Made by a program: the position numbers and the translations under genes
Notes under the pieces: generated by a model
Told to the model about the DNA's origin: nothing
The model's database searches: none
The model's input: the letters and a program-made list of their open reading frames with translations, nothing else
Source: an uncultured Planctomycetia bacterium
GTDB taxonomy: Bacteria; Omnitrophota; Gorgyraeia; 1-14-0-20-64-10
Assembly (NCBI GenBank): GCA_964373805.1
Contig: CAYJWF010000004.1
Coordinates: 1,891-65,890, forward strand
Length of the DNA: 64,000 bases
Reading direction: 5' to 3'
Part shown: positions 1 through 64,000 of the stretch, piece after piece
Numbering within the stretch: position 1 is the first letter of the stretch
Layout: each line of letters begins with the position of its first letter

Positions 1-395
1 AGCTTGAGACACCCATGGGCCGCCTCTTCGGTCAAGCGATCGGCGTTGGCAACGATCCCTACCTTCCATCGACCGGTGTGCGGCGTCAACGCCATCCAAC
101 CGGCGAGGGCCCGAACCTGATCGATTCCGAGCTGACCGGTCTGGGACTCAGAAGTAACGACCATCACATCGGGGAAGATTCCCTTCTCAACCCTCTGACA
201 GGATTCGCACCGATCGCAGGCCTCGGCTCCCATCGACTCACATTCCACCGCCTTGGCCAACTCCAGGGCCAGACGCCGTTTGCCGATCCCTGGAGGACCC
301 ACGAAAAGGTAGGTATGGGCTAATCGATTTTTAAGGAGCTGCCCTCTGATGAGTCGGATCGCCGCTTCATGCCCGACGATATTAGTCCAAGACAC
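1..395 (-). CDS. holB: DNA polymerase III delta-prime subunit, N-terminal part (gene continues beyond window start)
   Basis: Reverse-strand translation gives ...NIVGHEAAIRLIRGQLLKNRLAHTYLFVGPPGIGKRRLALELAKAVECE..., the AAA+ Walker A of delta-prime. A GTG start near 395 overlaps the tmk stop, the usual tmk-holB arrangement. Confidence 0.75.
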   Translation of the reverse strand, partial: MSWTNIVGHEAAIRLIRGQLLKNRLAHTYLFVGPPGIGKRRLALELAKAVECESMGAEACDRCESCQRVEKGIFPDVMVVTSESQTGQLGIDQVRALAGWMALTPHTGRWKVGIVANADRLTEEAAHGCLK

Positions 396-999
396 TTTGG
401 ATCACCTTCCGGATCTTCTGCTGGACTTCTTCCATCGGCCGATCGGCCCGGATCACTCGGAATCGCCGAGGTTCCCGTCGAGCGAGAACCCGATACCCCT
501 GACGGACCTTCCGATGAAAGGAAATGGGCTTTCTCTCCATCCGGTTGGGACGCTGAACCCGACTCAAACCTTGGGCAGCCGGCAGATCCAATAGGATCGT
601 TAGCTGCGGCTTCAATCCACCCGTCGCTAGCCGGCCCATGGTTTCCACCAACCCGAGATCGACTTTCCCGGCGAAGCCTTGATAGACCCAGGTCGAATCC
701 TGGAATCGATCGACGATCACCACCTTCCCGGCCGCCAAGGCCGGATGGATCACTTGGGAAACCAAGACGGCCCGGCTCGCCTCGTATAGACAGAGCTCCA
801 CGATCGGCTCGATCGGCCCGGAACGACATTCCAAAAGGATTCGCCTCAATCTCACACCGAAAGCGGTCCCACCCGGTTCCCGGGTCAAAAGCACCCGAAA
901 ACCCCGCCGCTTAAGCCAGTCCGCGAGCCTCCGACTCTGGGTCGATTTCCCTGCCCCCTCTGGTCCCTCGAAGGTGATGAGGAACCCCCGTCTAAACAC
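382..999 (-). CDS. tmk: thymidylate kinase
   Basis: FEGPEGAGKSTQ P-loop, DRF/LID motifs; 205 aa; GTG start. Confidence 0.9.
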   Translation of the reverse strand: MFRRGFLITFEGPEGAGKSTQSRRLADWLKRRGFRVLLTREPGGTAFGVRLRRILLECRSGPIEPIVELCLYEASRAVLVSQVIHPALAAGKVVIVDRFQDSTWVYQGFAGKVDLGLVETMGRLATGGLKPQLTILLDLPAAQGLSRVQRPNRMERKPISFHRKVRQGYRVLARREPRRFRVIRADRPMEEVQQKIRKVIQSVLD

Positions 1000-2431
1000 G
1001 TTTGCGCACCACGGTTCCGCCGGCGGTATCTTCGAGGAGATAGCCGGACTCTTTCAATTGCATTCGAATTTGATCGGCCTTCTTAAAATCGCCGCGCCGA
1101 CGGGCCTCATCCCGTTCCCGGATGAGTTCTCGAATGGCAACAGGAACTTCCTGTCCGAAGGAAAGGCCCAATACACCGGCCAACTCCTGAAGAACCGTTC
1201 GGACGGCTCGGAGCTTTTTCATCGCCTGAGAACCCCGCTCCTCCAGCCAAGGAAGCGCCTGCGCCACCAAGCCGTACAGGGCCGACAACGCCTCAGGGGT
1301 GTTCAAATCGTCGTCCATCGCCTGAACGAATTTTTCCCGCGCCGCGCGAGCGGCGGGAGGTTCCTCCTCTTCCCCCGGCCCGATCCGCTGATCCACCTGC
1401 GTCAAAAATCCGAAGAGTCGTTCATAGGCGTGGGCCGTCTCTTTAAGTCGCTCCCAGGTAAAATCGATCGGGGATCGGTAGTGGGCGGTCAAGAAGAAGA
1501 GCCTTAACACCTCGGCCGGGTGCCGCTTCAAGGTTTCCTCTATCGTAACAATGTTCCCCACCGATTTCGACATCTTCTGACCGTTCACCGTGAGCAGGCC
1601 GTTGTGCAACCAGACCCTCGCAAACGGTTTGCCGGCGCCTTGCGCTTGGGCGATTTCGTTCTCGTGGTGGGGAAAGATAAGGTCCCCTCCTCCACCGTGG
1701 ATATCGAAGGAGTCCCCGAGAAGAGCGGTCGACATGGTGGAACACTCGATGTGCCAGCCGGGACGCCCCGGCCCCCAAGGACTCGCCCAACTGGGCTCCT
1801 CCGGCTTGGCCCTTTTCCAAAGGGCGAAATCGAGCAGATCTTTTTTCGCTTCCACCGCCTCACTCCGAGCTCCGGCCAACATCTGGTCGGGATTCTGATG
1901 GGACAACTTTCCATACGAAGGGAATTTTCGAACCGAAAAGTAAACGCCGTCGCTCCCCACGTACGCCATCCCTCGGCGAAGAAGCTCCTCCATGAAGGCA
2001 ATCATCTTCGGGAGGTACTCGGTCGCCTTCGGCTCGTGGGTGGGGGATAAAAGGCCCAAGCGAGAGAAGTCGGCCTGGAACCGCTCGGTGAAATGCTCCG
2101 CGACCAGTTGAACCTTCATTTTCAAATCTAAAGGGGTCAGACCCCTTTTGCCCACCTCTTGAAGCTCGCGCAGGTCAGGGGCCTGACCCCAGTGGCGGGC
2201 CCGATCGATGATCTTGTCGTCCAGATCGGTGATGTTGCGCGCGTAGGTGACCTGGTAGCCTTTGAAGATCAGGTACCGCAAAAGAACGTCAAAGACTACC
2301 GCTCCCCGCGCGTGGCCGATGTGGCAGTCATCGTAGACGGTGACCCCACAGACGTAGAGGGTCACTTGAGGTGGATGTAACGGGAGGAATTCCTCTTTGC
2401 GACCAGTCAGCGTATTCACGAGTCGCATCAT
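992..2431 (-). CDS. cysS: cysteinyl-tRNA synthetase
   Basis: HIGH and KMSKS motifs (CHIGHARG, KMSKSVGN); 479 aa. Confidence 0.95.
   Translation of the reverse strand: MMRLVNTLTGRKEEFLPLHPPQVTLYVCGVTVYDDCHIGHARGAVVFDVLLRYLIFKGYQVTYARNITDLDDKIIDRARHWGQAPDLRELQEVGKRGLTPLDLKMKVQLVAEHFTERFQADFSRLGLLSPTHEPKATEYLPKMIAFMEELLRRGMAYVGSDGVYFSVRKFPSYGKLSHQNPDQMLAGARSEAVEAKKDLLDFALWKRAKPEEPSWASPWGPGRPGWHIECSTMSTALLGDSFDIHGGGGDLIFPHHENEIAQAQGAGKPFARVWLHNGLLTVNGQKMSKSVGNIVTIEETLKRHPAEVLRLFFLTAHYRSPIDFTWERLKETAHAYERLFGFLTQVDQRIGPGEEEEPPAARAAREKFVQAMDDDLNTPEALSALYGLVAQALPWLEERGSQAMKKLRAVRTVLQELAGVLGLSFGQEVPVAIRELIRERDEARRRGDFKKADQIRMQLKESGYLLEDTAGGTVVRKRV
2130..2152. repeat. P1 palindrome GGGGTCAGACCCC (A/T-flanked) inside cysS
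   Basis: AAAGGGGTCAGACCCCTTTTGCC; in frame; encodes GKRGLTPL. Confidence 0.85.
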
Positions 2432-2461
2432 TTATAACCAACCGAACGGTTTTTGTTTCAT

Positions 2462-3157
2462 TCACTGTTTCTGGCGGTGCTCTTTGAGCTGCCCCTCGAT
2501 GGCGTCGATCTCGTGCTGGAGTTTCTCTAAGGCCTGGGCTAAGGGATCGGGGAGACTGGTGTGATCCAAGTTGATCCCTGGAAAACGCCGCCCCTCCTGT
2601 CGGACGATGCGGCCCGGGACCCCCACCACCACCGCGTTGGCCGGAACGTCCCGGATCACCACGGCGTTGGCCCCAATCTGGACATCATCAGAAATGGTGA
2701 TGTTGCCAAGCACCTTGGCCCCGGTTCCGATCACCACGTTGTTGCCGATGGTGGGGTGCCGCTTCCCCCGCTCTTTGCCGGTCCCACCGAGGGTTACCCC
2801 CTGGTAGATCGTGACGTTGTCCCTCAAGACCGCGGTCTCACCGACGACCACCCCCATGCCGTGGTCGATGAACAGGCCCTGGCCGATCTGGGCCCCCGGA
2901 TGAATCTCGATTCCGGTCAACCCGCGGCTGGTCTGGGAGATGAGCCGCGCCAAGAACTTTAAGCCCAACCGATGCAAGGCATGAGCGACCCGATGGGAAC
3001 CGATCGCCAACACACTGGGATAAAGGAAAAGGACCTCCCACTCCGATCGGGCCGCCGGGTCTCGCTCCAGGGCGGCTCGAATCTCCCTTTTTAACGAGAC
3101 TCGCATGAAAAGCAACCACCCGACCGCAAAAAATAAAATAACCGCTAGGATCGGCAT
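2462..3157 (-). CDS. cysE: serine O-acetyltransferase
   Basis: Left-handed beta-helix hexapeptide repeats, IHPGAQIG...; 231 aa. Confidence 0.85.
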   Translation of the reverse strand: MPILAVILFFAVGWLLFMRVSLKREIRAALERDPAARSEWEVLFLYPSVLAIGSHRVAHALHRLGLKFLARLISQTSRGLTGIEIHPGAQIGQGLFIDHGMGVVVGETAVLRDNVTIYQGVTLGGTGKERGKRHPTIGNNVVIGTGAKVLGNITISDDVQIGANAVVIRDVPANAVVVGVPGRIVRQEGRRFPGINLDHTSLPDPLAQALEKLQHEIDAIEGQLKEHRQKQ

Positions 3158-4329
3158 CCTTGAAGCAGGACGACCGCGTAGGCGGCCATCGCCTCTTTCG
3201 CACCAATGGGACCTAAACCTTCCATCGTCCGGACCTTCACGTTCACTTGGGATTCCTTAACCTTAAGAAGCCTCGCCACGGAGCTGCGAATCGCCTCTCG
3301 ATGGGGACCTAACCGTGGCTCCTCGGTGATGACCATGAGATCGGCGTTGGAAATTTCAAGTTTCCTGGCTCGAATCAGCCGAAGCGCCTTGGCGATGAAT
3401 CGCTGGCTCGGGGCCCCTTTCCATTTGGAATCGGTATCGGGAAAGTGGCTCCCTAAGTCCCCGGCCCCTGCCGCCCCCAGCATCGCGTCGCAGAGGGCGT
3501 GGAGGAGCACGTCCGCATCGGAGTGACCCAGGAGTCCCTTCTTCGCTGGAATCTTCCTTCCCCCTAAGACGAGCGGCCGGCCCGCGATCAACCGATGAAT
3601 ATCAAACCCAATGCCTACTCGCATATCAAAAGGGGTCTGACCCCTTTTGCCTTTCATCAAGGTTTCCGCCATCAAGAGATCATCCTGAGTGGTCACCTTC
3701 AAATTCCGGGGAGAACCTTCCACGATCCGTACCTTGACCCCCATCGCCTCCACCAAGGCTGCGTCATCCGTTGCGGTAACCCGCCTGATTCTTGCCCGAT
3801 GGTGAGCCGATTCCAACAGATCCCGACGAAACACTTGAGGGGTCTGGATCGCCCAGAGGTGGTTTCGATCCAAGGTTTTGGCCACCCATCCGGCCCTGAC
3901 CTGCTTGATCGTCGGAACCACTGGGATAGCCGCCACGGCCGCTTGCGTCCGTTGGGCGGTCCGGATCGTCTCCATAAGGAGCTCCGATGGGACGAGGGGA
4001 CGAGCCCCATCGTGAACCACCACCCACTCTGCCGATGGAGGAAGCGCCTGCAATCCTCGGAAGACTGAGGCGGTCCGAGAAGCGCCTCCCGGGATGATCT
4101 GAATCACCTTCCGATAGCGGTACTTCTGGACCATCCGTTGGACCGCCGCGACATCGTCCCGATGACTGACCACAACCATCCCATCGATCGGACGAGCCTG
4201 CTCCAAGGCGCTTAAGGTCCAAGACAGCATCGGCCGTCCAGCCAACCGGACGAACGGCTTTCGGACCTTCTTCTTAAAACGTCTGCCCTCTCCAGCAGCT
4301 GGGACAATAGCGACAACCCTAGGTGCCAG
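3145..4329 (-). CDS. ispDF: bifunctional 2-C-methyl-D-erythritol 4-phosphate cytidylyltransferase / 2-C-methyl-D-erythritol 2,4-cyclodiphosphate synthase (IspDF)
   Basis: Tracked ORF starts at a TTG (4245). The same frame upstream encodes the conserved IspD N-terminus VVAIVPAAGEGRRF, right up to an in-frame TAG at 4351-4353. The C-terminal half is IspF (GHSDADVLLHAL...). No ATG/GTG/TTG lies between the TAG and the motif; the start is placed at CTG 4327-4329 by inference. Confidence 0.8.
   Translation of the reverse strand: MAPRVVAIVPAAGEGRRFKKKVRKPFVRLAGRPMLSWTLSALEQARPIDGMVVVSHRDDVAAVQRMVQKYRYRKVIQIIPGGASRTASVFRGLQALPPSAEWVVVHDGARPLVPSELLMETIRTAQRTQAAVAAIPVVPTIKQVRAGWVAKTLDRNHLWAIQTPQVFRRDLLESAHHRARIRRVTATDDAALVEAMGVKVRIVEGSPRNLKVTTQDDLLMAETLMKGKRGQTPFDMRVGIGFDIHRLIAGRPLVLGGRKIPAKKGLLGHSDADVLLHALCDAMLGAAGAGDLGSHFPDTDSKWKGAPSQRFIAKALRLIRARKLEISNADLMVITEEPRLGPHREAIRSSVARLLKVKESQVNVKVRTMEGLGPIGAKEAMAAYAVVLLQGCRS
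3628..3650. repeat. P1 palindrome inside ispDF (IspD-IspF linker)
   Basis: AAAAGGGGTCTGACCCCTTTTGCC; encodes GKRGQTPF. Confidence 0.85.
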
Positions 4330-4350
4330 GTCGACTTTAGACCCCTTTTG

Positions 4351-5379
4351 CTATCTCGCCGCCTTCCAGGCCGCTCGAGAGTTCTCCACCTCCGGCTTGG
4401 CAAAGATCATCCGCCCCGCAGCGGTCTGAAGGACGCTCGTCACCAACACCCGAACCGTCTGCCCGATCAAGGAACGACCCTGTTCGACCACCACCATGGT
4501 CCCGTCATCGAGGTAGGCCACCCCCTGATTGTACTCCTTGCCCTCTTTGATCACCCGGGCCTCCAACAGCTCCCCGGGCAACACCACCGGCTTTAAGGCG
4601 TTGGACAACTCGTTGATGTTAAGCACCGGGACCCCTTGCAGCTCGGACACCTTGTTCAAATTAAAATCGTTGGTCAAGATCTTGGCCCCCATCAGCTTCG
4701 CCAATCGGACGAGCTTCGCGTCCACCTCTTTGGTGTCCGGGAATTCCTCCTCGTGGATCTTCACCTCCACGGAAGGAATCTTCTGCATCCGGGCCAAGAC
4801 GTCCAACCCCCGACGACCTCGGTTGCGCTTGATGGGGTCTTGGCTGTCGGCGATCTGCTGGAGCTCCTTCAAGACAAAACGGGGGATCACCAACCGGCCC
4901 TCGATGAACTGGGTATCACAGATGTCCGCGATCCGCCCATCGATGATGACGCTCGTGTCAAGGATGACGACCTCTTCCCGTTGATCCTGGCGGGTAAACT
5001 TCACATAGGGGATGATGACGTTGAACTCATCCCGACCCCGAACGGCGATGGCCATCCCAAAGTAACAGAAGATCACGACGATCGCCGCCCGAACGGGATT
5101 GCCCAACTCCGGCCCGGTGGGAACCATATCCAAGGTCGTGATGATGAGCCTCGCCATCAACAGCCCAAAGGCCAGCCCAAAGGCGGCGGCCGAGAGGCCG
5201 CGGCTCGAAACCTTCTTCAAGGCCAATTCCAAACCGATCAAGATCAAAGCCACACCGGCTCCCCCCAGGGCTCCGGTCAAGCCCGCCTCGGATCCCCCCA
5301 AGCCCATCAAGGGTCCGATCTGATAACCGACCATGGCCCCTAGGGCCACAAAGAAGAATCGAATGAACCACAGCGTCAT
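4351..5379 (-). CDS. PIN/TRAM domain membrane protein (YacL-like)
   Basis: N-terminal TM helices, PIN domain ([12 protein letters not shown]), C-terminal TRAM-like domain; yacL is the usual neighbour of ispDF. Confidence 0.75.
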
Positions 5380-5400
5380 GGAAAATTCCTCCTGATAACA

Positions 5401-6138
5401 CTATTTCTTCTTGCTCTCCTTGGGACGATAAAGAAGCTTCCAGGGATGGGCCTTGATGTCGGAAGCGATCCCTTTCAGATCCTCGTAGAGATCGTCCTGG
5501 GTCAACAACCGACCGATGGTCCCCTCCCCCTGTCGAACCTTCGCTAAAATGATGTTGCCCTGGTCGAGCATCTGGGACAGCTTCTCGGTAGCCTCCGCCG
5601 AATGGGCGATGGTGTTCTTCAAATCCTCCTGGGTCGCGGGATTGCCGACCACCGCGTGGATGGAGGCGATGGTCTGCTCCAACTGTTGAACCACCCGATA
5701 CCCGGCTTCGACGAGTTGTTCGCTCGGCACCGAATCCTTTCCCTGAAGGACCTCCCCCGAGGTGAGCACCCGGCTGCCCGGGGTTCCGGGGATCACCTCC
5801 AGGTATTTCTCTCCAATGAGTCCCAAGGTATTGATGTAGGCCACCGCATCCTCTTCCACGCGAGCCTGTTTTAAAACCTGTATCCCCAGCTCCGCCTGCA
5901 TCCGCTGCGTGGCCTCGTCTCGGAAGACCCGCACCGAACGGACCTCCCCGACGTTCACCCCGGCCAAACGGACCGGGGCCCCTGCTTCAACCCCGTTGGC
6001 AAAGTTGAACCGCACCCGCAAGGTGTACTGAGGCTTGGCCGTGTAAAAATCGCTGATCGAGAAGACTACGACGGAAAACAGGATGAAGGCAATGAACACA
6101 AACAACCCTATCTTGATCTCTCGGGTATTCCCAGCCAT
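5401..6138 (-). CDS. mlaD: MCE-family lipid transport substrate-binding protein MlaD
   Basis: N-terminal TM anchor plus MCE domain; sits next to the mlaF/mlaE homologs. Confidence 0.75.
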   Translation of the reverse strand: MAGNTREIKIGLFVFIAFILFSVVVFSISDFYTAKPQYTLRVRFNFANGVEAGAPVRLAGVNVGEVRSVRVFRDEATQRMQAELGIQVLKQARVEEDAVAYINTLGLIGEKYLEVIPGTPGSRVLTSGEVLQGKDSVPSEQLVEAGYRVVQQLEQTIASIHAVVGNPATQEDLKNTIAHSAEATEKLSQMLDQGNIILAKVRQGEGTIGRLLTQDDLYEDLKGIASDIKAHPWKLLYRPKESKKK

Positions 6139-6164
6139 GGGACTCCTCTCCTTAAAATACGGCT

Positions 6165-6905
6165 CTAAGCTCCATTCTCATCCCGTTTGCCTAGAATAAA
6201 TTGGCTCACTACAGGATTCGTGGTGGAACGAATCTCCGTTGGCGTTCCTACCTCGATGATTTTCCCATCGTGCAGCATCGCGATTCGATCGGCGATCTTG
6301 TAGGCCGAAACCATATCGTGGGTCACCGCCACGGCAGTCACCTTTAACCGATCGTGCAGTTCCCGAATCAAATCGTTGATGGCATCGGCCATGATGGGAT
6401 CGACGCCGGTGGTCGGTTCGTCGCAGAGGATCACCTTGGGACGAATCGCCAGGGCCCGGGCCAGCCCCACCCGCTTACGCATCCCGCCGGAAAGCTCGGC
6501 CGGCTTTCGATCCTCGATGCCTTGAAGGCCCACCAGCTTCAAACAATCCTTCACCCGATCCTGAATCTCTGGATCGCTCATTCGGGTATGCTCCTTTAAC
6601 GCGAAGGCCACATTTTCCCCGACGGTCAACGAATCGAACAAAGCCGCTCCCTGGAACAGCATCCCAAACTTAAGCCTTAAAGCGGCCAGCACCTCCCCGG
6701 CAACGTGAGCGATGTCTTGACCGTCCACCAGGACCTGGCCCTGATCCGGCTTCACCAAACCGATGATGTGCCGCAGCAAAACCGTTTTCCCCCCTCCCGA
6801 TCGGCCAATGATCACCATCGTCTCGCCGTCCCGTATGGTCAGGTTCACCCCCTTGAGCACCGGATGGCCGTTGAAGTTCTTGTACAGGTTGATGATCTCA
6901 ATCAC
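6165..6905 (-). CDS. mlaF: ABC transporter ATP-binding protein MlaF
   Basis: Walker A GRSGGGKT, signature LSGGMRKRVGLARA, Walker B ILCDEP. Confidence 0.85.
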   Translation of the reverse strand: MIEIINLYKNFNGHPVLKGVNLTIRDGETMVIIGRSGGGKTVLLRHIIGLVKPDQGQVLVDGQDIAHVAGEVLAALRLKFGMLFQGAALFDSLTVGENVAFALKEHTRMSDPEIQDRVKDCLKLVGLQGIEDRKPAELSGGMRKRVGLARALAIRPKVILCDEPTTGVDPIMADAINDLIRELHDRLKVTAVAVTHDMVSAYKIADRIAMLHDGKIIEVGTPTEIRSTTNPVVSQFILGKRDENGA

Positions 6906-6915
6906 CCCGCCACCC

Positions 6916-7812
6916 CTAAGGAAACACGAAGTAAAAGAACGCGGTGAAGAAACAGTCGGCGGCGATGATCAGGATAAAGGAAACCACCACCGAAAAGGTG
7001 GTCGAGCGGCCCACCCCCTCAGCGCCGCCCGACGTCTCGAAACCTTCGTAACAGGCAACCGTCGCGATGATCACGCCAAAGACGACCGCCTTGAGGAGCC
7101 CCGTGAACAGATCCTTAAACCTTAAGGCGTCCCACGTCATGTTCATGTAAAGGCTGGAACCAATCCCCAGCTTGTAGACCCCCACGACGTACCCCCCCAG
7201 GATCCCCACGAGGTCCGCGTAGAGCGTCAAGATCGGCAGCATCGTCACCAGGGCCAGAAGCCGTGGGACCGCCAGATACCGGACCGGATCGGTAGCCAAG
7301 GTTTGCAGAGCGTCGATCTGCTCGGTCACCCGCATGGTCCCTACCTCGGCCGAGATGGAGGCCCCCACCCGACCGGCGATGACGAGAGCCGTGAGCACCG
7401 GCCCTAACTCCCGCACCATGGAGAGGGCAACCAAGGCGCCGATGTACAGCTCCGCCGAGATCTTTTGGAGCTGATAAGCCGTCTGAAGGGCCAACACCAT
7501 CCCGGTAAAGAGGGAGGTGAGGAAAACCAGGGGGAAGCTGGCGACCCCGACCCGCTCCATCTGGAGGAGGATGAGTTCCCATGAACGATTCCGAGCCAAC
7601 CGCTTCCAACGCCACGGGAAGGGGAGATCGACGACCCAACTCCTCCAGGGCAGCGCCAGGATCCCTCCCACCGTCTGCCAGAGGAGGACCGCGGAGCCCC
7701 CCAGGTATTCGAAGAAGGCCAGCGACCCTTCCCCTAAGCCCCCCACCAAACGGCGGGTTACCGCTTCCGCGCCTTGGCCGCTAGAATTTCTTTCGATGTT
7801 CCACCCCGACAA
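6916..7812 (-). CDS. mlaE: ABC transporter permease MlaE
   Basis: MlaE/YrbE-type multi-TM permease pattern; position in the mla cluster. Confidence 0.75.
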   Translation of the reverse strand: MSGWNIERNSSGQGAEAVTRRLVGGLGEGSLAFFEYLGGSAVLLWQTVGGILALPWRSWVVDLPFPWRWKRLARNRSWELILLQMERVGVASFPLVFLTSLFTGMVLALQTAYQLQKISAELYIGALVALSMVRELGPVLTALVIAGRVGASISAEVGTMRVTEQIDALQTLATDPVRYLAVPRLLALVTMLPILTLYADLVGILGGYVVGVYKLGIGSSLYMNMTWDALRFKDLFTGLLKAVVFGVIIATVACYEGFETSGGAEGVGRSTTFSVVVSFILIIAADCFFTAFFYFVFP

Positions 7813-9295
7813 ACTCCTCGTCCCGATCCAACCGAACCTGGACCCTTTGCCCGGAAGAAGACAACGGATACGTCAGCTCCAGCTCCTCGCGCGTCACCGA
7901 TTCCGGTTGAACTTCACGATCCACCTCATAAGCGAGGCCCACCGCCATTCGGTCTTCCGCCGTGGAACGGCGCACGCTCAGGCCCGAAACCGAAGGTCTC
8001 TCGCCCGGCACCTCTACAGGCCGCGCGGGAGACTCCACCCCCAGGGGTCCCACGCGCCAGCCTCCCCCAACCCCTAAACTTCTTTCGGTCGAGGAAAGCC
8101 GCACGTTGGAAAGGAAGTCGCTGCGGCCCAACCGTCGAAGATCGACGGTCCCCTCGATGAGCAGCACGCCGCTTGGCTTGGTGATTTGAGAGTTCTGGAT
8201 CTTTAAGATCGGCCCTTCGCCTCTAAAACGCAGCGTCGCCAGGCGGAATCTCTCCCATCCCAAGGACCCTCCTTCGCTGGAAATCTGGCCTTGGCTTTCC
8301 AGTTGACTTAAGGGGCCGGTCAAGGTGACTCGACCATGAATCGGACCGGAAAGGGTCCATCGCTGAGGTCCAGCAAACCAACGGATCCATCTGTCTAAAT
8401 CGGCCCTTTTAAGCTCCAAGTTCAAGTCCACCGGATAGGGTGGCTTTAAACGAATCCGACCATTCAAAGAGGCCTCTTGCCCCAAAAGCTCCGCCTGCAG
8501 GTGAAGATCGGAACGCTCCACCACCCACCGGACCGTCAGCTGTTCAGGAATTTCTTCCTCCTGGCGCGCCCAGATGGTGATCCTTCCCCCGACCCCATGA
8601 GAAGAAACCTCTTTCTTAAGAACCCCTTCTACCCGCCAGGCTCCTTGGAGTTCGGCCTGTTTCAAGCGGATCGCCTCCCGCGAAAGGGACCATTGGCTGA
8701 CGAAATGACTCCTGGGAAAGTGAGCTCCTTCTTCTACGTTTCTGGCTGCGCCAGCGGCCAGTCTAGGAAAGTCCCGCGCCTCAGCGAGGGGCTCCATCCA
8801 TCCTAAAAGGATCGGCTCCTTAACCGTGCCGCTCAACTCCACCATTCCTTTAAAGAACGGATGCTCCAGGGTGAGCCAACCGTCCCACCCGAGCTGCGAT
8901 GAGTTTTCCTTGGCGTCCTGAGCGGTAAGATGCAAGCGGCCCTGCGCTTCAAGAGGGAGGCCGCCCACCGACAGGGATACCCGAGTCACCGTGATAGAGG
9001 TCACGATACCGTCGCGAAAGAACATCTGTGGATTCTCGAAAGCGCTTCGACTGAAGAGTCGCCAAAGCGATCCTTCCATCTGAAGACGTTCAATCGCCAA
9101 AAAGGAGGGTTTTACGGAAACTCCATAAAGGATCAGTTTCTTGGGAGAAAAGGCCAATCGCTGAATGGATACCGGCGCCTTGAAAAGTTGACTTAAACCT
9201 TGGCTCAACCGAACGCGCCCAACCTGAAGGGCCCAGAAGAATCCTCCAGCGCTCACAAGACTCACGCAGAGAAACGCCCCAAAAAACCGTCTCAA
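7781..9295 (-). CDS. membrane-anchored periplasmic protein, possibly AsmA-like; carries an in-frame repeat element
   Basis: N-terminal TM helix then a 480-aa soluble region; no firm family match; contains repeat R1 encoding [12 protein letters not shown]. Confidence 0.4.
   Translation of the reverse strand: MRRFFGAFLCVSLVSAGGFFWALQVGRVRLSQGLSQLFKAPVSIQRLAFSPKKLILYGVSVKPSFLAIERLQMEGSLWRLFSRSAFENPQMFFRDGIVTSITVTRVSLSVGGLPLEAQGRLHLTAQDAKENSSQLGWDGWLTLEHPFFKGMVELSGTVKEPILLGWMEPLAEARDFPRLAAGAARNVEEGAHFPRSHFVSQWSLSREAIRLKQAELQGAWRVEGVLKKEVSSHGVGGRITIWARQEEEIPEQLTVRWVVERSDLHLQAELLGQEASLNGRIRLKPPYPVDLNLELKRADLDRWIRWFAGPQRWTLSGPIHGRVTLTGPLSQLESQGQISSEGGSLGWERFRLATLRFRGEGPILKIQNSQITKPSGVLLIEGTVDLRRLGRSDFLSNVRLSSTERSLGVGGGWRVGPLGVESPARPVEVPGERPSVSGLSVRRSTAEDRMAVGLAYEVDREVQPESVTREELELTYPLSSSGQRVQVRLDRDEEFVGVEHRKKF
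8733..8800. repeat. R1 repeat element, copy in AsmA-like gene
   Basis: TCTACGTTTCTGGCTGCGCCAGCGGCCAGTCTAGGAAAGTCCCGCGCCTCAGCGAGGGG. Confidence 0.8.
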
Positions 9296-11769
9296 ATGTG
9301 ACGTTCCGCAGGAGTAGGCGCCGGATGGAAGACCAGTCGATCGTTCTCCACCTCGATCAAGAGCGCTGCCCCCTCCTTGTAGTGTCCCGCGATGATCTCT
9401 TGCGCTAGGGGATCCTCCAAGTGCCGGGCAATGGTCCGTTTCAAAGGTCGGGCCCCATAGATCGGATCAAATCCCTTATCGATCAAGAACTCTTTGGCCG
9501 CGGGCGACAACTCGATGGCGATGCCCTGTTCCCGAACCCGGGCCATGACCTCGGCCATCTCGATCTCTACAATCCGATGGAGATCCTGCCGGGTCAAGGA
9601 TCTAAAAACAATGGTCTCATCCACTCGGTTCAAGAACTCCGGCTTAAAGGTTTTCTTCATCTCCTCCAAGAGCTGACCCTTCATGTCTTGATACGTCACC
9701 TCCTCCTTGGGGGTCTTAAATCCCAAGGAGCCCTGCTTACGCAGCAGCTCCGCCCCCAGGTTGGAGGTCATGATCAAGACCGTGTTCTTGAAATCGACCT
9801 TCCGGCCAAAGCTGTCGGTGAGCCTGCCCTCCTCCAAGACCTGCAGGAGAAGATTGAAGACGTCCGGATGGGCCTTCTCCAATTCGTCCAGGAGGACCAC
9901 GGAGTAAGGGCGCCGACGGACCTTCTCGGTCAACTGCCCGCCCTCTTCGTATCCCACGTAGCCGGGTGGGGCTCCCACCAGTCTTGAGACGTTGAACTTC
10001 TCCATGTACTCCGACATGTCGACCTGGATCATCGCCTCCTCATTCCCAAAGAGAAACTCGGCCAGCGCCCGGGCCAACAAGGTTTTCCCCACGCCGGTGG
10101 GCCCTAAGAAGATGAAAGAGCCGATCGGCCGTCGAGGGTCTTTGAGGCCTGCGCGGGAACGGCGAATGGCGTTGGCGATCGCCTCGATCCCCTCCTGCTG
10201 GCCGACCACCCGCTTATGGATCTCCTCCTCCATCCGCAGGAGTTTCTGCGTTTCCTTCTCCTCCAAACGGGAGACGGGGATGCCGGTCCATTTGGAGACG
10301 ATCTGGGCGATGTCCTCCTCGGTGATCACCGGCTGCGCCTCGGCCTTGGAACGGGACCATTCCCGCTTCGCCCGCTCCATCTCGGCCCTGGCCTCCCGCT
10401 CCTGATCCCGCAGCGACGCCGCCTTCTCGAAGTCCTGTCCCTTGACCGATGCCTCCTTTTCCTTGCGCAAGGTTTCGATCCGTTCCTCAACCTCCTTCAA
10501 GTTGGGAGGGGCGGTCAACACCATCAGCCTCGCCCGGGATCCGGACTCGTCCATGAGATCAACCGCCTTATCGGGCAGGTACCGCCCCGAGATGTAGCGG
10601 TCGGACAGCTTGGCCGCCGCCTCGAGCGCGGCGTCCGAGTACTTCACCTTGTGGTGGGCCTCGTACTTGTCCCTTAACCCCTTCAAGATGGCGATCGTCT
10701 CCTCGACCGTTGGGGGATCCACCACGATCGTCTGGAATCTTCGTTCCAGGGCTGCGTCCTTCTCGATGTACTTGCGGTACTCATCCAACGTGGTCGCCCC
10801 GATGCATTGGATCTCCCCACGGGACAAGGCCGGCTTCAAGATGTTGGAGGCGTCGATCGCCCCTTCCGCCCCACCGGCCCCCACCAAGGTATGCAGCTCA
10901 TCGATGAAGATGATCACATTCTCCGAGCGCCGGATCTCATCCATCACCGCCTTGATCCGCTCCTCGAACTGCCCTCGGTACTTGGTACCGGCCACCATCA
11001 AGGCCAGGTCCAGGATGACCACCCTTTTATCCTTCAAGATCTCCGGAACATCGCTCCGAATGACCTTTTGGGCCAAGCCCTCCACAATGGCGGTCTTTCC
11101 CACGCCGGCCTCCCCCAACAGAACCGGGTTGTTCTTGGTTCGACGGGAGAGAATCTGGATCACCCGTTCGATCTCGTTCTTGCGGCCGATCACCGGATCC
11201 AGTTTGTTTTCTCGGGCCAACTGGGTAAGATCCCGGCCAAAGGCGTCCAGGGCTGGCGTCTTGGTCTTGGCCGGAGCCGGCCCCATCGCGCTGTAGCCGG
11301 GAGCGGTCGATCCCAACAGCTCCATGACCTCCTGCCGGACCTTCCCGAGATCGAGCCCTAAGTTCACCAATACCTGGGCGGCGATTCCCTCCCCTTCCCG
11401 GATGAGGCCCAAAAGGAGGTGTTCGGTTCCGATGTAGTTGTGCCCTAAGTTCCGGGCCTCGTCCATCGCCAGCTCAATCACCTTCTTCGCCTTCGGGGTG
11501 AAGGGAATGTCGCCGGAGACAATGGTGGAAGGCCCCAGCTGCACCAGCTTCTCCACCTCCAATCGGATCTGGTCGGAGCTTAACCCTAAATTTTGCAGGA
11601 CCGCAGCCGCGACCCCTTCCCCCTCTCGGATGAGGCCCAGCAGGATATGCTCCGTCCCAATGTAATCATGATTAAACCGTTTGGCCTCTTCCTTGGCCAA
11701 AAGGATCACCTTCCGCGCCCGCTCGGTAAACCGATTAAACATATTCATCCCGTTACACCTCCTTTCCAC
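9292..11769 (-). CDS. clpC: ATP-dependent Clp protease ATP-binding subunit ClpC
   Basis: Two N-terminal Clp repeats, two AAA+ modules ([16 protein letters not shown]), UVR-like linker; 825 aa. Confidence 0.9.
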
Positions 11770-11893
11770 CCATTTCTAAGAGCTCGATTCCTTCCTTAAT
11801 CGTCAGGACAGCAACCCCATTACTCCAACGTGTCATTCCACCTATAAGGATATCATACCAGAAAAATTGGTTTTAGGGATCGTGGGATGAGGC

Positions 11894-13057
11894 TTAGAGC
11901 GGCTTCGCCAAAGACTTCCAGCTCAGGACGCGGACGAACCCCCTTGTCTGCTCTTCATCTCCTGCGTGAATCAGGAAAGCCGATCTTGTTGTCCGTTTCG
12001 TGAGCCTCCCCCAATAGAAGAGATTCTTCAGAGAGTCAGGGGTGACGGTTTTCCCCGATTGGATCTCCACGGGGATCTCTCTGGATCCTTCTTGAAGGAT
12101 CAGGTCAACCTCATGGCCAGCCTTGTCTCTCCAGAAATACAGGTGAGGGGTTCGCCCTTGGTGCAGCCGGTGTTTGAGTATCTCGCAGACGACGAAGGTT
12201 TCAAAAAGGGCGCCGCGGAGCGGATGGCTTTTCAGGTGAGAAAGATTTTCAATGCCCAATAGGGAGCACGCCAGGCCGGTATCGGTCAGATACAGCTTTG
12301 GGCTCTTGACGATCTGCTTCTTGAAGTTTTGATGGAAGGGAGGAAGCAGGTAAGCCAGAAAGCTGGCCTCCAGGACGCCCAGCCACGCCCTGGCCGTGTT
12401 GTGCGTGATGCCACAGTCGTTGGCCAGATTGCTCAGGTTGAGGATACACCCCGTTCGGCCGGCGCAGAGCTGGAGGAACCGGTGAAAACTGGGGAGGTCG
12501 TGGACGTTCTTGATCTGCCGGACATCCCGCTCCAGATAGGTGCGGATGTAATCCGGGTACCAGTCGGCAGGCCGCAGCCGCTTGTCGTAGATTCTGGGAT
12601 ACAACCCCTGCAACAGGAGTTCTTCCGCAGAGGGCAGTCTCTTTAAAGTGGGAAGGAGCTCTGAGAGTGAGAATGGCATCAACGTCAGGATCCGCACGCG
12701 CCCGGCAAGGGTCTGAGACAGCTTCTCTAGAAGAAGGAAGTTTTGAGAGCCGGTCAGGATAAATAAGCCTTCCCCCTTATGCGTGTCCACGTGGGTCTGA
12801 AGATAAGAAAACAGCTCCGGGGCCCGCTGCGCCTCATCGAGGATGGCGCCTCCCCCGTATTCCTTGAGGAATCCGCGGGGATCCTGGGTAGCGTACGCCA
12901 ACGTATCCCGGTTTTCCAGAGAGACGTAGGCCTTTTGGGGGAACAGGTTTCGGGCCAGTGTGGTTTTCCCGGATTGCCTCGGTCCCAGGATGGCCACCAC
13001 CGGAAACTTTCTGGCCATCTCCACAATCTTCTTCTGCAAGGTCCTGACGACCATCAC
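11894..13057 (-). CDS. AAA+ ATPase of the COG1373/DUF4143 family
   Basis: Walker A GPRQSGKTTL, Walker B ILDEAQ, C-terminal DUF4143-like region. Confidence 0.7.
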   Translation of the reverse strand: MMVVRTLQKKIVEMARKFPVVAILGPRQSGKTTLARNLFPQKAYVSLENRDTLAYATQDPRGFLKEYGGGAILDEAQRAPELFSYLQTHVDTHKGEGLFILTGSQNFLLLEKLSQTLAGRVRILTLMPFSLSELLPTLKRLPSAEELLLQGLYPRIYDKRLRPADWYPDYIRTYLERDVRQIKNVHDLPSFHRFLQLCAGRTGCILNLSNLANDCGITHNTARAWLGVLEASFLAYLLPPFHQNFKKQIVKSPKLYLTDTGLACSLLGIENLSHLKSHPLRGALFETFVVCEILKHRLHQGRTPHLYFWRDKAGHEVDLILQEGSREIPVEIQSGKTVTPDSLKNLFYWGRLTKRTTRSAFLIHAGDEEQTRGFVRVLSWKSLAKPL

Positions 13058-13165
13058 AGGGCCAGGCTACCAGGATATGGATAAATTGTCAATACGATTT
13101 ACAATATATCCATTTTTGTCCGGCGCACCCGTCTCCAGACTTACGCCTGGGACCCTAGACCTTTG

Positions 13166-13216
13166 CGACCCCCCCCCTGATTCGTTTTGCTTCGCAAACC
13201 GAATCAAAACGGTGGG
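13166..13216. repeat. R2 hairpin repeat copy A (C-run / G-run clamped)
   Basis: CCCCCCCCCTGATTCGTTTTGCTTCGCAAACCGAATCAAAACGGTGGGGG; 41-nt core identical to copy B. Confidence 0.8.
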
Positions 13217-13271
13217 GGTGTGCCTTTTCGGGAAGGGTTACAGTCTTAAGTTTACCTGAGGGGCATGCGAG

Positions 13272-13320
13272 AAATGGCGAAAATCTTTTGGCTAACTGTT
13301 CATCACGCCCTAACCGAGGC
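13272..13320. repeat. direct repeat X1 (pairs with X2 at 13972-14020)
   Basis: AAAATCTTTTGGCTAACTGTTCATCACGCCCTAACCGAGG versus AAAATCCATGGCTAACTCTTCATTACGCCCTAACCGAAAAGG. Confidence 0.6.
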
Positions 13321-13384
13321 GGGGCGTTACCAGGGTTGGATAACTCCTGGAGTAGCCAGGAAGTTGGTTAGCCGGATAGTTTCG

Positions 13385-13621
13385 CTAGGCAAGAGCAACT
13401 TCGAGGGGTCTGCGCTTGAGGGCGCTGACCCGGAGGATGGAGAATCCGAGAATGTTGCCTTTCTTATCCACTTTCTCCATCACCTGGTCACTGGCTGTCT
13501 CTCGGAAGTACCCCTTTCGTCTTTCAAAGATGACTTCCAGGTAATCCCCCTCTGGATCGTACCAAAGCTTCACAATCTTGCGTGCCATATCACGGTCCCT
13601 CTTCGAACCTTGTCGGTCCAA
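13385..13621 (-). CDS. DUF2283-family small protein (putative antitoxin)
   Basis: KLWYDPEGDYLEVIF... pattern typical of DUF2283; pairs with the adjacent DUF4258-like gene; true start probably at the internal Met (~13588). Confidence 0.5.
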   Translation of the reverse strand: MDRQGSKRDRDMARKIVKLWYDPEGDYLEVIFERRKGYFRETASDQVMEKVDKKGNILGFSILRVSALKRRPLEVALA

Positions 13622-13884
13622 TAGGCGGTCAATACAAAGGCATCGTCACCTTGAACCTTGACCACCACGCACAGAAACTTGTCCCCTACTTGGGTCCCCA
13701 TGTAGAAACGGTGGTACAACCGCGCGCCGGGATCAGCCAAGGAACGGATGACAATCTGAGGAGCTGCCAATGTCTCGGCGATGGCATCTTCCATTCCCAC
13801 CATTTCTGGGTGTTCTCGTATATGTGCCCACCGTTCCTCCGTAAGACGGATGAGCCGGCCTTCAAAGTCACGCAGGCGCTTCAT
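13570..13884 (-). CDS. DUF4258-like protein (putative toxin of a DUF4258/DUF2283 pair)
   Basis: 104 aa; ...FLCVVVKVQGDDAFVLTAYWTDK... RelE-fold-like pattern; overlaps the partner gene. Confidence 0.45.
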   Translation of the reverse strand: MKRLRDFEGRLIRLTEERWAHIREHPEMVGMEDAIAETLAAPQIVIRSLADPGARLYHRFYMGTQVGDKFLCVVVKVQGDDAFVLTAYWTDKVRRGTVIWHARL

Positions 13885-13971
13885 TGCCTCGGGATGCCGA
13901 CGTTCGGTAAAAGAACCTCCAAGTCATCCATGGCCATGATACCTCTAAGTATAGCCGATGGACACCAGAGA

Positions 13972-14020
13972 GATGCCAAAAATCCATGGCTAACTCTTCA
14001 TTACGCCCTAACCGAAAAGG
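13972..14020. repeat. direct repeat X2
   Basis: See X1; the pair brackets the DUF2283/DUF4258 module just inside R2 copies A and B. Confidence 0.6.
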
Positions 14021-14137
14021 AGGGAATTCGAATCTGTTTAGCTCTTTGCGACAGCGACGAGCGCGCCCGACGGCAATCCATCCGTCATTTCGACGACCGG
14101 AGGGAGGAGAAATCCCGCTTTTGAGATTTCTCGTCGT

Positions 14138-14188
14138 CCCCACTGATTCGTTTTGCTTCGCAAACCGAATCAAAACGGTGGGGACTCC
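14138..14188. repeat. R2 hairpin repeat copy B (direct repeat of A)
   Basis: CCCCACTGATTCGTTTTGCTTCGCAAACCGAATCAAAACGGTGGGGAC. Confidence 0.8.
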
Positions 14189-14264
14189 TCGAAATGACAA
14201 TTTTCTCTCAAACCGCTAAACATCTATTCATCTATTTAGAGGGTATCCCCGGGCCCCTGCGGAC

Positions 14265-15257
14265 TTACGCCTGGGACCCTATGCCGAGGGACTGCTCCAA
14301 GCCTGCCGCAAGGATCGAGACCAAGTCCGGCGAAACTCCGAAACCCTTCAAGATCGCATCCATCGAGAACAGCTCCTGCGCGAAGTAAAGACGTAGAACA
14401 TCCGCCGCGACCCGAACCGGATAAACATGTTCCAGCGGACCCAAATAAGTAACTCGGGAAAGACCATGGATTTTCTGGAAGGCGGTTGTTACCGCATCCG
14501 GGGATCGCTCCGGAACGTAATGAATCCGCCGATTCTCACCGACAAGTCCTTCGGCCAACTCCGATTCCCCCAGCAGAACCAGCCGCCCGGCAAACCGATC
14601 CAGCCTCCGGAGAACCTGGACCAAATCAGCATCTAACGTAGCGGCATCCAGAACAACCGCCTGAATCCCCTCGACGCTTGCCTCCGCCATCGCAACCGCC
14701 ATCGCAATCCCCCGATCCCCTTCCTCTACGTTTCTGGCTGCGTTAGCGGCCAGTCCAGGAAAGTGCCGCGCATCAGCGCGGCCTTCCTCCAGCCCAGAGG
14801 GATTACTTTCTCCCGTGGTACCTGGTTTCGCCTCCCGCTCTGACCCTGAGAAATTTCTTAACAATCGAGGAAGGAATCCCATCACCTTACCAGGAATAGC
14901 CCCCTCCCCACCCCGCCAGCGGGAGATCGTCTCCCGACTCACCGGCTTCCCGCCGTTGTACCCTGCACCTGCCAGCGCCTGAGCCATCCCTTCCTGCGTC
15001 AACCCCAGCCAATCCATCACCTGGCCAAACTCTGTATCACCAGCGACTTCCGAATCCGCTGCATCCTCCTCCAGCCCGGCGAAGGCAGCGGAGGAGCCTC
15101 TGGACCCCCCTGGAAAAGCCGCCTCCAGCTCAGAGCTGGCGGCACTTTCCAGGCCAGCCTGGGCACGCAGCGCAAGGGCAACGGAAGGCCGAACAAGCGT
15201 TAGAGCCAAGAAAAGCCCCAACGAGCTTCGCCAACGGTCCATTCGTTCTCTTCTCAT
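14265..15257 (-). CDS. secreted hypothetical protein of the GLEE-motif family, with embedded repeat and an HTH-like segment
   Basis: Signal-peptide-like N-terminus; several (A/S)GLE(E/Q) motifs; C-terminal ...ILAAGLEQSLGIGSQA; segment GLTQEGMAQALAGAGYNGGKPVSRETISRW resembles an HTH; carries repeat R1. Confidence 0.45.
   Translation of the reverse strand: MRRERMDRWRSSLGLFLALTLVRPSVALALRAQAGLESAASSELEAAFPGGSRGSSAAFAGLEEDAADSEVAGDTEFGQVMDWLGLTQEGMAQALAGAGYNGGKPVSRETISRWRGGEGAIPGKVMGFLPRLLRNFSGSEREAKPGTTGESNPSGLEEGRADARHFPGLAANAARNVEEGDRGIAMAVAMAEASVEGIQAVVLDAATLDADLVQVLRRLDRFAGRLVLLGESELAEGLVGENRRIHYVPERSPDAVTTAFQKIHGLSRVTYLGPLEHVYPVRVAADVLRLYFAQELFSMDAILKGFGVSPDLVSILAAGLEQSLGIGSQA
14712..14800. 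repeat. R1 repeat element, longest copy, in GLEE-family gene
   Basis: CTCTACGTTTCTGGCTGCGTTAGCGGCCAGTCCAGGAAAGTGCCGCGCATCAGCGCGGCCTTCCTCCAG; includes hairpin CCGCGC-ATCA-GCGCGG. Confidence 0.8.
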
Positions 15258-15409
15258 AGGCAGACCATCGAATACGTTTGAGTTTACCTGAAGAATTGGG
15301 AAAGCGCAAGATTCCTGACTGTCTATCGTTACGACTTACTCCTGGTGGGCTTGGCGCTGCGAAAGCTGTTGACACCCATTTCGTCACTTAGGACAATAAA
15401 TGACGACAC

Positions 15410-16117
15410 ATGCCTTTCATCTTGTTGGTCATTTTTGGTCTGGCCGGTTGCGCCACAAAGGCTGGTCCAGCCCCCACTGCGGGATTCGTGGCGGCGGCTC
15501 GGCTTACCCAACCGACGGGCCTTCCCTTTCACAAGGCCTGGCAGAAACCGGAATTCGACTGGGGTCAGTACGGAACCATTTCGGTCAGCCCCGTCAACAT
15601 CGATTACCTTCCCCAGATGGACTGGTGGAAAAAGTTGGAACGGGGTCAAGGCTTTCAAGCCGATGCCAAGAAGCTGGCCGAATACACGCGTCAGACCTTT
15701 GAAGAGGCGTTCCGCGAAGATCCGAACCAACGCTTTCAGGTAGTCGATGCGCCTCAAACCGATACCCTGATTCTGGAGATCGCCCTGGTGGAGATCGTCC
15801 CCAGCAAGATCATGTTAAACACCTTAGGCTACGCCCCCTTTGTCGGCAGCGCCTTTAAGCTGATCCGAAACACCAAGTCCAAAAGCTCCGTGGCCTTCGA
15901 GGCCCGGTTCCGAGACGCCCAAACCGGCGAGGTCGTGGCCCAATTCGCCGACCGGGAGTTCGAGAAGATGTCGCCGGTGAATGTCAAGGATGTCACCTGG
16001 TACGGCCATGCCGAGAGCATCCTCTGCGAATGGGCCGACCAGTTCGTCCGGATGGTGAACCGAAAAGAAGGGGAACAGATCCCCGACTCCAAACCGTTCC
16101 ACCTGAAGCCCTGGTAA
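15410..16117 (+). CDS. lipoprotein, DUF3313-like
   Basis: Lipobox LAGCAT after a short signal peptide; 235 aa; one of very few plus-strand genes in the first 35 kb. Confidence 0.5.
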   Translation: MPFILLVIFGLAGCATKAGPAPTAGFVAAARLTQPTGLPFHKAWQKPEFDWGQYGTISVSPVNIDYLPQMDWWKKLERGQGFQADAKKLAEYTRQTFEEAFREDPNQRFQVVDAPQTDTLILEIALVEIVPSKIMLNTLGYAPFVGSAFKLIRNTKSKSSVAFEARFRDAQTGEVVAQFADREFEKMSPVNVKDVTWYGHAESILCEWADQFVRMVNRKEGEQIPDSKPFHLKPW

Positions 16118-16132
16118 GCAGGTTGTTTGCCC

Positions 16133-16185
16133 AGCCCCCCCCCCCCAAGCTTCGCTTTGCGAAGCAAAACGCGGGGGGCCAGCCG
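16133..16185. repeat. R2 hairpin repeat copy C, between convergent genes (possible bidirectional terminator)
   Basis: CCCCCCCCCCCCCAAGCTTCGCTTTGCGAAGCAAAACGCGGGGGG between the lipoprotein gene (+) and mcsB (-). Confidence 0.6.
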
Positions 16186-16186
16186 A

Positions 16187-17230
16187 TTAGAGGGTTTCTC
16201 GCAGGAGTTTGGCGCGGCGGGCGTCCCGTTCGGAAGGGTTTAAGCCGCGGCCCTCCAGCTTCTGAAGATGGGCCGGCTGGGTCTGGATGAAGAGGCGGTT
16301 CACCAGTCCCCGCTCGAGATTGTTCATTAAACCCAGATCGATACCGAGACGCACCAAAGACAAAAGCTCGACCGTCTCGTTGGAGGTGATAAGGTGGGCG
16401 GATTTCAGCGTCCCCAACGCCCGCCAGATCCGATCCTCGAGAGCCTGACGGCTTTGGGTCAGGAGCGCCCGACGGGCCGCCTCCTCCTGCTCGATCACCT
16501 GTTTGATCAACCTTCCCAAGTTGTCCAGGATCTCCTCCTCGGAGACGCCGAGGCTCACCTGGTTGGACAACTGGAAGAGGTTGCCGGAGGCCTCGGTCCC
16601 TTCCCCGTAAAGGCCGCGCGCCGTCAATCCCAATTTGGAAATCGCATGGAGAACCCGGTTGATCTGCTTGGTCATCACGAGACAGGGTATGTGCAGCATA
16701 CAGGAAGCTCGCATCCCGGTTCCTACGTTGGTGGGGCAGGCCGTCAGATACCCCCACTGGGGAGAAAAGGCGTAGGCGAGATGCCCCTCCAACTGGGCAT
16801 CGATCTGACTCAACACCACCCAGGCCTCGGGGAGATTGAACCCCGACTGCAACACTTGAAGCCGCAGGTGATCCTCTTCATTGATCATGAGGGCCAAGAT
16901 CTCCCGGTCGCTCACCACGACCGCCTTTTCTCCGGAGGGGGACGCATGCTCGGGACTGATCAGGTGCCGCTCCGTGAGGAAGAGACGGTCCAGCTCCGTC
17001 AGTTCCGATAGGGCCAAGAGGAGCGACCCTTTCAAGTAGGCGCAAGTTCCCACCGCCTCCTCGATCCGGGCCAAGATTTCGACCCGCCGTTTCTTGCCGG
17101 CCCAGTGAGGAAATGGGGTGTCGCTCAAATTCCTCGCCAGCCGGATCCGGGAGGACATCACGATCTCTCCCTTGGGGCCGGTTCCCCGGAGCCATTCCCC
17201 GGTTTGGTGGACCAGATCGTCAAGGGTCAT
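16187..17230 (-). CDS. mcsB: protein arginine kinase McsB
   Basis: ATP:guanido phosphotransferase catalytic-domain signature (CPTNVGTGMRAS), 347 aa. Confidence 0.85.
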   Translation of the reverse strand: MTLDDLVHQTGEWLRGTGPKGEIVMSSRIRLARNLSDTPFPHWAGKKRRVEILARIEEAVGTCAYLKGSLLLALSELTELDRLFLTERHLISPEHASPSGEKAVVVSDREILALMINEEDHLRLQVLQSGFNLPEAWVVLSQIDAQLEGHLAYAFSPQWGYLTACPTNVGTGMRASCMLHIPCLVMTKQINRVLHAISKLGLTARGLYGEGTEASGNLFQLSNQVSLGVSEEEILDNLGRLIKQVIEQEEAARRALLTQSRQALEDRIWRALGTLKSAHLITSNETVELLSLVRLGIDLGLMNNLERGLVNRLFIQTQPAHLQKLEGRGLNPSERDARRAKLLRETL

Positions 17231-17261
17231 GGAATTACTGCAAACGTATTTAATCGAGAGA

Positions 17262-17345
17262 CGTATCCGCTCGCCCTGAGCCTGTCGAAGGGCGAACCTG
17301 TCTTCGTGCTTCGACTCTGCTCAGCACGAACGGTTGTCACGGCGA
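17262..17345. repeat. R3 nested-hairpin repeat (conserved loop TGAGCCTGTCGAA / TTCGACWNNGCTCA), mcsA-mcsB intercistronic copy
   Basis: TCGCCC-TGAGCCTGTCGAA-GGGCGA followed by TTCGTGC-TTCGACTCTGCTCA-GCACGAA. Confidence 0.7.
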
Positions 17346-17359
17346 ATCTCCAAATCGCC

Positions 17360-17974
17360 TCATCTTTTAGGTCCCTTGCCTTTCACCCTAGATTCTTCAC
17401 CCTTCACTGCCTTTGCCTTTTCCTCCACGGCTCGAACCCGATCCCGAAGACGGGCCGCCTCCTCAAAGGCCTCCGCGGCGACCGCCTTCTTGAGGTTCTC
17501 CTTAAGCCGCGCCAGATCTGTCTCTTCCCCTATGCTTTTAGCGGCATCAGCAGCCCGTCCAGAAAAGTGCCGCGCATCAGCGCGGCCTTCACTTTTCTTG
17601 GCCGCCTTCGGCTGCGAAACGGAAGGACCCTTTCCCACATGTTGGGTGGAACCGTGGATCCGCTTTAACAGGGGAACCAGGTACGGCTCAAACGTCTCGT
17701 AACAGTTCCCGCAGCCAAGCCGACCAACCTTGCGAAACCCTTCGTAAGTCATTCCACACCTGGGGCAGGAAAGCTTGGTTCGCTCGGTCGACTCTCCTTT
17801 AAGCCCGAAGTCGGCGAGGCCGGCCAAAAGGCCTGCTAACCCGAACTCCTGCCCTGCCGCAGTTCCTTTCTCGTGCGCGCAGCTCTCGCAGAGATGGAGC
17901 TCGCGGGTCTGGTCGTCAATGATCTCGGTCAGATGAACCGTCGCCTCGTTTTGTCCACACAGGTCACAGGTCAC
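17360..17974 (-). CDS. mcsA: McsA, activator of protein arginine kinase (zinc-finger / UVR domain)
   Basis: CxxC pairs (CDLCG...CESC; CPRCG...CGNC) and a C-terminal UVR motif (AVAAEAFEEAARLRDRV); carries a partial R1 repeat. Confidence 0.75.
   Translation of the reverse strand: MTCDLCGQNEATVHLTEIIDDQTRELHLCESCAHEKGTAAGQEFGLAGLLAGLADFGLKGESTERTKLSCPRCGMTYEGFRKVGRLGCGNCYETFEPYLVPLLKRIHGSTQHVGKGPSVSQPKAAKKSEGRADARHFSGRAADAAKSIGEETDLARLKENLKKAVAAEAFEEAARLRDRVRAVEEKAKAVKGEESRVKGKGPKR
17533..17600. repeat. R1 repeat element, partial copy (3' half), in mcsA
   Basis: ...CCAGAAAAGTGCCGCGCATCAGCGCGGCCTTCAC; the 33-nt core is identical to the 14712 copy. Confidence 0.75.
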
Positions 17975-17984
17975 AAGCTTTCCT

Positions 17985-18012
17985 CAAAAAGGTACCAGGT
18001 ACCATTTTAAAA
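17985..18012 (-). terminator. putative rho-independent terminator of ilvE (GGTAC-CTG-GTACC hairpin plus U-run)
   Basis: Minus-strand RNA reads ...AAAAUGGUACCUGGUACCUUUUUGAG directly after the ilvE stop. Confidence 0.5.
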
Positions 18013-18017
18013 CCCCA

Positions 18018-18036
18018 ACGGGGTCAGACCCCATCA
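18018..18036. repeat. P1 palindrome, intergenic (ilvE-mcsA)
   Basis: CAACGGGGTCAGACCCCATC. Confidence 0.8.
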
Positions 18037-18906
18037 ATACCGCACCCCGGCGGTTCTGGTGAGCTTCCGGAAATCCCGCATGAACCTCAAGGTCAACCTC
18101 CCCGGCTTTCCGGTGCCAATCGAACGCCCATCGATCTTGACCACCGGGGCAATCTCCGCGGCGGTGCCGGTTAAAAAACATTCCTCGGCGTTGTACAGAT
18201 CGTGTCGGGTCAGCATCTCCTCGCGGACCTTCCGGCGAACCTCAGTTGCCAACCCGATGACGCAGTCGCGGGTGATCCCCCTTAAGATGCCGGCGTAGGC
18301 CGGGGGGGTCATCAGGATTCCCCGACGGACAATGAAGATATTCTCCCCTGTGCATTCCGAGACGTAGCCCTGGGCAGACAGCATCAGGGCCTCTTCGACC
18401 CCCGCGTTGATCGCCTCGATCTTAGCCAAGATGTTGTTCAGGTAGTTCAGCGACTTGATCTGGGGGTTCAGCGCCTCCGGCAGATTCCGGGGGGTGGGAA
18501 CTGTGACGATCTCCATTCCCTCCTGGTAGATCCGCTTCGGGTACAGCACGATTTTGTCCGCGATGATAAAGACCGTCGGCTTCTCGCACTTGCGCGGGTC
18601 CAATCCCAGGTCACCCACCCCGCGGGTGACGACCAGCCGAATGTAGGCGTTGGTCAACCGGTTGGCCCGCAGGGTCCCCACCACCGCCTGGATCATCTCC
18701 TCCTTGTTTAACGGGATCTTGAGCAGGATCGTGTGGGACGACTCGTAAAGGCGATCCACATGTTCCTTCAGTTTAAAGACGAGGCCATCGTAAGAACGGA
18801 TCCCCTCGAAGACCCCGTCGCCGTAGAGAAGGCCGTGATCGTAGAGGGAGATCTGTGCCTTAGAGGAATCCACCAGTTTCCCATTCAGATAGACCTTTAG
18901 TCCCAT
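18034..18906 (-). CDS. ilvE: branched-chain amino acid aminotransferase (class IV PLP enzyme)
   Basis: Fold-type IV aminotransferase motifs, 290 aa. Confidence 0.8.
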   Translation of the reverse strand: MGLKVYLNGKLVDSSKAQISLYDHGLLYGDGVFEGIRSYDGLVFKLKEHVDRLYESSHTILLKIPLNKEEMIQAVVGTLRANRLTNAYIRLVVTRGVGDLGLDPRKCEKPTVFIIADKIVLYPKRIYQEGMEIVTVPTPRNLPEALNPQIKSLNYLNNILAKIEAINAGVEEALMLSAQGYVSECTGENIFIVRRGILMTPPAYAGILRGITRDCVIGLATEVRRKVREEMLTRHDLYNAEECFLTGTAAEIAPVVKIDGRSIGTGKPGRLTLRFMRDFRKLTRTAGVRY

Positions 18907-19685
18907 AGTCGGCCATCCTTTAACGAAAGCACGCGCCCGGCCATTTGGGTGAGCTCCGGCTCGTGCGTCACCACCACCAACGTTGTTCCTCGCTCCCGAT
19001 GGAACTGCTTGAGGAGCTTTAAGATCATCCGGCCGGTCTCGGAATCCAGATTCCCGGTCGGTTCATCGCAGAAAACGATCTTGGGATCGTTCATCAAGGC
19101 CCGGGCCATGGCCACCCGTTGCTGCTCGCCACCCGAGAGTTCAGCCGATCGATGCGCCGCTCGGTTCTTGAGGCCGACCTGTTCGAGGAGCCCTTGGGCC
19201 TTCTTCCAGGCGTCCCCGGAGGCGGTCCCAGAGCCATTCCCCATCCATCCCGGAAGGGCCACATTCTCCAACGCCGTCAATTCCGACACCAAGTGATAAA
19301 ACTGAAAGACAAACCCAAAGGCCCGATTCCGAATCCGAGCCCGTTCCCAATCGGAAAGGCCGAACAGCGACTTGCCTTCAAACCGCACCTCGCCTTCCGT
19401 GGGCCGATCCAATCCACCCAAAAGATGGAGCAACGTCGACTTCCCTGCTCCCGATGGGCCCACGATGACCAGGAACTCCCCGGCCTGCACGGAAAGGTTT
19501 ACCCCTTTCAGGACCTCCAGTAGGCACCGACCCGTTGGATAGGTCTTCTCCAGTCCCACCGCCTCTAACAGCACCCCCATCCTCCCTTTCCTTCTATCCG
19601 CTATCCGCTGTTTTACTCGTACCGAATCGCCTCGGCCGGCTGTTTCCGGGCCGCTACCCATGCTGGATAAAGGCAGGAGGCCCAA
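18897..19685 (-). CDS. lolD: lipoprotein-releasing ABC transporter ATP-binding protein LolD
   Basis: Walker A GPSGAGKST, LSGGEQQRVAMARAL, Walker B; real start is probably the internal Met or GTG near 19580, just after a GGGAGG Shine-Dalgarno. Confidence 0.8.
   Translation of the reverse strand: MGLLPLSSMGSGPETAGRGDSVRVKQRIADRRKGRMGVLLEAVGLEKTYPTGRCLLEVLKGVNLSVQAGEFLVIVGPSGAGKSTLLHLLGGLDRPTEGEVRFEGKSLFGLSDWERARIRNRAFGFVFQFYHLVSELTALENVALPGWMGNGSGTASGDAWKKAQGLLEQVGLKNRAAHRSAELSGGEQQRVAMARALMNDPKIVFCDEPTGNLDSETGRMILKLLKQFHRERGTTLVVVTHEPELTQMAGRVLSLKDGRLWD
19596..19618. repeat. heptamer pair (AGCGGAT x2, mRNA sense) just upstream of the lolD Shine-Dalgarno and start
   Basis: Plus strand CTATCCGCTATCCGCTG. 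Confidence 0.55.
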
Positions 19686-20803
19686 CTAATCCCCATGGCC
19701 GCCAACCCTACGGCCAACGCGTCCCAAGGTTCCAACTTCACCGGCAGCCGATCGATGTAATAGATCTCCGGTGGCAGCTGAATGAACTGGTACTTCGCCA
19801 AGAGGGTGCACAAACCGAGCCCCAGCCCGCCCCCTAAGAAGGTGCCGAGACAACCAATGAGTAGACCGGCCCAGGTAAAGATCCGACGGATGGAGGCGTT
19901 GGTCGCTCCTAAGGCCTTCAAGATCCCAATCTCCTTCGTCTTCTGAACCACCACGATGAGAAGGGTCGCCACGATGTTAAAGCAGGCCACCAACACGATG
20001 AGGGCCAAGATGACGAACATGGTCACCTTCTCCAATTTGAGGGCCGCAAAGAGATTTCGGTTTAAGTCCATCCAGGTCACCACCCAGTACGGAAACCCAA
20101 GCTTCCGCCGAAGGAGATCCCGAACCGAAGGGGCCTCCAGCGCCGCTTTAAGCCGCACCCCAATTCCAGAGACCCGATCCGGAGTGCCGGCGACTCCCTT
20201 CACCGTCTCGATGGAGGCGAGGGCCAGATTGAGATCGTAGTCGTACATCCCGGTCGCAAACGTGCCCTTGACCTTCATGGGGAACTTGGTGGCCTTCTCT
20301 CCGCCGATCACCGTGATGGAATCCCCGGGTCGAACCCCCCAGCGCCGAGCCAGTTCCGACCCCAGGATTAACTCTCCCGATTGCGGCGGCCAGTACCCTT
20401 CTCTTCGAGAAAGGCGGCTCGCCAACTCCGTCACGGAAGGTTCCCTGGCTGGGTCGATCCCTCTGAGGATGACACCGGTCGCCTCCTTCCCCCGTTGAAG
20501 CAGCACTTGGATTTGGAGGAAAGGGGCCGCCGCCTCCACCTGAGGAATTTCGGTGAGCGTGTTTAAAATGGAATCGACCTCAACGACCCCTCCCTCGGCT
20601 TCAACGATGAGATGTGGATTCGCCCCGACGATCTTCGACTGCAAGTCGGCATCGAACCCGCTCATCACCCCTAACACCACGAGAAGCGCCGCCACCCCCA
20701 AGGCCACCCCCCCCACCGAGATCACCGCGATCACCGAGACAAACGGCTGCGATCGCTTCAACCCCTTCAAATACCTCATCGCCAAAAACAGTTCGTACCT
20801 CAT
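19613..20803 (-). CDS. lolC: lipoprotein-releasing system permease LolC/LolE (FtsX-like)
   Basis: MacB/FtsX-type 4-TM permease with a large periplasmic loop; 396 aa. Confidence 0.75.
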   Translation of the reverse strand: MRYELFLAMRYLKGLKRSQPFVSVIAVISVGGVALGVAALLVVLGVMSGFDADLQSKIVGANPHLIVEAEGGVVEVDSILNTLTEIPQVEAAAPFLQIQVLLQRGKEATGVILRGIDPAREPSVTELASRLSRREGYWPPQSGELILGSELARRWGVRPGDSITVIGGEKATKFPMKVKGTFATGMYDYDLNLALASIETVKGVAGTPDRVSGIGVRLKAALEAPSVRDLLRRKLGFPYWVVTWMDLNRNLFAALKLEKVTMFVILALIVLVACFNIVATLLIVVVQKTKEIGILKALGATNASIRRIFTWAGLLIGCLGTFLGGGLGLGLCTLLAKYQFIQLPPEIYYIDRLPVKLEPWDALAVGLAAMGISWASCLYPAWVAARKQPAEAIRYE

Positions 20804-21288
20804 CCGTGAATTTTACTCTCGATCCAATCCAAGGTATTCCGGAGAAGGGCCGCTACGTCTTCAGCATCTTGGCGAGTGGGTAACCCCTCCGGTCCAATCC
20901 CCGGCAACGCATCTGGATAGCGGGTAGGAATGTAATACTGATCAAGCTTCAGACAGGTCTCTTGAAGCTTTGAAAAGCTGGCATCGAGATCTTGACAAAT
21001 AGCCAATAGCTCACCCAGGGCATGCGATCGAGGAACGGATCGCTGGCGGCTCCGCAAGAAACCCTTTAATGCCTTCTCCACACCTTGTTGAGCATGGAAA
21101 CAAGTCTGATTGTAGATCCCTTTCTCTAGGGCTGCTTCCGCCAACACAAAATCCTCGCGTGCAAACTCCATCCACCTATGCGGCTCGGTCATAGAGGACC
21201 TTCCCTTTATGGGCGATCTCGTCCACCCAAAAGCAATGGTCACTTTTCTCCATCTGAGCCACCTCTTGGGGAGTATAGACGACCACAT
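20800..21288 (-). CDS. HEPN domain protein (toxin component of a HEPN/MNT pair)
   Basis: Rx4-6H-like region and YYIPTRYPD motif; start is probably the internal Met near 21192. Confidence 0.7.
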   Translation of the reverse strand: MWSSILPKRWLRWRKVTIAFGWTRSPIKGRSSMTEPHRWMEFAREDFVLAEAALEKGIYNQTCFHAQQGVEKALKGFLRSRQRSVPRSHALGELLAICQDLDASFSKLQETCLKLDQYYIPTRYPDALPGIGPEGLPTRQDAEDVAALLRNTLDWIESKIHG

Positions 21289-21559
21289 TCAAGCCCACTT
21301 TTGGGTGGGTTAGCTGGAGAATTTCACCGATACGATCGATGAAGCGGCGAGGGGTCTTCTTCACAACGGCCAGATCGATATCGCTCCACTCATGAACATT
21401 GCCTTGGGCCAGGGAGCCGAACAGGATCATGCGCTGCGGCCCGTATTCCCGAACAATGATTCCCATGATCCGCTTCAGTTCCTGCTCAAGCCGTGTTTTT
21501 CGATCCAGGCTCTCTTGATTCATTTTTGTCGGCCTCCGCTGCTCTCGCTTGCACCCCAT
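21176..21559 (-). CDS. nucleotidyltransferase (MNT) domain protein (antitoxin component)
   Basis: GS..G....SDIDL motif of the minimal nucleotidyltransferase fold. Confidence 0.75.
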   Translation of the reverse strand: MGCKREQRRPTKMNQESLDRKTRLEQELKRIMGIIVREYGPQRMILFGSLAQGNVHEWSDIDLAVVKKTPRRFIDRIGEILQLTHPKVGLNVVVYTPQEVAQMEKSDHCFWVDEIAHKGKVLYDRAA

Positions 21560-21823
21560 AGAGATGTCTCATGCTCCTTCGTATCCACGGCCGGGCCGCC
21601 TTCGCTCCGGCGATGCCGTCCGCGCATTATTCGCCGTGCCTTGCCCCTGCGCGGGGGATCGGAACGGGCCCCATCCCGTGTTGAGAAGCGGCCATCCTCC
21701 GCCTTCACCTTTACAACGCTTTGCCGAGTCAGTGTCGTATCCATGCCCGAAATTCCGGATGTTCCTCAACAAGCTTTTCAACCTCTGCGAGAGGAAGCTC
21801 AACGGCTTTCTTTGTGAAATCGG

Positions 21824-22225
21824 CTATAAGCTTGACCACGCCAGGGAGGTACGTGCTGTTGAGCTTTTCGGAAGTAATGGACACATTTCCTCGTCGAGCG
21901 GAGCGTCCATTCTTTCTGAAAACGTCAATAATAAAATAAAGTCATGGCTCCTGTTCTCGCGTGCCCGGTCTTGAATCGCTCTTTCTTCAATGTAGGTCCA
22001 ATCGGTCGTACCCCATTCCAAGTCGTGCAAGATAACAACAATTCTCGATTCTTCCCGAAATACCCAAGGGAGAAAAAGCTCCCCATCTGTACCGGCCATT
22101 TCCTGCCGGTGCTCTGTATAAATAAAAACCTTGCATTGATTCCTGATAGGGTCCGCGACTTGTTTCGCAAGAGGGAGCTGTTTCTTGCAGAACGAGATGG
22201 CCACATCATACGAGGGCACGTTCAT
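21824..22225 (-). CDS. hypothetical protein in a lower-GC islet, possibly TIR-like
   Basis: YDVAISF...KVFIY...ESRIVVILHD...W pattern loosely resembles TIR beta-alpha segments; local GC is clearly below the flanks. Confidence 0.3.
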   Translation of the reverse strand: MNVPSYDVAISFCKKQLPLAKQVADPIRNQCKVFIYTEHRQEMAGTDGELFLPWVFREESRIVVILHDLEWGTTDWTYIEERAIQDRARENRSHDFILLLTFSERMDAPLDEEMCPLLPKSSTARTSLAWSSL

Positions 22226-23679
22226 TACCGTTCTCCCTCCGGCTTAAGCGTTGGGAAGAGGATCACCTCCCGGATCGAATCTTGGGCCGTCAGCAGCATG
22301 GCGAGGCGGTCGATCCCGATCCCTAGGCCGCCGGCCGGCGGCATCCCGTACTCGAGCGCCTCGATGAAATCCTCATCGATCGATTGGGAATATTCCTTGG
22401 CCATCTCGGCGTACCCCTCGAAACGTTTGCGCTGCTCTACGGGATCGTTCAACTCCGTGTAGGCGTTGGCCACCTCAAGCCCCCCGATGAACAGCTCGAA
22501 CCGGTCCGCCAATTCCGGCTTCGCCGCCTGAGCCTTGGCTAAGGGAGAAAAAGCTAAGAAATAGTCCACCACAAAGGTCGGTCGGCCGCTGGATTCCGGC
22601 TCCACCAACTCCGACACGAAATTGAGCAGCCACGAACGGGAGGGTTTCTTCCCTGCCTGTCCAGTCGGCATCTCGAGCCGAACCCCGTGGCCCAAAAGTT
22701 TATCGACCCATTCCTCCACCGGGTCTCCGGGCCGAATCCGGAATTTCTTCTCCATATGCTCGGCGAAAGAGAACCGTTTCCAGGGAAGGGTAAGATCCAT
22801 CGTCTTACCGGCAAATTCCCATTTTAAGCTTCCCCGGAGCTCCTGGGCTGACGTGGTGATCAGCTCCTCGGTTAAGGTCATCATCGAGCGGCAATCCCCG
22901 TACGCCTCGTACACCTCGAGCATCGTGAACTCCGGGTTGTGACGGGTGGAGAGCCCTTCGTTCCGGAAATTACGGTTCAGTTCGTAGACCCGCTCGAACC
23001 CACCGACGAGCAGTTTTTTCAAATACAGCTCCGGGGCGATCCTCAAGTAAAGGTCCAGTCCCAACGCGTTGTGATGGGTCTTAAAGGGCTTGCCCGCCGC
23101 CCCACCGGGAATCGGCTGCATCATCGGCGTCTCCACTTCGAGGAATCCCTTCTCGTCCAAGAACCGCCGGATCCCACTCACCAGGCGGCTGCGCAACAAA
23201 AAGGTCTCACGGACCGCCGGATTGGCCATGAGATCCAGGTAACGCTTCCGATACCGAAGCTCGACGTTCTTCAAGCCATGCCATTTCTCCGGCGGGGGCC
23301 TCAAACCTTTGGCCAGAAGCCACCAATCCGAGACACGAACCGTCTTCTCCCCGGTTTTGGTGACAAAGGAGGTGCCGCTTGAAGCCAGGATGTCGCCCAA
23401 ATCCAACATCTGGACGTCCGCGTACCGTTCCTTTAAGTCGGCCTCGGAGAAACACAATTGGACCTTTCCGCTTTGGTCCCTTACATCGGCAAAGATGGTC
23501 TTCCCATGAACCCGAAAGCCGGTCAACCGCCCAGCCACCTTCACGGATCGGCCTTCTTCAAAGGCGCTCAGGATTTCCTGAAGCGACCCGTCCCGTTTAA
23601 AAACGGTTTGATAGGGGTCCGCGCCGGTGGAACGAACCGCCTTCAGTTTCGTAAGGCGTTGCTCAATCAGCTGATCCAT
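22225..23679 (-). CDS. lysS: lysyl-tRNA synthetase (class II)
   Basis: OB anticodon-binding N-domain, class II motifs 1-3 (FRNEG, GGLGIGIDRL); 484 aa. Confidence 0.95.
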   Translation of the reverse strand: MDQLIEQRLTKLKAVRSTGADPYQTVFKRDGSLQEILSAFEEGRSVKVAGRLTGFRVHGKTIFADVRDQSGKVQLCFSEADLKERYADVQMLDLGDILASSGTSFVTKTGEKTVRVSDWWLLAKGLRPPPEKWHGLKNVELRYRKRYLDLMANPAVRETFLLRSRLVSGIRRFLDEKGFLEVETPMMQPIPGGAAGKPFKTHHNALGLDLYLRIAPELYLKKLLVGGFERVYELNRNFRNEGLSTRHNPEFTMLEVYEAYGDCRSMMTLTEELITTSAQELRGSLKWEFAGKTMDLTLPWKRFSFAEHMEKKFRIRPGDPVEEWVDKLLGHGVRLEMPTGQAGKKPSRSWLLNFVSELVEPESSGRPTFVVDYFLAFSPLAKAQAAKPELADRFELFIGGLEVANAYTELNDPVEQRKRFEGYAEMAKEYSQSIDEDFIEALEYGMPPAGGLGIGIDRLAMLLTAQDSIREVILFPTLKPEGER

Positions 23680-23687
23680 ACCCTTTA

Positions 23688-23730
23688 GATGGTACCAGGT
23701 ACCTTTCTAAAATGGTACCTGATACCATTT
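23688..23730. repeat. P2 twin hairpins GGTACCAGGTACC + GGTACCTGATACC (lnt 3' end / lysS upstream)
   Basis: GATGGTACCAGGTACCTTTCTAAAATGGTACCTGATACCATTTTA. Confidence 0.8.
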
Positions 23731-23732
23731 TA
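23706..23732 (-). terminator. putative rho-independent terminator of lnt
   Basis: Minus-strand RNA ...AAAAUGGUAUCAGGUACCAUUUUAGAAAGG just after the lnt stop. Confidence 0.45.
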
Positions 23733-25178
23733 CGGCCTTCCTCGATGCAAAGATAGGGAATCCACCCCGGATTCAAAGCGAGGAACTGAGGAGATCCGCC
23801 GCCCGGCCGGATCGATGAAGCCGGACCACCCGGTGTTGGCGGCGCGAACCACCCAAACCCGGTTTTCAATCGCACGGAACACGCAGGCCTGCAGATGCTG
23901 AAGCGAGGCAGCCGACCGATGAAACCAGGCGTCGTTGGTGATGACCAGGAGCCACCGGGCCCCTTCCCGAACAAAACGTCGAGACAAATCTGGAAAGAGA
24001 TCCTCGAAGCAGATGAGCACACTGAAGGGAAGGACGTCGTGGGTCTTGAGTCTTGAGTCTTCAGTAAAAGGCTGCCGAAAAGTAGCCGGTTGGAAAACGG
24101 TGAATCGACTTCCGGGGGAGAAATTCCCCATTAAAACGAACCGGCGTAGCCATCCAAAAAAGAACTCGAGGGGGAGGTATTCCCCGAAAGGGACCAGATG
24201 AACCTTGTCGTAACGTTCCACGAGATTCCCTTGGGGGTTTAAAAGGCAAGCGCTGTTAAACATCCTTTCGGTACCTGATACCGTTTCAGTAACCGGTGCC
24301 CCCACCAGTAAAGGAGTGTCCGTGGCTTGCGCCAATTTCTGGAGCCGTTCGAAGATCTCGGGGTCCTCCAAGTATCCAGGTACCGCCGTCTCCGGCCAGA
24401 CGATGAGGTCCGGACGGGATTGAGCGGCTTGACCCGTTAACGTTTCGTAGCGATGCCAGATCTCCTCTTGGAAAACCTCATCCCACTTCTCGGTCTGCGG
24501 GATGTTGCCCTGCACCACCGCAACCCTGAAAGACAGTCGTGGGTCGTGGGTCGTGGGTCGCGAGTAAACCTCAAGCTGGTGAATGCGAAAGGAGCCGTAG
24601 GCCAGCGCAGCAAGCAAACAGGCGCCTGCCAACGCTATAGCGGATAGTCCTTTCCTATACGCTGTACGCTGGACGCTATACGCTAACCAAAGGGCCACGT
24701 TGACCAGAACCACGAGAAAAGAGACCCCGTAGACACCGGTCAAATCGGCGATCTGAATGACCGGAATCCAATTCCACTGGGTGTGAGCGATCAGGTTCCA
24801 TCCGAAGCCGGTCAACCAGGTGTTGCGAAGATACTCCAGAAGAACCCACGCCGCCGGCAAAGTGAGAAGGGGTGTACGGTGTACGGTGTGCGGCGTACGG
24901 CGAAGACCACTCACCATTCTCTGGGCGAGCCAGCCCCAGATCCCAAAATACAGAGCCAGGTATCCGATCAGTAAAACCGTCCCGGGAATCGTCACGTATC
25001 CCACCCACCAGATCGTCCCAGCAAAGAAGAGGATCCCGATAAGATAGCTTTGTAGGAAGGCCTTTCTTGGGGAACTTTTCTCCAGCGCAAGCAGCCAAGG
25101 CAGATAGGCCACCCACGCTAGCCACCCCAAATCAAAAGGCGGGAAACTTAAGACGAAAAGAAGGGCAGAGACAGCCAA
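23730..25178 (-). CDS. lnt: apolipoprotein N-acyltransferase
   Basis: N-terminal multi-TM region plus C-terminal CN-hydrolase domain (CFEDLFP); carries three in-frame heptamer tandem arrays and one GGTACCTGATACC palindrome. Confidence 0.85.
   Translation of the reverse strand: MAVSALLFVLSFPPFDLGWLAWVAYLPWLLALEKSSPRKAFLQSYLIGILFFAGTIWWVGYVTIPGTVLLIGYLALYFGIWGWLAQRMVSGLRRTPHTVHRTPLLTLPAAWVLLEYLRNTWLTGFGWNLIAHTQWNWIPVIQIADLTGVYGVSFLVVLVNVALWLAYSVQRTAYRKGLSAIALAGACLLAALAYGSFRIHQLEVYSRPTTHDPRLSFRVAVVQGNIPQTEKWDEVFQEEIWHRYETLTGQAAQSRPDLIVWPETAVPGYLEDPEIFERLQKLAQATDTPLLVGAPVTETVSGTERMFNSACLLNPQGNLVERYDKVHLVPFGEYLPLEFFFGWLRRFVLMGNFSPGSRFTVFQPATFRQPFTEDSRLKTHDVLPFSVLICFEDLFPDLSRRFVREGARWLLVITNDAWFHRSAASLQHLQACVFRAIENRVWVVRAANTGWSGFIDPAGRRISSVPRFESGVDSLSLHRGRP
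24036..24900. repeat. four separate heptamer tandem arrays inside lnt
   Basis: (GTCTTGA)x2.4 near 24044; (GTCGTGG)x3.4 near 24529; (AGCGTMY)x4 near 24640-24690; (GTGTACG)x4 near 24866. All are kept in frame (encode SRLKT, PTTHDPR, AYSVQRTAYRK, RTPHTVHRTP). Confidence 0.7.
24268..24284. repeat. P2 single hairpin GGTACCTGATACC inside lnt
   Basis: In frame; encodes ...ETVSGTER... Confidence 0.7.
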
Positions 25179-25180
25179 GC

Positions 25181-25603
25181 TTACTGCTGCATCCCTCCCA
25201 GAGAAGGCAGGCGGGTGGAGGTGACGATCCGCATCGCCTCCTCCTCGGTGAATCCCCGGTCGATCAAGGCAAGGTAATAGGTCCGCATGAAGGTGGCCAA
25301 GTTCTGCGCCGTTTCCGGCTCGGCCATCACCTTGGTCATCCCCCGGATCATCGACTCCATCATCTGACCCATCATCGGCCCCATGACCGCCTCGGTCATC
25401 TTGTTCATCTCCTCCATCGCCTTAGCCGTCTCTTCAGCCGTCATCCCACCCTTCGCCTTCTCGGCCGGGGCCGCCGACCTTCTCGATGGGGATGAAGCTG
25501 CCGTCGGATCTTCCAGGGTTTGCTCCTCAGCCTGCGATATCCCTGTAAAAGCGCCTAAGCCCACCACCAGAAAACCGATCACGACCTGTTTCCAGATCAC
25601 CAT
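25181..25603 (-). CDS. small secreted Met-rich hypothetical protein
   Basis: Signal peptide, then Met/Glu-rich sequence; no family recognised. Confidence 0.35.
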   Translation of the reverse strand: MVIWKQVVIGFLVVGLGAFTGISQAEEQTLEDPTAASSPSRRSAAPAEKAKGGMTAEETAKAMEEMNKMTEAVMGPMMGQMMESMIRGMTKVMAEPETAQNLATFMRTYYLALIDRGFTEEEAMRIVTSTRLPSLGGMQQ

Positions 25604-25618
25604 CCTCTCATCCCTCCT

Positions 25619-28606
25619 TCATGCACCATGACATCGTTTGTATTTCCTGCCACTGCCGCAGTAACAGGGATCGTTCCTTCCCACCTTGGGATGTTCCCGT
25701 CGAAATGGGTGGGAGCTCTCCCGCGCTTCGGCCATCGGACCGGCTCCCACTCCCGGAACAAACGGTTCGTCGGTCCCTTCACGAAACGATTCGGGGTTTA
25801 TCAACGAAGGCGTCGGAGTCGCCGCCTTCGGGGCTTCTGGATGAAGGAACTGTGTCGGCTCCAAAACCCGAGGCCTCGTCTCGGTCCGAACCGCTTGGAT
25901 CTTGAAGATAAGCTCCACGATCTCTTGTCGGACCGATTCCACCATCCGGGTGAACATCTGGTACGCCTCGTGCTGATACTCGACCAACGGATCCTGCTGG
26001 CCGTAGACCCGATAGCCGATCCCTTCCCGCAGGTGGTCCATGGCGTAGAGATGATCCTTCCACTTGGTGTCGATGACCTGAAGCATTACCCACTGCTCCA
26101 GCCGCCGCATCGACCCTTCCCCCAATACCGATTCTCGGGCCTCGTAGGCCTGATGGGCGGCGGTGAGGAGGCTCTGCGCCAGATCTTCTCTTCCTATACG
26201 TTTCTGGCTGCGCCAGCGGCCAGTCGAGGAAAGTCCCGCATCAGCGGGGCTCCCCAACTTCGCGAAGTCGGGGATCGCCACCGAAAACCGGCCTTGGATC
26301 GCCTCGGACAATCCGGAGAGATTCCACTCCTCCGGATCTTGATGAGACAGCGCATAAAGATCCAACAATCCCTGGATCGATTCCTCCACCATCTCGAGGA
26401 TCTTAGGCTTCAACTCTTTACCCTCCAAGACCGCCCGTCGCTCCCGGTAGATCACCTCCCGCTGGCGGTTCATCACGTTGTCGTACTCCAAGAGACGTTT
26501 CCGAATCTCGAAGTTGTGCGTCTCCACCCTCTTCTGGGCCGTCTCGATCGCCCTGGAGAGCCACGGGTGTTCGATCGCCTCCCCTTCGGGGATGGCCGCC
26601 TTGGTCCACTCGAGAAGTCGGTTCTCTCCGAAGATGCGGATCAAGTCGTCGTCCAGGGAAAGGTAGAATCGGCTAGAGCCAGGATCCCCTTGTCGGCCGG
26701 AGCGCCCGCGAAGCTGGTTATCGATCCGGCGGGACTCGTGCCGCTCGGTGCCGAGGACGTGCAGACCCTTCAAGCCTACCACCTGGGCATGTTCCGCCTC
26801 CACTTGGGTCTGCACCTTCGGTTCGATCTCCTTCAAAAGCTCGGCCTCGACTTCCTGTGAAAATTCAGGGACCATCTCCGCCGGAGGCGGGCCCTGCGCT
26901 TGCCCGCCCTCATTTTGGCGGGGGGACCCTCCCTGAGCGAGCTGGTCCTTTCGGCGTTTCAGCTCCGCGGCGATGAGGAATTGGGGATTCCCTCCCAAAA
27001 GGATATCGGTCCCCCGCCCCGCCATGTTGGTGGCGATGGTCACCGCCTTGAATCGCCCGGCCTGAGCGACGATCTGGGCCTCCTGCTCGTGGTATCGGGC
27101 GTTGAGGACGTGGTGCGGGATCTGGCGGCGTTTCAGAAGCTCGCTTAACCGTTCCGACTTCTCAATGGAAACGGTGCCCACCAGGACCGGCCGGCCTTCC
27201 CCGTGCAGCTGGGTGATCTCCTCTTCGATGGCTTGGAACTTTTCCCGTTCGGTCTTGTAGACCACATCCGCGTAGTTGGTTCGAATCAAAGTCCGGTTGG
27301 GGGGGACGGTGACCACCTCCAGACGATAGATCTGGTGGAACTCGGCCGCTTCGGTGGAGGCGGTGCCGGTCATCCCTGCCAGCTTATCGTACATGCGAAA
27401 GTAATTCTGGAAGGTGACCGTGGCCAAGGTCTGGTTTTCCCGTTCGATCCGAACCCCCTCCTTGGCCTCGATCGCCTGATGGAGCCCGTCCGACCAGCGA
27501 CGACCCGGCATGAGCCGGCCGGTAAATTCGTCGACGATCACCACCTGGCCGTCCTTGACCATGTAGTCGACGTCCCGCCGGTATAAGGTGTGGGCCCGGA
27601 GGGCCTGGTTGATGTGATGAACGAGGGTGATGTTGGTGTCCTCGTAGAGGTTGCCCACCTGGAGAAGCCCCTCGGCCTTCTTGACACCCTCCTCGGTTAA
27701 GATCGCCGAGTGGGCCTTCTCATCCACGGAGTAGTCCGCGCCCTTCGCCAGTTTCGGAACGATCCGATCGATCTTGAAATAAAGCTCGGTCGACTCCTCA
27801 GCCGGCCCGGAGATGATGAGGGGCGTTCTCGCCTCATCGATCAAGATCGAGTCGACCTCATCCACGATGGAATACGACAATCCCCTCTGGACGCATTCCT
27901 CCACGGAAACCACCATGTTGTCCCGAAGATAATCAAAGCCGAACTCGTTGTTCGTCCCGTAGGTGACGTCGCATGCGTAAGCGGCCTTACGATCCGAGGC
28001 ACCCATCTCGTGTTGAATCGCCCCGACGGTTAACCCTAAGCTTTCGTAGATCGGTCCCATCCAGTTCCGATCCCGTTTGGCGAGGTAGTCGTTCACCGTC
28101 ACCAGATGGACTCCGCGCCCCAAGAGGCCGTTTAAAAAGACGGCCAGGGTGGCCACCAGGGTCTTGCCCTCACCGGTAGCCATCTCGGCAATCTTTCCCT
28201 GATGGAGAACCATTCCTCCGATCAGCTGCACGTCGAAATGGCGCATGTTCACCGTCCGACGGGCCGCCTCGCGAACCAAGGCGAAGGCCTCTGGGAGAAT
28301 CTCCTCCATCGCCCGATTCTCGATCTTTAAGCGACGCTTCCGTTCCCCCTTCAGTGCGTCTTCGTCGTTGGGATCGATGGAATCGCCCAGTGGGACGGTG
28401 CCATCGGAATCGATTCCGCCTCCGAGTTGTGCGATCCGGGCCTTCAGACGTTGACGCAACGCCTCGGCCTTTTCCTTTAATTGGGAATCGCTTACATCCT
28501 TCACCGTCGGCTCCAGGGCGCTGATCCTTGCCACAACAGGCATCAGCCGCTTCAAGAACCGCTCGTTCTGCGAGCCGACCAGTTTATTGAGGAACCAGTT
28601 CAACAT
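25619..28606 (-). CDS. secA: preprotein translocase ATPase SecA
   Basis: DEAD-like motor motifs and C-terminal zinc-binding [14 protein letters not shown]; 995 aa; carries an in-frame R1 repeat in a variable C-terminal region. Confidence 0.95.
26196..26265. repeat. R1 repeat element (RPE-like), copy in secA
   Basis: CTATACGTTTCTGGCTGCGCCAGCGGCCAGTCGAGGAAAGTCCCGCATCAGCGGGG...; same element at 8733-8800, 14712-14800 and partially at 17533-17600. Confidence 0.8.
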
Positions 28607-28640
28607 GAGCGTATAGCGGATAGCGTAGAGCGTATAGGAT
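28607..28640. repeat. heptamer tandem array (CGCTATA-like x4) immediately upstream of the secA start codon
   Basis: Plus strand GCGTATAGCGGATAGCGTAGAGCGTATAGG; mRNA sense CCUAUA CGCUCUA CGCUAUC CGCUAUA CGCUC-AUG; no obvious Shine-Dalgarno. Confidence 0.7.
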
Positions 28641-28976
28641 GAAGCATTCGATACAGCATACCGCCAACCTCCCTCATCAAGTCTTCAATAAAAGTACTCT
28701 TCTGGCTAAAGCCTAAATCGGTTGACAGGAGATACTGGGTCTCTAACTCGCATAGGGAACTGTAAGCAATGGACAAAAACTGTTTGTACTCTTTATTGGA
28801 TTGCCGCCCGTACCCTCAGCGACATTCGATGGAATGGCTACCGCTGACCTTCTCATCTGTTGCAATAAACCGTATTTCTCATCTTGAGGAAAGCCGTTGG
28901 TCAACTTATACAGCTCGATCACCAACCGATAAGACTTCTGCCACACGATCAAGTCCTTAAAGCTTTTAGTCTTCAC
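28620..28976 (-). pseudogene. four-helix-bundle protein (TIGR02436-like), frameshifted
   Basis: ORF 28743..28976 encodes the N-terminal two helices (WQKSYRLVIELYKLTNGFPQDEKYGLLQQMRRSAVAIPSNVAEG) and stops early. The expected C-terminal half (LETQYLLSTDLGF...MLYRML) is readable immediately downstream in another frame. Confidence 0.5.
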
Positions 28977-28989
28977 TATACGCCATCCG

Positions 28990-30064
28990 CTATCTCTTCT
29001 GGGCTTTCCACCGAAGATACGCGTCTAAAAATAGGTCCAGCTCCTCGCCGGCTAAGACCCCTTGCGTCTTGCCGGTCTCCACTCCGGTCCGGTGGTCCTT
29101 GACCATCTGGTACGGATGAAGCACGTACGATCGGATCTGTGAGCCCCATTCGATCTTTTGCTTCTCGGCGTACTGCTTGGCCAGGGCCTCTTCCCGAATC
29201 TTTCGCTCCAGCTCGCACAGCCGAGCGCGAAGGACCTTCATCGCGAAGGCCTTGTTCTTGTGCTGGGACCGTTCGTTTTGGCACTGGACCACGATGCCGG
29301 TCGGCAGGTGGGTGATCCGCACGGCGGAATCGGTGGTGTTCACCCCCTGTCCGCCGGGTCCGCTGGCTCGGTAGACATCGATCCGAAGATCCTTCTCCGG
29401 CAGATCGATCGGAAGGTCGTCCGCCACCTCCGGGATCACATCCACCGCGGCGAAAGAGGTGTGCCGCCTCTTGTTGGCATCGAACGGCGAGATCCGAACC
29501 AGGCGATGGACCCCGTTTTCTCCTTGAAGAAGACCAAAGGCGTAATCTCCCCGGAGGAGGAGCGTCACCGATTTGATCCCCGCCTCTTCCCCCACCAGAT
29601 AATCCAGCACCTCGGTCTCGAACCCTTTGGTCTGGGCCCATCGGCTGTACATCCGAAACAGCATCGAGACCCAGTCGCACGACTCCGTTCCGCCCGCGCC
29701 GGCGGTAATGGAGAGGATCCCGTTGTTGGCGTCGGACTCTCCTCGGAACAGGGTGCGTCGCTCGAGAAGGGCAACCTCTTTTCCTAAACTTGTGAGGGAT
29801 CGCTTGAGATCGGCTTGTGCCGCGGTGTCGTGCTCATCGATGAGGGGGGCCAATTCCTGAAGGGTCTCGGCCTCCCCCCAAGCTCTTTTCCAGTGCTCGA
29901 GGATGCCTTTGAATTTTTTAAGTTCCTGGATGGTGACCCCGGCCTTGGTTTGGGTATCCCAAAATCCGGGAGTCGCGATGGCCTGTTCGAGAACCTTTAT
30001 CCTGGACTCAACCTGGTCCAGGTCAAAGATACCTCCGCAGGTTTTGCAGGGTCTCTCGAAGGGA
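28990..30064 (-). CDS. prfB: peptide chain release factor 2, with programmed +1 frameshift
   Basis: Short 0-frame [26 protein letters not shown] ends at CTT TGA C preceded by the SD-like GGAGG (minus-strand sense, near 29982-29988). The +1 frame continues [10 protein letters not shown]... into the tracked ORF, which has the GGQ motif (GPGGQGVN). Confidence 0.9.
29982..29988 (-). promoter_or_regulatory. prfB: prfB programmed +1 ribosomal frameshift site (CUU UGA C) with upstream SD-like GGAGG
   Basis: Minus-strand sense GCGGAGGUAUCUUUGACCUGG; classic autoregulatory RF2 frameshift. Confidence 0.85.
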
Positions 30065-30168
30065 GGTCAGTTGATTCGCTAAGGCGGTATCCATTACGAA
30101 CGATGGCGCTGCTGTTGGTGGCGGTACCAGTAGGTCCAGGCGACTCCACATAAACCGATCACCAAAAG
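30064..30168 (-). CDS. tiny single-TM membrane protein B1 (34 aa), translationally coupled to prfB
   Basis: ATG preceded by AAGGAG at -8; encodes MNSIVGMYVVLLVIGLCGVAWTYWYRHQQQRHRS; its TAA overlaps the prfB ATG (TAATG); a paralog (B2) lies at 32076-32195. Confidence 0.5.
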
Positions 30169-30199
30169 GACCACATACATTCCAACGATCGAATTCATC

Positions 30200-30391
30200 T
30201 TAAGTCTCCTTCACCCCATCCAAGGCGTAACCCCACCAGAGAAAAACGCCAGCCACTGATCCACCTGCCAACAAGCCTATCACATTGAACCGATCCCCAG
30301 CAAGCAGATTCCCAACGCCCGTCGTGGCGAACAGAATCTTCCTGGGGTCGTAAAGACATCGAGCCAAGCTCTCTCGTTGTCGTTTAATCAC
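30200..30391 (-). CDS. small two-TM membrane protein A1 (63 aa)
   Basis: ...KILFATTGVGNLLAG...GLLAGGSVAGVFLWWGYALDG; a paralog (A2) lies at 32200-32409 with the same architecture and a similar AT-rich upstream motif. Confidence 0.5.
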   Translation of the reverse strand: MIKRQRESLARCLYDPRKILFATTGVGNLLAGDRFNVIGLLAGGSVAGVFLWWGYALDGVKET

Positions 30392-30463
30392 AACCCCAAG
30401 TCTAGGGGACTATACCTAATTGTCAATAAATTTTATTTATATACAATAAGTCAGAAAAGGGGG
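30392..30463 (-). promoter_or_regulatory. AT-rich promoter-like island upstream of cassette A1-B1-prfB with ATTGACAA motif
   Basis: Minus-strand sense ...AAATTTATTGACAATTAGGTATAGTCCCCTAGACT...; a similar ATTGACAA -35-like box recurs upstream of A2 (32410-32460) and of the ATPase at 13058-13130. Confidence 0.4.
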
Positions 30464-31810
30464 CTACGGCGCGCCATCGAGAACCAGCCTATTCCTCTGA
30501 GCCTCCTCCAGCCCCGCCGCCAGATCCGGCCCCTCCAATCCGGCCCGATCCATAAGGGGCTGCCGTAAGCTCGACTTCCAGCCCTCCTCCAGCCCGGCGG
30601 TGGTGCGCCACTCTTCGATCAACGGTCGAAACAACTCGTAGGAGATCGTGGGGAGATACATGGTAAACGCTCCGAAGGCTAACCCTTCCAAAGGCTGCTC
30701 CTCCGGGTTTTTCCGCGGGGGCCCTGCCTGTCTCCTTGGAAGTTTTCCCCCAAGGCACTGTCCCAAAAAGTAGAGGGCCAAATCCTCTTGAGTCGGAATC
30801 TTCCCTGCCGGCAAAGAGGTCCGACACGACTCGGCCAAATCTCTTAGTTGGGACTCAAAATGTTCGACGTAGCATCGCACAGCCTTCACAAGGATGCTGT
30901 TTCTAGGCTTCCTACCGAGAGAATCGAGCGCACTGGCAACGTGCCCAATAATTCTACGCGGCGAGTCTGTCCTTGATGCGTAAGCCGGATACGCCACTGC
31001 TAGGAGCGGAACATAGTCTTGCCAGGACAAGCCAGCCGGTTTTCTTCGATCATTCAAGAGCGTCCGGAAGACACTCACCACGGTCAACCTTTCAGGCGCA
31101 GGAGGGACATACTTCTGAAGGACCTCTAAACTCACCGGTTCACCGCTCACTTTATAGAAACGGGTCAGGGCATTGGCGGCGTAGGAGAAAGGAAGCCATT
31201 CCCCAGAAGTCAAAGAAACTCCGTTCTCATCCACCAGACGGCCCGCGTCCCTTAACAATCTCATCCGGTACCCAAGGGAATAGGGGGTAGGATTGTTAAG
31301 GAAATAGCGCAGAGCCTCGTGCGGTGTCGCAAAGGTCAATCCCTGTCGTAGCTCCGGAAGGTCAGGAGGCATCCCCCTTCTCCAAAGAATGAAAATCTTC
31401 TTTCCAGGAGGGGTCATGGCCTGCCGACGGGCGTTTTCTTGGTCGACCAGCTCTGGGAGGCGGTGCTTCCAGAGGGTCTCTTGGCTTACGTTAATGGATC
31501 TAGCAAACTCCCTCCGTTTCAGTTGATCTCCTGGGTGCTTCTGAACTCCCTCGATGATCCGTTGATGGGTGCGCTGCCATCGGGGGCCATGGGGTTTTCC
31601 ATCCTCTGCATCCGAATCGGACCCCAGGGCCTCCTCGAGGCCGGCCAGGTCCGGCCGCTGGCGCAGGAAAAACAGGGACGGTTCTTCAAAACACCTTTTG
31701 GTATAGGCGGTTGGGCCGGCACCGCCCCCATGGCCACAGACAGCCTGCGAGCAGGTCAATAGGGTGAGCGTCAACGTCCAAATGAACCGGCGCATGGCGT
31801 GTGAGATCAA
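30464..31810 (-). CDS. secreted hypothetical protein of the GLEE-motif family
   Basis: Signal peptide; AGLEE motifs; C-terminal ...AGLEGPDLAAGLEEAQRNRLVLDGAP; internal HTH-like stretch REFARSINVSQETLWKH. Confidence 0.45.
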   Translation of the reverse strand: MISHAMRRFIWTLTLTLLTCSQAVCGHGGGAGPTAYTKRCFEEPSLFFLRQRPDLAGLEEALGSDSDAEDGKPHGPRWQRTHQRIIEGVQKHPGDQLKRREFARSINVSQETLWKHRLPELVDQENARRQAMTPPGKKIFILWRRGMPPDLPELRQGLTFATPHEALRYFLNNPTPYSLGYRMRLLRDAGRLVDENGVSLTSGEWLPFSYAANALTRFYKVSGEPVSLEVLQKYVPPAPERLTVVSVFRTLLNDRRKPAGLSWQDYVPLLAVAYPAYASRTDSPRRIIGHVASALDSLGRKPRNSILVKAVRCYVEHFESQLRDLAESCRTSLPAGKIPTQEDLALYFLGQCLGGKLPRRQAGPPRKNPEEQPLEGLAFGAFTMYLPTISYELFRPLIEEWRTTAGLEEGWKSSLRQPLMDRAGLEGPDLAAGLEEAQRNRLVLDGAP

Positions 31811-31909
31811 GTATAGCAGATGAGAGGCTAACGGGCTAGAAGAATACTTGGGCTTGCTTACGACTAACTTAAGCGGTAAAGAGGTAAGAGTTTAGCGTAG
31901 CGAGAGAAA

Positions 31910-32040
31910 TAAGAGCCCGTTCGCCCTGAGCTTGGTCGAAGGGTGAACGGGTGGCGTTCGTGGTTCGACAGGCCTGCCCTGAGCAGCAATCCCAAAGGGG
32001 TCGAAGGGCTCACCACGAACGGCCCTTCTCTCTGTCTCGG
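31910..32040. repeat. R3 nested-hairpin repeat, largest copy
   Basis: CCGTTCGCCC-TGAGCTTGGTCGAA-GGGTGAACGG, then TTCGTGG-...GCCCTGAGCAGC...GGGGTCGAAGGGC...-CCACGAA. Confidence 0.7.
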
Positions 32041-32075
32041 AGAGCTGAACTCTTACAAACAAAGGGCGGAAGGAC

Positions 32076-32195
32076 TTTATCCCTTCGGGGACTTCTGATG
32101 CTGATGTCGGTGGCGGTACTGAGACCAGTAGGTGCAGGCAATCCCTACCAAGGCTATGACCGAGAGGAACAGATAGGTGGCTATCGCTGAATTCA
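32076..32195 (-). CDS. tiny single-TM membrane protein B2 (39 aa), paralog of B1
   Basis: MNSAIATYLFLSVIALVGIACTYWSQYRHRHQHQKSPKG; ATG 3 nt after the A2 stop; His/Gln/Arg-rich C-terminus like B1. Confidence 0.45.
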
Positions 32196-32199
32196 TCCT

Positions 32200-32409
32200 T
32201 TAACTTTTCCTCCCATCCAAGACGTAACCCCACCAGAACAATAGCCAGGCGTTGCTTGCTCCAAAACACAACGTTACCATATCGAAGTTTTTCCAAGCAA
32301 TAAAATTTCCGATCACCGCTGTGGCAAAAACAATCTTGCTCAAATCGTAAAAATACTTGGCTACGTTTTCCTGCTGTCGCTGGGTCACTGAATATTCCTC
32401 CTTACCCAA
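32200..32409 (-). CDS. small two-TM membrane protein A2 (69 aa), paralog of A1
   Basis: ...KIVFATAVIGNFIAWKNFDMVTLCFGASNAWLLFWWGYVLDG. Confidence 0.5.
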   Translation of the reverse strand: MGKEEYSVTQRQQENVAKYFYDLSKIVFATAVIGNFIAWKNFDMVTLCFGASNAWLLFWWGYVLDGRKS

Positions 32410-32451
32410 CCCAGCGTATCCGGAATTTATTATTTTGTCAATATATCTTAT

Positions 32452-32955
32452 TTAAATAAAACCTTCTTCTTTGAGGAGGCGGCGCTTGGCGGCGAGGCCC
32501 CCTTTGGCGGAGTACCCCCCTAAGGTCCCATCACTGGCGATCCCGCTTCGCGGGATTCTCCTTAAACGGTGCACCTTTCGGTGCACGAAAAACTTAGAGG
32601 AAACGACCCGGTGGCAGGGGATCTGAGGCGCCCAGCGGTTTCGTTTCAAGGCCTGCCCCACCGCCCGAGCCGCTTTCGGCTGGCCGATCTGTCTGGCCAC
32701 CCAGGCATAAGTTCGCACCTGCCCCTTGGGAATCTTCAGGATCGCCTCGTATACCTTCCGTTGAAACGGGGTACACTTCTTCCACCACTCCTGCCGATCG
32801 ATCCCATCTCGAATGGGGTCGAAGGGTCGAATCACTACAAGGGGCAGATCCCCACGGGTGATCATCATCGGCTGCCTGTGTCTTGCCACTTCATCCATTA
32901 CCCTATCGAAGTTCCTCTCAGTGAACCTTTCTGATATCTTCTTCACTTTTATCAC
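32452..32955 (-). CDS. ogt: methylated-DNA-protein-cysteine methyltransferase (MGMT/Ogt-like), with a 23-aa insertion in the active-site loop
   Basis: Conserved MGMT C-domain (TPFQRKVYEAI...TYAWVA...PCHRVV ... DGTLGGY). PCHRVV and DGTLGGY are separated by 23 extra residues encoded by two GAA(A)-loop hairpins in the DNA. Confidence 0.7.
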   Translation of the reverse strand: MIKVKKISERFTERNFDRVMDEVARHRQPMMITRGDLPLVVIRPFDPIRDGIDRQEWWKKCTPFQRKVYEAILKIPKGQVRTYAWVARQIGQPKAARAVGQALKRNRWAPQIPCHRVVSSKFFVHRKVHRLRRIPRSGIASDGTLGGYSAKGGLAAKRRLLKEEGFI

Positions 32956-34417
32956 CTTCCTGTGTCTTGTCTGTCTTTAGATGAATCAGGATTCGCTGGG
33001 CGAGTACCGCAGAGATTCCTCGCACCTGGGTGAGATCCTCGGCAGTGGCCTTGCGGATCGCTTCCACCGAACCGAAGAGAACCAAGAGGTCCTGCCGCCG
33101 GCGGGGCCCCACCCCGGGAACATCATCGAGGGCTGAGCTCAGCGCGTGCTTGCCTCGGAGAAGCCGGTGATAGCCAATGGCGAACCGATGGGCCTCATCC
33201 CGGAGCCGTTGGATGAGCTGCAGCGCCTTCGACTGCGGCGGCAAAACGATCGGCTCCTCGTGGCCAGGCAGGAACAGCTGTTCGAACTCCTTGGCGATCC
33301 CCACAGCCGGCAGATCCAGTTTAAGCTCCCTGAACACCTCCAGGGCGGCGTTGAGATGCCCCTTGCTTCCGTCGATCACCACCAGGTCCGGCCTTTTTTC
33401 GGTACCAGGTACCTTTTTAAGAACGGTGCCTGGCACCGTGAGGGGTTCGTATCGCCGCCGGACGATCTCTTTCATCATGGCGTAATCGTCAATCCCGTGG
33501 ACGCCCCTGATTTTAAATCGACGGTACCCATCCTTGAAAGGGACTCCGTCGACAAAGGTCACCATCGACCCGACCGCCTGACGGCCGAAGAGGTTGGAGA
33601 CGTCAAACCCCTCGATGCGCTGGGGCAGCCGCGGCAACTTGAAGATCGATCGTAAGTCGTCCAAGGCCTCGGCCGGGATCAGCCGCCGGGGACGGACGGT
33701 CAGTTGAAGTAAGCCGGCCACCTGATCCCTGAACCTCGCCGCCTCCTCGTAGCGACGGGTCTGGGAGGCCTCGTTCATCTTCCCTTTAAGATCTTCGAGC
33801 ACCTCCTCCTTTTTGCCTTCCATCAATCGGAAAACCTGGGAGAGGTTTTCTCGATAAGCCGCTGGAGAGATCTTTCCTTCACAGGGCGCTGGGCAAAGCT
33901 TGAGATGATAATCGAGACAAGCCCGTTTCGGCAACGTCCGACAGGTTCTAAAAGGGATCACCCGTCGAATGGCGCCGACGGCTTGCCTGAGCAGTTTGGC
34001 GTTGGTGAAGGGGCCGATCGCCTTGATCCCAGACTCGTGGGTCCCCCGCCCAATGAAAAGCCGAGGAAACTCCTCCTCCACGGTGATCTTTAAGGAGGGA
34101 TACGACTTGTCGTCTCGAAAGGAAACGTTGTACTTAGGTTGATGCTCCTTGATGAGGCTCGCCTCGTAGAGAAGGGCCTCCGCCTCCGAGCCGGTCAAGA
34201 TCCACTCCAAATCGTTCGTCTGCTGAATCAGTCGGAGCAGCTTATCGGTGAGCGGCCGACTGGGTTGAAAGTAGCTTGAGACCCTCTTGCGCAGGGAAAC
34301 GGCCTTGCCAACGTACAGGATCTGGCCGTCAACGTCCTTGAAGAGATAGACCCCGGGGCGGTCGGGAAGCTCGCTTAACTTTTTCTGAAGCGCTGGGGGC
34401 ACCGCTCGGCCAGCCAT
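32918..34417 (-). CDS. uvrC: excinuclease ABC subunit C
   Basis: N-terminal GIY-YIG (GVYLFKD...YVGKA), UVR domain, RNase-H-like endonuclease domain and C-terminal HhH; carries a twin-hairpin insertion encoding TVPGTVLKKVPGTEKR. Confidence 0.85.
   Translation of the reverse strand: MAGRAVPPALQKKLSELPDRPGVYLFKDVDGQILYVGKAVSLRKRVSSYFQPSRPLTDKLLRLIQQTNDLEWILTGSEAEALLYEASLIKEHQPKYNVSFRDDKSYPSLKITVEEEFPRLFIGRGTHESGIKAIGPFTNAKLLRQAVGAIRRVIPFRTCRTLPKRACLDYHLKLCPAPCEGKISPAAYRENLSQVFRLMEGKKEEVLEDLKGKMNEASQTRRYEEAARFRDQVAGLLQLTVRPRRLIPAEALDDLRSIFKLPRLPQRIEGFDVSNLFGRQAVGSMVTFVDGVPFKDGYRRFKIRGVHGIDDYAMMKEIVRRRYEPLTVPGTVLKKVPGTEKRPDLVVIDGSKGHLNAALEVFRELKLDLPAVGIAKEFEQLFLPGHEEPIVLPPQSKALQLIQRLRDEAHRFAIGYHRLLRGKHALSSALDDVPGVGPRRRQDLLVLFGSVEAIRKATAEDLTQVRGISAVLAQRILIHLKTDKTQEGDKSEEDIRKVH
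33400..33442. repeat. P2 twin hairpins GGTACCAGGTACC + GGTGCCTGGCACC inside uvrC
   Basis: TTTTTTCGGTACCAGGTACCTTTTTAAGAACGGTGCCTGGCACCGTG; each hairpin reads VPGT in the uvrC frame (TVPGTVLKKVPGTEKR). Confidence 0.85.
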
Positions 34418-35991
34418 CCGACGACCTCACACGCTTCCTCTATCCTTACAAGAAGCCCAAGCCCCAAAAAGGTTCCCACCGCTGAGCCAATGGAAAGAAA
34501 CAGCCAACCCAGCCGCGCCCAATTCTCCAAAATGGGAACGCCGTAGATCCCTAAGGCCCAGCTTCCCCCAGCCACCGCCCCCATCCCTAAGGAGGCGAAG
34601 AAAACCTTGGACAACCAGCGGCCCAGTCCCTCTCCTAGAACGCCCACCTTCCGATGGACCGCTTGGGTGAGGTGAAGGCCGTTGATAAGAGAACTTATGG
34701 AGGTCGCTAACGCGAGGCCCGAAAGTCCCATGGGCCAGATCAGGATCCCATTCAACAGCACATTGAACACTAAAGCTACGCCTGCGGAGCGGACCGGCGT
34801 CCAGGTGTCGTGCAGGGCATACAGGGTATTGGCCAGCACCTTACCGGCGCAAAGCGAGGCCAATCCCAACGCGTAGTAACGGAGCGCCGAAACGGTCATG
34901 GCGCTCGCCTCCGAGAAGAAGGCCCCCCGTTCCAGCAAGGTGGTGATGATCGGACGCCCCAAAACGACGAGCCCCACACTGGAAGGAACGGCCACGAACA
35001 GACTCCATCGCAAGGCCAGAAGACAGGTGTGACGAATCGCCTTGAGATCCTGCGCCGCGGCCTGGGTGGAAAGGGTGGGCAACGCCGCCTGGGCCATGGA
35101 GATTCCAAACAGGGCGAGCGGCAGATGGAGAAAGCGATGGGCAAAGTAGAGGCTCGCCACTCCACCGGTCCCCACCAACCGAGGGAACGAAGCGAAGATC
35201 GTATCGACCAGTACCCCCATCTGATAGACGCCGCTGCCTACCATTCGGGGCACAAGCAGCCGACCGATCTGAAGAACGCCGGGATGCCGCTGCCACTTGA
35301 AATTCAAACGGATCCCCATCCGGCGAAGCGAGGGGTATTGGATCGCCAGTTGCAGCAGCCCTCCGGCGATCACGCCCCACGCTAACCCCAAGGCATCCTT
35401 TCTATAGGTAAGGATCCCGATGATCATACCGAGGTTCAGCAGAGCCGGTCCTAAGCTGGGCAACGCGAATCGTCCGGCGGAATTGAGCAGCCCCATGAAG
35501 AAGGCCGCCATCCCCACCAACCCCACGAAGGGAAACAGGATCCGGGTCAGCCGAACCGTGTGGTCAAACAGAACTGTATCCTGCCGGAAACCAGGGGCCA
35601 CCCCCTTCACGATCCACGGAGCGGCCACTAGGCCGACCACCAACAACGCGATGAAGGCCACCCCCTGTCGGACCCAGATCGCCTGAGCCAATCGGCCCCA
35701 AGAACTTTTCCCCTCCAGGGCGCGGGTTCGGCTGAAGACCGGGACCAAGGCGCTGTTGGCCGCCCCCTCGCCGGCTAAGTCCCGAAGGAGGTTTGGAATC
35801 CGGAAGGCTACCACGAAGGCCTGAGCGGTGGCTGAAGTCCCATAGGCGGCTGCCATCAGCAGGTCCCGTCCGAACCCTAAAATACGGCTTAACGCCGTGG
35901 CGATTCCCATCGCCCCAGCGGCCTTCAGCAGAGGGGGATAGGTTGACAGCAGGGGCTGCTTTGTGCTACGTTCGAGCGCCATGCCGAACAT
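34375..35991 (-). CDS. murJ: lipid II flippase MurJ
   Basis: LLKAAGAMGIATALSRILGFGRDLLMAAAYG...IPNLLRDLAGEGA signature. The 5' 55 codons of the tracked ORF are the reverse complement of rpsT and are excluded. Confidence 0.8.
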   Translation of the reverse strand: MFGMALERSTKQPLLSTYPPLLKAAGAMGIATALSRILGFGRDLLMAAAYGTSATAQAFVVAFRIPNLLRDLAGEGAANSALVPVFSRTRALEGKSSWGRLAQAIWVRQGVAFIALLVVGLVAAPWIVKGVAPGFRQDTVLFDHTVRLTRILFPFVGLVGMAAFFMGLLNSAGRFALPSLGPALLNLGMIIGILTYRKDALGLAWGVIAGGLLQLAIQYPSLRRMGIRLNFKWQRHPGVLQIGRLLVPRMVGSGVYQMGVLVDTIFASFPRLVGTGGVASLYFAHRFLHLPLALFGISMAQAALPTLSTQAAAQDLKAIRHTCLLALRWSLFVAVPSSVGLVVLGRPIITTLLERGAFFSEASAMTVSALRYYALGLASLCAGKVLANTLYALHDTWTPVRSAGVALVFNVLLNGILIWPMGLSGLALATSISSLINGLHLTQAVHRKVGVLGEGLGRWLSKVFFASLGMGAVAGGSWALGIYGVPILENWARLGWLFLSIGSAVGTFLGLGLLVRIEEACEVVGWLAERCPQRFRKS

Positions 35992-36256
35992 GCGTTCCGC
36001 CCTAAAACGGATGCGGGCCGACCAGAAACGTCGGGAGCGAAATTTGGACTTCGCCTCGGAGCTGAAGACGCTGACCAAAAAGTTTCGTGAGCATGTGAAA
36101 AGCGGCGGGGGCCCCCAAACGCAGGAGTTGTTTCGAACGCTGGTCAAACGCCTGGATCAGGCCGCCAGCAAGAAGATCATCCACCGCAACACCGCCTCTC
36201 GGAAACAGGGACGGCTGGCCCGCTCCCTACGGTCCGTTTCAACTTCCAAGACGTAG
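35981..36256 (+). CDS. rpsT: 30S ribosomal protein S20
   Basis: MPNMRSALKRMRADQKRRERN...IIHRNTASRKQGRLAR matches the S20 family. Confidence 0.8.
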   Translation: MPNMRSALKRMRADQKRRERNLDFASELKTLTKKFREHVKSGGGPQTQELFRTLVKRLDQAASKKIIHRNTASRKQGRLARSLRSVSTSKT

Positions 36257-37201
36257 AAGCTCTCGATCCGCTAACCACTCTGGAGCCGGGTGTCCTAACT
36301 TCAAATCGGCGTCGGCCTTCAACAGATCCTCTAAGGCTTGTTGGAGACGGGCCAAAGGCCACTCTTTAAGACGGCCCATCGCCGCCTGCCGGGAAACCGA
36401 GGTCCAGGATCCCATCGAGAAACCGGTTCGGGAGCGCCACACCATTCGGTAGTACCACCCTAAGGCTCCCATCATCTGTTCCACCGCCAGCCGTCCCTGC
36501 CCCAAGGCCTGCCGCAACAACGCCACGGCCAGCCCTGGCCGGCCAGCCGCCGCCTGATCGAGAATGTCAAAGGCGGTCTCTCGAACCGATGGCGCCATCA
36601 AGGCCTCCACCTCGGCCGCGGTGATCCGCGGGAACTGAGCGGCCAAGAGGCTTAAGGACTCCAGGGCATTGGCCAACAACACGAGCTCGTTTCCCAAACG
36701 GGTGATCAGGAGATCGACGGCCTCTGGATCGATCGATTTCCCTAAACGGGACGCCTGCTCCTTGACCCACCCTTTGAGCTCCGGTCCTTTAAGCGCTCGA
36801 CACAAGACGATCTGAAGCGAACCGTCTCGTCGATGTTCCGGAAATAAAAGATTCCAATCCTGTTCCCATCGCTTAAGACAGAGGGCGAGGCAACTCTTGG
36901 GATTCGGCCGTTTAAGATACTGAGCCAACCTCGCCTGGAGCTCAGGGGAAAGAAGGTCCAAGCCCTCGACCACCACCAGACGGCGCGCCGATCCTAGAGG
37001 ATAGATGGAAGCCGCTTCAAAGAGCTCCGCGAGCTCAGCCGGCGGTTCGGGGAAACGGACCCAGTCGACCTCTTCAAACCCTCGAGCGACGTTCTCCTCT
37101 TTAAGCCGACGGATCGCCTGGTCCTTGAGCCACGCCTCCGGACCCATCAGGAGAACTACGGCGGGCGCTTGCACGAGGGGCTCAACATTACCAGTCTTCA
37201 A
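36239..37201 (-). CDS. holA: DNA polymerase III delta subunit
   Basis: Delta-subunit length and helical clamp-loader pattern; conserved lptE-holA adjacency. Confidence 0.7.
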   Translation of the reverse strand: MKTGNVEPLVQAPAVVLLMGPEAWLKDQAIRRLKEENVARGFEEVDWVRFPEPPAELAELFEAASIYPLGSARRLVVVEGLDLLSPELQARLAQYLKRPNPKSCLALCLKRWEQDWNLLFPEHRRDGSLQIVLCRALKGPELKGWVKEQASRLGKSIDPEAVDLLITRLGNELVLLANALESLSLLAAQFPRITAAEVEALMAPSVRETAFDILDQAAAGRPGLAVALLRQALGQGRLAVEQMMGALGWYYRMVWRSRTGFSMGSWTSVSRQAAMGRLKEWPLARLQQALEDLLKADADLKLGHPAPEWLADRELLRLGS

Positions 37202-37736
37202 TGACTCGTTCCACGACCCGGCGGGAAAAGTCGGTGATCAGATCGTCCACCGCCGCCGTCTCACTCTTGGTCAAACTCCCGGAGAGAAAGTAGGTGGTAT
37301 CCCCGATGAAACTCGGCTCCTCCCACACCAAAGCCCCCTTCTTATCCCGAAGGGTGAGCGAAGCCACGAGGTTCAATCGATACTCCTCCACCGTGTTGTC
37401 GTCCGTCCGCCGGACCGGCTGCCGGGAGAAATCGATCAGCGCCCCCTCCAGGATCAGGTCCGCCTCCTCCCGTTTCGTGGTGACTCGAAGGTTCCCATCG
37501 AACAGGAATCGATCGATCAGGCCTCGCGTGGCCCGCTCTTCCAACCGGGGGAGGTTGGCCTGGTAGCTGTATCGTTCGGAGACCTCTTCGGTAAAGGGGA
37601 TCCGGTTCTCCAACGGCTCGATGTAGATTTGCCGGTAGCTGGCCGGAAGCAGCCGGGTCGTGGAGTAGCCGCACCCTGTTAAAAACAGAGGACAGAGGAC
37701 ACAGAACAGAAGACACAGAACAGCGAGGCGTCTCAT
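37188..37736 (-). CDS. lptE: LPS-assembly lipoprotein LptE
   Basis: Lipobox LTGCG, ~180 aa; position immediately upstream of holA as in proteobacteria. Confidence 0.6.
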   Translation of the reverse strand: MRRLAVLCLLFCVLCPLFLTGCGYSTTRLLPASYRQIYIEPLENRIPFTEEVSERYSYQANLPRLEERATRGLIDRFLFDGNLRVTTKREEADLILEGALIDFSRQPVRRTDDNTVEEYRLNLVASLTLRDKKGALVWEEPSFIGDTTYFLSGSLTKSETAAVDDLITDFSRRVVERVIEDW

Positions 37737-38698
37737 GGCTCGAGGGCGCCGGACTGCTCGAGCTCGGTCAGCTTAGCGAGCGCCTGTGGGGCTAAGGAGG
37801 AATCGGGATACCGCTCGACAATCTGTCGATAATAGACCGCGGCGCTGGCCCCCTTCCCCGATCTCTCGTAGAAATGGGCGACTTCCACTAACCCTTCCGC
37901 CTTAAACTCTCGAAGTTTCTTCAAGCTCTCCTTCGCCTCGGGGACCAGCTCGCTCTCGGGGTGACTTTTGATAAAGGTTTCAAACCAGTCGATCGCCTCA
38001 TCGGTGGCCGATTGATCGTAGCTGGGTTTCAAGGAAAGCTGGTAGGCGCAGAAGGCCACGTTGAACTTGGCCTCCTCACCCCAAGGGGAGCTGGGGTATT
38101 CGTCCACCACCTTCTGGAAGGCTCGGCTGGCTTCTTCGTAACGCTTCTGCCTTCGGTAACACTCCCCAAGGCGCAGCTGCGCCTTGGCTCCGTACTCTCC
38201 GTACGGGGCGTTTTTCACCACGTGGCTGTAGATCTCGATCGCCTTATCCAGCGCTGGGAAGGCGACCGGCACCGGATCGATCCACCTCAGGCGTTTCCCG
38301 GAGGCCAGCGTCTCCGCGATCAAGAACTCCCGCTCGATGGCCTCCTTGAATCGGGCCGAGAAGGGGTAGATCTCCACCAGTTTCTTGTAGGCGGCGTACG
38401 CCTCCGCCGTTTTATCGAGAAGCTCGTAGGAGACCCCGGCCAGGTATTGGGCCTCCGGCGCCACTTCCGACCGCGGGAAGGCGCGCACCAACCGCAAGAA
38501 CTCCTTGACGGCCCGGGCGTAGTTGCCCGACTCGAAGAAACCGATCGCCCAATCCATCTGCGCCCGAGGGGTGTCCTTGGCCGCGTACTTCGGGTTCACC
38601 CAGCGTTTGGTCTGCGGAGTCCAAATCCAGACGGCTTGCGCCTCCGAAACCCAGATTCCCATCCAAAGGATCGCGACCATTCCTACGGCTCTTTTCAT
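37733..38698 (-). CDS. bamD: outer membrane protein assembly factor BamD (TPR lipoprotein)
   Basis: Signal peptide plus TPR repeats (YLAGVSYELL..., LRLGECYRRQKRYEEA...) typical of BamD/YfiO. Confidence 0.7.
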   Translation of the reverse strand: MKRAVGMVAILWMGIWVSEAQAVWIWTPQTKRWVNPKYAAKDTPRAQMDWAIGFFESGNYARAVKEFLRLVRAFPRSEVAPEAQYLAGVSYELLDKTAEAYAAYKKLVEIYPFSARFKEAIEREFLIAETLASGKRLRWIDPVPVAFPALDKAIEIYSHVVKNAPYGEYGAKAQLRLGECYRRQKRYEEASRAFQKVVDEYPSSPWGEEAKFNVAFCAYQLSLKPSYDQSATDEAIDWFETFIKSHPESELVPEAKESLKKLREFKAEGLVEVAHFYERSGKGASAAVYYRQIVERYPDSSLAPQALAKLTELEQSGALEP

Positions 38699-38706
38699 CG
38701 GAAATT

Positions 38707-39084
38707 TTACGATACCACAGTTCCCCGTTCAACGAACTCGGCGATGGCACCCCGATCCTCCGGGTCTATCTCCAGGAACTGAATCCCGCACTCGTAAGCC
38801 TCGTTAAAAGGTTTCCGCCGCATCCAGACCACCCGCGCGATAATCCTAAGCGGTTTTAAATCCCTCGGCATGAAGAGGAGCAGCACCAGACGCGCCTCCT
38901 TCGGCAGAAAGTGCGGGGTGATCAAACGGACCCCCGAGGCGCTCAAGTCCTTGGAAAGGGACCCGGAGTACGACTCCTGGGGCTTCAAAACGTTTCGGAA
39001 TTGGACGGCGATCGAGGTCCTCAGGCGTGGAAGGCGACGCCGTTCCGCAAGAGGTTCAGACGTTTCGGAGATAGGTTCCACCAT
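38707..39084 (-). CDS. PilZ domain protein (c-di-GMP binding)
   Basis: RRxxxR (ERRRLPR) and D/NxSxxG (KDLSASGVRL) motifs. Confidence 0.65.
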   Translation of the reverse strand: MVEPISETSEPLAERRRLPRLRTSIAVQFRNVLKPQESYSGSLSKDLSASGVRLITPHFLPKEARLVLLLFMPRDLKPLRIIARVVWMRRKPFNEAYECGIQFLEIDPEDRGAIAEFVERGTVVS

Positions 39085-39097
39085 GCCGAGGACTATT

Positions 39098-40693
39098 TTA
39101 CCACTGAGAACTAGCGAAAGGCCACTGGGCCATCCAGAGAACGAGCTGAGTCAACCCATGCGCCAGCCCCGTAAAGCTGGCGACAAAAGGGGCGGCCAAC
39201 CCTGGATGGATCGCCCCTGCTCCTAACAACCCGATTCCGGTGGCCACCAAAAGCGAGGTCCACGGAACGATGAGGAGATTGGCCAACGGGGCAATGGAGG
39301 TCACCAGATGGAAGTGCCAAGCCACCCAAGGCACCACGGCGACCCAGGCCGCCACGGAAGTGGCCACGGCCTGGGCGATCCACCGCCAGAATCGCCCTTC
39401 GGTGTCCCGTTCGGTGTCAGACACCGAAGCAACTTTTATAAAGATGGTGCAGTGTCTGACACCGTCGGTCAGCAACCTCGCCAACCACGGCGCCAAAACG
39501 AGCAGACCCAGAACCGCCGAAAAGGAAAGCTGAAACCCTGGATCGGCCAACGCTCGAGGACCGACCGAGAGGATCCCCAGCGCCGCCAACCCCAGAAAGT
39601 TGATCTGCGGGTGTTCCCTTCCCCGCCACAAACTTAAGGAAAGCCCGATCCCGGTGATCGTAGCGCGAAGGATGGGGGGATCCGCTCCGGTGAGTAGGCC
39701 GTAGACGGCCAGGATCCCGATCACCATCCCAAAGCGGACAGCGCGCGGGATCCGCAGAATCGTCAATCCTATTCCGGCGATGAATCCGATGAGGCCCACC
39801 TGAAAGCCGCTCACCACCAACACGTGAATCGTCCCGGTCCGGCGAAAGGCTTCCCGCAACGAAGAAGGAATCTCTCCGGGGGTCCCTAGAAGAAGTTCTT
39901 CCAGGTAAGCGGCCTCGAGGGGACCCAGCAGGGAACGGCCAAGCTGTTGAAGCTGCCGCCGAAAGGCCGCCACCCATCGTCGATAACGCACCCAGGGTCC
40001 CCCCATCTGCCCAAGAGACGTCATGGAACTCGGATCCGATACCGTGAGAATTCCACACGCCTCGTTCAGCCAAAGCCAGCGGCGCTCATCCCCCCTCACC
40101 CTTTTCCCTCTCCCCTCAGAGGAGAGGGTGGGGGTAAGGGGCCCACGGATCTCTCCGTGGAGGCGCACCCGGTCCCCGTAAGCCAGCGCGACTCCATACG
40201 TTGGGAGCCGAACCAACACCTTGCCGGAGGCCGGAATCCAGCCGTCCCGCTGCCAAACCTCGGTCAAACGGAGCCACCCTTGCCGACGCGCCGGTCCGGA
40301 GGGAGGTTTGGTCCACTCCACATCGCTGGCCATCACTCCTTTGCAAGTAATGGGCCGCGGTGGCTCTGCTAGGTGACGGGCAATGGAATCGGTCGGCATT
40401 TGGGCATCCACGAAGGCCCGGAAAAATCCGAGGGCTCCGATGAGGAACAAGAGAGCCCCGTTCGCCATCACCGATCGATGCCGAATCCAGTAGTAAATTC
40501 CGGCAACAATTCCGACCCCACCCCCAATCGCCCAGACCGGCGGCTGGATCCACCAGGCCAACCCGATCCCACAGGAAAAAGCTGCGGCCACCGCCGCCAG
40601 GGGCGCCCGATGGGTCGGCTGGCCCCCCGCGTTTTGTTTCGTTGGCGAAGCAAAACGAAACTTGGGGGGCTGGGCAACTGGGGATGGATTCAT
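39098..40693 (-). CDS. comEC: competence protein ComEC/Rec2 (DUF4131 plus competence domain, no beta-lactamase domain)
   Basis: Multi-TM ComEC core; the tracked N-terminus is read through repeat R2 copy D, so the true start is probably further in. Confidence 0.7.
   Translation of the reverse strand: MNPSPVAQPPKFRFASPTKQNAGGQPTHRAPLAAVAAAFSCGIGLAWWIQPPVWAIGGGVGIVAGIYYWIRHRSVMANGALLFLIGALGFFRAFVDAQMPTDSIARHLAEPPRPITCKGVMASDVEWTKPPSGPARRQGWLRLTEVWQRDGWIPASGKVLVRLPTYGVALAYGDRVRLHGEIRGPLTPTLSSEGRGKRVRGDERRWLWLNEACGILTVSDPSSMTSLGQMGGPWVRYRRWVAAFRRQLQQLGRSLLGPLEAAYLEELLLGTPGEIPSSLREAFRRTGTIHVLVVSGFQVGLIGFIAGIGLTILRIPRAVRFGMVIGILAVYGLLTGADPPILRATITGIGLSLSLWRGREHPQINFLGLAALGILSVGPRALADPGFQLSFSAVLGLLVLAPWLARLLTDGVRHCTIFIKVASVSDTERDTEGRFWRWIAQAVATSVAAWVAVVPWVAWHFHLVTSIAPLANLLIVPWTSLLVATGIGLLGAGAIHPGLAAPFVASFTGLAHGLTQLVLWMAQWPFASSQW
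40612..40665. repeat. R2 hairpin repeat copy D at the comEC 5' end
   Basis: CCCCCCGCGTTTTGTTTCGTTGGCGAAGCAAAACGAAACTTGGGGGG. Confidence 0.7.
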
Positions 40694-40984
40694 CGGCTAT
40701 CTTGTGCCTCTCGGCTTTGGTGGAGTGGCCAACGACATAAGTTGCCCAGCCTCTCGGAGGGGGAAACCACTGCCTGGTTCCCGGCCGCCTCACCGTCTCG
40801 GCGGCGTCGCCAAGCGTGGGCTCGTTCTTCCTCGCCCGGCGACCCCCCTCCGGGCTCCCCTATCCGGCAAAGGCTATCGGTTTCATGGGGGAGAGTTTCC
40901 CACTCGGGGGGAAGTCCGTTTCCTTCCGCACGCCCATAGACCCCCTCTCTCCAGAGGAATCGACTGACCCCATTTGTCTTTGCC

Positions 40985-41374
40985 TCAATCAAAGCGGACC
41001 AGCCCCTTGAGCCTCGACAGCATCTTGGAGGTGATCCCTTTGACTCGCTTCAAATCGACCAAGGTCAGATACCGGCCGTGGCGCTTCCGATCCTCCACCA
41101 TCCGCCTCGCCAACACCGGACCGATTCCCGGTAAACCAACCAATTCGGCGGCGGTGGCGGAATTGACCCGAACCTGCAGCTGAACAAAGGGCCTCTGGGG
41201 GGCCGTCGGCAGCCCCAAACCCAGCAGGGCGAGACCGACAAGGCTCGCCCCACCGATAAACCCCAGGGCCATCCTCTCCTGCCGGGTGAAGATTCCCTCC
41301 AAGAATCGCCTCATATGGGATATTGGCAACATATCAAAAAATATTATAATAATGAAATATGGAACAATCAACAA
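40985..41374 (-). CDS. comEA: competence protein ComEA (helix-hairpin-helix DNA-binding)
   Basis: C-terminal HhH pair (AAELVGLPGIGPVLARRMV...GITSKMLSRL); real start probably the Met near 41314. Confidence 0.7.
   Translation of the reverse strand: MLIVPYFIIIIFFDMLPISHMRRFLEGIFTRQERMALGFIGGASLVGLALLGLGLPTAPQRPFVQLQVRVNSATAAELVGLPGIGPVLARRMVEDRKRHGRYLTLVDLKRVKGITSKMLSRLKGLVRFD
41323..41350 (+). promoter_or_regulatory. sigma70-like promoter (TTGGCA-N16-TATAAT) in the AT-rich comEA / phd-relE divergent region
   Basis: TTGGCAACATATCAAAAAATATTATAAT; ~100 nt upstream of the phd start. Confidence 0.45.
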
Positions 41375-41457
41375 AAACGTTCCTTGAAAAGCGGCCCAAA
41401 ACCTGCTAAGCTTATTTATGGCTATGAAAATAGCGCTGTTATAGGGAGGGTCTTGCT

Positions 41458-41727
41458 ATGAAGATGATCAACACGGTGGAACTTAAAAATCACACCAACG
41501 AGGTTCTTCGTCAGGTCCATCGGGGGCACCCCATCGCTGTCACCCGGCACGGGAAACCGTATGCGGCGGTTATCCCTTTAACGGAGGAAAGCCTTGAGGA
41601 TTTGATGTTTGAATACAGTCCCCGTCTACGCCATCTCATTGCGGAGGCGGAAGCAGATGTGAGAGCTGGACGACTCGTCCCATGGGAGAGTTTCCTCAAC
41701 CATGAGCGAAGGCGCAAGACCTCTTGA
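41458..41727 (+). CDS. Phd/YefM-family antitoxin
   Basis: 89 aa; HGKPYAAVIPLTEESLEDL Phd pattern; overlaps the downstream toxin gene. Confidence 0.75.
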   Translation: MKMINTVELKNHTNEVLRQVHRGHPIAVTRHGKPYAAVIPLTEESLEDLMFEYSPRLRHLIAEAEADVRAGRLVPWESFLNHERRRKTS

Positions 41728-41992
41728 GCTTCTTCTGACCCCCCACGCAGAGGCGGATCTCCTTCGCCTATCCACCGACCTGCGGCAAAGGTTAAAGGAA
41801 GACGTCCTGCGCCTCACTCAGGCCCCAATCCCATTTCGACAACTGAAGAAGCTCCGAAGCTTCAACCCTCCCATTTGGCAACTCACCTCAGGCCGTTTCC
41901 GGATTCTCTATCGTCGAGAAGAAGGGAGGCTGCTGATTCTCCGAGTGGTCGCTAAGCCGGACCAAAAAGATCTCTTCCGCTCTCTGCGCTAA
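41702..41992 (+). CDS. RelE/ParE-family toxin
   Basis: 96 aa; ...RFRILYRREEGRLLILRVVAKPDQKD... typical RelE/ParE C-terminus. Confidence 0.75.
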   Translation: MSEGARPLELLLTPHAEADLLRLSTDLRQRLKEDVLRLTQAPIPFRQLKKLRSFNPPIWQLTSGRFRILYRREEGRLLILRVVAKPDQKDLFRSLR

Positions 41993-44900
41993 GCGGACCG
42001 ATCGGGTAGGGTCACCTGCTCCAGGCCGGTCGCCGTGTAGTGGCCCACGTCCACAAGGAAAGTCTGCTCTCCAGAGAAGAGGGCGTTGATCACCACCTCT
42101 TCCAGCCTCTCCCAGGGTAACCGAAGGGATTCCTTCTGGCCACCTTCAGATTCAGGCCGCCGGAGGATTTGGATGATGCGGTAGCCTTCCTTCTCGAGAA
42201 GGCTCTTTTCCGAGAGAAGGCCCAGTTGAAAGCTGCGGCCCTCTTCTTCCGGATACCGATATCTCTTCAGGAGCCTCTTCGTCAAGCCGAGCAACCGAAT
42301 CAAAATCCCCTCCTGCCGAGGTTCCGAGAATCCCACCGGAATCGCTGGGTCCTCGAGCAGTTCCGGATCAAACAGGACCGCCAGCATAGGCGACCCCCTC
42401 ATCGCTTGCAGAACGAGATGGTCCCGTTCCGACCATTCCTGCCCAGGACGCGGCAGTATCAACTCGAGGAGTTGCGCCATATCCGAATGAACCGGCGCCG
42501 AAGAAGCTGTGCCGAGTCCCATCGAAAGGGTATCGTAGGGACCGATCCCCCTGCGAACCTGCACGGTGAGGAGATCAGGCCATAAGGAGGCTCCTCCATA
42601 TGACCGCGACGGGACATGAATGACTGAGGGGTCGTCGGTAAAACGACCTTGCGTGCCTGGATCCAAGATAGCCTCAGGGTGAAGGACGAGCGAAAGGGTA
42701 CGCTCCGCCTGATTGTAGGAGAGATCTTGGAGGATAAATCCATCCTGAGTATCCATAGTCCAGTCCCATCTCCGGACAGCTTCATCTGAGACGAGGCTTC
42801 CCCATAGGATGGTGAACTGACGCGTTGGGGTGTAATAAGGCACGGGTTCTTCTTTAATCTTCAGGCCGTCCACACCGCCTTTGCCGAGGATGCGAAGATC
42901 AGGCCCAGAGGTGGCGGTCTCTATGCGAAGAAGATCGTCCTCCGTACAGAAGATGTACGTTGGCAACTTCCGCTCGGTTCCTGTAAGCAAATTGGGACGA
43001 CCGGCATACCGAATCCCATTCCCCGGCCTTTGCAACAGATCCCGATAATACGTCGACCCCTCCTCCAGGCCGGTGCTAGGTGATGGTGAAGAATCCTCCC
43101 CCAACGGAGCCGCGGAACCGATATCGGGGCGAAAGCCAAGGTCTCGAAAGAGACGTTCGTACTGGTTCACCACAAACCGGTACGATATCCAATTTGGCAC
43201 AGCGAGATTGGGATCGGTTCCTGAAGCCCGGAGGGCGTGCCCGATCTGTCCGCAGAGGTCCCTGATCCTTCTGGCCAGAGCGGCTGTCTGCCTTGCAGTG
43301 GGCTTATAACGGGTCCTGTTCAAGCCTCGGTAAACTGCCTCGTCCGCTGCAAGGGCCGCCAACGAATCCAACAGCCTCGTAAGTCCTTCCTGTAAGAGAA
43401 CCTGGAGTTGAGCTCGCTGCTGCCTGTCGGTGGAGGCATTCAGATCCTTGATGAGCCTCCTGAACGTGGGAATCCCGTCAAGCCTAAACCCTGCCTCTGT
43501 CTCTCTTCGCCTCTTTTGAAGAAAACTGAGAAAGGAAAGCCGCATCTTCGACGCATCCTTCGAACCTTGAGCTAAGCGAAAGGCAACTCCATTGATCGCC
43601 ACTTCGCTGATCATGGCCGCTGCGGGAATTCCCGCTCCCTGGACCAATCTCTTCACGGAGCGACTGGGATTAAGAAGCGCCATGGAAAGACGAGGCCCCT
43701 CAAGAAACGGATGGCCCGGAAATCCTTCAACGATCGCAGCGAGTTGCTTTTCCTTGGATGGGAACCGGCCCTCCAAACCAAAAACGATCAACCCTCCAAG
43801 CGCACGGAGGATCATGGGAGCAGCTTCACGGAGAAACCGTCTGGCCTCTCCAGGCGCACCGGCTAAACCAATGACCAAGATCCTTCGATCCCTTTCCAAC
43901 TCAACCCGAAATCGGTCCCGTTGCCCAAGCTCAGCATCCAGGCGCACCTCGTCAAATCGAATCGGCTGGCCCAGGCGCGAGGTAGCCCGCTCCTCCCATT
44001 TCTCCAGCTCCCCCATCAATCGGACCAAATCCTTGGGTCTCCATTCCTGCGCACGCCAACCGTTCAACACCTCCAAGCCCTTGACCCGCTTCAACCGTTC
44101 CTCCAGGCCGGCCCCTTCGATTCGCCCTTCGGGCTCCCTCAGGCTAAGCCTGAGCGATTCTGCCGAAGGGCCGGTGGATGGTGCCGTGGAATCCTGGTAT
44201 ACTAGAGGTAGATAAAAATCTCCAACGGACAACGAGGGACGTTGGTGCGCTTCTTGACCAACGCGGGTACCATCATCTTGGGAGGGCTGATTGTTGGGCC
44301 TTTCTTTGGACAACAACCATTCCGACCTCACATGTGCGTGATCGGTTGGTTTCTGTACGGCACCGTATTTAGCCTGGCCCTTTGGCTCAGTCCAACTGGA
44401 AAGGAGGAGCCGTGATGGAAGGGATTTGGTTTGGTTACCTGGCGGTTGGAACGTTGATCGTGGTAGCCCTGGTACTTGGTTGCTTGGATCGGAAATCTCG
44501 CCGGCACGAGAAACAGACCCATTAATCCATCCCCTGCCTTCCTCTAAACCTGCCCTCAACGAATCCGCAGGACGACCGGTAGCCGGATCGAGCGCACGAT
44601 CCATCCGCTGATAGGCAATATCGTTCGACCCTATGCGGCCAATATCTGCATTCCAAAACTCCCACCATTTCGGGTCCACCATGGCCCACAGGCCTTCTGC
44701 ACCCGGGGTAACCGCACGGCCCAGCACATAAGTCATCTCTTGAGTCTGCATCGCTTGGCCCAGCCCTTTTGCTTTCTTGGCCACGGCTCCTCTTGCCTTC
44801 GCCATAATCTTTCGAGATAACCCCTCATCCACCAATCCCCCTAGTGGGACAAAGGCCGAGGTTCCAAGAGGTTCTATCAAGGAGTCCGACAAGGCCATTC

Positions 44901-45396
44901 TCTTTAAGTTACGATCTAGGTGGACAATCCGAAACAGTAAACCGTTTCCCGCGTAGTCTGTTGGGAGCCGGAAGAAGGGAAATTCTTTAAAGTAGAGGTG
45001 TAAGTGAATCCACCAGTCGCCTCCTGCTCCTTTGACCAAATGGTCTTGAAGAGGCGCGTCCTCGAAACCAATGTATAAACTGGATCCACCGTGTTCCTTT
45101 ATCTGGCTCTTTAGGTGCTCCCGAACCAAACGCCTTACCCGGTCGACGTGTCGCTCCTCCAGGCCAACGGCCGAAGCAGAAGAGGAACCCAGCAGGGCGG
45201 CGGTGAGCTCCTGCTCCTCTAGGCCGGAGTCCTTGGTTTGGATCTTGCGAAGCCCCAAGGCTGGACTAGGCAGGGCGAGGTTCATGGATAGAAAAAGGGC
45301 CGCCACTCGGGGGAACAAATAAGCTCGTCTCATCGGGTTTGCCTGTTTCGGTTCAAGTATACCCAACGAGGTCCGGTAAGTCAATAGTATAGTCAA
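41989..45396 (-). CDS. large secreted hypothetical protein (about 1115 aa) of the GLEE-motif family
   Basis: Likely start MRRAYLF... near 45334, after a TTGACT-N17-TATACT promoter; signal peptide; many (S/A/T/V)GLEE motifs; C-terminal domain ...EQTFLVDVGHYTATGLEQVTLPDRSA shared with ORF 46863..47141; no known catalytic domains recognised. Confidence 0.6.
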   Translation of the reverse strand: MTILLTYRTSLGILEPKQANPMRRAYLFPRVAALFLSMNLALPSPALGLRKIQTKDSGLEEQELTAALLGSSSASAVGLEERHVDRVRRLVREHLKSQIKEHGGSSLYIGFEDAPLQDHLVKGAGGDWWIHLHLYFKEFPFFRLPTDYAGNGLLFRIVHLDRNLKRMALSDSLIEPLGTSAFVPLGGLVDEGLSRKIMAKARGAVAKKAKGLGQAMQTQEMTYVLGRAVTPGAEGLWAMVDPKWWEFWNADIGRIGSNDIAYQRMDRALDPATGRPADSLRAGLEEGRGWINGSVSRAGEISDPSNQVPGLPRSTFQPPGNQTKSLPSRLLLSSWTEPKGQAKYGAVQKPTDHAHVRSEWLLSKERPNNQPSQDDGTRVGQEAHQRPSLSVGDFYLPLVYQDSTAPSTGPSAESLRLSLREPEGRIEGAGLEERLKRVKGLEVLNGWRAQEWRPKDLVRLMGELEKWEERATSRLGQPIRFDEVRLDAELGQRDRFRVELERDRRILVIGLAGAPGEARRFLREAAPMILRALGGLIVFGLEGRFPSKEKQLAAIVEGFPGHPFLEGPRLSMALLNPSRSVKRLVQGAGIPAAAMISEVAINGVAFRLAQGSKDASKMRLSFLSFLQKRRRETEAGFRLDGIPTFRRLIKDLNASTDRQQRAQLQVLLQEGLTRLLDSLAALAADEAVYRGLNRTRYKPTARQTAALARRIRDLCGQIGHALRASGTDPNLAVPNWISYRFVVNQYERLFRDLGFRPDIGSAAPLGEDSSPSPSTGLEEGSTYYRDLLQRPGNGIRYAGRPNLLTGTERKLPTYIFCTEDDLLRIETATSGPDLRILGKGGVDGLKIKEEPVPYYTPTRQFTILWGSLVSDEAVRRWDWTMDTQDGFILQDLSYNQAERTLSLVLHPEAILDPGTQGRFTDDPSVIHVPSRSYGGASLWPDLLTVQVRRGIGPYDTLSMGLGTASSAPVHSDMAQLLELILPRPGQEWSERDHLVLQAMRGSPMLAVLFDPELLEDPAIPVGFSEPRQEGILIRLLGLTKRLLKRYRYPEEEGRSFQLGLLSEKSLLEKEGYRIIQILRRPESEGGQKESLRLPWERLEEVVINALFSGEQTFLVDVGHYTATGLEQVTLPDRSA
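45366..45394 (-). promoter_or_regulatory. sigma70-like promoter (TTGACT-N17-TATACT) for the 1135-aa GLEE-family gene
   Basis: Minus-strand sense TTGACTTACCGGACCTCGTTGGGTATACT, ~25 nt upstream of the ATG near 45334, inside an AT-rich island. Confidence 0.5.
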
Positions 45397-45521
45397 CTTT
45401 AATTACCACTAAAAGTCGGGAGCCGGCTGCTCCCACCCCCAGCGTCCCCTTTAAGAAACCATTGACAGGGTTACAATAATAGTTATACTATAATTGCATA
45501 GGATGCATAGGAGGTGAGGCT

Positions 45522-46826
45522 GTGCCTATTCGCAGAGACCTGCTGGATCGGATCGGTCCCTTCCTTAAACGGAAGGAGTTTTTGGCGATCGTGGGCCCCC
45601 GGCAGGCGGGGAAGACGATCTTTCTGGAGCTGTTGGGAGCGTATCTGAACGAAAATTTACACGTCCCAAAGGAGCGAATCCAGAACATCACGTTTGAGGA
45701 CCGCCGGCTGCTGGCCGAATTTGAGCGGGACCCTGTTCCCTTCATCCAATCGTATCTGCCGACTAAGGTTCCCCCATCCTTCACCTTGATGATCGATGAG
45801 TTTCAATACGCCCGGGAAGGCGGACAGAAGTTGAAGCTGATCTACGATACGGTTCCCGGGATCAAGGTGATCGTAACCGGGTCCTCCTCCTTGGAGCTCA
45901 AGGCTCAAGTCGGAAGGTATATGGTCGGAAGGATCTTGAACTTCAACCTCTGGCCTTTTCATTTCGGCGAGATTTTAAGAGCCCGTTCTCCCCGGTTGGA
46001 GAGGGTTTACGACCAACGGAATGAATCCCTTCTGCGATGGCTTAAAGAGGGAAAGCCGGTCCCCATGACGCCTGGTCCGGATGGATTCCGTGAGGAGATG
46101 AGGCCCCTCTTTGAAGAGTACTGCATCTGGGGCGGCTATCCGGCGGTGGTCTTGAGCGAAGGACAGGAGGAACGAAAGAAGGTCCTGGCGGAGATTTACA
46201 ACAACTACATTCTCAAGGACATCAAGACCCTGTTGGAATTGGCCACGGAAGAGAAGCTGTACCGGCTGGCTCAAGTATTGGCTACCCAGATCGGGGATCT
46301 CGTGGTTTACCAACATCTCAGTCAGGCATCCGACCTGGATTACCGGAATTTAAAGAAGCATCTGACCATCCTCACGCAGACCTTTATCACCCAGCAGCTC
46401 CGTCCCTTCTTTAAGAACCGACAGAAGGAGCTGGTCAAAAATCCAAAGATCTTTTTCCTGGACCTGGGATTTCGCAATACCTTGACGGAGAACATGAACC
46501 GGTTGACGACGCGGCCAGATGCCGGGGCGATGGTAGAGAACGCGGTGTGGATCCGGCTTCATGGGCTGTTTGAGGGAACGGAGAAGATCAATTTCTGGAG
46601 AACCAAGGCCGGTGCGGAGGTCGATTTCGTTCTTCATCTTGCCGACCGCCTCCTCCCCATGGAAGTAAAATACAGCCCCTCGGCTGGGGAAAAACTCCCC
46701 AGGGGCTTGGCCAGTTTTATCGAACAGTTTCATCCCCCCGCCGCCTTGGTCCTGACGAAAGATTCCTGGGGCCGGATGAAACGGGGCAAGACCTCCATCC
46801 TGTTCGCCCCGGTCTACTATCTTTAG
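45522..46826 (+). CDS. AAA+ ATPase of the COG1373/DUF4143 family (second copy)
   Basis: Walker A GPRQAGKT, DEFQ Walker B, C-terminal DUF4143-like region; preceded by TTGACA...TATAAT-like promoter and a GGAGGTGA Shine-Dalgarno. Confidence 0.7.
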   Translation: MPIRRDLLDRIGPFLKRKEFLAIVGPRQAGKTIFLELLGAYLNENLHVPKERIQNITFEDRRLLAEFERDPVPFIQSYLPTKVPPSFTLMIDEFQYAREGGQKLKLIYDTVPGIKVIVTGSSSLELKAQVGRYMVGRILNFNLWPFHFGEILRARSPRLERVYDQRNESLLRWLKEGKPVPMTPGPDGFREEMRPLFEEYCIWGGYPAVVLSEGQEERKKVLAEIYNNYILKDIKTLLELATEEKLYRLAQVLATQIGDLVVYQHLSQASDLDYRNLKKHLTILTQTFITQQLRPFFKNRQKELVKNPKIFFLDLGFRNTLTENMNRLTTRPDAGAMVENAVWIRLHGLFEGTEKINFWRTKAGAEVDFVLHLADRLLPMEVKYSPSAGEKLPRGLASFIEQFHPPAALVLTKDSWGRMKRGKTSILFAPVYYL

Positions 46827-46862
46827 AGAATCCACCCGTTCTCTCCAGGGGTTAACTCTGCT

Positions 46863-47141
46863 TTACGCGAACCAATCGGTGAGGAGCTTCAGGGTCTCGG
46901 GCAGGGTCATTTCTTCCAACCCGGCCCGATACGCAGCAACGTCCACCAGGAAGGTATCCTGTCGGTGAGCCAAGGCCTCGGCCACCACCCACGGCACCGC
47001 CGACTCCGGAAGGGGCCCAGCTTTAGTCCCTGGTGTTCGTCGTACCTCGATCACCCGAAAGCCAGTCTCCTCAAGCCCTGCCCTCTCATGAAGCAGACCC
47101 AGTTGAAGCTCACCCTCAGGCCATGAGAAAACGGCCTGCAC
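46863..47141 (-). CDS. stand-alone copy or fragment of the GLEE-family C-terminal domain (92 aa)
   Basis: LQLGLLHERAGLEETGFRVIEV...VPWVVAEALAHRQDTFLVDVAAYRAGLEEMTLPE aligns with the last ~85 aa of the 1135-aa protein; GTG start with a weak RBS; may be a gene remnant. Confidence 0.35.
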   Translation of the reverse strand: MQAVFSWPEGELQLGLLHERAGLEETGFRVIEVRRTPGTKAGPLPESAVPWVVAEALAHRQDTFLVDVAAYRAGLEEMTLPETLKLLTDWFA

Positions 47142-47303
47142 GTTCCCCGTTAAACCGATCAGGTGGATCTGCTTCTCCTCTAAACCACCTCCAGTAACAC
47201 ATCTTACTGAAGGGACCCCCGTGGAGAGAAAACCTGTTCACTTCCTCACCCACGGGATGTCTAAAAAGTGTCGTAGCTTATTCAGTACCTCGGAGAACCT
47301 CTT

Positions 47304-49868
47304 TTAAACGACGAGGCTGATGAGGCGGTTGGGGACGACAATCACCTTCTTCGGCGGCTTGCCATCCAACCAGCGTTGAACGTTGGGATCCTGAAGAACC
47401 TTGGCCTTCAGCTCCTCCTCTTGAGAGCCAACCGGGACCGTCAGATGGGAGCGGACCTTGCCGTTGACCTGCACGACCAGGGTCACCTGCGACTCCTGGA
47501 GGAGGGCAGGATCGTAGGTTGGCCAAGGAGCCTTGGCCAACATCTCCTGGTGGCCCAGCCGTTCCCACAGCTCCTCGGCCAGGTGAGGGGCAAGGGGGTT
47601 TAAAAGCCGGGCCAGCGTCTCGATGGCTTCCTTTCTCTGCCCATCGGAAAGCTGAGGAAAAATCCTCTCCAGGGAGTTCCGATACTCCATCAGGGCGCTG
47701 ATCGCCGTGTTGAACTTGAAGCTCTCCAGATCCTCGGTGACCCGCTTGATCGTCGCGTGGGTGAGGCGCTTAAGCTCACCATCCGATGGAAAACCTGATG
47801 GGGTCAGACCCCTTGGGGTCTGACCCCTTTGACCCTCCACCAAGTTCCAGACCCGATTCATGAACCGCCAGATGCCGTCGATGGCGCTGTCGTTCCATTC
47901 CAGTTGATCCTCCGGGGGAGCGGCGAAAAGGATGAAGAGTCTTAAGGCATCGGCCCCGTACTTGGCGATCACTCCCTCCGGATCGACCACGTTCCCCTTG
48001 GATTTGGACATGACCTCGCCATCCTTCAAAACCATTCCCTGAGTCAAGAGGCGAGAAAACGGCTCTGAGATTGTAAGGAGCCCTAGATCCCGCAGGAACT
48101 TGGTGAAGAAACGGGAATACAGGAGATGCAGGATGGCGTGCTCGATCCCACCGATGTACTGGTCCACCGGCATCCAGAAGGCGGCCTCTTGGGAATCAAA
48201 CGCAGTGGCGGCCGCTTTCGGGGCCGCGTGCGGCTTCGGGGAACAGAACCGCAGGAAGTACCACGAGGAGTCGAAGAAGGTGGCTATGGTGTCGGTCTCT
48301 CGACGGGCCGGTTGCCGACATTTGGGACAGGGCGTCTCCACAAAGGCCTTGACCTTGGCCAACGGTGAGCCCCCGGCTCCTGTGATTGAAACCTTGGGCG
48401 GCAAGGTGACCGGCAACTGGTTCTCAGGAACCGGCACGGTCCCGCAACGGGAGCAGTAAACGATCGGGATGGGAGTCCCCCAGTACCGCTGTCGAGAGAT
48501 GAGCCAATCCCGAAGCCGCCAATGGGTCGTCCGCTGGCCAAATCCATTCTCCTCCATCCAGGCGGCGATCTTTCCCTTACCCTCTTGACTAGACAGACCA
48601 TTAAACTGGGCGGAGTTGACCTGGATCCCTTCCCCTTCGAAGGCCTCTTTCCATCGGCTGGGATCAGGGACAGTCCCCGAAGCTTGCCCTGAGCTTGTCG
48701 AAGTGGGAGACGGTCCCTGAGGAGGCTGGATCACGACTCGGATCGGAAGTCGATGTTCCTTGGCGAACAGAAAATCCCGCTGATCGTGCGCCGGGACCGC
48801 CATGATCGCCCCGGTGCCGTACTCCATGAGGACATAATCGGCCACCCAGATCGGGATTGCCTCTGCGTTCACCGGGTTGATGGCCATCCGCCCGGTGAAA
48901 ATCCCCTCCTTCTTTCTATCGGCGGCGGTCCGGACCTCTCTGGGCTGGCGCTTCACCCGATCGATGAAGGCCCGAACCTGGGGCCCTTTAGGGTTACCTT
49001 GAAGAAGCTCCTCGACGACCGGATGTTCTGGCGCCAAAACGACGTAGGTGGCGCCAAAGATCGTGTCCGGCCGGGTGGTAAAGACCGGAAGTTTTGTCGA
49101 GCTGTTCTGAATGGAAAATTGGATCCGAACCCCTTGGCTCTTCCCGATCCAGTTCCGTTGCATGGTTAAGACACGCTCCGGCCAGCGGCCCAAGGTATCC
49201 AGGTCCTGCAGGAGTTCCTCCGCATACGCGGTGATTTTCAAGAACCACTGCTCCAACTCCTTCGGCTCCACGGCGGTTCCACAGCGCCAGCAGCCGTCTT
49301 GGACCACCTCCTCGTTGGCCAGGGTCGTCTGACAACTGGGACACCAGTTGACCGTGGCTCCGGCCCGATAGGCGAGGCCCTTCTCGAACATCTTGAGGAA
49401 GATCCACTGGTTCCATCGGTAATAGTCCGGCTGGCAGGTCACCACCTCTCGATTCCAGTCGTAGGAGAATCCCAAACGTTTCAAGCCGGTTCGCACCTCT
49501 CCGATGCACCGGAAGGTCCACTCGGCCGGATCCACCTTCTGTTTGATCGCCGCGTTCTCCGCCGGCTGGCCAAAGGCATCGAATCCCGTGGGATGAAGGA
49601 CCCGGTACCCCTGGGCCATCCGAAACCGGGCCAGGACGTCGCCGATCGTGTAGTTCCGGACATGCCCCATGTGGAGGCGCCCCGAGGGATAGGGGAACAT
49701 TTCCAGGAGGTAATATTTTCCTCTTCCGGTGTCTGGCACCGACCCGACCTTTGGCTCCTTCGGGGTGCCTGACACCGGTGTGGCCTGGAAGATCTTCGCC
49801 TCTTCCCACCGCCGCTGCCACTTTTCTTCGATTTCTTGAAATGGGTAAGCCATCGTCGGAAAAGCCAT
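47304..49868 (-). CDS. leuS: leucyl-tRNA synthetase
   Basis: HIGH (HMGHVRN) and KMSKS motifs; 854 aa; carries two in-frame repeat insertions. Confidence 0.95.
47798..47830. repeat. two tandem P1 palindromes inside leuS
   Basis: GATGGGGTCAGACCCCTTGGGGTCTGACCCCTTT; encodes [12 protein letters not shown]. Confidence 0.85.
48655..48700. repeat. R3-related segment inside leuS coding sequence
   Basis: ...GCTTGCCCTGAGCTTGTCGAAGTGGGAG...; in frame; encodes part of the [14 protein letters not shown] linker in LeuS. Confidence 0.5.
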
Positions 49869-49937
49869 TCTAGCACGGGGTTTGAAAGGTTGACAACGTA
49901 AGGGTGCCCCAAGTAGACTTAGACCGAATGAGACTTA

Positions 49938-50008
49938 TGGGGCTGTAGCGTAAAGGGAGCGCATCTCCATGGCATGGAGGAGGTGAGGGTTCGATTCCCT
50001 CCAGCTCC
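49938..50008 (+). tRNA. tRNA-Ala (anticodon GGC)
   Basis: Cloverleaf folded by hand: acceptor GGGGCTG/CAGCTCC with G3:U70, anticodon loop ATGGCAT, T-arm GAGGG-TTCGATT-CCCTC; coordinates +/-1. Confidence 0.7.
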
Positions 50009-50029
50009 AACAATTTCCATTCAAATACT

Positions 50030-50113
50030 TGGGGATGTGCTGGAATTGGCAGACAGGGGAGTCTCAAAAACTCCTGGGCGCAAGCCCGTGGGGGTTCAAG
50101 TCCCTCCATCCCC
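50030..50113 (+). tRNA. tRNA-Leu (anticodon CAA), type II with long variable arm
   Basis: Acceptor GGGGATG/CATCCCC, D-arm CTG-GAATTGGCAGA-CAG, anticodon stem GGAGT/ACTCC with loop CTCAAAA, variable arm TGGGCGCAAGCCCGT, T-loop TTCAAGT; coordinates +/-1. Confidence 0.7.
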
Positions 50114-50151
50114 ACTCAAATTTCTCCATCCCTCATTTGGGAGGGCTCTTG

Positions 50152-50895
50152 GTGCCTAAGCCACGGCTTCCTGACAAAGACTTTCCTTGGACACCTGAAC
50201 TGGCTTACGCGATTGGTCTTCTTACGACAGATGGCAATCTATCAAAGGATGGACGACACATCACCCTAAGATCGTCCGATCTACAACTTTTGGAGACATT
50301 CAGACGTTGCCTTAATCTGACGCGAAGCGGCCCGATCGTCCTGACAAAACGGACGGGGTGGGCTAAGAAGCCAAGCTTTAGGGTTCAATTCAGCAACGTT
50401 CAGTTCTATCGATGGCTCACGAAAATCGGTTTGCATCCTGCGAAAACGTATACCTTGGGTGAGCTGCGTGTTCCCGACGCGTATTTTCCAAACTTTCTGA
50501 GAGGCCACCTGGATGGGGATGGTTCCATTACAGTATCCAGGGACACCTATAACACTTTTAAACATCCCAAATATGTGTACACAAGACTCTACGTGAGCTT
50601 TCTATCGGCAAGTAGACAACACGTGGATTGGATTCAATCGAAGATCTCCGTATTGCTCGGCATTCAGGGTCATAGAAGCCACTACTCTCGAAAAGGCAAC
50701 GGTCGCCACGCTACCATGTGGAAGCTCCGATGTGCTAAGAAAGACTCTTTGAAGCTGCTGGCACGGTTATACCATCGGCAGGACATCCCCTGCTTGGAAC
50801 GCAAAAGAGAGATCGCGAAACAACGGCTTATCCCTTCCTGGGAGGAAGGAGACACAGACAGCGAGAGTTCTCAAAAAGTGCTAGGCCTGCCTTGA
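50152..50895 (+). CDS. LAGLIDADG homing endonuclease (double-motif), free-standing
   Basis: Two LAGLIDADG motifs (LAYAIGLLTTDGNL and LRGHLDGDGSITVS); likely GTG start after a GGGAGGG Shine-Dalgarno, ~40 nt after tRNA-Leu; the tracked ORF extends upstream over the tRNA and that part is rejected. Confidence 0.7.
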   Translation: MPKPRLPDKDFPWTPELAYAIGLLTTDGNLSKDGRHITLRSSDLQLLETFRRCLNLTRSGPIVLTKRTGWAKKPSFRVQFSNVQFYRWLTKIGLHPAKTYTLGELRVPDAYFPNFLRGHLDGDGSITVSRDTYNTFKHPKYVYTRLYVSFLSASRQHVDWIQSKISVLLGIQGHRSHYSRKGNGRHATMWKLRCAKKDSLKLLARLYHRQDIPCLERKREIAKQRLIPSWEEGDTDSESSQKVLGLP

Positions 50896-50960
50896 GCGGT
50901 GACCCCACGGGGCTCGAAGGGTCGACCCGACCCTTTTTGTGGTAAAGTAGCGTTGAAGAG

Positions 50961-51362
50961 ATGCCAAAATCCTCGGGCATTAAGATCTTGCTGGTGGATG
51001 ACAATCGGGACGCCCGATTCGTGGTGGGCCGGGTCTTGCGCTCCAAGGGGTACGAGGTGCTGGAGGCGACCACCGGCAAGGAGGTCTTATCCCGAGCTCG
51101 GGAGGAGTGGCCTACCTTAATCATACTGGACGTGATGCTCCCCGACCTGTCGGGGACCGAGGTCTTCCAAACCCTGCGCAACGACCCCATCACCAAGTCG
51201 ATTCCGGTCCTTCTCGTCACGGCCCGCCCCGACATCGTTTCCAAGCTCCCGACCTTTGAACAGAGTCGGGACCGCTACCTGGAAAAGACCGGCCATCTCG
51301 ATGACCTGGTCCGAACGGTCCACGAGATGGTCGTGGGATCCGAGCACAAGCCGCATGCCTGA
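50961..51362 (+). CDS. single-domain response regulator (CheY-like receiver)
   Basis: LLVDD...D(phospho-acceptor)...ILDVMLPD...VLLVTA receiver motifs; no output domain. Confidence 0.8.
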   Translation: MPKSSGIKILLVDDNRDARFVVGRVLRSKGYEVLEATTGKEVLSRAREEWPTLIILDVMLPDLSGTEVFQTLRNDPITKSIPVLLVTARPDIVSKLPTFEQSRDRYLEKTGHLDDLVRTVHEMVVGSEHKPHA

Positions 51363-51738
51363 TTATCGGCTCAAGATCTTCCTCGTAGACGACGAAGCGG
51401 AATCCCGAGGGGCCCTGGCGCGAGCGCTTCTGGCCAAGGGATACGAGGTGGCCGAGGCGGCCTCGGGTCTGGAGGCCGTGGCCCGGGCCAAAGAGGAATG
51501 GCCGGCCCTCATCATCCTCGACATCGTCCTGCCGGACATCCCGGGCACCGAGGTGCTGGAACGGCTTCGGGCCGACCCGCTCACCAAGGCGATCCCGGTC
51601 CTTTTGGTCACGGCCAAACCGGAGATCGTCCGAAAGCAGATGCCTCAATTCACCTTGACGTCGGACCGCTACGTGGAGAAGCCGGGTCGGATCGATGAGC
51701 TTCTGAAGACCGTTCAGGAGATGTTGGGCGGCCGTTAA
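51355..51738 (+). CDS. single-domain response regulator (CheY-like receiver), tandem paralog
   Basis: MPDYRLKIFLVDDE... receiver domain; start overlaps the upstream stop (ATGCCTGA). Confidence 0.8.
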   Translation: MPDYRLKIFLVDDEAESRGALARALLAKGYEVAEAASGLEAVARAKEEWPALIILDIVLPDIPGTEVLERLRADPLTKAIPVLLVTAKPEIVRKQMPQFTLTSDRYVEKPGRIDELLKTVQEMLGGR

Positions 51739-52286
51739 TAGTCGATTCCGAGCTGGGCGGGGATTCCTCGCTTCATGGGATGCTTGATCTCGTGCATCTC
51801 GGTCACCAAATCGGCCAGATCCACCACCTTGGGATGGGCGTTGCGGCCGGTTAGGATGAGGTGCAATTCTGGCGGCTTGGTTTTCAAAAGCTCCAGAACG
51901 TCCTCCAACTCGATCAGCTTAAAGTCGAGATACCCCAACGCGTAGTTGATCTCATCTAAGATGACCACATCGTATTGACCGGAAAAGACCCGCTCCCTGG
52001 TCAGTTGAAACGCCGCCTGGGCGGCCTGGAGGTGCTCCTCAAACGGTTTCTTATCCCCCATGATCTTGACAAAGCCACGGCCCAGTTGGAGAACCTCGAA
52101 TTGGGGATGGAGCCGCTTGGCCATCTCCAACTCTCCGTAAACGACCGGCCAGTCCCCCTTGAAGAATTGGATCATCAACACCCGCAACCCGTGCCCCAAG
52201 GCCCGCAAGGCCGCCCCTAAGGCGGCCGAGGTTTTCCCCTTGGCATCCCCGGTGTAAACGATGATGAGGCCCTTACGCTTCGGCAT
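51735..52286 (-). CDS. cobO: cob(I)yrinic acid a,c-diamide adenosyltransferase (CobO/BtuR-type ATP:corrinoid adenosyltransferase)
   Basis: IIVYTGDAKGKTSAALGAALRALGHGLRVLMIQFFKG P-loop region typical of CobA/CobO; 183 aa. Confidence 0.8.
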   Translation of the reverse strand: MPKRKGLIIVYTGDAKGKTSAALGAALRALGHGLRVLMIQFFKGDWPVVYGELEMAKRLHPQFEVLQLGRGFVKIMGDKKPFEEHLQAAQAAFQLTRERVFSGQYDVVILDEINYALGYLDFKLIELEDVLELLKTKPPELHLILTGRNAHPKVVDLADLVTEMHEIKHPMKRGIPAQLGIDY

Positions 52287-53235
52287 ACAGCCCCAACTTT
52301 CGGAATTTCGCGTAGCGGGCTTCCAACAGCTCCTGGGCAGAGCTTTCTTTTAACTCTTCAAGATGCCTCTTCACCACCGCCTTGAGATTCGCCGCCGCGC
52401 CATCGAGATCCCAATGGGCGCCCCCCAACGGCTCGGGGATGATTTCGTCGATCAGCCCCATCTCCAGAAGATCCTTGGCCGTCAACTTCAAGGAGGCCGC
52501 CGCCTCAGGCGCCTTGGCCCGGTCCTTCCAAAGGATCGCGGCACACCCTTCCGGAGAGATCACCGAATAGTAGGCATTCTCCATAACCAGGATCCGATCC
52601 CCCACCCCGATCCCGAGCGCACCGCCGGATCCCCCTTCTCCGATCACCGTCACCACAATGGGAACTGAAAGCTTCGCCATCTGCCGAAGGTTGTAGGCGA
52701 TCGCCTGGGCCTGGCCACGTTCCTCGGCCCCAATCCCGGGATAGGCCCCGGGGGTATCGACCAGGCTCACAATCGGCCGATGAAACTTGGCCGCGAGCGT
52801 CATGAGCCGAATCGCCTTGCGATATCCCTCCGGATGGGCGGAACCGAAGTTCCGGTAGAGGTTCTCCTTGGTATCCCTTCCCTTCTGATGCCCCACGATG
52901 AGGAGTTTAATCCCATCGAGTTGGGCAAATCCTCCGATCAGGGCCTTATCATCGGAGAAGGCGCGATCCCCGTGGAGCTCAACGAAATCGGTCATCAGTT
53001 TCGCCACGTAGTCCAGCGTGTAGGGACGCTTGGGGTGACGGGCGAGCTGCACCCGCTGCCACGGGGTCAAGTGCTCGTACACCTGTTTCTTGGCCTGAAC
53101 CAGCTTCTCCTCTAATCGCTTGATCTCGCTGTCTAAGTTAATCGATCCAGAAGCCGGCAGGCTCTTTAATTCCTGGACCTTCCCTTCCAGCTCGAGGATG
53201 GGTCGCTCAAAATCGAGGGTAAAGCCGTTGGCCAT
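52273..53235 (-). CDS. accA: acetyl-CoA carboxylase carboxyltransferase alpha subunit
   Basis: Conserved AccA core (RPIVSLVDTPGAYPGIGAEERGQ); 320 aa. Confidence 0.9.
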   Translation of the reverse strand: MANGFTLDFERPILELEGKVQELKSLPASGSINLDSEIKRLEEKLVQAKKQVYEHLTPWQRVQLARHPKRPYTLDYVAKLMTDFVELHGDRAFSDDKALIGGFAQLDGIKLLIVGHQKGRDTKENLYRNFGSAHPEGYRKAIRLMTLAAKFHRPIVSLVDTPGAYPGIGAEERGQAQAIAYNLRQMAKLSVPIVVTVIGEGGSGGALGIGVGDRILVMENAYYSVISPEGCAAILWKDRAKAPEAAASLKLTAKDLLEMGLIDEIIPEPLGGAHWDLDGAAANLKAVVKRHLEELKESSAQELLEARYAKFRKLGLYAEA

Positions 53236-53246
53236 GGGGATGCCGA

Positions 53247-54137
53247 TTACTCGACGATGGTAACCGGGGTCCCTTCCGGTAGAAGGATGAACAGCTCCTC
53301 GACCTCGGCGTTATTCAATCGAACGCACCCTTGGGTGACCTGCCTTCCGATCGAGGCCGGATCGGTGGTCCCGTGGATGCCATAGCTGGCGAGATCGAAC
53401 CCCAGCCAGCGGCTGCCTAAGATGTTTCGAGGATCTCCGGGAGGAATCACCCCGTCGGGGGTAAACCAGGGAGGGTCGACGATCCGATTGACGATTTTAA
53501 AGGATCCACTGGGGGTCATTCCTCCTTGCCCCGTGGAGCATCGGTATACCTTGACCACCTCTTCGCCCTGCTTTAAAGTCAAGGTGTTCTGCGATTTGTC
53601 CACGATTACGCTAAAGTCGGCTTTCATCGCCTTCAAGCGTTGCCCCACCCGGATCCGATCGCTTTTCAAGCCGTTGGCGGCTTTCAATAACTCGACGGTC
53701 GTGCGGTGCTGCTTCGCGATCTTGGAAAGGGTATCCCCCGGTTCCACAACGTGGGTCACGGCCTCCGGCGTCAAGATGGGGGAGAGAATCAGTTCAACGC
53801 TCACCTGGCCGAGACGCTGCCCAACGGTGTTGGCCATAGCCGTTGGGGGAGCCTGCTGGAGAATTTCTTGGTAGAGGCGCTTGGCCTCTAGGAGGGAACC
53901 TTGGACCCGAGCATTCTCCGCTTTCGCGAGAAGGGCCTTAACGTGGGCGAGGTCCGGCGGCCCCTCGCTGGAAACCTCTGCCTTCGGCGGCGTGACGTAG
54001 ACCTCCGGCCTAGGCACGCCGTTGGGGGAACGTTTGAGGACCATCCCCACGATTCCCACGAGAAGGATCCCGATCCCCACCGCTAAGAACCCCCAACGTT
54101 TCCTCAATGCCGATAGATCCCCAGAGCCACCAAACAT
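53247..54137 (-). CDS. L,D-transpeptidase with LysM domain
   Basis: LysM (VEPGDTLSKIAKQHRTTVELLKAANGL) plus YkuD catalytic domain (...HGTTDPASIGRQVTQGCVRL). Confidence 0.75.
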   Translation of the reverse strand: MFGGSGDLSALRKRWGFLAVGIGILLVGIVGMVLKRSPNGVPRPEVYVTPPKAEVSSEGPPDLAHVKALLAKAENARVQGSLLEAKRLYQEILQQAPPTAMANTVGQRLGQVSVELILSPILTPEAVTHVVEPGDTLSKIAKQHRTTVELLKAANGLKSDRIRVGQRLKAMKADFSVIVDKSQNTLTLKQGEEVVKVYRCSTGQGGMTPSGSFKIVNRIVDPPWFTPDGVIPPGDPRNILGSRWLGFDLASYGIHGTTDPASIGRQVTQGCVRLNNAEVEELFILLPEGTPVTIVE

Positions 54138-54634
54138 CCGACCGCCGCCCCCACGAAAACCTCGAAGGGGGTGTGTCCTATCAGTTCCTTCAGCCGCTCT
54201 TCGCTCACCTGGCCGCTTAAGTAAACCTCATCGATCATCTTGTTTAACACGACCGCCTGCCGTCCGGCTGCCCGGCGAACCCCTTGGGCATCGAACATCG
54301 TCACCAAGGCGAACATCGCCGCCACCGCGAAGCCGGCCGCCTGAAAGCCGTTTTCCAACCCGACTCCCGTGGCGAGAGCGGCCACTCCCGCCGAGTGGGC
54401 GGAGGGCATCCCGCCGGTTCCTAAAAACCAGCGGACATCGAACCGCCGTTGCTGACGCACTAAAAGGAAAACCTTCAAGGTCTGCGCGATGACCCACGCC
54501 ACCAACGTACAGAGGAGAACCTGGTTCTGGAACAACTGCCCCAGACGGGTCACGGTTCGACTCCCTCCGATCGCTCGCCATGATCCTGAGCGAGTGAAAC
54601 GAGTCGAAGGATCATGCCGACTATTGTACCTCAA
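54104..54634 (-). CDS. divergent PAP2-family membrane protein (DUF212/YuiD-like)
   Basis: Multi-TM protein with FQNQVLLCTLVAWVIAQTLKV... and GGMPSAHSA motif; the real start is probably a non-ATG codon near 54550. Confidence 0.55.
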   Translation of the reverse strand: MRYNSRHDPSTRFTRSGSWRAIGGSRTVTRLGQLFQNQVLLCTLVAWVIAQTLKVFLLVRQQRRFDVRWFLGTGGMPSAHSAGVAALATGVGLENGFQAAGFAVAAMFALVTMFDAQGVRRAAGRQAVVLNKMIDEVYLSGQVSEERLKELIGHTPFEVFVGAAVGCLVALGIYRH

Positions 54635-54646
54635 CCGAGGGTGGGG

Positions 54647-55207
54647 TCAAAATCGGGCGGTGATCTCTTCTAGGGATTGTCGGAAGCGGCGGTTATCGAC
54701 CACCGGCTCGGCCCCTTCCACGGGAATCGCTTCGGTGAGGGGAACCCACGATTTGCAGCCGGCGTATTCCGGTTTCGCAGGATGCCGAATCGGCTTCGGC
54801 AATCGGTACGCCCTGAGCACCGCCACCCAGGTGGGAGCTTGCGGTCGGTACTGCATCCTTTCCTTAAAGAACTCCGGGGTCCAGATGTGGTACCTCTCCA
54901 ACCCGCCGAGCTGCTCCGGATCCCGGATCTGGCCGCAAAAGGCTATTCCCCCATAGACCTTAAAATCGATGCCGGCCGGATCACTCGTCAAAGGGCTCCC
55001 TTGGCAGAAATGCTGGCGAAACTCGGGACGTACCTGAGACTCCTTCTGGTGCTCTTGCGTGGGGTACAGGAGAAACTCCCGATGCTGCAGGGAAAAGGCC
55101 CCTTTCGGATCCCGAATCCCCCCTTTTCGGACCAGGATCAGCTGTTGGCCAGTACCCAAGGCCTCCACCACCACGGCCCATTCTTTGAGAGCAACGGATG
55201 AGGTCAC
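54647..55207 (-). CDS. DUF1802-family protein
   Basis: N-terminal ALKEWAVVVEALGTGQQLILVRKGG signature of DUF1802. Confidence 0.5.
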   Translation of the reverse strand: MTSSVALKEWAVVVEALGTGQQLILVRKGGIRDPKGAFSLQHREFLLYPTQEHQKESQVRPEFRQHFCQGSPLTSDPAGIDFKVYGGIAFCGQIRDPEQLGGLERYHIWTPEFFKERMQYRPQAPTWVAVLRAYRLPKPIRHPAKPEYAGCKSWVPLTEAIPVEGAEPVVDNRRFRQSLEEITARF

Positions 55208-55811
55208 CCCGCCCCTCCAGATCTACGACCCCACACCCAGGTAACTGGGTGTGGGGTCACTGTGCCGAGCAGTAGCTCGGCACAGGCGCCGTCTGGGCTC
55301 ACCTTCTTCTGCGCCGTCTGACGGCGCAAGAACTGGAGGGGCGGGGTCATCACGTAAAATTTATTATATCACAGCCTACAATTTTCCTTGACAAGCTACA
55401 GCCGGTTGCGGTAGAAGGACAGGTGCCCTCAAGATCTTGTGGGTCGCCGTGCGACGAAGAAGGGTCGCTGTCCGACGAATAAGGAGGACACGGTGAGCGA
55501 CGCCGCCGAGATGTGAGGCGGCCGGACGCAGACGTATGGCGACGCCGGCCTAGAAGGTGAGCCGGCTGGGGGGAGAGGGTTTTAAGCCGAGAGGCCCTCA
55601 TCCGTCTGCTGTAGCAGGCCGAAGAGGTCCCCACGGGCTTTGAAACAAATGGACTCATTCCTCTTGCTCCCCTGAGGAAGACCTTCCTCCCTAAAACACA
55701 AGATCCTGCAAAGGGCATTTCGAGGAAAACCTAAGACGGCGATCACAGGCGTGGGGTGAAGGGGTTTCTTTCCCTTGGGTCCCACGCCTCCCAAGAAGAG
55801 GAGTCTCATCG

Positions 55812-58646
55812 ATGATGAAGGAATCCCAGCCGGTTGCCGTAATCCCTGGTTCTGCCGTAGAGAAAACACCCTTTGCCCCTTCCTCGGCCCCCTCCACGGC
55901 AGGGTTAAAGATCTCCCGTTACTTCACCGCGCCGGGATCGGATCCGTTTCGGGAGGTGACCTGGGAGTTCCGGACCGCCTCTATCGCCAACGAAAACGGA
56001 GAGTCGGTCTTTGAGCAATCTCAGGTGGAGGTTCCCAACTTCTGGTCGCAGACCGCCACCAACGTCGTCGCTTCCAAATATTTTCGCGGGGCCTTGCGCA
56101 CCCCTCAACGAGAGACCTCCGTCAAGCAGTTGATCGGCCGCGTGGTCGACACGATCACGAGCTGGGGAATCCAGGACGGTTACTTCGCGGGATCCGAAGA
56201 GGCTCAAAATTTCCACGCGGAGCTGACCCACCTTCTCCTCATGCAGAAGGCCTCCTTTAATTCCCCGGTCTGGTTCAATGTCGGAATTGAGCCTCATCCT
56301 CAGTCCTCGGCTTGCTTCATCCTATCCGTAGAGGACACGATGGAGTCGATCCTCGACTGGTACAAGGTCGAGGGGATGATCTTCAAATACGGTTCCGGCT
56401 CGGGGGTGAACCTATCTCCGATCCGCTCCTCCTCTGAGTCGCTGGCCGGCGGTGGGACCGCCTCCGGACCGGTTTCCTTCATGCGGGCCGCCGATGCCTC
56501 GGCCGGGGTGATCAAGTCCGGCGGAAAAACTCGCAGGGCCGCAAAAATGATCGTCTTGAACGCCGACCATCCCGACATCGAAAAGTTCATCGCCTGCAAG
56601 TGGCAGGAGGAGAAGAAGGCCCGGACTTTGGTGGACGCCGGCTTCGACGCCTCCCTCGATGGAGAGGCCTACTCGAGCGTTTTCTTCCAGAACGCCAACA
56701 ACTCGGTCCGGGCGACCGATGAATTCATGCGGGCTGCCCTCGAGGATAAGCCGTGGGATTTAAAGGGGGTGACCACGGGCAAGGTGATGAAGACGGTGAA
56801 GGCCCGAGAGCTTCTGCGCATGATCGCGGAGGCCACCTGGCACTGCGGCGATCCGGGCATGCAGTTCGATACCACGTTCAACAAATGGCACACCTGCCCT
56901 AACTCCGGACGGATCAATGCAACAAACCCCTGTTCAGAATACGCCCATTTGGACAACAGCGCCTGCAATCTGGCCAGTCTTAACCTTATGAAGTTTGTCG
57001 ATGACGAGGGCCGATTTCGAATCGCCGATTTCCGCAACGCGGTCCGGACCATGACCATCGCCATGGACATCCTCGTGGACAACTCCTCGTATCCGACCCC
57101 GAAGATTACCGAGAATGCGAAAAATTTCCGAGAACTGGGGTTAGGGTATGCCAACCTCGGGGCGCTCCTCATGTCGCTGGGCCTGCCGTACGATTCCGAT
57201 GGAGGCCGAGCCTATGCGGCCACGGTGACCGCGCTCATGTGTGGGGAGGCGTATCGAACCTCCGCCGAGATCGCCGGAGCGAAAGGCCCTTACGGGGGGT
57301 TTACCAAGAATCGGGAGCCGCAGCTGAACGTGATCCGGATGCATCGGGACGCCTTGATCCACGTGGACGACCGTCTCGTTCCGAAGGAGTTGTTCGCCGC
57401 GGCCGCCCACGCCTGGGAGGAGGCCCTCCGATTGGGAACGGCCAACGGGGTACGTAACTCCCAGATGAGTGTGGTCGCCCCGACGGGGACTATAGGATTC
57501 ATGATGGATTGCGACACGACCGGGGTGGAGCCGGATATCGCGCTGATCAAGTACAAGAAGTTGGTGGGAGGGGGATTGATCAAGATCGTCAACCAGACGG
57601 TTCCCCACGCCTTGAAACGGTTGGGGTACTCCGAGGCAGACGCCCGGGTGATCCTGGAGTATCTGGATCGGCAGGAGACGATCGAAGGAACCCCCGCTCT
57701 AAATCCAAAAGATCTGCCGGTTTTTGACTGCGCCTTCAAACCGGCCAAGGGAACCCGCTCGATCCATTACCTGGGGCATGTCCGGATGATGGGGGTGGTG
57801 CAGCCTTTCATCAGCGGGGCCATCTCGAAGACCGTGAATGTTCCGGCGGAGGCGACCACCGAGGATATCCTGGAAACCTATCTCGAGGCCTGGAAGGCCG
57901 GGGTCAAGGCGATTGCCATCTACCGGGACGGTTCCAAGCGGGTTCAGCCTCTCTCGACAGGAAAATTCGGTGAAGGCAAGCAAGGGGCCGCCGTCCATTC
58001 CACGAAGAATGGAGAGCCTCTCACAGAAATTCCTTCCGCCGATGGCGCCAAGCACCGCCCCCAGCGGCGCTACCTACCCGACGAACGGCACGCGATCACC
58101 CACAAGTTTTCCATCGCCGGCCACGATGGGTACGTCACCGTCGGGCTCTACGAGGACGGAAAACCGGGGGAGATTTTCATCGTCATGTCCAAGGAGGGGA
58201 CCGTGATCTCCGGTTTGCTGGATGCCTTCGCCACCGCCATCTCCCTGGCCCTTCAATACGGCGTGCCGCTGGAGGCATTGGTCAAGAAGTTCAGCCACAT
58301 GCGGTTTGAGCCGGCAGGGGTCACCTCGAATCCGCAGATTCGGTTCGCCCAATCGATCCTCGATTACGTCTTCCGCTGGATGGCGCTCAAGTTCCTGCCA
58401 GCGGATAAGCAGCCGACTCCACCCGCCACCGTGACCGACCTGGCCGCTAAGCAGGCCGACATCACTCTGCCTTCTTCCACCGTAGGGACCACCTCGAGCC
58501 TCGAGCCGGTTCGACAAACGGAGGTCACCCAACTCTTTCAAGGCCAGGTGGATGCCCCACCCTGCCCGGACTGCGGGGCGATGATGATCCGCTCCGGCAA
58601 CTGCTACAAGTGCTTTAACTGCGGCGCCACCTCTGGCTGCTCTTAA
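55812..58646 (+). CDS. nrdJ: adenosylcobalamin-dependent ribonucleoside-diphosphate reductase (class II, NrdJ)
   Basis: Class II RNR catalytic core (...NPCSEYAHLDNSACNLASLNL..., SVVAPTGTIGF) and a C-terminal Cys-rich zinc ribbon; AGAGGAG Shine-Dalgarno; 944 aa. Confidence 0.9.
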   Translation: MMKESQPVAVIPGSAVEKTPFAPSSAPSTAGLKISRYFTAPGSDPFREVTWEFRTASIANENGESVFEQSQVEVPNFWSQTATNVVASKYFRGALRTPQRETSVKQLIGRVVDTITSWGIQDGYFAGSEEAQNFHAELTHLLLMQKASFNSPVWFNVGIEPHPQSSACFILSVEDTMESILDWYKVEGMIFKYGSGSGVNLSPIRSSSESLAGGGTASGPVSFMRAADASAGVIKSGGKTRRAAKMIVLNADHPDIEKFIACKWQEEKKARTLVDAGFDASLDGEAYSSVFFQNANNSVRATDEFMRAALEDKPWDLKGVTTGKVMKTVKARELLRMIAEATWHCGDPGMQFDTTFNKWHTCPNSGRINATNPCSEYAHLDNSACNLASLNLMKFVDDEGRFRIADFRNAVRTMTIAMDILVDNSSYPTPKITENAKNFRELGLGYANLGALLMSLGLPYDSDGGRAYAATVTALMCGEAYRTSAEIAGAKGPYGGFTKNREPQLNVIRMHRDALIHVDDRLVPKELFAAAAHAWEEALRLGTANGVRNSQMSVVAPTGTIGFMMDCDTTGVEPDIALIKYKKLVGGGLIKIVNQTVPHALKRLGYSEADARVILEYLDRQETIEGTPALNPKDLPVFDCAFKPAKGTRSIHYLGHVRMMGVVQPFISGAISKTVNVPAEATTEDILETYLEAWKAGVKAIAIYRDGSKRVQPLSTGKFGEGKQGAAVHSTKNGEPLTEIPSADGAKHRPQRRYLPDERHAITHKFSIAGHDGYVTVGLYEDGKPGEIFIVMSKEGTVISGLLDAFATAISLALQYGVPLEALVKKFSHMRFEPAGVTSNPQIRFAQSILDYVFRWMALKFLPADKQPTPPATVTDLAAKQADITLPSSTVGTTSSLEPVRQTEVTQLFQGQVDAPPCPDCGAMMIRSGNCYKCFNCGATSGCS

Positions 58647-58674
58647 GGGGTGAGATTCCTCGAGGTCATTCCTC

Positions 58675-58692
58675 GGGGTCTGACCCCATCAG
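58675..58692. repeat. P1 palindrome, intergenic (after nrdJ)
   Basis: CTCGGGGTCTGACCCCATCAG. Confidence 0.8.
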
Positions 58693-59276
58693 AATTTTTC
58701 GCACCGTTTTAAGATCGCCCGAAAGTTCCTCTTCAAGCTCGAGCGCTCCAGTTCTTGGAAAACCCACTCGGGAATCCAGAAGTTCGGTTCGACGGTCGTT
58801 TCGTACGTGATTCGGGTTTCCCCTTCGACCGATTCCAAATACCAGTAGCCCTGATTCCATACAAAATCCCCCTCGACCGCCTTAAAGAGAAGCTGGGTGT
58901 TGGAAATTTCTTGAACCTGGAAAACCGTTCGGATCACTCTTCGATAAAACGGCAAGCGGACTCTTGCCTCCTGATAGAGCACTAAGCGATCCCCTTTTCG
59001 CTCAAGGACTTTGGAGATCTTAAGATCCGGGATAAATTCGGCTAGGTGGTCGTAATCGGTCAAAACAGCCCAAACCTTTTCCTTTGGGACAGCAACGACC
59101 ACCCGGGCTAAGACGTAGGTTCGACGGGGGGCTAGACGCTCTACGGTAACGGTAAGGGAATAGGGCCCTATTTCGGTAACGCGGGTTTCCTCGGCAAGAA
59201 GGAAAGAGGCGCTCCCCACGAGAGAGCTTAACGCCAGCAGTAAGGTTACACCACCCATGCAAGTTGACCCGTTCAC
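58689..59276 (-). CDS. secreted SRPBCC (START/Bet v1-like) family protein
   Basis: Signal peptide then polyketide-cyclase/dehydrase-like fold pattern (~150 aa). Confidence 0.45.
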   Translation of the reverse strand: MNGSTCMGGVTLLLALSSLVGSASFLLAEETRVTEIGPYSLTVTVERLAPRRTYVLARVVVAVPKEKVWAVLTDYDHLAEFIPDLKISKVLERKGDRLVLYQEARVRLPFYRRVIRTVFQVQEISNTQLLFKAVEGDFVWNQGYWYLESVEGETRITYETTVEPNFWIPEWVFQELERSSLKRNFRAILKRCEKF

Positions 59277-59345
59277 CCTTCGACAGGCTCAGGGTGAACG
59301 GCAATGTTCGTGCTTCGACAAGCTCAGCACGAACGGTTTTGCACG
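59269..59345. repeat. R3 nested-hairpin repeat, two tandem units
   Basis: CCGTTCACCC-TTCGACAGGCTCAG-GGTGAACGG then GTTCGTGC-TTCGACAAGCTCA-GCACGAAC. Confidence 0.7.
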
Positions 59346-59360
59346 ACTCGTGAGGTTATT

Positions 59361-59528
59361 TTAAAGTGACTGCTGAAGGAATGTATTCGTTCGAGAGATC
59401 TCTTCAAGCCGCTCGCTGATCGAGATCTCCTCTATCGGAGTCCCTTGAAGCGGCGCAAGACCGCTCTCCACGACGAAGCCACTGAGAAGCCCCATCCCCA
59501 TCCAGATCACAGCCCAAACAGAAGCCAT
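59361..59528 (-). CDS. small membrane protein (55 aa), not in ORF track
   Basis: ATG preceded by AAGGAGG at -7; encodes MASVWAVIWMGMGLLSGFVVESGLAPLQG...; coordinates +/-2. Confidence 0.3.
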   Translation of the reverse strand: MASVWAVIWMGMGLLSGFVVESGLAPLQGTPIEEISISERLEEISRTNTFLQQSL

Positions 59529-59664
59529 CTCGATCCCTCCTTCAAGTTTAGGAGGAGACGCTTAAGTCCGCCACAAGAGGTGGCGGACCATTTGCCTTGA
59601 AAGCGGCCCGGGAAGCCCCGTCGGTTCCCCTACGATAAAGGAAACTTTAAAAAAAAGCAACTCC

Positions 59665-60027
59665 TTATTCTTCTGGGCCGAATAAGGGAGATCGCTCCGT
59701 AGAGACCTCGACGAAACGATTGGGAAGATCCTGGTCGTTGTACCGATGAAGCTCGCGGCGAAGCCCTTCCAAAGAAACTTCCTCGGATCCTTCCAAAGTG
59801 GTGAGTTCACTTTCCGGTGGATTCTCCCCCGCAGGGACGATGGCCCTGAAGGGGGCTGACACTCCCTCTAGGACAAACCCCAAGAAAGGAACCGCTAGCC
59901 CTCTCGCAGGAACTTCCATGGGAGGCGCCGCCGTTGGAGTTTCTGCCCATCCGAAAGAAACCAGCCCCGGTAAGCTCAGCACGCTTACCAAGATACTTAA
60001 AACAGCTAAGACCCTCGGCCTTATCAT
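59665..60027 (-). CDS. small secreted hypothetical protein (about 120 aa)
   Basis: Internal Met MIRPRVLAVLSILVSVLSLPGLVSFGWA (signal peptide) preceded by GGGGAGG; the longer tracked ORF reads through repeat R2 copy E and is rejected. Confidence 0.35.
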   Translation of the reverse strand: MIRPRVLAVLSILVSVLSLPGLVSFGWAETPTAAPPMEVPARGLAVPFLGFVLEGVSAPFRAIVPAGENPPESELTTLEGSEEVSLEGLRRELHRYNDQDLPNRFVEVSTERSPLFGPEE

Positions 60028-60104
60028 GTGTTCTTCCTCCCCATGTTTTAGGCGCGAGGGCCTTGGATCTTTCTTGCTACGTCGACTACCGACCTGGCAA
60101 CTGG

Positions 60105-60160
60105 CTATCCCCCACGTTTTGTTTCGCTTCGCGAACCAAAACGAAACTTGGGGGACCCTT
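60105..60160. repeat. R2 hairpin repeat copy E
   Basis: CCCCCACGTTTTGTTTCGCTTCGCGAACCAAAACGAAACTTGGGGGACCC. Confidence 0.7.
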
Positions 60161-60407
60161 TTAGCTTTGCCCCCCCATGCTTTCTTCGAAAGCAGGACTG
60201 GGGGGCCCCGCCATTGCGGGGGACCCCGGATTACTCCGGCCACCACTGGTACGTCGGTGGCCGTTCGCCGAATCTTTCGTGGCGAACGGGTGTGCCTTGA
60301 GACAGGTCCTCGCAACCTTTCCAGTTCACCCTCACCATCAAGTATGGCAGGTCCCGGGACAAAAAGGTAGAGCAAGTCTCAAATGGTCAAAAGGGGAAAG
60401 GTGAAAA

Positions 60408-63400
60408 TTAACTGGTGAGTGCTTGGGTACGCCGTTGGCTTTCCGGAACGAAGAAGCTGGAACTCAGCTGATTGAAGAACTCCTTTAAGACAGACGCCAC
60501 TGGGGTTGCCGTTGAGGCGATCGTCGTGGCAGGAGCCGGGCCGACAGGGGAAGGAGAAGGAGCCGGGGCGGGAGCTGCCGCCAAGGGAAAGATCACCTGG
60601 CCATTGAAGATCACCTGACCCGGGGGGCTGCTTAACAGGTTTAACGTGTTGCTGGGGCTGACCGTCCCGGAGAGATCCGCCGAGACGCCGCTTACCTCGG
60701 AACTGGCCGAAACGCCCAGGGAGGCTCCGGTAACGGAGACCTCGATCGGATCGCTTAAAGTTCCAATCACCCCCACGGCCAGAAGGGAGGAGTCTCCATT
60801 CGCTGTGAGATTGACATTGGAACCGTTGCCATCGAAGAGGGAGCCGCCGGAGGTCAGGGTCACGGCCCCATCGATGTTCAACGAACCCAGCGTCATGTCC
60901 CCCGTGGAAGTGACGGTGGCTGAGCCGTTGGTCGTGGTGAGGCTCGCCAACGTCAGCGCCTGGTCGTTGGCCAGGAAGATGGAACCGTTGCTCGCGGTCG
61001 CCGTCAAGGTGTTGACGGAACAGTCGACCTGGTTACTGCCGGTGTTTCCGATCCGCCCGCCGGCGGTTAAGGTGAGGGCGTTGGCGGCGATCTTGGTCGT
61101 GTCGTCGCCGTCATCGTTGATGTGGCTTCCGCTCGTCGCCGTGATGCTGAGGTTGCCGATTCCAGCGCTTATGGTTCTCACCGTCAGGTTATCGGCCCCC
61201 TGGATGGTGATGTTGCCTCCACCGGTGGAGACGGTGGAGCCGCTATCCTGGATGTAGGTGCCGGAGCCGTTGCCCTCACTGTCTGCGGTGAGACTCACGG
61301 TGCCGCTTCCACCGGTGGACAGACTCTGTCGGATCCGCACATCGTCCCTCGCCAAGGCGGTGATGTTTCCACTGGTGGAGCTGACGGTTCTCAAGTCCAC
61401 ATTCTCGCCACTGGTCAGGGTGATGCCTCCAGTGGCCGTGGAAAGGGAGGAGCCGCTGTTCATGGTGAGTTTGCCGTTGCCATTGGAATCGCTATCAGCG
61501 ATTAAGGTGAGCGTCCCAGAACCGGCAACCACCACGGCGGAAGAGGAGGCCACGGTCAGATTGTTGTCCGCTCGAAGATCCAGAGATCCGCCTGAGGCAA
61601 CGGTCGGCCCGTTCAAGGTAAAGGAACCGATGTCCCGAACCGCAGCGCCCCCGCTTCCCACGTTGAGATTCAAGGTGTCGACATCCGTATTCAAGGCACC
61701 GCTTACGCCTACCCCTTTCCCTGAAGCGTTGGCGGTTAAGGTGAGCGTCTGGGTGGCAATCGCGGTCGCGCTGCTGCCGTCGTCCAGTATGTTTCCAAAT
61801 AACGATTGGATGGAGACACTCCCGGATCCGCCTCCCGTGATCGCGCGAACGGTGAAGTCTCCTCCGGTCTGGAGGGTCACCCCGCCGTTACCGGACAGGA
61901 TCGAGCTGCCCACCGCTTGGGTTATCGTTCCCACCCCATCGGAGGCGGCTCCTCCTCTGGAAGAAAAGTCGTTATCGGCGATCAAGACCATATCGCCGTT
62001 GGAGCCTCTTACCTCCACGTTGGCGTTTAAGTTAATGTGCCGGCCGGCCAAGAAAACCAGATCGTTGTTGTTGCCCATCCTCAAGGTGTTGTTCACCGTG
62101 ATGTCTTGGGTCGCTTCGAACCGGGCCTCGGAAAAACCGGTGATGTCCGAGATCTGAATGGTGGTGGTGCCGCTCGACGGTGCCGCGTCAAAGGCGATGT
62201 CCGGCGTTGGGGAGGTGTTGTTGGTGGGAGAAGATTGCGAAGAGGTATCGAAGATCAGGTTCAGCGGATCGACGAGAAGCCGCCCGCCGAGGAAGCCTTC
62301 CTGCGCTTGGCCCACGATCTGGCCACCCCACTGAACGGTTTGGCCGCTGAGCTCCACAAAACCGGCGTCTCCCCCCATCGGACCAGCGCTGACATCCAAC
62401 ACCGCTGTCGGCCGGAAGCTTGTATGCCCCTCGGTGGTGTTGATCCAGATCGATCCTCCCTGGGCTCTTGGGGCCCCTCCCCGGACCCGTAGGAGAGAGC
62501 CCGTATCCAGAACCGTCTCCTTCACGGCGATCACCTGGATGTCACCTCCCCGACCGGCCTGTTCAGTATCGGCCGTCACCGTTCCCCGCTGAACGATCCG
62601 GGTCCCTTTCAAGAAGATTTGGCCTCCATCGGGAGCTGGAACGGTGCCATCGGCCCGCAAGGTTCCGGTCTGCGCAACGGTTCCCCCCTCACCGACCAAC
62701 TCAATCCGACCGCCTCGATCCACCACCCGGTTCGCCTCGATCAGGCCGGATTGATTGACCACCTGATCGAAGAGCCGCTCCACCGCCTTAGCGGTCACCA
62801 GGACCTGCCCACTGGGAGCCGAGATTTCTCCCTGCTGTTGAATCGCGGCCGAAACCGGTTTCCCATCGAAGCCGGTTGCCACTTCCGACAACGGCTCCTC
62901 CACCGCCACGGCCAGTTGACCCTCCGGATCGAAAGAAAGGGTGATCTTCTCACCGGCGGCCAGGGCCACGGTCCCCAACTCGGCCACCAAACTTCCCTGG
63001 TTGACCACCGCCCCCCCTAAGAGGGAGATGAATCCTCCCGGGTCGGTGAGGATCCGCCCCTCATTTACAACCGCCTTGGGAGATTGACCGGCCATCCGTT
63101 CGAAACGGAGCTTGCCGCTCAAGAAATCGAGGGGACGCAACTCTAAGGTGGAGGCCACAAATCCCTTGGCAACGTCGATGACGGCGGTGGCGGCGGTGTG
63201 GATCCCGGCCGGGTTGACCAGGAAAAGCTGCCCATTGGAGAGGAGCCTCCCCCCAATCTCAGAAGGCTGCCCTCCGGTCACCCTCGCCAGAACACCGGAG
63301 GTGGGGGTGACCTCGTGATGGTGAAATTCCACCCTCTCCGGTTGGGCGATGTCAAAATGGGGGTACTGGAGGACGGCCTGATCCGACTCAATGTGGAGGT

Positions 63401-63587
63401 GAAGGGTCTGGGGATCCGTTTGCTCTGCGGAAACATTCCCATGCTCCACCCCGTAGTCGGTGGGAAGGGCATAAGACAACCCTTGGGGAAGTCCCAGCGA
63501 AATCCCTAGGAAGTAACCCAGCACCGTCGCGCTTGACCTATGACGATGCAGCGCGCTGAAAGCCCCCCGGCTCACGCGCACGTCCAC
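60408..63587 (-). CDS. filamentous-hemagglutinin-family exoprotein (TpsA) with N-terminal TPS secretion domain
   Basis: TPS-domain motif ...LFLVNPAGIH...; long beta-helical Gly/Thr/Ser/Asn-rich repeats (GSGTLTLIADSDSNGNG..., TGGGNITIQGADNLTV...); 1059 aa; no TpsB partner inside the window. Confidence 0.7.
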   Translation of the reverse strand: MDVRVSRGAFSALHRHRSSATVLGYFLGISLGLPQGLSYALPTDYGVEHGNVSAEQTDPQTLHLHIESDQAVLQYPHFDIAQPERVEFHHHEVTPTSGVLARVTGGQPSEIGGRLLSNGQLFLVNPAGIHTAATAVIDVAKGFVASTLELRPLDFLSGKLRFERMAGQSPKAVVNEGRILTDPGGFISLLGGAVVNQGSLVAELGTVALAAGEKITLSFDPEGQLAVAVEEPLSEVATGFDGKPVSAAIQQQGEISAPSGQVLVTAKAVERLFDQVVNQSGLIEANRVVDRGGRIELVGEGGTVAQTGTLRADGTVPAPDGGQIFLKGTRIVQRGTVTADTEQAGRGGDIQVIAVKETVLDTGSLLRVRGGAPRAQGGSIWINTTEGHTSFRPTAVLDVSAGPMGGDAGFVELSGQTVQWGGQIVGQAQEGFLGGRLLVDPLNLIFDTSSQSSPTNNTSPTPDIAFDAAPSSGTTTIQISDITGFSEARFEATQDITVNNTLRMGNNNDLVFLAGRHINLNANVEVRGSNGDMVLIADNDFSSRGGAASDGVGTITQAVGSSILSGNGGVTLQTGGDFTVRAITGGGSGSVSIQSLFGNILDDGSSATAIATQTLTLTANASGKGVGVSGALNTDVDTLNLNVGSGGAAVRDIGSFTLNGPTVASGGSLDLRADNNLTVASSSAVVVAGSGTLTLIADSDSNGNGKLTMNSGSSLSTATGGITLTSGENVDLRTVSSTSGNITALARDDVRIRQSLSTGGSGTVSLTADSEGNGSGTYIQDSGSTVSTGGGNITIQGADNLTVRTISAGIGNLSITATSGSHINDDGDDTTKIAANALTLTAGGRIGNTGSNQVDCSVNTLTATASNGSIFLANDQALTLASLTTTNGSATVTSTGDMTLGSLNIDGAVTLTSGGSLFDGNGSNVNLTANGDSSLLAVGVIGTLSDPIEVSVTGASLGVSASSEVSGVSADLSGTVSPSNTLNLLSSPPGQVIFNGQVIFPLAAAPAPAPSPSPVGPAPATTIASTATPVASVLKEFFNQLSSSFFVPESQRRTQALTS

Positions 63588-63799
63588 TTTTTCGGTGATG
63601 ACCGGGGCTAGCTGTCTGGATTGTTCATTTCGCCATAGAAATGTCCTGTTAGTAACAGGTTACCTGCTCCCGCAGGAAAATTCAAGGCCCCACAAGCCGC
63701 AAGGAAATTTTCCTCACTTTTACCTCCCCATAGGCCATACTTGATGTGAAGACCTCGAAAAAGGCACGGCCACATTCAAGGCCACGCAAAGCCACGGAT

Positions 63800-63845
63800 C
63801 TTTTGGTGCCAGGCACCTTTTAAAGATGGGTGCCTGGCACCAAAA
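63800..63845. repeat. P2 twin hairpins GGTGCCAGGCACC + GGTGCCTGGCACC upstream of tpsA
   Basis: TTTTGGTGCCAGGCACCTTTTAAAGATGGGTGCCTGGCACCAAAAAAG. Confidence 0.8.
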
Positions 63846-64000
63846 AAGAGAGCCGGGCTGCCGAGGTGCAGAAGATTTTGCGTCACGGCAACCCGGCGTT
63901 TTTATTTTCCTGGTTTCCTTCGGCCTTTCGTAAAAGGTGAGAACGGATTAGGATGGAAGGGATAACCTTAAGATGACGATGCAGCGAGTTAATCCTTTGC

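Follow-up and report, generated by a model that had tools for sequence, protein, structure and literature searches.

The 13-nt palindrome GGGGTCWGACCCC is probably a REP/REPIN-like, non-autonomous and self-complementary end-repeat of a Y1 HUH single-strand-DNA transposase of the TIRYT class. It lies in a stretch of 64 kb (here called the window) of an uncultured, probably Omnitrophota, genome, and an otherwise unexplained short palindrome is thereby tied to the TIRYT/RAYT family of Y1 transposases. Previous work has described TIRYT genes as flanked by TIRs sharing GGGGWSAS, also written GGGG[AT][CG]A[CG]; some of these TIRs are self-complementary, and the repeat families consist of singles, dimers and clusters (PMC3733652; PMC6006769). 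The transposase in question would accordingly be a RAYT relative of TnpA_REP subclass 2.1, the flanking repeats of which share the GGGGWSAS head. This head, typical of the TIRYT or 'TIRtron' families (Di Nocera et al. 2013, PMC3733652; TnpA_REP subclass 2.1, Quentin et al. 2018, PMC6006769), is matched by GGGGTCAG, which all six exact copies in the window contain on one or other strand. No GTAG or CGTC tag was found within or adjoining the 13-mer copies in the window.

A scan of the window located exact copies of GGGGTCWGACCCC starting at 2133, 3632, 18020, 47800, 47815 and 58675. The copies and their host genes are as follows.

992..2431, minus strand: cysS (cysteinyl-tRNA synthetase), host gene.
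2130..2148, within cysS: 19-nt perfect palindrome AAAGGGGTCAGACCCCTTT, with the 13-mer at 2133-2145; minus-strand reading K-R-G-L-T-P-L.
2178..2190, within cysS: degenerate copy GGGGCCTGACCCC with one mismatch; encodes W-G-Q-A-P.
3145..4245, minus strand: ispD-ispF single ORF, host gene.
3627..3649: 23-nt perfect palindrome CAAAAGGGGTCTGACCCCTTTTG, with the 13-mer at 3632-3644; encodes K-R-G-Q-T-P-F-D.
4339..4351: half-copy AGACCCCTTTTGC (right arm and flank), preceded by the stop codon of a PIN-domain gene upstream and followed by the N-terminus of IspD.
18020..18032, intergenic: minus strand TGA-T-GGGGTCTGACCCC, abutting the stop codon of a class IV aminotransferase gene (18034-18906).
47304..49868, minus strand: leuS (leucyl-tRNA synthetase), host gene.
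47800..47827, leuS: paired copies GGGGTCAGACCCC-TT-GGGGTCTGACCCC, A-centre then T-centre, with a 2-nt spacer and a 15-nt period.
58675..58687, intergenic: minus strand TGA-T-GGGGTCAGACCCC, abutting the stop codon of a SRPBCC-family gene.

The family in the window comprises six exact copies, one degenerate copy and one half-copy, with two pairs among them, and several sister palindromes are also present. The density of the 13-mer is low (about one per 10 kb). Shuffling the window 100 times with dinucleotides preserved gave an expectation of 0.01 copies, and no shuffle had as many as six. A preliminary description of this DNA had placed a 13-bp palindrome at 2130-2152 of cysS (AAAGGGGTCAGACCCCTTTTGCC), which is upheld here, and had named a motif frequency equal to the expectation from composition as a refutation, whereas the motif proved to be strongly over-represented. 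The further copies that it listed, in ispDF, as a pair in leuS, at 18020 and as a half-copy, were also recovered, with the start of the second intergenic copy corrected from 58677 to 58675. The half-copy, assigned there to the start of ispDF, is real and has its precise location at 4339-4351, directly after the stop codon of the PIN-domain gene; its 13 nt are identical to 2139-2151. The copy at 58675 separates the convergent genes of a class II ribonucleotide reductase (55812-58646, plus strand) and of the SRPBCC-family protein (58689-59276, minus strand). The seventh, one-mismatch copy, the paired-copy structure and the link to a transposase family had not been part of that description.

In other genomes, the exact 13-mer and the GGGGTCAG head are physically associated with TIRYT genes. 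Plasmid NC_007641 of Rhodospirillum rubrum has a gene for a 235-aa protein between two copies of the 13-mer, one of them 36 nt upstream of the gene and the other 3 nt downstream. This protein matches Pfam Y1_Tnp (E 1e-11; 45.4 bits versus a cut-off of 23) and reaches 77.4 bits, just under the 80-bit cut-off, with NCBIfam NF047646 'REP-associated tyrosine transposase'. Exact 13-mers also occur near the transposase genes of its two closest examined metagenomic relatives (L204 and L205, 63-64% identity), at -123, -50, +430 and +494 relative to the gene in L205, and 69 nt downstream as well as at two upstream positions in L204; in both loci, copies are found on either side of the gene, some of them 430-740 nt distant. 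The exact 13-mer was absent from the best 80 metagenomic TIRYT homologs and the link of this exact sequence to transposase genes rests on three loci. At homolog loci with 44-57% identity, GGGTCAG upstream together with CTGACCC downstream within 300 nt was observed in 36 of 67 evaluable cases, and the upstream GGGTCAG in 50 of the 67, at a background of 0.096 per 300 nt; variants of the flanking repeats at such loci include AAAAGGGGTCAGAGCCCTTTT. Flanking by the head motif was also observed on plasmids of Skermanella, Pseudomonas, Pseudoalteromonas and Iodobacter, and in L195.

All sequences gathered contain 81 exact copies, which form 22 pairs. An A-centre copy is followed by a T-centre copy (A>T) in 16 of these pairs, with two in the order T>A, four T>T and none A>A. 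The A>T order matches the 5'-GGGGTCAG..gene..CTGACCCC-3' layout of the transposase unit. As single-stranded DNA, the leuS pair folds into a hairpin with a 12-bp stem (-14.8 kcal/mol, z -5.0) and the cysS pair into one of -18.4 kcal/mol (z -3.2), while the extended palindromes at 2130-2148 of cysS and 3627-3649 of ispDF give -7.3 kcal/mol (z -3.0) and -10 kcal/mol (z -5.1), respectively. Single copies fold weakly, with -4.4 to -5.5 kcal/mol and z -1.4 to -1.9. The proposal in the preliminary description of a mobile hairpin is supported insofar as this is a dispersed, hairpin-forming repeat of mobile-element type.

We propose that gene-less copies have been scattered as single 13-mers or as pairs of an A-centre and a T-centre copy. 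Such A>T pairs would mimic the transposase unit at both of its ends and form a hairpin of 12-13 bp, in the manner of a REPIN or a miniature transposon. A TIRYT encoded outside the window may recognise this hairpin on single-stranded DNA, cut it and join it, by analogy with the TnpA of IS200/IS605 and with the TnpA-REP of E. coli. Within essential genes, the survivors would be copies that arrived, or were duplicated, as a multiple of three bases in loops that tolerate them and in linkers between domains; they would be translated as (R/W/K)-G-(Q/L)-T-P, and the frame bias would result from purifying selection. Mobilisation in this genome is what we infer, because the window contains no such transposase gene; a tblastn search with the R. 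rubrum TIRYT as query detected no TIRYT/RAYT homolog in the 64 kb of the window or among relatives' contigs with a total of about 100 kb.

All five intragenic copies share the frame xGG GGT CWG ACC CCx, with the peptide (R/W)G(Q/L)(T/A)P. This agrees with the in-frame location within cysS, ispDF and leuS reported before, and coding is also independent of orientation, as had been claimed, the symmetry giving G-(Q/L)-T-P both ways in the frame used. The constraint acts on the DNA and not on the peptide, since codon usage predicts the palindromic codons in only a small part of such peptides (GGT-CAG-ACC for 5% of G-Q-T, GGT-CTG-ACC for 2% of G-L-T). For each copy, the codons observed have an expected probability of 0.02-0.05, and in 26 long genes G[QL][TA]P is always encoded by the palindrome. 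The same peptide is found in CysS, LeuS, IspDF and the RNase R-like tail of another organism, which would suit selection on the peptide itself, that is, a 10-residue motif with a function in the protein (for instance as a flexible linker or as a site of proline-directed modification) and with the palindrome as a by-product. However, two exact copies are intergenic, codon choice is locked to the palindrome despite GGT being 12% of the glycine codons, Q and L interchange freely, and the peptide is missing from all of 150 LeuS representatives and, among the matches listed, from all of 80 distant CysS orthologs. We therefore rejected this explanation, which codon usage and the intergenic copies effectively refute.

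The earlier suggestion that the element was selected to be translatable found no support. Purging of harmful insertions explains the frame pattern equally well, since the sister palindromes in uvrC of the window use a different, non-symmetric frame (VPGT) and copies elsewhere also occupy other frames. The latter belong to other genomes, where the 13-mer appears to be coding in the TCW frame as well (GSDP), with tentative coding calls: ORF calling is unreliable in high-GC loci, and the calls in 'viral' loci are tentative except for an RNase R-like ORF. Independent intragenic events in the window number only about three.

The insertion in CysS had been put at 8 aa. According to the comparison with orthologs and the alignment with the solved CysRS 3tqo, it is about 22 aa long (residues 80-101, HWGQAPDLRELQEVGKRGLTPL; 2129..2194, minus strand) and includes both copies, which are 45 nt apart and arranged as copy, 32-nt spacer and copy. 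The solved structure has no counterpart of the insertion, the alignment breaking between query residues 84 and 109, and the pLDDT of 62-70 at the insertion, versus 91 for the rest of the model, indicates a low-confidence loop. Among the matches listed, the insertion was present in none of 80 distant orthologs and, as a negative control, the 13-mer in none of 80 loci (1.25 Mb) of relatives with a CysS identity of 50% or less. CysS orthologs without the DNA palindrome are also without the peptide, the opposite of what the preliminary description would have taken as a refutation.

In close relatives, the CysS loop contains no copy, one copy, or tandem or spaced copies. The relative L081 has an exact copy at the position orthologous to the degenerate copy at 2178-2190, and the centre base flips between the orthologous copies (Q..L in the window, L..Q in L081). 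In another relative, L200, the cysS unit is near-identical to the leuS pair of the window and has the same ATCAGGTTT flank. We found no target-site duplication and no clean pair of empty and filled sites, and the single-copy CysS allele resembles a 5-aa loop replaced by 7 aa and not a clean insertion of 15 nt. The cysS copies are exactly conserved between lineages with 65% CysS identity, which hints at a host-level function that the transposase explanation does not supply. In four relatives' contigs, exact copies are confined to cysS; this distribution and the low density are more easily reconciled with old copies, conserved and inherited vertically, than with transposition that is still going on.

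The palindrome at 3627-3649 is located exactly between the C-terminus of IspD (..AETLMKG) and the native ATG of ispF. Pfam assigns residues 2-198 of the ORF to IspD and residues 208-361 to YgbB, and the true start of ispD is further upstream than in the ORF 3145-4245, before 4316. In five relatives, ispD and ispF are two separate genes. The leuS pair encodes a 10-residue peptide in the linker that joins the catalytic and anticodon-binding domains; in a homolog search none of the 150 LeuS representatives had the motif G[QL]TP, and the pair is, on this sequence comparison, lineage-specific. At the protein level, the consequences are the 22-aa CysS loop, the LeuS linker and an ispD-ispF ORF that appears to be a fusion. 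In genome annotation, repeats of this kind account for conserved proteins with lineage-specific insertions, for unusual gene fusions and for stop codons directly adjoining a repeat.

Besides the end-repeat explanation, other origins of the palindrome have to be weighed. The 13-mer may be a minimal hairpin module co-opted by the host, serving as in-frame linkers (joining ispD and ispF into a bifunctional ORF), providing stop codons via the TGAT flank, and retained at fixed sites, the cysS loop for example, by purifying selection on the DNA while lineages diverged to the level of genera or families, within a TIRYT-repeat partnership that spreads horizontally across phyla. Selection at fixed sites would mean that the hairpin itself is functional, for instance as a landmark for a domesticated TIRYT or as an mRNA or replication signal, and the identical 13-mer in Alphaproteobacteria and in a probable Omnitrophota would mark the cross-phylum partnership. 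We regard this as possible but doubtful. Spread without a transposase, by hairpin-templated mutation, slippage or fold-back synthesis, or gene conversion as proposed for cyanobacterial HIP1, with retention for a host function (mRNA or DNA hairpin, terminator, protein-binding site), seems unlikely to us. It would agree with the loop substitution in the single-copy CysS allele, the flips of the centre base, the partial 'stutter' duplications that adjoin copies (e.g. GACCCCTTAACT-GACCCCTTAACC), the retention of cysS copies across 35% protein divergence, and the sister palindrome GGTACCTGGTACC, which is followed by TTTTT and has a terminator-like score. It does not, however, predict the sequence identity with TIRYT gene ends at three loci or the A>T bias of the pairs, and the intergenic GGGGTC copies have no proper T-tract and single copies fold weakly; for these last two reasons, a role of the GGGGTC copies as canonical intrinsic terminators was rejected.

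A DNA uptake signal, recognised by the competence machinery and accumulated by biased uptake and recombination like the DUS/USS of Neisseria and Pasteurellaceae, is very unlikely, although the window encodes a ComEC-type competence protein (39098-40693), the in-frame copies lie in poorly conserved loops, inverted 13-mer pairs follow gene ends in other contigs, and the exact conservation at orthologous cysS positions would suit molecular drive. DUS/USS occur about once per kb, the 13-mer here about once per 10 kb; the identical sequence is present in contigs of 38-70% GC and on an alphaproteobacterial plasmid, several sister palindromes share the window, and the specific flanking of Y1 transposase genes would be left unexplained. 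This association is equally unaccounted for if the 13-mer is a site bound by a chromosome-organising or regulatory protein, like the 13-bp palindrome matS or the parS and Noc sites, an explanation that we consider highly improbable. Perfect dyad symmetry, moderate copy number, location in coding sequence and conservation at orthologous sites speak for it, sites of the matS, parS and Noc type being also intragenic and conserved. Yet the copies come with extra codons and tandem duplication, not by point mutation of existing codons, and the sister palindromes retain their dyad through changes on both arms (GGTACC/GGTACC, GGTGCC/GGCACC, GGTGTC/GACACC), which points to a hairpin rather than to one fixed protein site.

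The end-repeat explanation places the 13-mer closest to the TIRYT families, in which inverted repeats likewise flank a gene for a Y1 (IS200-like) transposase of about 230-245 aa (for the 13-mer, in other genomes and not in the window), and which share with it self-complementary TIRs in some cases and moderately abundant singles, dimers and clusters. It differs from them in that the unit is merely a 13-nt perfect palindrome, that the host is uncultured and probably belongs to Omnitrophota, with no cognate TIRYT gene in the window, and that copies are translated in frame in essential genes, which we found reported for GTAG/CGTC REPs and not for TIRYT repeats. For the former, palindromic repeats within ORFs, including those of tRNA synthetase and repair genes, and the donation of stop codons are known (PMC3733652). 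With the REP/REPIN-RAYT systems (Nunvar 2010; Bertels & Rainey 2011, PMC3116915; Ton-Hoang 2012), the 13-mer has in common short hairpin-forming repeats, an inverted doublet as the apparent replicating unit (here the A>T pairs, 16/22), repeats flanking a linked and usually single-copy Y1 transposase, and long-term vertical inheritance, whereas classical REPs are GTAG- or CGTC-tagged, 20-40 nt long and overwhelmingly extragenic.

Rickettsia palindromic elements (RPEs; Ogata et al. 2000) are also in-frame palindromes at residue-tolerant sites of coding regions, housekeeping genes included. They are, however, about 100-150 bp long, compared with 13-nt units here (15 nt when counted in frame, and no more than 66 nt in cysS), and belong to an unrelated sequence family; RPEs are restricted to Rickettsia, CGTC-tagged and without an associated transposase (PMC3733652). 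In-frame palindromes in housekeeping genes, known from RPEs and from GTAG/CGTC REPs, are now extended to the GGGGWSAS class. The cyanobacterial HIP1 (GCGATCGC) is likewise a very short, strongly over-represented palindrome that is frequent in coding regions and conserved as DNA, but it has 8 nt, is hundreds of times denser, is thought to spread by substitution, and is linked to methyltransferases, with no transposase link and no added codons. DUS/USS resemble the 13-mer in having preferred frames, in occupying variable segments of proteins and in forming inverted pairs downstream of genes, and differ from it in being asymmetric, about 10 times denser, clade-specific and without transposase association. 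The 13-nt unit and a candidate cognate enzyme from the cultured R. rubrum (WP_011387744.1) offer a simple test system.

An inverted repeat of the Tn3 type was rejected: GGGGTCTGAC resembles the end of Tn3, but such ends have 38 bp and a palindrome of 13 nt cannot represent one. A literature search on the 13-mer and its 11-mer core gave no relevant paper, and BLAST against a phage collection no meaningful match. On viral contigs, a single TIRYT protein as query had no match, and a TIRYT alignment as query recovered one locus, with GGGGTCAGAG repeats.

Six exact copies of the palindrome GGGGTCWGACCCC, with A or T (W) at the centre, were found in the 64-kb window, at 2133, 3632, 18020, 47800, 47815 and 58675. 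This number is far above what composition predicts, as 0.01 copies would be expected and none of 100 dinucleotide-preserving shuffles reached six, and the palindrome described earlier in cysS is indeed present in the sequence. A mismatch-tolerant search revealed GGGGCCTGACCCC at 2178 as an extra cysS copy, while positions 4339-4351 hold a half-copy with its flank, AGACCCCTTTTGC. When the A/T flanks are included, the cysS copy is a perfect palindrome of 19 nt and the ispDF copy one of 23 nt. The genes hosting these copies are:

992-2431, minus strand: cysS, host gene of copies
3145-4245, minus strand: ispD-ispF, host gene of a copy
47304-49868, minus strand: leuS, host gene of a copy pair

All five intragenic copies are read in the frame xGG GGT CWG ACC CCx. 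The centre base thus falls at codon position 2 and either orientation encodes (R/W)G(Q/L)(T/A)P, in agreement with the orientation-independent coding proposed before. On the minus strand, the two intergenic copies (18020-18036 and 58675-58691) both have the form TGA-T-GGGGTCWGACCCC, which places the neighbouring gene's stop codon within the TGAT/ATCA flank of the element. The ATCA(GG) flank was also seen 3' of the leuS pair and of the cysS pair in L200, a contig of a relative. The right half-site with its flank is often tandemly duplicated beside full copies (loci L094, L095, L090, L093, L109 and L110; window 47822-47836), examples being GACCCCTTAACT-GACCCCTTAACC, GACCCCTTTAATCT twice, and GACCCCTTTGACCCT in leuS. 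Such tandem duplications could reflect slippage or offer a binding protein extra half-sites.

Aligned with 80 orthologs taken from diverse genomes, the CysS of the window is longer by about 22 residues (HWGQAPDLRELQEVGKRGLTPL), which immediately follow the conserved DDKIIxRA. The insertion claimed in the preliminary description is therefore real and absent from these orthologs, although its size is about 22 and not 8 residues. The 13-mer was absent from all 80 distant ortholog loci listed (1.25 Mb). The alignment to solved CysRS structures breaks exactly at the insertion, and the AlphaFold model, with a mean pLDDT of 91 and values of 62-70 over residues 81-100, predicts a loop, a short helix and a loop, both loops being palindrome-encoded. 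Among close relatives (60-68% identity), the arrangement at this loop differs as follows:

P0002, P0006, P0009: short loop, no motif
P0013: one copy, WGLTPLDFE
P0015, P0017, P0020: tandem pair, 14-letter peptide
P0003: two copies 45 nt apart, RGLTPDSGELRDAAQRGQTPLDLK

The DNA of the relatives showed that the motif peptides are encoded by the palindrome itself. Two exact copies with the same 45-nt spacing as in the window are present in L081, a pair in L082, an exact pair in L200 and one exact copy in L202; no copy was detected in the 16-20 kb of L083 and L084. The cysS copies are exact between lineages with about 65% CysS identity and a GC content of 58% versus 68%. Between the window and L081, the 32-nt spacer separating them has diverged and the centre base is flipped (Q..L in the window versus L..Q in L081).

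The leuS pair lies within the hypervariable linker that leads from the catalytic to the anticodon-binding domain, and G[QL]TP occurred in none of 150 representative LeuS homologs. At the third site, the 24 nt AAA AGG GGT CAG ACC CCT TTT GAT precisely fill the space from the C-terminus of IspD to the native ATG of ispF. In the window, ispD and ispF form a single ORF (3145-4245; junction 3622-3654), while they are separate and overlap in different frames in L081 and L083, and are also split in the gene calls of L200, L201 and L203. IspDF fusions are already known; this one looks like an independent, repeat-mediated gene fusion. In the region 4246-4353, reading upstream from the conserved N-terminus of IspD (VVAIVPAAG, from about 4316) gives no ATG, GTG or TTG in frame before the TAG that ends a PIN-domain gene, itself in the same frame; the half-copy CAAAAGGGGTCTAAAG lies inside the gap between them. 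This might be explained by initiation at CTG or ATT, by readthrough of the stop codon or by an assembly error.

In 25 long window genes, GGT makes up 12% of Gly codons, and codon usage predicts GGT-CAG-ACC for 5% of G-Q-T and GGT-CTG-ACC for 2% of G-L-T. The palindrome encodes each G[QL][TA]P of these genes and of ispDF. Together with the two intergenic copies and the exact cysS copies that persist despite spacer divergence and the flipped centre, these data indicate that constraint, or homogenisation, targets the DNA palindrome and not the peptide. Selection at the peptide level is, alone among the rival explanations, effectively refuted. The preliminary description also suggested that the element is selected to be translatable. 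For the window, exclusive use of the CWG frame is based on about three independent events, a T centre makes the WGA frame lethal (TGA), the TCW frame (GSDP) is apparently used by copies in other genomes, and the sister palindromes of uvrC are read in a frame that is not symmetric. Consequently, we do not accept such selection beyond ordinary purging; the earlier observation stands and its interpretation is supported in part.

RAYT-like Y1 transposases flanked by terminal inverted repeats (TIRs) have been named TIRYT (Di Nocera et al. 2013, PMC3733652). Many TIRs share GGGGWSAS; some are self-complementary and make up repeat families of moderate abundance, whose members stand as singles, dimers and clusters. 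In a separate finding of that study, GTAG/CGTC REPs were located within ORFs (of repair genes and tRNA synthetases), and they often donate stop codons (PMC3733652). Most TIRYT fall in TnpA_REP subclass 2.1, with the consensus GGGG[AT][CG]A[CG] (Quentin et al. 2018, PMC6006769). Since GGGGTCAG fits both descriptions, the element belongs to an already described kind. In the literature we found no description of TIRYT-class repeats translated in frame in essential genes, of a TIRYT unit that is no more than a 13-nt perfect palindrome, or of the same sequence in an alphaproteobacterium and a probable member of the Omnitrophota, the latter assignment being inferred from the names of CysS homologs (about 50-60% identity).

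When plasmids were searched by BLAST with the doubled 23-mer, a plasmid of Rhodospirillum rubrum ATCC 11170 was hit; it has five exact 13-mers, each of them intergenic. One copy lies 36 nt upstream and another 3 nt downstream of the gene of a 235-aa 'transposase' that matches Pfam Y1_Tnp (IS200-like; E 1e-11) and obtains 77.4 bits on the NCBIfam REP-associated tyrosine transposase model (cut-off 80). The exact 13-mer was absent from the loci of the best 80 metagenomic homologs (44-57% identity), whose flanking inverted repeats share its head. Of 67 evaluable loci, 36 had GGGTCAG on the upstream side together with CTGACCC on the downstream side within 300 nt, and 50 had the upstream GGGTCAG, usually at -31 to -100, against a background of 0.096 per 300 nt. 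Hairpin types one base off the 13-mer (AAAAGGGGTCAGAGCCCTTTT, AAAAGGGGTCAGATCCCTTTT, AAAGGGGTCAGTACCCTTT) occur at several homologs, and the same flank pattern was found at plasmid homologs of Skermanella, Pseudomonas aeruginosa, Pseudoalteromonas and Iodobacter and at locus L195. As the exact 13-mer also adjoins the gene in the two closest relatives examined, whose proteins are 63-64% identical to that of R. rubrum, the exact sequence tracks one enzyme clade. The metagenomic contig L204 (12761-13462, 14328-15059) carries three TIRYT paralogs in 5 kb, interleaved with DUF4160/DUF2442 gene pairs, and the 13-mer or its near variant AGGGGTCAGACCCT flanks only some of them.

Paired copies were mostly arranged with the A-centre copy before the T-centre copy (16 A>T, 2 T>A, 4 T>T, 0 A>A). 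A>T is the orientation of the two transposase-gene ends, 5'-GGGGTCAG ... CTGACCCC-3'. A pair thus resembles the transposase unit in miniature, with the gene left out, and it folds as a hairpin of 12-13 bp. Pattern scans located the 13-mer in IMG/VR contigs of 38-70% GC, typically as AAAAGGGGTCWGACCCCTTTT and in pairs with 4-36-nt spacers. In L089 (IMG/VR GVMAG-S-404869-41), an RNase R-like ORF (1318-2277) has, within its Lys-rich C-terminal tail, four copies of the 13-mer read in frame as RGQTP. This unrelated contig (GC 55%) contains many 13-mer pairs in other parts and may therefore be bacterial rather than giant-virus DNA.

The biochemistry of IS200/IS605 TnpA and E. coli TnpA-REP is well established and forms the basis of the mechanism we propose. 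By analogy, a TIRYT encoded elsewhere in the genome would recognise the 13-mer hairpin on single-stranded DNA, cutting and joining it, and insertions or duplications that keep the frame in tolerant loops would survive. No TIRYT gene was found in the window or the relatives' contigs, nor any target-site duplication or clean pair of empty and filled sites. The low density and the old-looking, conserved cysS copies leave room for a host function of the palindrome or for propagation independent of a transposase; an uptake signal and a protein-binding site were weighed as further rivals to TIRYT action.

Sister 13-nt palindromes, distinct from the GGGGTC family, were also observed. In uvrC (32918-34417, minus strand), GGTACCAGGTACC and GGTGCCTGGCACC lie in frame, 24 nt apart (33401-33413, 33425-33437). 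They supply TVPGT..KVPGT to the linker that precedes the RNase H-like endonuclease domain, with the centre base at codon position 3, a frame class different from that of the GGGGTC family. More palindromes of the plan GGNNYC-W-GRNNCC (GGTACCAGGTACC, GGTGTCAGACACC, GGTGCCWGGCACC) are found at 17991-18003, 23691-23727, 39413-39464 and 63805-63841, mostly as A>T pairs with A/T flanks; a ComEC-like gene (39098-40693) contains one of the pairs. For odd palindromes with arms of 6 or more, the count was 33, versus about 18 in mononucleotide shuffles, and the sister heads GGTGTCAG and GGGGCCAG also adjoin TIRYT homologs (L139, L159, L115). In a c-di-GMP-I riboswitch match (63753-63865, plus strand; 36.6 bits, gathering score 35), the place of the distal second hairpin is taken by a 39-nt insertion consisting of precisely the GGTGCCAGGCACC...GGTGCCTGGCACC pair, with a hairpin of -21.4 kcal/mol (z -8.0).

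Separate hairpin repeats of about 46 nt (CCCC..CGTTTTG..CAAAACG..GGGG) are located at 13172-13217, 14138-14183, 40623-40668 and 60109-60154, and also at 16136-16186; their sequences differ and all fold to long hairpins as single-strand DNA (-15 to -21 kcal/mol, z -3.7 to -6.2). Finally, 68-nt direct repeats with 69-87% identity (8722-8789, 14714-14781, 17518-17585, 26184-26251) lie in four different long minus-strand ORFs and may represent a shared protein segment.

Follow-up and report, generated by a model that had tools for sequence, protein, structure and literature searches.

A REP-like palindrome at the ispD/ispF junction and the probable insertional origin of an independent IspDF fusion in an uncultured bacterium

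In the window (the whole stretch of DNA analysed here, 64 kb), ispD and ispF, two genes of the isoprenoid pathway, were found as one minus-strand open reading frame whose linker is encoded by a 23-nt palindrome. The best reading, to which we assign a probability of about 0.7, is that the palindrome is a REP-like mobile element and that its insertion, 23 nt long, gave rise independently to an IspDF fusion. The element occurs in multiple copies, the fusion is lineage-specific, the frame arithmetic is exact, and an ATG and a TGA are retained as relics; that insertion and fusion were a single event we infer. Judged by sequence comparison, the fusion appears to be derived and to represent an independent origin of the bifunctional architecture known in other bacteria. 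The positions of the features are listed in Table 1.

Table 1. Features of the fused gene and copies of the palindrome in the window (strand as read; a dot marks features given without strand).
Feature	Position	Strand	Remarks
ispD-derived half	3652..4329	-	Pfam IspD domain 3652-4317
ispF-derived half	3145..3624	-	YgbB domain 3163-3624; retained ancestral ATG 3624-3622; stop 3147-3145
Relic of ancestral ispD stop, TGA (G GTT TGA T), now out of frame	3602..3604	-	same place in L149, L150
23-nt palindrome, IspD-IspF linker	3627..3649	.	minus (coding) strand ..GGC AAA AGG GGT CAG ACC CCT TTT GAT..
Second 23-mer copy, one mismatch in A/T run	2128..2150	.	within cysS, encodes G-K-R-G-L-T-P-L
One-mismatch core GGGGCCTGACCCC	2178..2190	.	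in cysS, encodes W-G-Q-A-P
Tandem cores, 2 nt apart	47800..47827	.	inside leuS, encodes 10 residues
Intergenic core	18020..18032	.	1 nt downstream of class IV aminotransferase stop (gene 18034-18906, minus)
Intergenic core	58675..58687	.	between convergent genes: ribonucleotide reductase (end 58646) and gene 58689-59276
Half copy, CAAAAGGGGTC on minus strand	4340..4350	-	directly after yacL stop (4353-4351), upstream of ispDF

The palindrome at 3627-3649 is perfect around a single central T (CAAAAGGGGTC-T-GACCCCTTTTG): AAAAGGGGTCTGACCCCTTTT lies at 3628-3648, and C3627 and G3649 extend it to the full 23 nt. It is translated within the minus-strand ORF, which encodes ...AETLMKGKRGQTPFDMRVGIGFD... 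around it, and yields the linker K-R-G-Q-T-P-F. In the translation of 3145-4320, PF01128 (IspD) covered residues 2-223 and PF02542 (YgbB/IspF) residues 233-386. Both domains were full length, neither was interrupted by a stop or frameshift, and the palindrome residues occupied the gap between them. An earlier note on this DNA had described the palindrome as the linker of an IspD-IspF fusion, which the sequence, its translation, and the Pfam domain limits bore out, and as one that recurs in the window, which was confirmed by six exact occurrences of its 13-nt core GGGGTCWGACCCC in 64 kb. The protein aligned end to end with the classical bifunctional IspDF of Campylobacter jejuni (PDB 1W55, residues 5-385; PMC5821942, PMC10663253), with which it shares the order IspD then IspF and a short linker. 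It differs in its linker, a translated repeat that exceeds the one of 1W55 by about 6 residues.

No canonical start codon (ATG, GTG, or TTG) was present in ispDF upstream of the conserved nucleotide-binding motif AIVPAAGEGRRF, and the public protein P0001 begins at an internal Met. The most plausible start is the CTG at 4329-4327, and the missing canonical start leaves some doubt as to how, or whether, ispDF is fully expressed. These features could be read as signs that the fused ORF is a decaying pseudogene lacking a start codon or an artefact of sequencing or assembly error at the hairpin, a reading that we consider extremely improbable. Three independent Logan assemblies from separate sequencing runs (L001-L003) agreed base for base with the window (100% identity across the region), and so the fusion is not an assembly artefact; the uninterrupted, full-length domains also speak against decay, as does the lack of a second ispD or ispF elsewhere in the window. 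Both fused halves are probably active.

The closest relatives were uncultured bacteria, probably Omnitrophota, with the common gene order mlaEFD-yacL-ispD-ispF-cysE-cysS-tmk, the shared neighbouring genes being seen in those contigs long enough to show them. In all ten relative contigs, ispD and ispF were separate genes, most of them overlapping by 23 nt (L149, L150/L151, L152, L153, L154, L155, L277, L278, and the P0244 contig). The window's halves were 54-60% (IspD) and 64-72% (IspF) identical to the monofunctional proteins of these relatives vs. 42-52% to fused IspDF homologues; in contrast to the classical IspDF, which goes back to a separate fusion event, they are thus closest to the monofunctional IspD and IspF of their own clade. 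An ancient fusion had been considered when a whole-protein search listed fused proteins only. This was rejected as a ranking effect, by which two-domain matches outscore closer single-domain ones, and was corrected by synteny-based retrieval. The whole-protein homologue search and the contig look-ups found no fused ispDF in the clade, and hence no relative with the same fusion but without the palindrome, the case named by the earlier note as refuting its proposal. A search with IspF alone did not list the window's own protein, possibly owing to a length filter, and the absence of fused relatives therefore rests on the whole-protein search and the contigs. The nearest database relatives shared about 70% (IspF) and 68% (CysRS) identity with the window; thus, no empty site in a near-identical genome was available for comparison.

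One relative, L278, had separate genes and carried the palindrome twice where ispD meets ispF; its ispD ends at a TGA supplied by the second copy. This is the layout, separate genes with the palindrome between them, that the earlier note had suggested looking for among relatives, and the junction is a recurrent target of the element.

In silico excision of 3627-3649 left an ispD ending in ...AETLMKGYASRHWV and a stop; it overlapped ispF by 23 nt, and the ispF ATG lay in the +1 frame. The spacing in L149 was identical to that of the excised window (L-L-R-S codons, one base, ATG), the window junction being that of L149 plus 23 nt. Removal of 22 nt left ispF out of frame with ispD, and removal of 21 or 24 nt left the genes fused. 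L149 and L154 had 1 nt between the conserved codons and the ispF ATG, L150 had 49 nt, and L153, L155, and L277 had gaps of 4-51 nt. Because this ispD tail varies among relatives, its ancestral length in the window lineage is an extrapolation from them.

In the proposed ancestor, ispD and ispF would have been separate and adjacent. The 3' end of ispD would have contained the ispF ATG, shifted by one base from the ispD frame, and the TGA 20 nt into ispF would have been the ispD stop. Insertion of a 23-nt element copy two bases upstream of the ispF ATG would then have followed. Since 23 = 2 mod 3, the ispD frame would now read on into ispF, leaving the old ispD TGA out of frame, and the product would be one IspD-linker-IspF polypeptide whose linker is the translated palindrome. 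The earlier note had left a choice between insertion of the element into a pre-existing linker and a part played by insertion or recombination in creating the fusion. The comparison with relatives favours the second alternative over the first, given that relatives with separate genes are closer than any fused IspDF and that removal of 23 nt restores the overlap.

A two-step history, in which a small indel fused ispD and ispF and a palindrome of 21 or 24 nt later entered the existing, unconstrained linker in frame, nevertheless deserves consideration, although we judge it unlikely. The linkers of fused IspDF proteins vary extremely in both length and sequence and would tolerate an insertion, the fused frame remains open after 21 or 24 nt are removed, and the other coding copies (cysS, leuS) are in-frame loop additions. 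However, the two-step history requires an extra event and an intermediate, a fused gene, that was not found in the clade; the perfect palindrome measures 23 nt rather than 21 or 24; and it is excision of 23 nt that reproduces the spacing, ATG position, and stop position of the relatives.

The core GGGGTCWGACCCC occurred exactly at 2133 (cysS), 3632 (ispDF), 18020, 47800 and 47815 (leuS tandem), and 58675, vs. 0.06-0.26 copies expected from shuffles, none of which matched the observed count. One further copy (2178, cysS) had one mismatch, and copies with two mismatches were at chance level. No other palindrome of the design GGGG-XY-N-Y'X'-CCCC was present in the window. Two full copies and one half copy lay 0-2 nt from stop codons, while four exact copies and one near copy were intragenic, at three sites. 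Copies in the window were flanked by AAAA/TTTT or (C/T)TGAT/ATCA(G/A); elsewhere, the flanks were lineage-specific. No target-site duplication was visible beside 3627-3649 or 2128-2150. Coding copies used identical codons and differed solely at the central W, where the encoded residue is Q or L. Selection at the protein level for an R-G-x-T-P motif was considered and rejected in view of the identical codons, the Q/L alternation, and the intergenic copies; the constraint on the element acts on DNA, not protein.

The cysS copies at 2133 and 2178 bracket a 32-nt spacer inside an insertion of about 22 aa in CysRS, whose loop exceeds by that length those of Escherichia coli, Coxiella, and the closest relative. 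One or two copies were found at this site in 11 of 119 relatives; others, including the closest relative (68% identity), had a short loop without a copy. Between the window and L149, both cysS copies were perfect or near-perfect and the 32-nt spacer had diverged. The leuS tandem pair lies in the variable loop preceding the anticodon-binding domain. Comparison of LeuRS with solved structures placed the dimer in this loop with no net gain in length, so that an insertion is not demonstrable in leuS. A dimer plus 9-nt flank ATCAGGTTT (37 nt) was common to leuS of the window and cysS of L153. Folding gives a 14-bp stem for the cysS pair and one of 12 bp for the leuS pair. Within genes, the element is gained and lost, its copies occupying permissive loops and being read in frames free of stop codons.

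These data also bear on the idea that point mutation under drive or selection for this motif produced the palindrome in place, with the fusion unrelated to it. Models for such a process are DNA uptake sequences and HIP1 of cyanobacteria. These short words, over-represented and present in coding DNA as well (PMC5861425, PMC4390886), resemble the present element as short palindromes over-represented in and outside genes, in restricted reading frames. The strong over-representation of the motif, the perfection of nearly all copies, and the conservation of the cysS copies relative to L149 despite the diverged spacer would fit such an origin. Yet HIP1 and uptake sequences accumulate without change in length, whereas here occupied sites are longer than empty ones (the CysRS loop by about 22 aa, the ispD/ispF junction by 23 nt relative to L149), and units with their flanks recur in different genes, as the 37-nt dimer-plus-flank does in different genomes. 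As the core moreover flanks transposase genes in other phyla, we regard an origin without insertion as quite improbable.

As RNA, the palindrome forms a 10-bp hairpin, and the 51-nt stretch containing it had a folding energy of -17.6 kcal/mol (z = -3.4). It could therefore be asked whether the hairpin is kept for a function, for instance as a partial terminator, as a site of RNA processing or stability, or to make translation pause between the domains, and is only incidentally involved in the fusion. The arrangement A4-G4...C4-T4 is like that of an intrinsic terminator working in both directions, the hairpin is stable as RNA, intergenic copies lie 1-2 nt from stop codons, and for described REPs a role as RNA elements at gene 3' ends has been proposed (PMC3733652). 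Terminator-like mobile repeats such as SPRITE of Streptococcus pneumoniae (PMC10969869) likewise combine a GC-rich hairpin with A and T runs at gene ends, although the present element is much shorter and also occurs inside ORFs. However, the stem takes up all four U residues, paired with the A run, a simple terminator consensus scan did not flag the site, and a T run is missing from the copies at 18020 and 58675. A functional hairpin leaves the frame arithmetic unexplained and is itself compatible with origin by insertion; as a full account of the junction it is very improbable.

Insertion of a REP-like element thus being the preferred reading, the element can be set beside described repeat families. 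REPs and REPINs with their RAYTs (Bertels and Rainey 2011, PMC3116915; Di Nocera et al. 2013, PMC3733652, including intragenic REPs) are, like it, short hairpin-forming multicopy repeats, often paired into longer hairpins, with some copies or dimers inside ORFs encoding short peptide inserts. REPs lie mainly outside genes near the 3' ends of ORFs, as some of the copies here do, and in other phyla the core directly flanks RAYT-like genes. Described REPs differ in carrying a GTAG or CGTC tag, absent from all window copies, in being imperfect rather than perfectly self-complementary palindromes, and in being usually species-specific, whereas one core was found here across many phyla; in addition, no RAYT gene has been seen so far in the window lineage (window and relatives' loci). 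Rickettsia palindromic elements (RPEs; Ogata et al. 2000 and 2002, reviewed in PMC10969869) are likewise selfish palindromic DNA found in frame in housekeeping genes and tolerated in surface loops. However, RPEs measure about 100-150 bp, are restricted to Rickettsia, and add a peptide module to one protein, whereas the present unit has 13-23 bp (pairs about 28-60 bp), occurs across phyla, including an uncultured host that is probably an Omnitrophota member, and joins two proteins by a frame shift. The terminal inverted repeats, length of 50-500 bp, and target-site duplication of MITEs were not found, the whole unit being the 23-bp palindrome.

Gene fusions are usually attributed to deletions or rearrangements that remove a stop codon, and we found no description in the literature of a REP creating a two-enzyme fusion. 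At ispD/ispF the whole event can be read from the DNA: a 23-bp repeat in the overlap of two translationally coupled genes would have changed the frame by +2, with the old start and stop codons still visible as relics. A tiny mobile repeat could thus create a fused protein, which offers a concrete, testable mechanism by which miniature REP-like repeats may give rise to new proteins. The architecture reproduced here independently also arose elsewhere and, as part of the MEP pathway, is a candidate drug target; the locus provides a natural experiment on whether the IspD-IspF fusion matters functionally.

As to mobility, a RAYT-type Y1 transposase would mobilise the element in the form of a single-stranded hairpin. 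At two loci from other phyla (L027 and L107), a Y1_Tnp protein was flanked directly on both sides by the core palindrome. These proteins matched PF01797 with 47.6 and 42.9 bits, respectively (cutoff 23), contained the HUH and Y motifs, and had NF047646 (REP-associated tyrosine transposase) as their best NCBIfam match, at 74 and 68 bits, below the cutoff of 80. Y1_Tnp homologues were present in five further palindrome-selected loci, and RAYT-like genes associated with the core were only 30% identical to each other. No RAYT or transposase gene was detected among the approximately 30 ORFs scanned in the 64-kb window or in the relatives' loci; the genomic association in other phyla suggests that a RAYT may also have mobilised the element in the window lineage.

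Both the relatives and other phyla had several copies per locus, and at least 120 metagenome stretches contained the dimer with its 2-nt spacing. Across phyla, 37% of core copies lay in open frames of at least 200 aa vs. 85% of random positions. In viral contigs, the target monomer was found in 9, several of them multi-copy, and the control palindromes in 8, 3, and 0, all single copy, a weakly informative comparison; the dimer and dimer controls all gave 0 matches and were uninformative. Literature searches with the core sequence returned unrelated primers and viral sequences only, and it was absent from the REP survey paper and its supplements. No Rfam family covers the palindrome. The tip of the Tn3 inverted repeat reads GGGGTCTGAC and resembles the core.

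We tentatively consider it possible, though doubtful, that GGGGTCWGACCCC is the conserved recognition hairpin of one widespread, ancient RAYT-type clade with miniature repeats in at least nine phyla, and a general, undescribed generator of gene fusions and fissions. If so, copies would routinely enter coding DNA in two stop-free frames (R-G-Q/L-T-P or G-S-D-P), and frame and orientation would decide the outcome: an added loop, a stop codon (L278), or welded genes (ispD-ispF and perhaps permease-pcm in L019). One core common to lineage-specific repeat families and RAYT-like genes across phyla runs contrary to the picture of REPs as species-specific, and it may matter more for repeat biology than the fusion itself. 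The core was also observed within pepP and nadE of Rickettsiales MAGs.

The sequence AAAAGGGGTCTGACCCCTTTT was located at positions 3628–3648 of the window, and inclusion of C3627 and G3649 gave a perfect 23-nt palindrome with one central base. It sits within a minus-strand ORF whose translation there reads ...NLKVTTQDDLLMAETLMKGKRGQTPFDMRVGIGFDIHRL.... The translation of 3145–4320 comprised an IspD domain (residues 2–223) and a YgbB/IspF domain (residues 233–386), both full-length according to Pfam, and by these boundaries the inter-domain gap of the fused IspDF corresponds to the residues encoded by the palindrome. Position, translation and domain limits therefore bore out the earlier note, which had described the palindrome as the linker between the two domains and as recurring in the window; its 13-nt core, GGGGTCWGACCCC, was present six times exactly, compared to 0.06–0.26 occurrences expected from dinucleotide shuffles. 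The ispDF copy is predicted to form a 10-bp hairpin as RNA. IspDF is an established bifunctional enzyme (PMC5821942, PMC10663253), and the window protein aligned end to end with PDB 1W55, its linker being approximately 6 residues longer. Three independent Logan assemblies were identical to the window over 2210–6833.

With the whole fused protein as query, only fused IspDF proteins were returned (41–52% identity, hypervariable linkers). An old fusion, as this homolog list would imply, was rejected: the list reflects a ranking effect, and the contigs of relatives hold separate genes. In all contigs examined from CysRS and IspF relatives of the window, ispD and ispF were separate, and contigs of sufficient length kept the window order mlaE-mlaF-mlaD-yacL(PIN)-ispD-ispF-cysE-cysS-tmk-holB. 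The two genes overlapped by 23 nt in contigs L149, L150/L151, L154 and that of protein P0244, were 4–51 nt apart in L153, L155, L277 and L278, and approximately 6.6 kb apart in L152 (1697–8307). The monofunctional relatives (IspD 54–60%, IspF 64–72% identical to the window halves) were closer than any fused protein, indicating that the window fusion arose within a two-gene clade. Very probably, this lineage alone has the fusion, with a copy of a dispersed element as its linker. The L152 interval encodes a 1782-aa protein and a nucleotidyltransferase-type gene pair, and the L155 gap contains four CTTACAG repeats (372–411).

The frame arithmetic bears on how the fusion arose. At the L149 junction, ...CTT CTG AGG AGC C is followed by ATG CGA ATC GGA ATC GGG TTT GA; relative to ispD, the ispF ATG lies in frame +1, and the ispD stop TGA falls inside ispF codons 7–8. 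The ispD gene of L150 ends in the same place, and the L154 overlap is of the same length. The window junction reads ...TTG ATG AAA GG[C AAA AGG GGT CAG ACC CCT TTT G]AT ATG CGA GTA GGC ATT GGG TTT GAT, with the palindrome in brackets. In silico excision of these 23 nt yielded an ispD ending in ...AETLMKGYASRHWV and a stop, with the ispF ATG in the +1 frame and a 23-nt overlap; the TGA was then placed as in the relatives and the spacing (four tail codons, one base, ATG) was exactly that of L149. Counted from the conserved tail codons, the ATG lies 1 nt away in L149 and L154 and 49 nt away in L150 (in each case 1 mod 3) vs. 24 nt (0 mod 3) in the window, where the ancestral ispF ATG and the TGA, now out of frame, persist as relics. 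Excising 21 or 24 nt left the fusion intact, and excising 22 nt put ispF out of frame with ispD. The earlier note had offered two histories, entry of the element into a pre-existing linker or an insertion or recombination that helped to create the fusion; the separate genes in relatives and the restoration of their layout by the 23-nt excision support the latter. A single 23-nt insertion is the most economical history, and we assign a probability of roughly 0.7 to the full model in which it caused the fusion. The insertion would also have displaced any ispF ribosome-binding site, making ispF expression dependent on read-through from ispD.

A relative with separate genes and the palindrome between them, which the earlier note had proposed to look for, was found in L278 (Logan SRR22387855; IspF 70% identical), where two copies lie at the ispD/ispF junction (930–970). 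The ispD tail, ...AETLLNRKILKGSDPFRAKRV and a stop, is built from both copies and reads KGSDPFRAKRV; the second copy supplies the TGA at which ispD stops, and the four bases CCCC separate this TGA from the ispF ATG. The ispD/ispF junction is a repeated target of the element, and L278 shows that the outcome, a gene end or the joining of two genes, depends on the frame and orientation of the element. In L019 (GCA_964372575.1, a relative), an open frame of at least 693 codons spanning 3245–3274 crosses the palindrome pair GRGGLTPKGVRPLL. It encodes an amino-acid permease (residues 23–415) and a PCMT methyltransferase (residues 485–687), with an internal Met just ahead of the PCMT domain; the frame could represent another fusion bridged by the palindrome, or merely an open intergenic stretch.

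Gain and loss were also traceable in cysS. The window CysRS carries approximately 22 extra residues relative to the E. coli and Coxiella enzymes, and these hold both cysS copies. Among 119 CysRS relatives (47–68% identity, several labelled Candidatus Omnitrophota), 11 contained one or two palindrome-encoded peptides, e.g., WGLTPLDF, verified as the palindrome at the DNA level; the remainder, including the closest (68% identity), had the short loop RARQEAGEDL. The L149 cysS holds two exact cores 32 nt apart in the architecture of the window, and L152 cysS a tandem pair; L150 and L151 had no copies in 20 and 16 kb, respectively. Between window 2128–2190 and L149 6406–6463, both palindromes were perfect or near-perfect, the spacer had diverged and the central base was flipped in both, which suggests maintenance, re-homogenisation or re-insertion rather than neutral decay. 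The L153 cysS dimer GGGGTCAGACCCCTTGGGGTCTGACCCCATCAGGTTT was nearly identical, flank included, to the window leuS dimer; a dimer and flank common to different genes of different genomes favour mobility or copying over evolution in place. Inside genes, the element is gained and lost.

Copies of the element and other features of the window and of retrieved loci
Feature	Coordinates	Context	Remark
Core copy	2133	in cysS	exact
Core copy	2178	in cysS, 45 nt from 2133 copy	one mismatch
Core copy	3632	in ispDF	exact
Core copies	47800, 47815	in leuS	exact, tandem pair
Core copy	18020	1 nt past stop of aminotransferase gene	exact
Core copy	58675	between convergent genes	exact
Palindrome	L016 1021–1058	in acyl-CoA synthetase gene	
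Palindrome	L075 2660–2711; L083 2447–2459	in pepP and nadE, Rickettsiales MAGs	encodes KGSDPF or RGQTPF
Palindrome	L203 451–478	in polyprenyl synthase gene	
Relic ATG	3624–3622	ancestral ispF start	
Relic TGA	3604–3602	ispD/ispF	out of frame
yacL stop	4353–4351	upstream of ispDF	TAG
Half palindrome	4350–4340	immediately after yacL stop	CAAAAGGGGTC
Candidate ispDF starts	4329–4327; 4308–4306	near-cognate	CTG; ATT
tRNA genes	49939–50009; 50031–50114		
LAGLIDADG-like-domain ORF	50029–50895	overlaps second tRNA gene	
c-di-GMP-I riboswitch match	63753–63865		36.6 bits
Release-factor ORF	28990–29853	minus strand	RF-1 and PCRF domains

The window contained no further palindrome of the form GGGG-XY-N-Y'X'-CCCC, and its two-mismatch count was at chance level, meaning that nearly all core copies are perfect. 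All coding copies in the window share one frame, xGG GGT CWG ACC CCx (R/W-G-Q/L-T-P), with identical codons; the sole difference is a central A or T (Q or L), which marks the orientation of the otherwise symmetric element. On the coding strand, the cysS and ispDF copies match at 26 of 29 nt, GGCAAAAGGGGTCWGACCCCTTWGATWTG, and the cysS and leuS pairs would each form a single longer hairpin (14 and 12 bp, respectively). The signal resides in the DNA, not in the protein.

An exact search for AAAGGGGTCWGACCCCTTT with one genome per species gave at least 120 stretches against approximately 4 expected by chance (our own estimate). The matches listed included Acidobacteriota, Planctomycetota, Actinomycetota, Lachnospiraceae, Myxococcota, Desulfobacterota, Alpha-, Beta- and Gammaproteobacteria and Rickettsiales, at loci of 26–76% GC, many with several copies. 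Within the loci listed, the TC/GA core was counted 195 times vs. 5 times for the 15 alternative cores of this design taken together. Dimers with 2-nt spacing were found in at least 120 metagenomic stretches, with lineage-specific flanks, e.g., AAAACCTGAT..., GAACTGCT... and GAAAAA...AACTTCAC. Many phyla have repeat families in which this core is amplified, and the flanks differ from family to family (L004–L123, L157–L276). Copies were under-represented in long ORFs (open frames of at least 200 aa contained 37% of copies vs. 85% of random positions), yet in other phyla, too, some lie within genuine genes (L016, L075, L083 and L203; see table). The listed dimers within such long frames were distributed 34, 24 and 1 per frame, almost exclusively in the two stop-free frames.

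Screening for ORFs with the palindrome on both sides yielded two Y1_Tnp proteins, from a Sandaracinaceae MAG (L027) and a Desulfobotulus MAG (L107), only 30% identical to each other. Both exceeded the Pfam PF01797 cutoff and displayed HUH and Y-x-x-x-NP motifs; their best NCBIfam match was 'REP-associated tyrosine transposase' (RAYT) at 74 and 68 bits, respectively, below the cutoff of 80. Homologs occurred in five more palindrome-selected loci, 250–730 nt from copies. No RAYT-like gene was present within the window or the relatives' loci, so for this lineage we can only infer that a RAYT mobilises the element; we consider the odds of RAYT-type mobilisation about even.

A transposase gene accompanied by the repeat, as in these loci, is the arrangement known from REP/RAYT systems. 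Described REPs have a GTAG or CGTC tag (PMC3733652), absent from this element. REPs are normally species-specific, whereas this core is common to many phyla. Intragenic REPs, often dimers coding 20–30 residues, have been described in Opitutus, Thauera and Rickettsia conorii (PMC3733652), and mobile REP doublets are termed REPINs (PMC3116915). Rickettsia palindromic elements of approximately 150 bp are mentioned in PMC10969869, where it cites Ogata et al. (2000, 2002), as in-frame inserts in many Rickettsia genes. Our literature search found no description of a REP-like unit fusing two enzyme genes via a frame shift, nor of a single core that several phyla have in common and that flanks RAYT-like proteins with a mutual identity of only 30%; the core sequence was not found in a relevant context, and Rfam held no family for the palindrome.

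The ispDF start codon is non-canonical. The open frame starts right behind the yacL stop, and between 4306 and 4353 (minus strand) there is no ATG, GTG or TTG upstream of the conserved AIVPAAGEGRRF motif, near-cognate candidates being limited to one CTG and one ATT. In the public databases, protein P0001 is given an internal Met (MLSWTL) as its first residue and so does not include this motif. The half palindrome after the yacL stop could be the source of an AGGGG ribosome-binding site.

Elsewhere in the window, the LAGLIDADG-like-domain ORF overlaps the second tRNA gene at its listed start, and the riboswitch match slightly exceeded the Rfam gathering score of 35. The release-factor ORF lacks the first ~60 PCRF profile positions, as would result from the programmed +1 frameshift for which prfB is known, a candidate explanation here.

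Follow-up and report, generated by a model that had tools for sequence, protein, structure and literature searches.

An apparently intact ispDF gene without a canonical start codon, and CTG as its candidate start

Rare bacterial genes begin at one of the non-canonical codons CUG, AUU, AUC or AUA, as with the AUU of Escherichia coli infC and pcnB. The ispDF gene described here resembles such genes in that a near-cognate codon stands where its homologues have AUG or GUG, with a Shine-Dalgarno-like (SD-like) motif 5' of it and a low expected efficiency. Unlike infC, whose AUU has a known autoregulatory role, ispDF gives no indication of such a role; furthermore, use of its CTG is a candidate put forward from the sequence, and the relatives are too distant to show whether the codon is conserved. 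CTG starts are occasionally annotated in bacterial genomes; in one E. coli reporter the annotated rare start CUG initiated at 1–2% of the AUG level, and across constructs at 0.02–3% (10.1101/063800). Single-base replacement of a canonical start by CUG, or loss of the start by a change such as GUG to GUC, is a documented rare event (PMC5622118; Belinky, Rogozin, Koonin 2017), with canonical-to-CUG switches in nature counted at 2 of 61,358 AUG, 1 of 5,080 GUG and 1 of 2,468 UUG starts (PMC5622118). In contrast to the close-relative comparisons of that study, the ancestral state of ispDF was derived from relatives that are 47–52% identical.

Termination-reinitiation coupling is a second described situation, known from gene pairs that overlap or are set close together (Huber et al., PMC6728339, PMC10666635) and nearly lost at a stop-to-start distance of about 21 nt (PMC10666635). 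The relatives' yacL and ispD(F) genes are arranged like coupled pairs, either overlapping (GTGA, TAATG) or with a gap of 2–16 nt, and the two genes point the same way without an intervening promoter. Unlike coupled pairs, whose stop and start overlap or are at most about 10 nt apart, the yacL stop in our sequence is 21 nt from the CTG and 15 nt from an upstream GTC, distances at which coupling would be weak or lost. That the SD-like motif drives initiation on its own is at least as likely as coupling.

The window (the whole 64-kb stretch of DNA that was analysed) carries the gene order yacL-ispDF-cysE-cysS, the same as in the Bacillus subtilis cluster yacL-ispD-ispF-(gltX)-cysE-cysS. Matches to family models bore out the preliminary description of a yacL-like gene followed by fused ispD and ispF, whose products are the MEP cytidylyltransferase and the MEcPP synthase of the isoprenoid (MEP) pathway. 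The yacL-like product was recognised by Pfam PIN (7.8e-10) and TRAM (2.2e-4) and is 69% identical to YacL of the closest relative (L180). For the IspF domain, TIGR00151 (ispF) gave 192.2 bits against a cut-off of 116.45, and Pfam YgbB gave 209.2 bits. The bifunctional IspDF equivalog NF006899 remained below its cut-off (392.4 vs 417 bits), although the domain-level models pass and the fused architecture was plain from alignment to PDB entry 1W55 (residues 15–395, E = 7e-55), the fused Campylobacter jejuni IspDF. Compared to known IspDF enzymes the protein is ordinary, and its start signal alone differs.

Short palindromic repeats are the third point of comparison; they include REP/BIME elements and the Rickettsia palindromic elements, which occur in frame inside genes. 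A hairpin repeat of the window (P1) likewise occurs between genes and in frame in cysS, leuS and the ispDF linker, but its core, unlike those elements, measures only 13–23 nt. Coordinates of all features discussed are collected in Table 1.

Table 1. Features of the yacL/ispDF junction and copies of the P1 repeat (positions are those of the window)
Feature	Position	Strand	Remark
yacL-like membrane PIN/TRAM gene, 342 aa	4351-5379	-	ORF; stop TAG 4353-4351
ispDF as proposed	3145-4329	-	IspD domain, linker and IspF domain; stop TAG 3147-3145
Partial P1 copy GCAAAAGGGGTCT	4339-4351	-	starts at last base of TAG; followed by AAAGTC, then GACC
SD-like AAGGGG	4342-4347	-	inside palindrome arm; 6 nt 5' of GTC 4335, 12 nt 5' of CTG 4329
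GTC, possible former GTG start	4333-4335	-	11 residues before P of PAAG
CTG, proposed present-day start	4327-4329	-	394-aa product M-A-P-R-V-V-A-I-V-P-A-A-G
ATT, alternative start judged unlikely	4306-4308	-	2 residues before P of PAAG
PAAGEGRRF codons, IspD glycine-rich nucleotide-binding loop	4276-4302	-	alignable to solved structures of IspD and IspDF
TTG, first canonical in-frame start	4243-4245	-	3' of nucleotide-binding loop
ATG of public call P0001	4228-4230	-	public gene call; 361 aa, truncated product
Full P1 palindrome CAAAAGGGGTCTGACCCCTTTTG	3627-3649		IspD/IspF linker, read as KRGQTPF
Full P1 palindrome in cysS	2128-2150		read as KRGLTPL

Immediately 3' of the yacL TAG, the minus-strand frame reads CAA AAG GGG TCT AAA GTC GAC CTG (4329-4327) GCA CCT AGG GTT GTC GCT, and from the ATT (4308-4306) it runs on as GTC CCA GCT GCT GGA GAG GGC AGA CGT TTT; translation of the frame past the TAG gives QKGSKVDLAPRVVAIVPAAGEGRRF. 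Reading of this frame and of the ORFs confirmed the earlier statement that no ATG, GTG or TTG lies between the yacL stop and the IspD motif, the first being TTG 4245 and the next ATG 4230. The positions given earlier were also correct, the description of the motif as lying 'directly after' the stop being slightly loose, in that it begins 11 codons past it.

The stop-to-stop translation was matched by Pfam IspD (PF01128) with 237.7 bits over profile positions 1–220 of 221, and by TIGR00453 (ispD) with 250.4 bits (cut-off 181.3) over positions 2–219. The public call P0001 reached 198.7 bits in the former, starting at profile position 30 of 221, and its match to the latter began at position 29 of 219, so that the N-terminal stretch is worth 39 bits with Pfam IspD and 41.6 bits with TIGR00453. 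The PAAGxGxR loop and a downstream lysine are needed for CTP binding, as seen in E. coli IspD structures, and in ispDF the corresponding PAAGEGRRF...K loop sits 5' of every canonical start codon. Residues A11, A12, G13, G15, R17 and K24 (numbered from the CTG) are invariant columns in a 14-sequence alignment (A2), in which the remaining invariant IspD and IspF columns were also all kept, and the 28 codons upstream of the canonical starts are open, in frame and conserved at invariant positions. Taken together, the 39-bit gain from 29 N-terminal positions and the invariant residues show that the N-terminal stretch is coding, and retention of every invariant column that the gene is free of decay. 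The public 361-aa call, which begins 33 codons late, is almost certainly truncated, and we regard it as an artefact of gene finders, since these tools consider ATG, GTG and TTG only.

We hold with moderate confidence that ispDF is intact and functional, that its canonical start has been lost, and that the CTG is most likely where translation starts today. Of the four explanations offered in the preliminary description (a rare CTG start, sequencing error, stop-codon readthrough and element-mediated loss of the start), the first is the best supported, the codon being placed where homologues start. Among the in-frame codons 5' of the first β-strand, CTG alone is an accepted rare start in bacteria. 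It leaves nine residues before the P of PAAG, compared to mostly 6–8 or 11 in homologues and thus inside their main range of 6–11, and aligns with the start methionine of two homologous proteins (P0012 and P0104) and with the ATG of three homologous loci (L001, L019 and L020). The canonical start would have been lost most simply through a point substitution, after which the CTG would be read as fMet to give a 394-aa IspD/IspF enzyme starting MAPRVVAIVPAAGEGRRF, the N-terminus of which would read (M)APRVVAIVPAAGEGR. AAGGGG, just past the end of yacL, would bring in the ribosome or keep it there; some initiation may also occur at GTC 4335, only 6 nt from this motif, and ribosomes ending yacL 21 nt upstream may contribute. 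Output of ispDF would probably be low. We infer the codon in use, the role of the SD-like motif and the level of expression from sequence.

Duplex formation between AAGGGG and the anti-SD sequence CACCUCCUUA, which was assumed because the window is without a 16S rRNA gene, was calculated at −7.5 to −7.8 kcal/mol against a window median of −4.8, an equally good match being found at 17% of random positions. The motif is spaced 12 nt from the CTG, as opposed to 6–10 nt for the clear GGAGG sites in the window. In a weak local hairpin the guanines of the SD-like motif are paired to the C and U of the CUG, but this fold is no more stable than shuffled sequence, and no stable RNA structure beyond shuffled controls was detected at the junction (z from −0.7 to +0.5). 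No promoter-like site was found between yacL and ispDF, and Rfam families and promoter/terminator scans over positions 1900–5600 returned nothing relevant. A scan of nine other ORFs that extend far 5' without a start gave no sign of systematic non-canonical initiation in this genome: in prfB alone does a domain continue 5' of the first canonical start, which is explained by its programmed frameshift.

IspDF relatives were retrieved from genome contigs and from a protein set of 5.8 billion clusters, the closest being 53% identical in the former and 52% in the latter; the exact-sequence clusters of the window IspDF and YacL have one member each. The gene belongs to a conserved yacL-ispD(F) operon: across many phyla yacL directly precedes ispD(F), the junction measuring −4 to +16 nt. 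All of the approximately 30 homologous loci inspected, the closest about 52% identical, have a canonical start, and the comparison thus lends no support to CTG use within the IspD(F) family. The commonest N-terminal length before PAAG was an offset of 11 residues (38 of 115 homologues). A GTG is present at this offset in L180 (in frame), in L176 and L177, where it overlaps the yacL stop, and in L002–L004, where the start reads GTG GAC. Very short called N-termini in three homologues (P0007, P0076 and P0022) were considered as parallel cases and rejected, a canonical GTG or TTG upstream having been missed by the gene callers. Long in-frame upstream extensions at Dehalococcoidia loci were likewise rejected as YacL-IspD fusions, being arginine-rich off-frame translations.

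Alignment of the GTC at 4335-4333 with the relatives' GTG, the called start in several of them, makes a GTG-to-GTC point mutation a simpler candidate origin of the missing start than loss through a repeat element. This GTC, at ideal SD spacing, had gone unremarked in the preliminary description. The repeat-element possibility, that P1 by insertion or conversion between yacL and ispDF took out the former start codon, concerns origin only, would be compatible with CTG use, and is in our view unlikely. The preliminary description had reported a truncated P1 copy at the predicted start. A partial copy is indeed present, since GCAAAAGGGGTCT is an exact 13-mer common to the junction and the full cysS palindrome, but it is no clean half: GCAAAAGGGGTCT is followed by AAAGTC and then by GACC, making the copy partial and interrupted, with the intact 13-nt core missing (GGGGTCT + AAAGTC + GACC) and the right arm cut short. 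Dropping AAAGTC restores 17 nt of palindrome, and the junction copy agrees with the ispD/ispF-linker copy over 16 bases at 94%. Allowing at most one mismatch, GCAAAAGGGGTCT was found four times in the window against 0.21 expected, three of the four being in the two full copies, and the core GGGGTCWGACCCC six times against 0.01 expected, with four of the six in frame in essential genes. The core thus forms a repeat family dispersed through the window, a point absent from the preliminary description.

Further in favour of an element-mediated loss, the repeat is absent from both the junction and the ispDF linker of L180, which marks the window copies as lineage-specific gains. The boundaries of an insertion are, however, undefinable with the left arm alone present, and the stop-to-GTC spacer (15 nt) is so close to the stop-to-GTG spacer of L180 (13 nt) that a net insertion is not needed. 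One base change accounts for the missing start equally well. Moreover, the arm holds AAGGGG, and its resemblance to the palindrome may therefore partly reflect selection for a ribosome-binding site.

The linker palindrome was predicted to form a hairpin (−21.2 kcal/mol for a 61-nt stretch, z = −2.9), and the cysS copy falls within some 22 aa that solved CysRS structures do not contain. Rfam contained no family matching the repeat, and in the library searched no relevant paper turned up for either the core or its encoded peptides. The junction arm, 5'-AUAGCAAAAGGGGUCU, could pair at 15 of 16 positions with the 3' arm of the full palindrome that follows 700 nt further along the same mRNA. It is conceivable, albeit at a low probability, that the repeat with core GGGGTCWGACCCC reshapes genes in this lineage, that one arm became the ribosome-binding site of ispDF, and that long-range RNA pairing between the operon copies could control expression of ispDF from its weak start.

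Two accounts of how the gene is used today are both rather improbable, and to about the same degree. In the first, initiation occurs at the GTC itself, a former GTG with its third base mutated, and gives a product beginning MDLAPRVVAIV. Its SD-like AAGGGG lies at 6 nt and its offset is the commonest among homologues, GTG standing at the same place in the loci named above, including the closest relative. To our knowledge, GUC is absent from the accepted start codons of translation table 11. It is no near-cognate of AUG, and individually tested non-near-cognates initiated at 0.01–0.2% of AUG in E. coli, about tenfold below CUG (10.1101/063800).

The second account is a real loss of function: a truncated protein made from TTG 4245 or ATG 4230 would combine a dead IspD with a working IspF, IspD activity being supplied from elsewhere in the genome or unneeded. 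The canonical start is indeed absent, the truncated product is what gene callers predict, and the presence of canonical starts in all relatives makes the window case look like a lesion; with 64 kb of genome examined, a second ispD or a mevalonate pathway could lie elsewhere. Against this, the upstream 28 codons have stayed open, in frame and conserved, the rest of IspD keeps every invariant column, and the same allele was recovered in three sequencing runs. No second ispD or ispF was found within the 64-kb window, and the SD-like sites of TTG 4245 (−3.8 kcal/mol) and ATG 4230 (−5.5 kcal/mol) are no better than that of the CTG.

Initiation at the ATT, a candidate in the preliminary description, is very unlikely. 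ATT belongs to the accepted rare start codons of bacteria and has a weak AGGG 8 nt 5' of it, but the SD-like duplex amounts to −3.9 kcal/mol, and the product (MVPAAG) would lose most of the first β-strand (RVVA), leaving the conserved upstream RVVA codons unexplained. It would also keep two residues before the P of PAAG where homologues carry at least 5–6; the two of 115 homologue calls that are equally short are miscalls with GTG starts upstream.

Still less probable is the earlier suggestion of readthrough of the yacL TAG to yield a YacL-IspDF fusion. The two genes share a frame, with 11 sense codons from the stop to conserved IspD sequence, but TAG ends 13 of the 60 ORFs in the window and is thus an ordinary stop here, and no significant RNA structure was found after it. 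In relatives the genes are separate, their overlapping stops and starts (GTGA, TAATG) being in different frames, and a fused product would leave IspDF attached to a membrane protein. By inspection, a frameshift from an overlapping 63-aa ORF (4212-4403) was also rejected, a slippery site being absent and the ORF having no reason to be translated. Finally, a sequencing or assembly error masking a canonical start, as had been considered earlier and as one base change at 4333 (to GTG) or at 4329 (to ATG, GTG or TTG) would allow, is effectively excluded by three separately assembled Logan contigs (runs ERR4904391, ERR4904392 and ERR3478686) that match the window with 0 mismatches over 3.8–4.6 kb, junction included.

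With CTG as the preferred start, an ispDF gene lacking a canonical start codon is a rare but known kind of oddity, and by itself it opens no new question. Its consequences for annotation are more immediate. Gene finders limited to ATG, GTG and TTG silently truncate genes of this kind; the public 361-aa product is without the CTP-binding loop, and metabolic reconstructions that use it could take the IspD for a defective or unusual form. For the same reason the public call should be extended to 4329. The locus is a clean example from nature in which an MEP-pathway gene, normally essential, has apparently persisted despite losing its canonical start and, if CTG use is true, would add to the documented cases of near-cognate initiation in non-model organisms.

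On the minus strand, the junction between the yacL-like gene and the fused ispD/ispF gene (ispDF) reads GCG AGA TAG at the end of yacL, continues as CAA AAG GGG TCT AAA GTC GAC CTG and GCA CCT AGG GTT GTC GCT ATT GTC, and enters the glycine-rich nucleotide-binding loop of IspD with CCA GCT GCT GGA (PAAG) and GAG GGC AGA CGT TTT (translation ...AR* QKGSKVDLAPRVVAIVPAAGEGRRF). The yacL stop (TAG, 4353–4351) shares the ispDF reading frame, and the first in-frame ATG, GTG or TTG after it is TTG 4245, followed by ATG 4230; the preliminary description was thus correct that no canonical start lies between this stop and the conserved IspD N-terminus. Logan contigs from three separately assembled runs (ERR4904391, ERR4904392 and ERR3478686) displayed 0 mismatches to the window over 3.8–4.6 kb, although the runs may sample one population and their agreement says nothing on allele age. 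Since the three assemblies are identical, a base-calling or assembly error is very unlikely (sequencing error being one of the original proposals), and the missing start was confirmed not to be an artefact.

NCBIfam and Pfam profiles confirm the predicted identities of yacL and ispDF (IspD domain TIGR00453, 250.4 bits with a cut-off of 181.3; IspF domain TIGR00151, 192.2 bits with a cut-off of 116.45), in a yacL-ispD/F-cysE-cysS order, an arrangement known from Bacillus subtilis. Two starts are candidates for cysE (region 3106–3157, minus strand): the longest ORF opens with ATG 3157, overlapping the end of ispDF; the Logan call is 214 aa long, from an ATG 17 codons downstream (~3106), with a product beginning MRVSLKREI.

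Positions of genes, repeats and other features in the window
Feature	Position	Strand	Remark
cysS	992-2431	minus	
Full P1 palindrome	2128-2150		cysS; read as KRGLTPL
P1 core	2133-2145		in cysS, in-frame
cysE	2462-3157	minus	longest ORF
ispDF	end at 3145	minus	fused ispD/ispF
Full P1 palindrome	3627-3649		IspD/IspF linker; read as KRGQTPF
P1 core	3632-3644		in ispDF linker, in-frame
yacL-like gene	4351-5379	minus	membrane protein; PIN and TRAM matches
mlaD, mlaF, mlaE	farther upstream of yacL	minus	
P1 core	18020-18032		intergenic
prfB (release factor 2)	28990-30094	minus	ATG start at 30094-30092
P1 core	47800-47812, 47815-47827		tandem pair in leuS, in-frame
tRNA-Ala(GGC) adjoining tRNA-Leu(CAA)	49938-50115	plus	288-aa ORF listed from 50029 overlaps the tRNA-Leu gene; its 5' end probably spurious
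P1 core	58675-58687		intergenic
c-di-GMP-I riboswitch match	63753-63865	plus	36.6 bits, just over gathering score 35

In the public protein set ispDF exists only as a 361-aa product from ATG 4230 (P0001), which enters the Pfam IspD profile at position 30 of 221 (198.7 bits), whereas the stop-to-stop translation aligns from position 1 (237.7 bits). The gain of 39 bits from ~29 residues ahead of the P0001 start shows that the stretch upstream of ATG 4230 is genuine IspD sequence. The public annotation is truncated. An alignment of 14 sequences revealed invariant columns at A11, A12, G13, G15, R17 and K24 (counting the CTG start discussed below as residue 1), and all other invariant IspD and IspF columns are also kept. 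The PAAG loop and the lysine following it, which bind CTP as known from E. coli IspD structures, lie upstream of TTG 4245 and ATG 4230, so that a protein starting at either codon should be catalytically dead as IspD.

For 115 homologues, N-terminal length was measured as the number of residues ahead of the P in PAAG; the lengths were mainly 6–8 and 11, with 2 residues in only two calls and 3 or 4 in none. The two calls with these short N-termini (P0076 and P0007) and one beginning after the loop (P0022) had missed upstream canonical starts on their contigs, namely a GTG overlapping the yacL stop as GTGA in two cases and a TTG in the third. The length distribution, together with these miscalls, therefore confines the ispDF start in the window to the 11 codons that separate TAG from GTT 4317. 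ATT 4308, previously named as a candidate, would leave 2 residues before the P and cost the protein the conserved RVVA stretch in its first strand, and was judged unlikely. The other candidate proposed at that stage, CTG 4329–4327, is the sole accepted rare bacterial start codon among the 11; it stands 9 residues before the P and is aligned with the start Met of two homologues (P0012 and P0104) and with the ATG found at three Thermodesulfovibrionia/Deferribacteres loci. On balance, the best explanation appears to be that ispDF is intact and begins at a non-canonical codon, most likely CTG 4329. CUG is occasionally annotated as a start, and its initiation in E. coli reached 1–2% of AUG in one reporter and 0.02–3% across constructs (10.1101/063800).

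Directly after the yacL stop there is an SD-like motif, AAGGGG (4347–4342, minus strand), spaced 12 nt from CTG and 6 nt from GTC 4335–4333; clear GGAGG sites in the window lie 6–10 nt from their starts. With an assumed anti-SD sequence, its duplex energy was −7.5 to −7.8 kcal/mol vs a median of −4.8 at presumed window starts, and an equally good duplex occurred at 17% of random positions. No promoter-like site was found between yacL and ispDF in the window, so co-transcription is likely. Across several phyla, relatives have the ispD(F) start overlapping the yacL stop (−4 or −1 nt) or separated from it by 2–16 nt, and a canonical start was present in every junction inspected. As the stop-to-start distance is 21 nt to CTG (15 nt to GTC), at which termination-reinitiation is weak or lost (PMC10666635), coupling with yacL was treated as a possible contributor to ispDF translation and not as its mechanism.

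GTC 4335–4333 leaves 11 residues before the P, the commonest homologue length, and is aligned with the GTG GAC start of three Armatimonadota loci (L002–L004), with the GTG of two further loci (L176 and L177) and with a GTG lying in frame in L180, the closest relative. Given this homologous position and its spacing from AAGGGG, a single GTG-to-GTC change leaving the ribosome-binding site intact would be the simplest history of start loss, leaving the CTG two codons downstream as the most suitable start. A second possibility is that the ancestral ATG, GTG or TTG stood where CTG is now; these scenarios are indistinguishable and would give nearly the same protein. Present-day translation from GTC instead of CTG is improbable in our estimate. 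Non-canonical starts of this sort are rare but have precedents, with canonical-to-CUG switches occurring at ~10^-5 to 10^-4 for each ancestral start (PMC5622118).

Loss of ispDF function is conceivable with only 64 kb of the genome seen; against it, the IspD domain was without decay in the 14-sequence alignment and no second ispD was found within the window. Stop-codon readthrough from yacL, another of the original proposals, is unlikely, as TAG ends 13 of the 60 window ORFs, the overlapping yacL/ispD(F) genes of relatives are in different reading frames, and no notable RNA structure follows the yacL stop.

This genome does not make general use of non-canonical starts: in nine other ORFs whose long extensions lack a start, a domain reached upstream of the first canonical start only in prfB, because of a programmed +1 frameshift. 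The classic site (GGAGG TAT CTT TGA C) lies at ~30036–30021, and the first ~25 prfB codons are missed by simple ORF lists and ATG/GTG/TTG-only calls.

The junction had also been described as a truncated copy of P1, a short palindromic repeat. Both full copies (CAAAAGGGGTCWGACCCCTTTTG) are in the same reading frame, with ~30 nt in common including flanks. At the junction, GCAAAAGGGGTCT matches the full palindrome exactly over 13 nt, so a partial copy is indeed present, its core interrupted by AAAGTC before GACC. Six occurrences of the 13-nt core (GGGGTCWGACCCC) were counted in the window vs 0.01 expected, and the four genic ones are all in essential genes, always read as RG(Q/L)TP. Compared with solved Coxiella and E. 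coli CysRS, the window's enzyme has ~22 extra residues (APDLRELQEVGKRGLTPLDLKMK; cysS 2100–2190, minus strand), a stretch within which lie P1 and another palindrome related to it, GGTCAGGCCCCTGACC. In ispDF, full P1 ends 3 nt before the ATG opening the IspF domain (FD-M-RVGIGFD; 3600–3650, minus strand), the context of which resembles a stand-alone IspF N-terminus; conceivably, IspF may also be translated from an internal start of its own.

The SD-like motif of ispDF is supplied by a P1 arm. Loss of the start through the repeat, the remaining original proposal, would be a less likely origin: the spacer behind the yacL stop is 15 nt in the window vs 13 nt in L180, a difference that needs no insertion. 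L180 (ENA ERZ4903137, contig k141_4220171; YacL 69% and IspDF 52% identical) has no P1 copy at the junction or in the ispDF linker, which indicates that both copies are gains in the window's lineage. Metagenomes commonly carry the 21-nt form of P1: at least 120 stretches were listed, with varied flanks often extending the palindrome, and about one third of these listed sites are in long open frames. P1 matched no Rfam family, and the library searched yielded no paper on it. L180 is the only relative found with both YacL at this identity and the same mlaD-yacL-ispDF order; a hunt for further genomes of the lineage would best be anchored on it. The P1 repeat family is a more unusual feature than the start codon and merits its own study.
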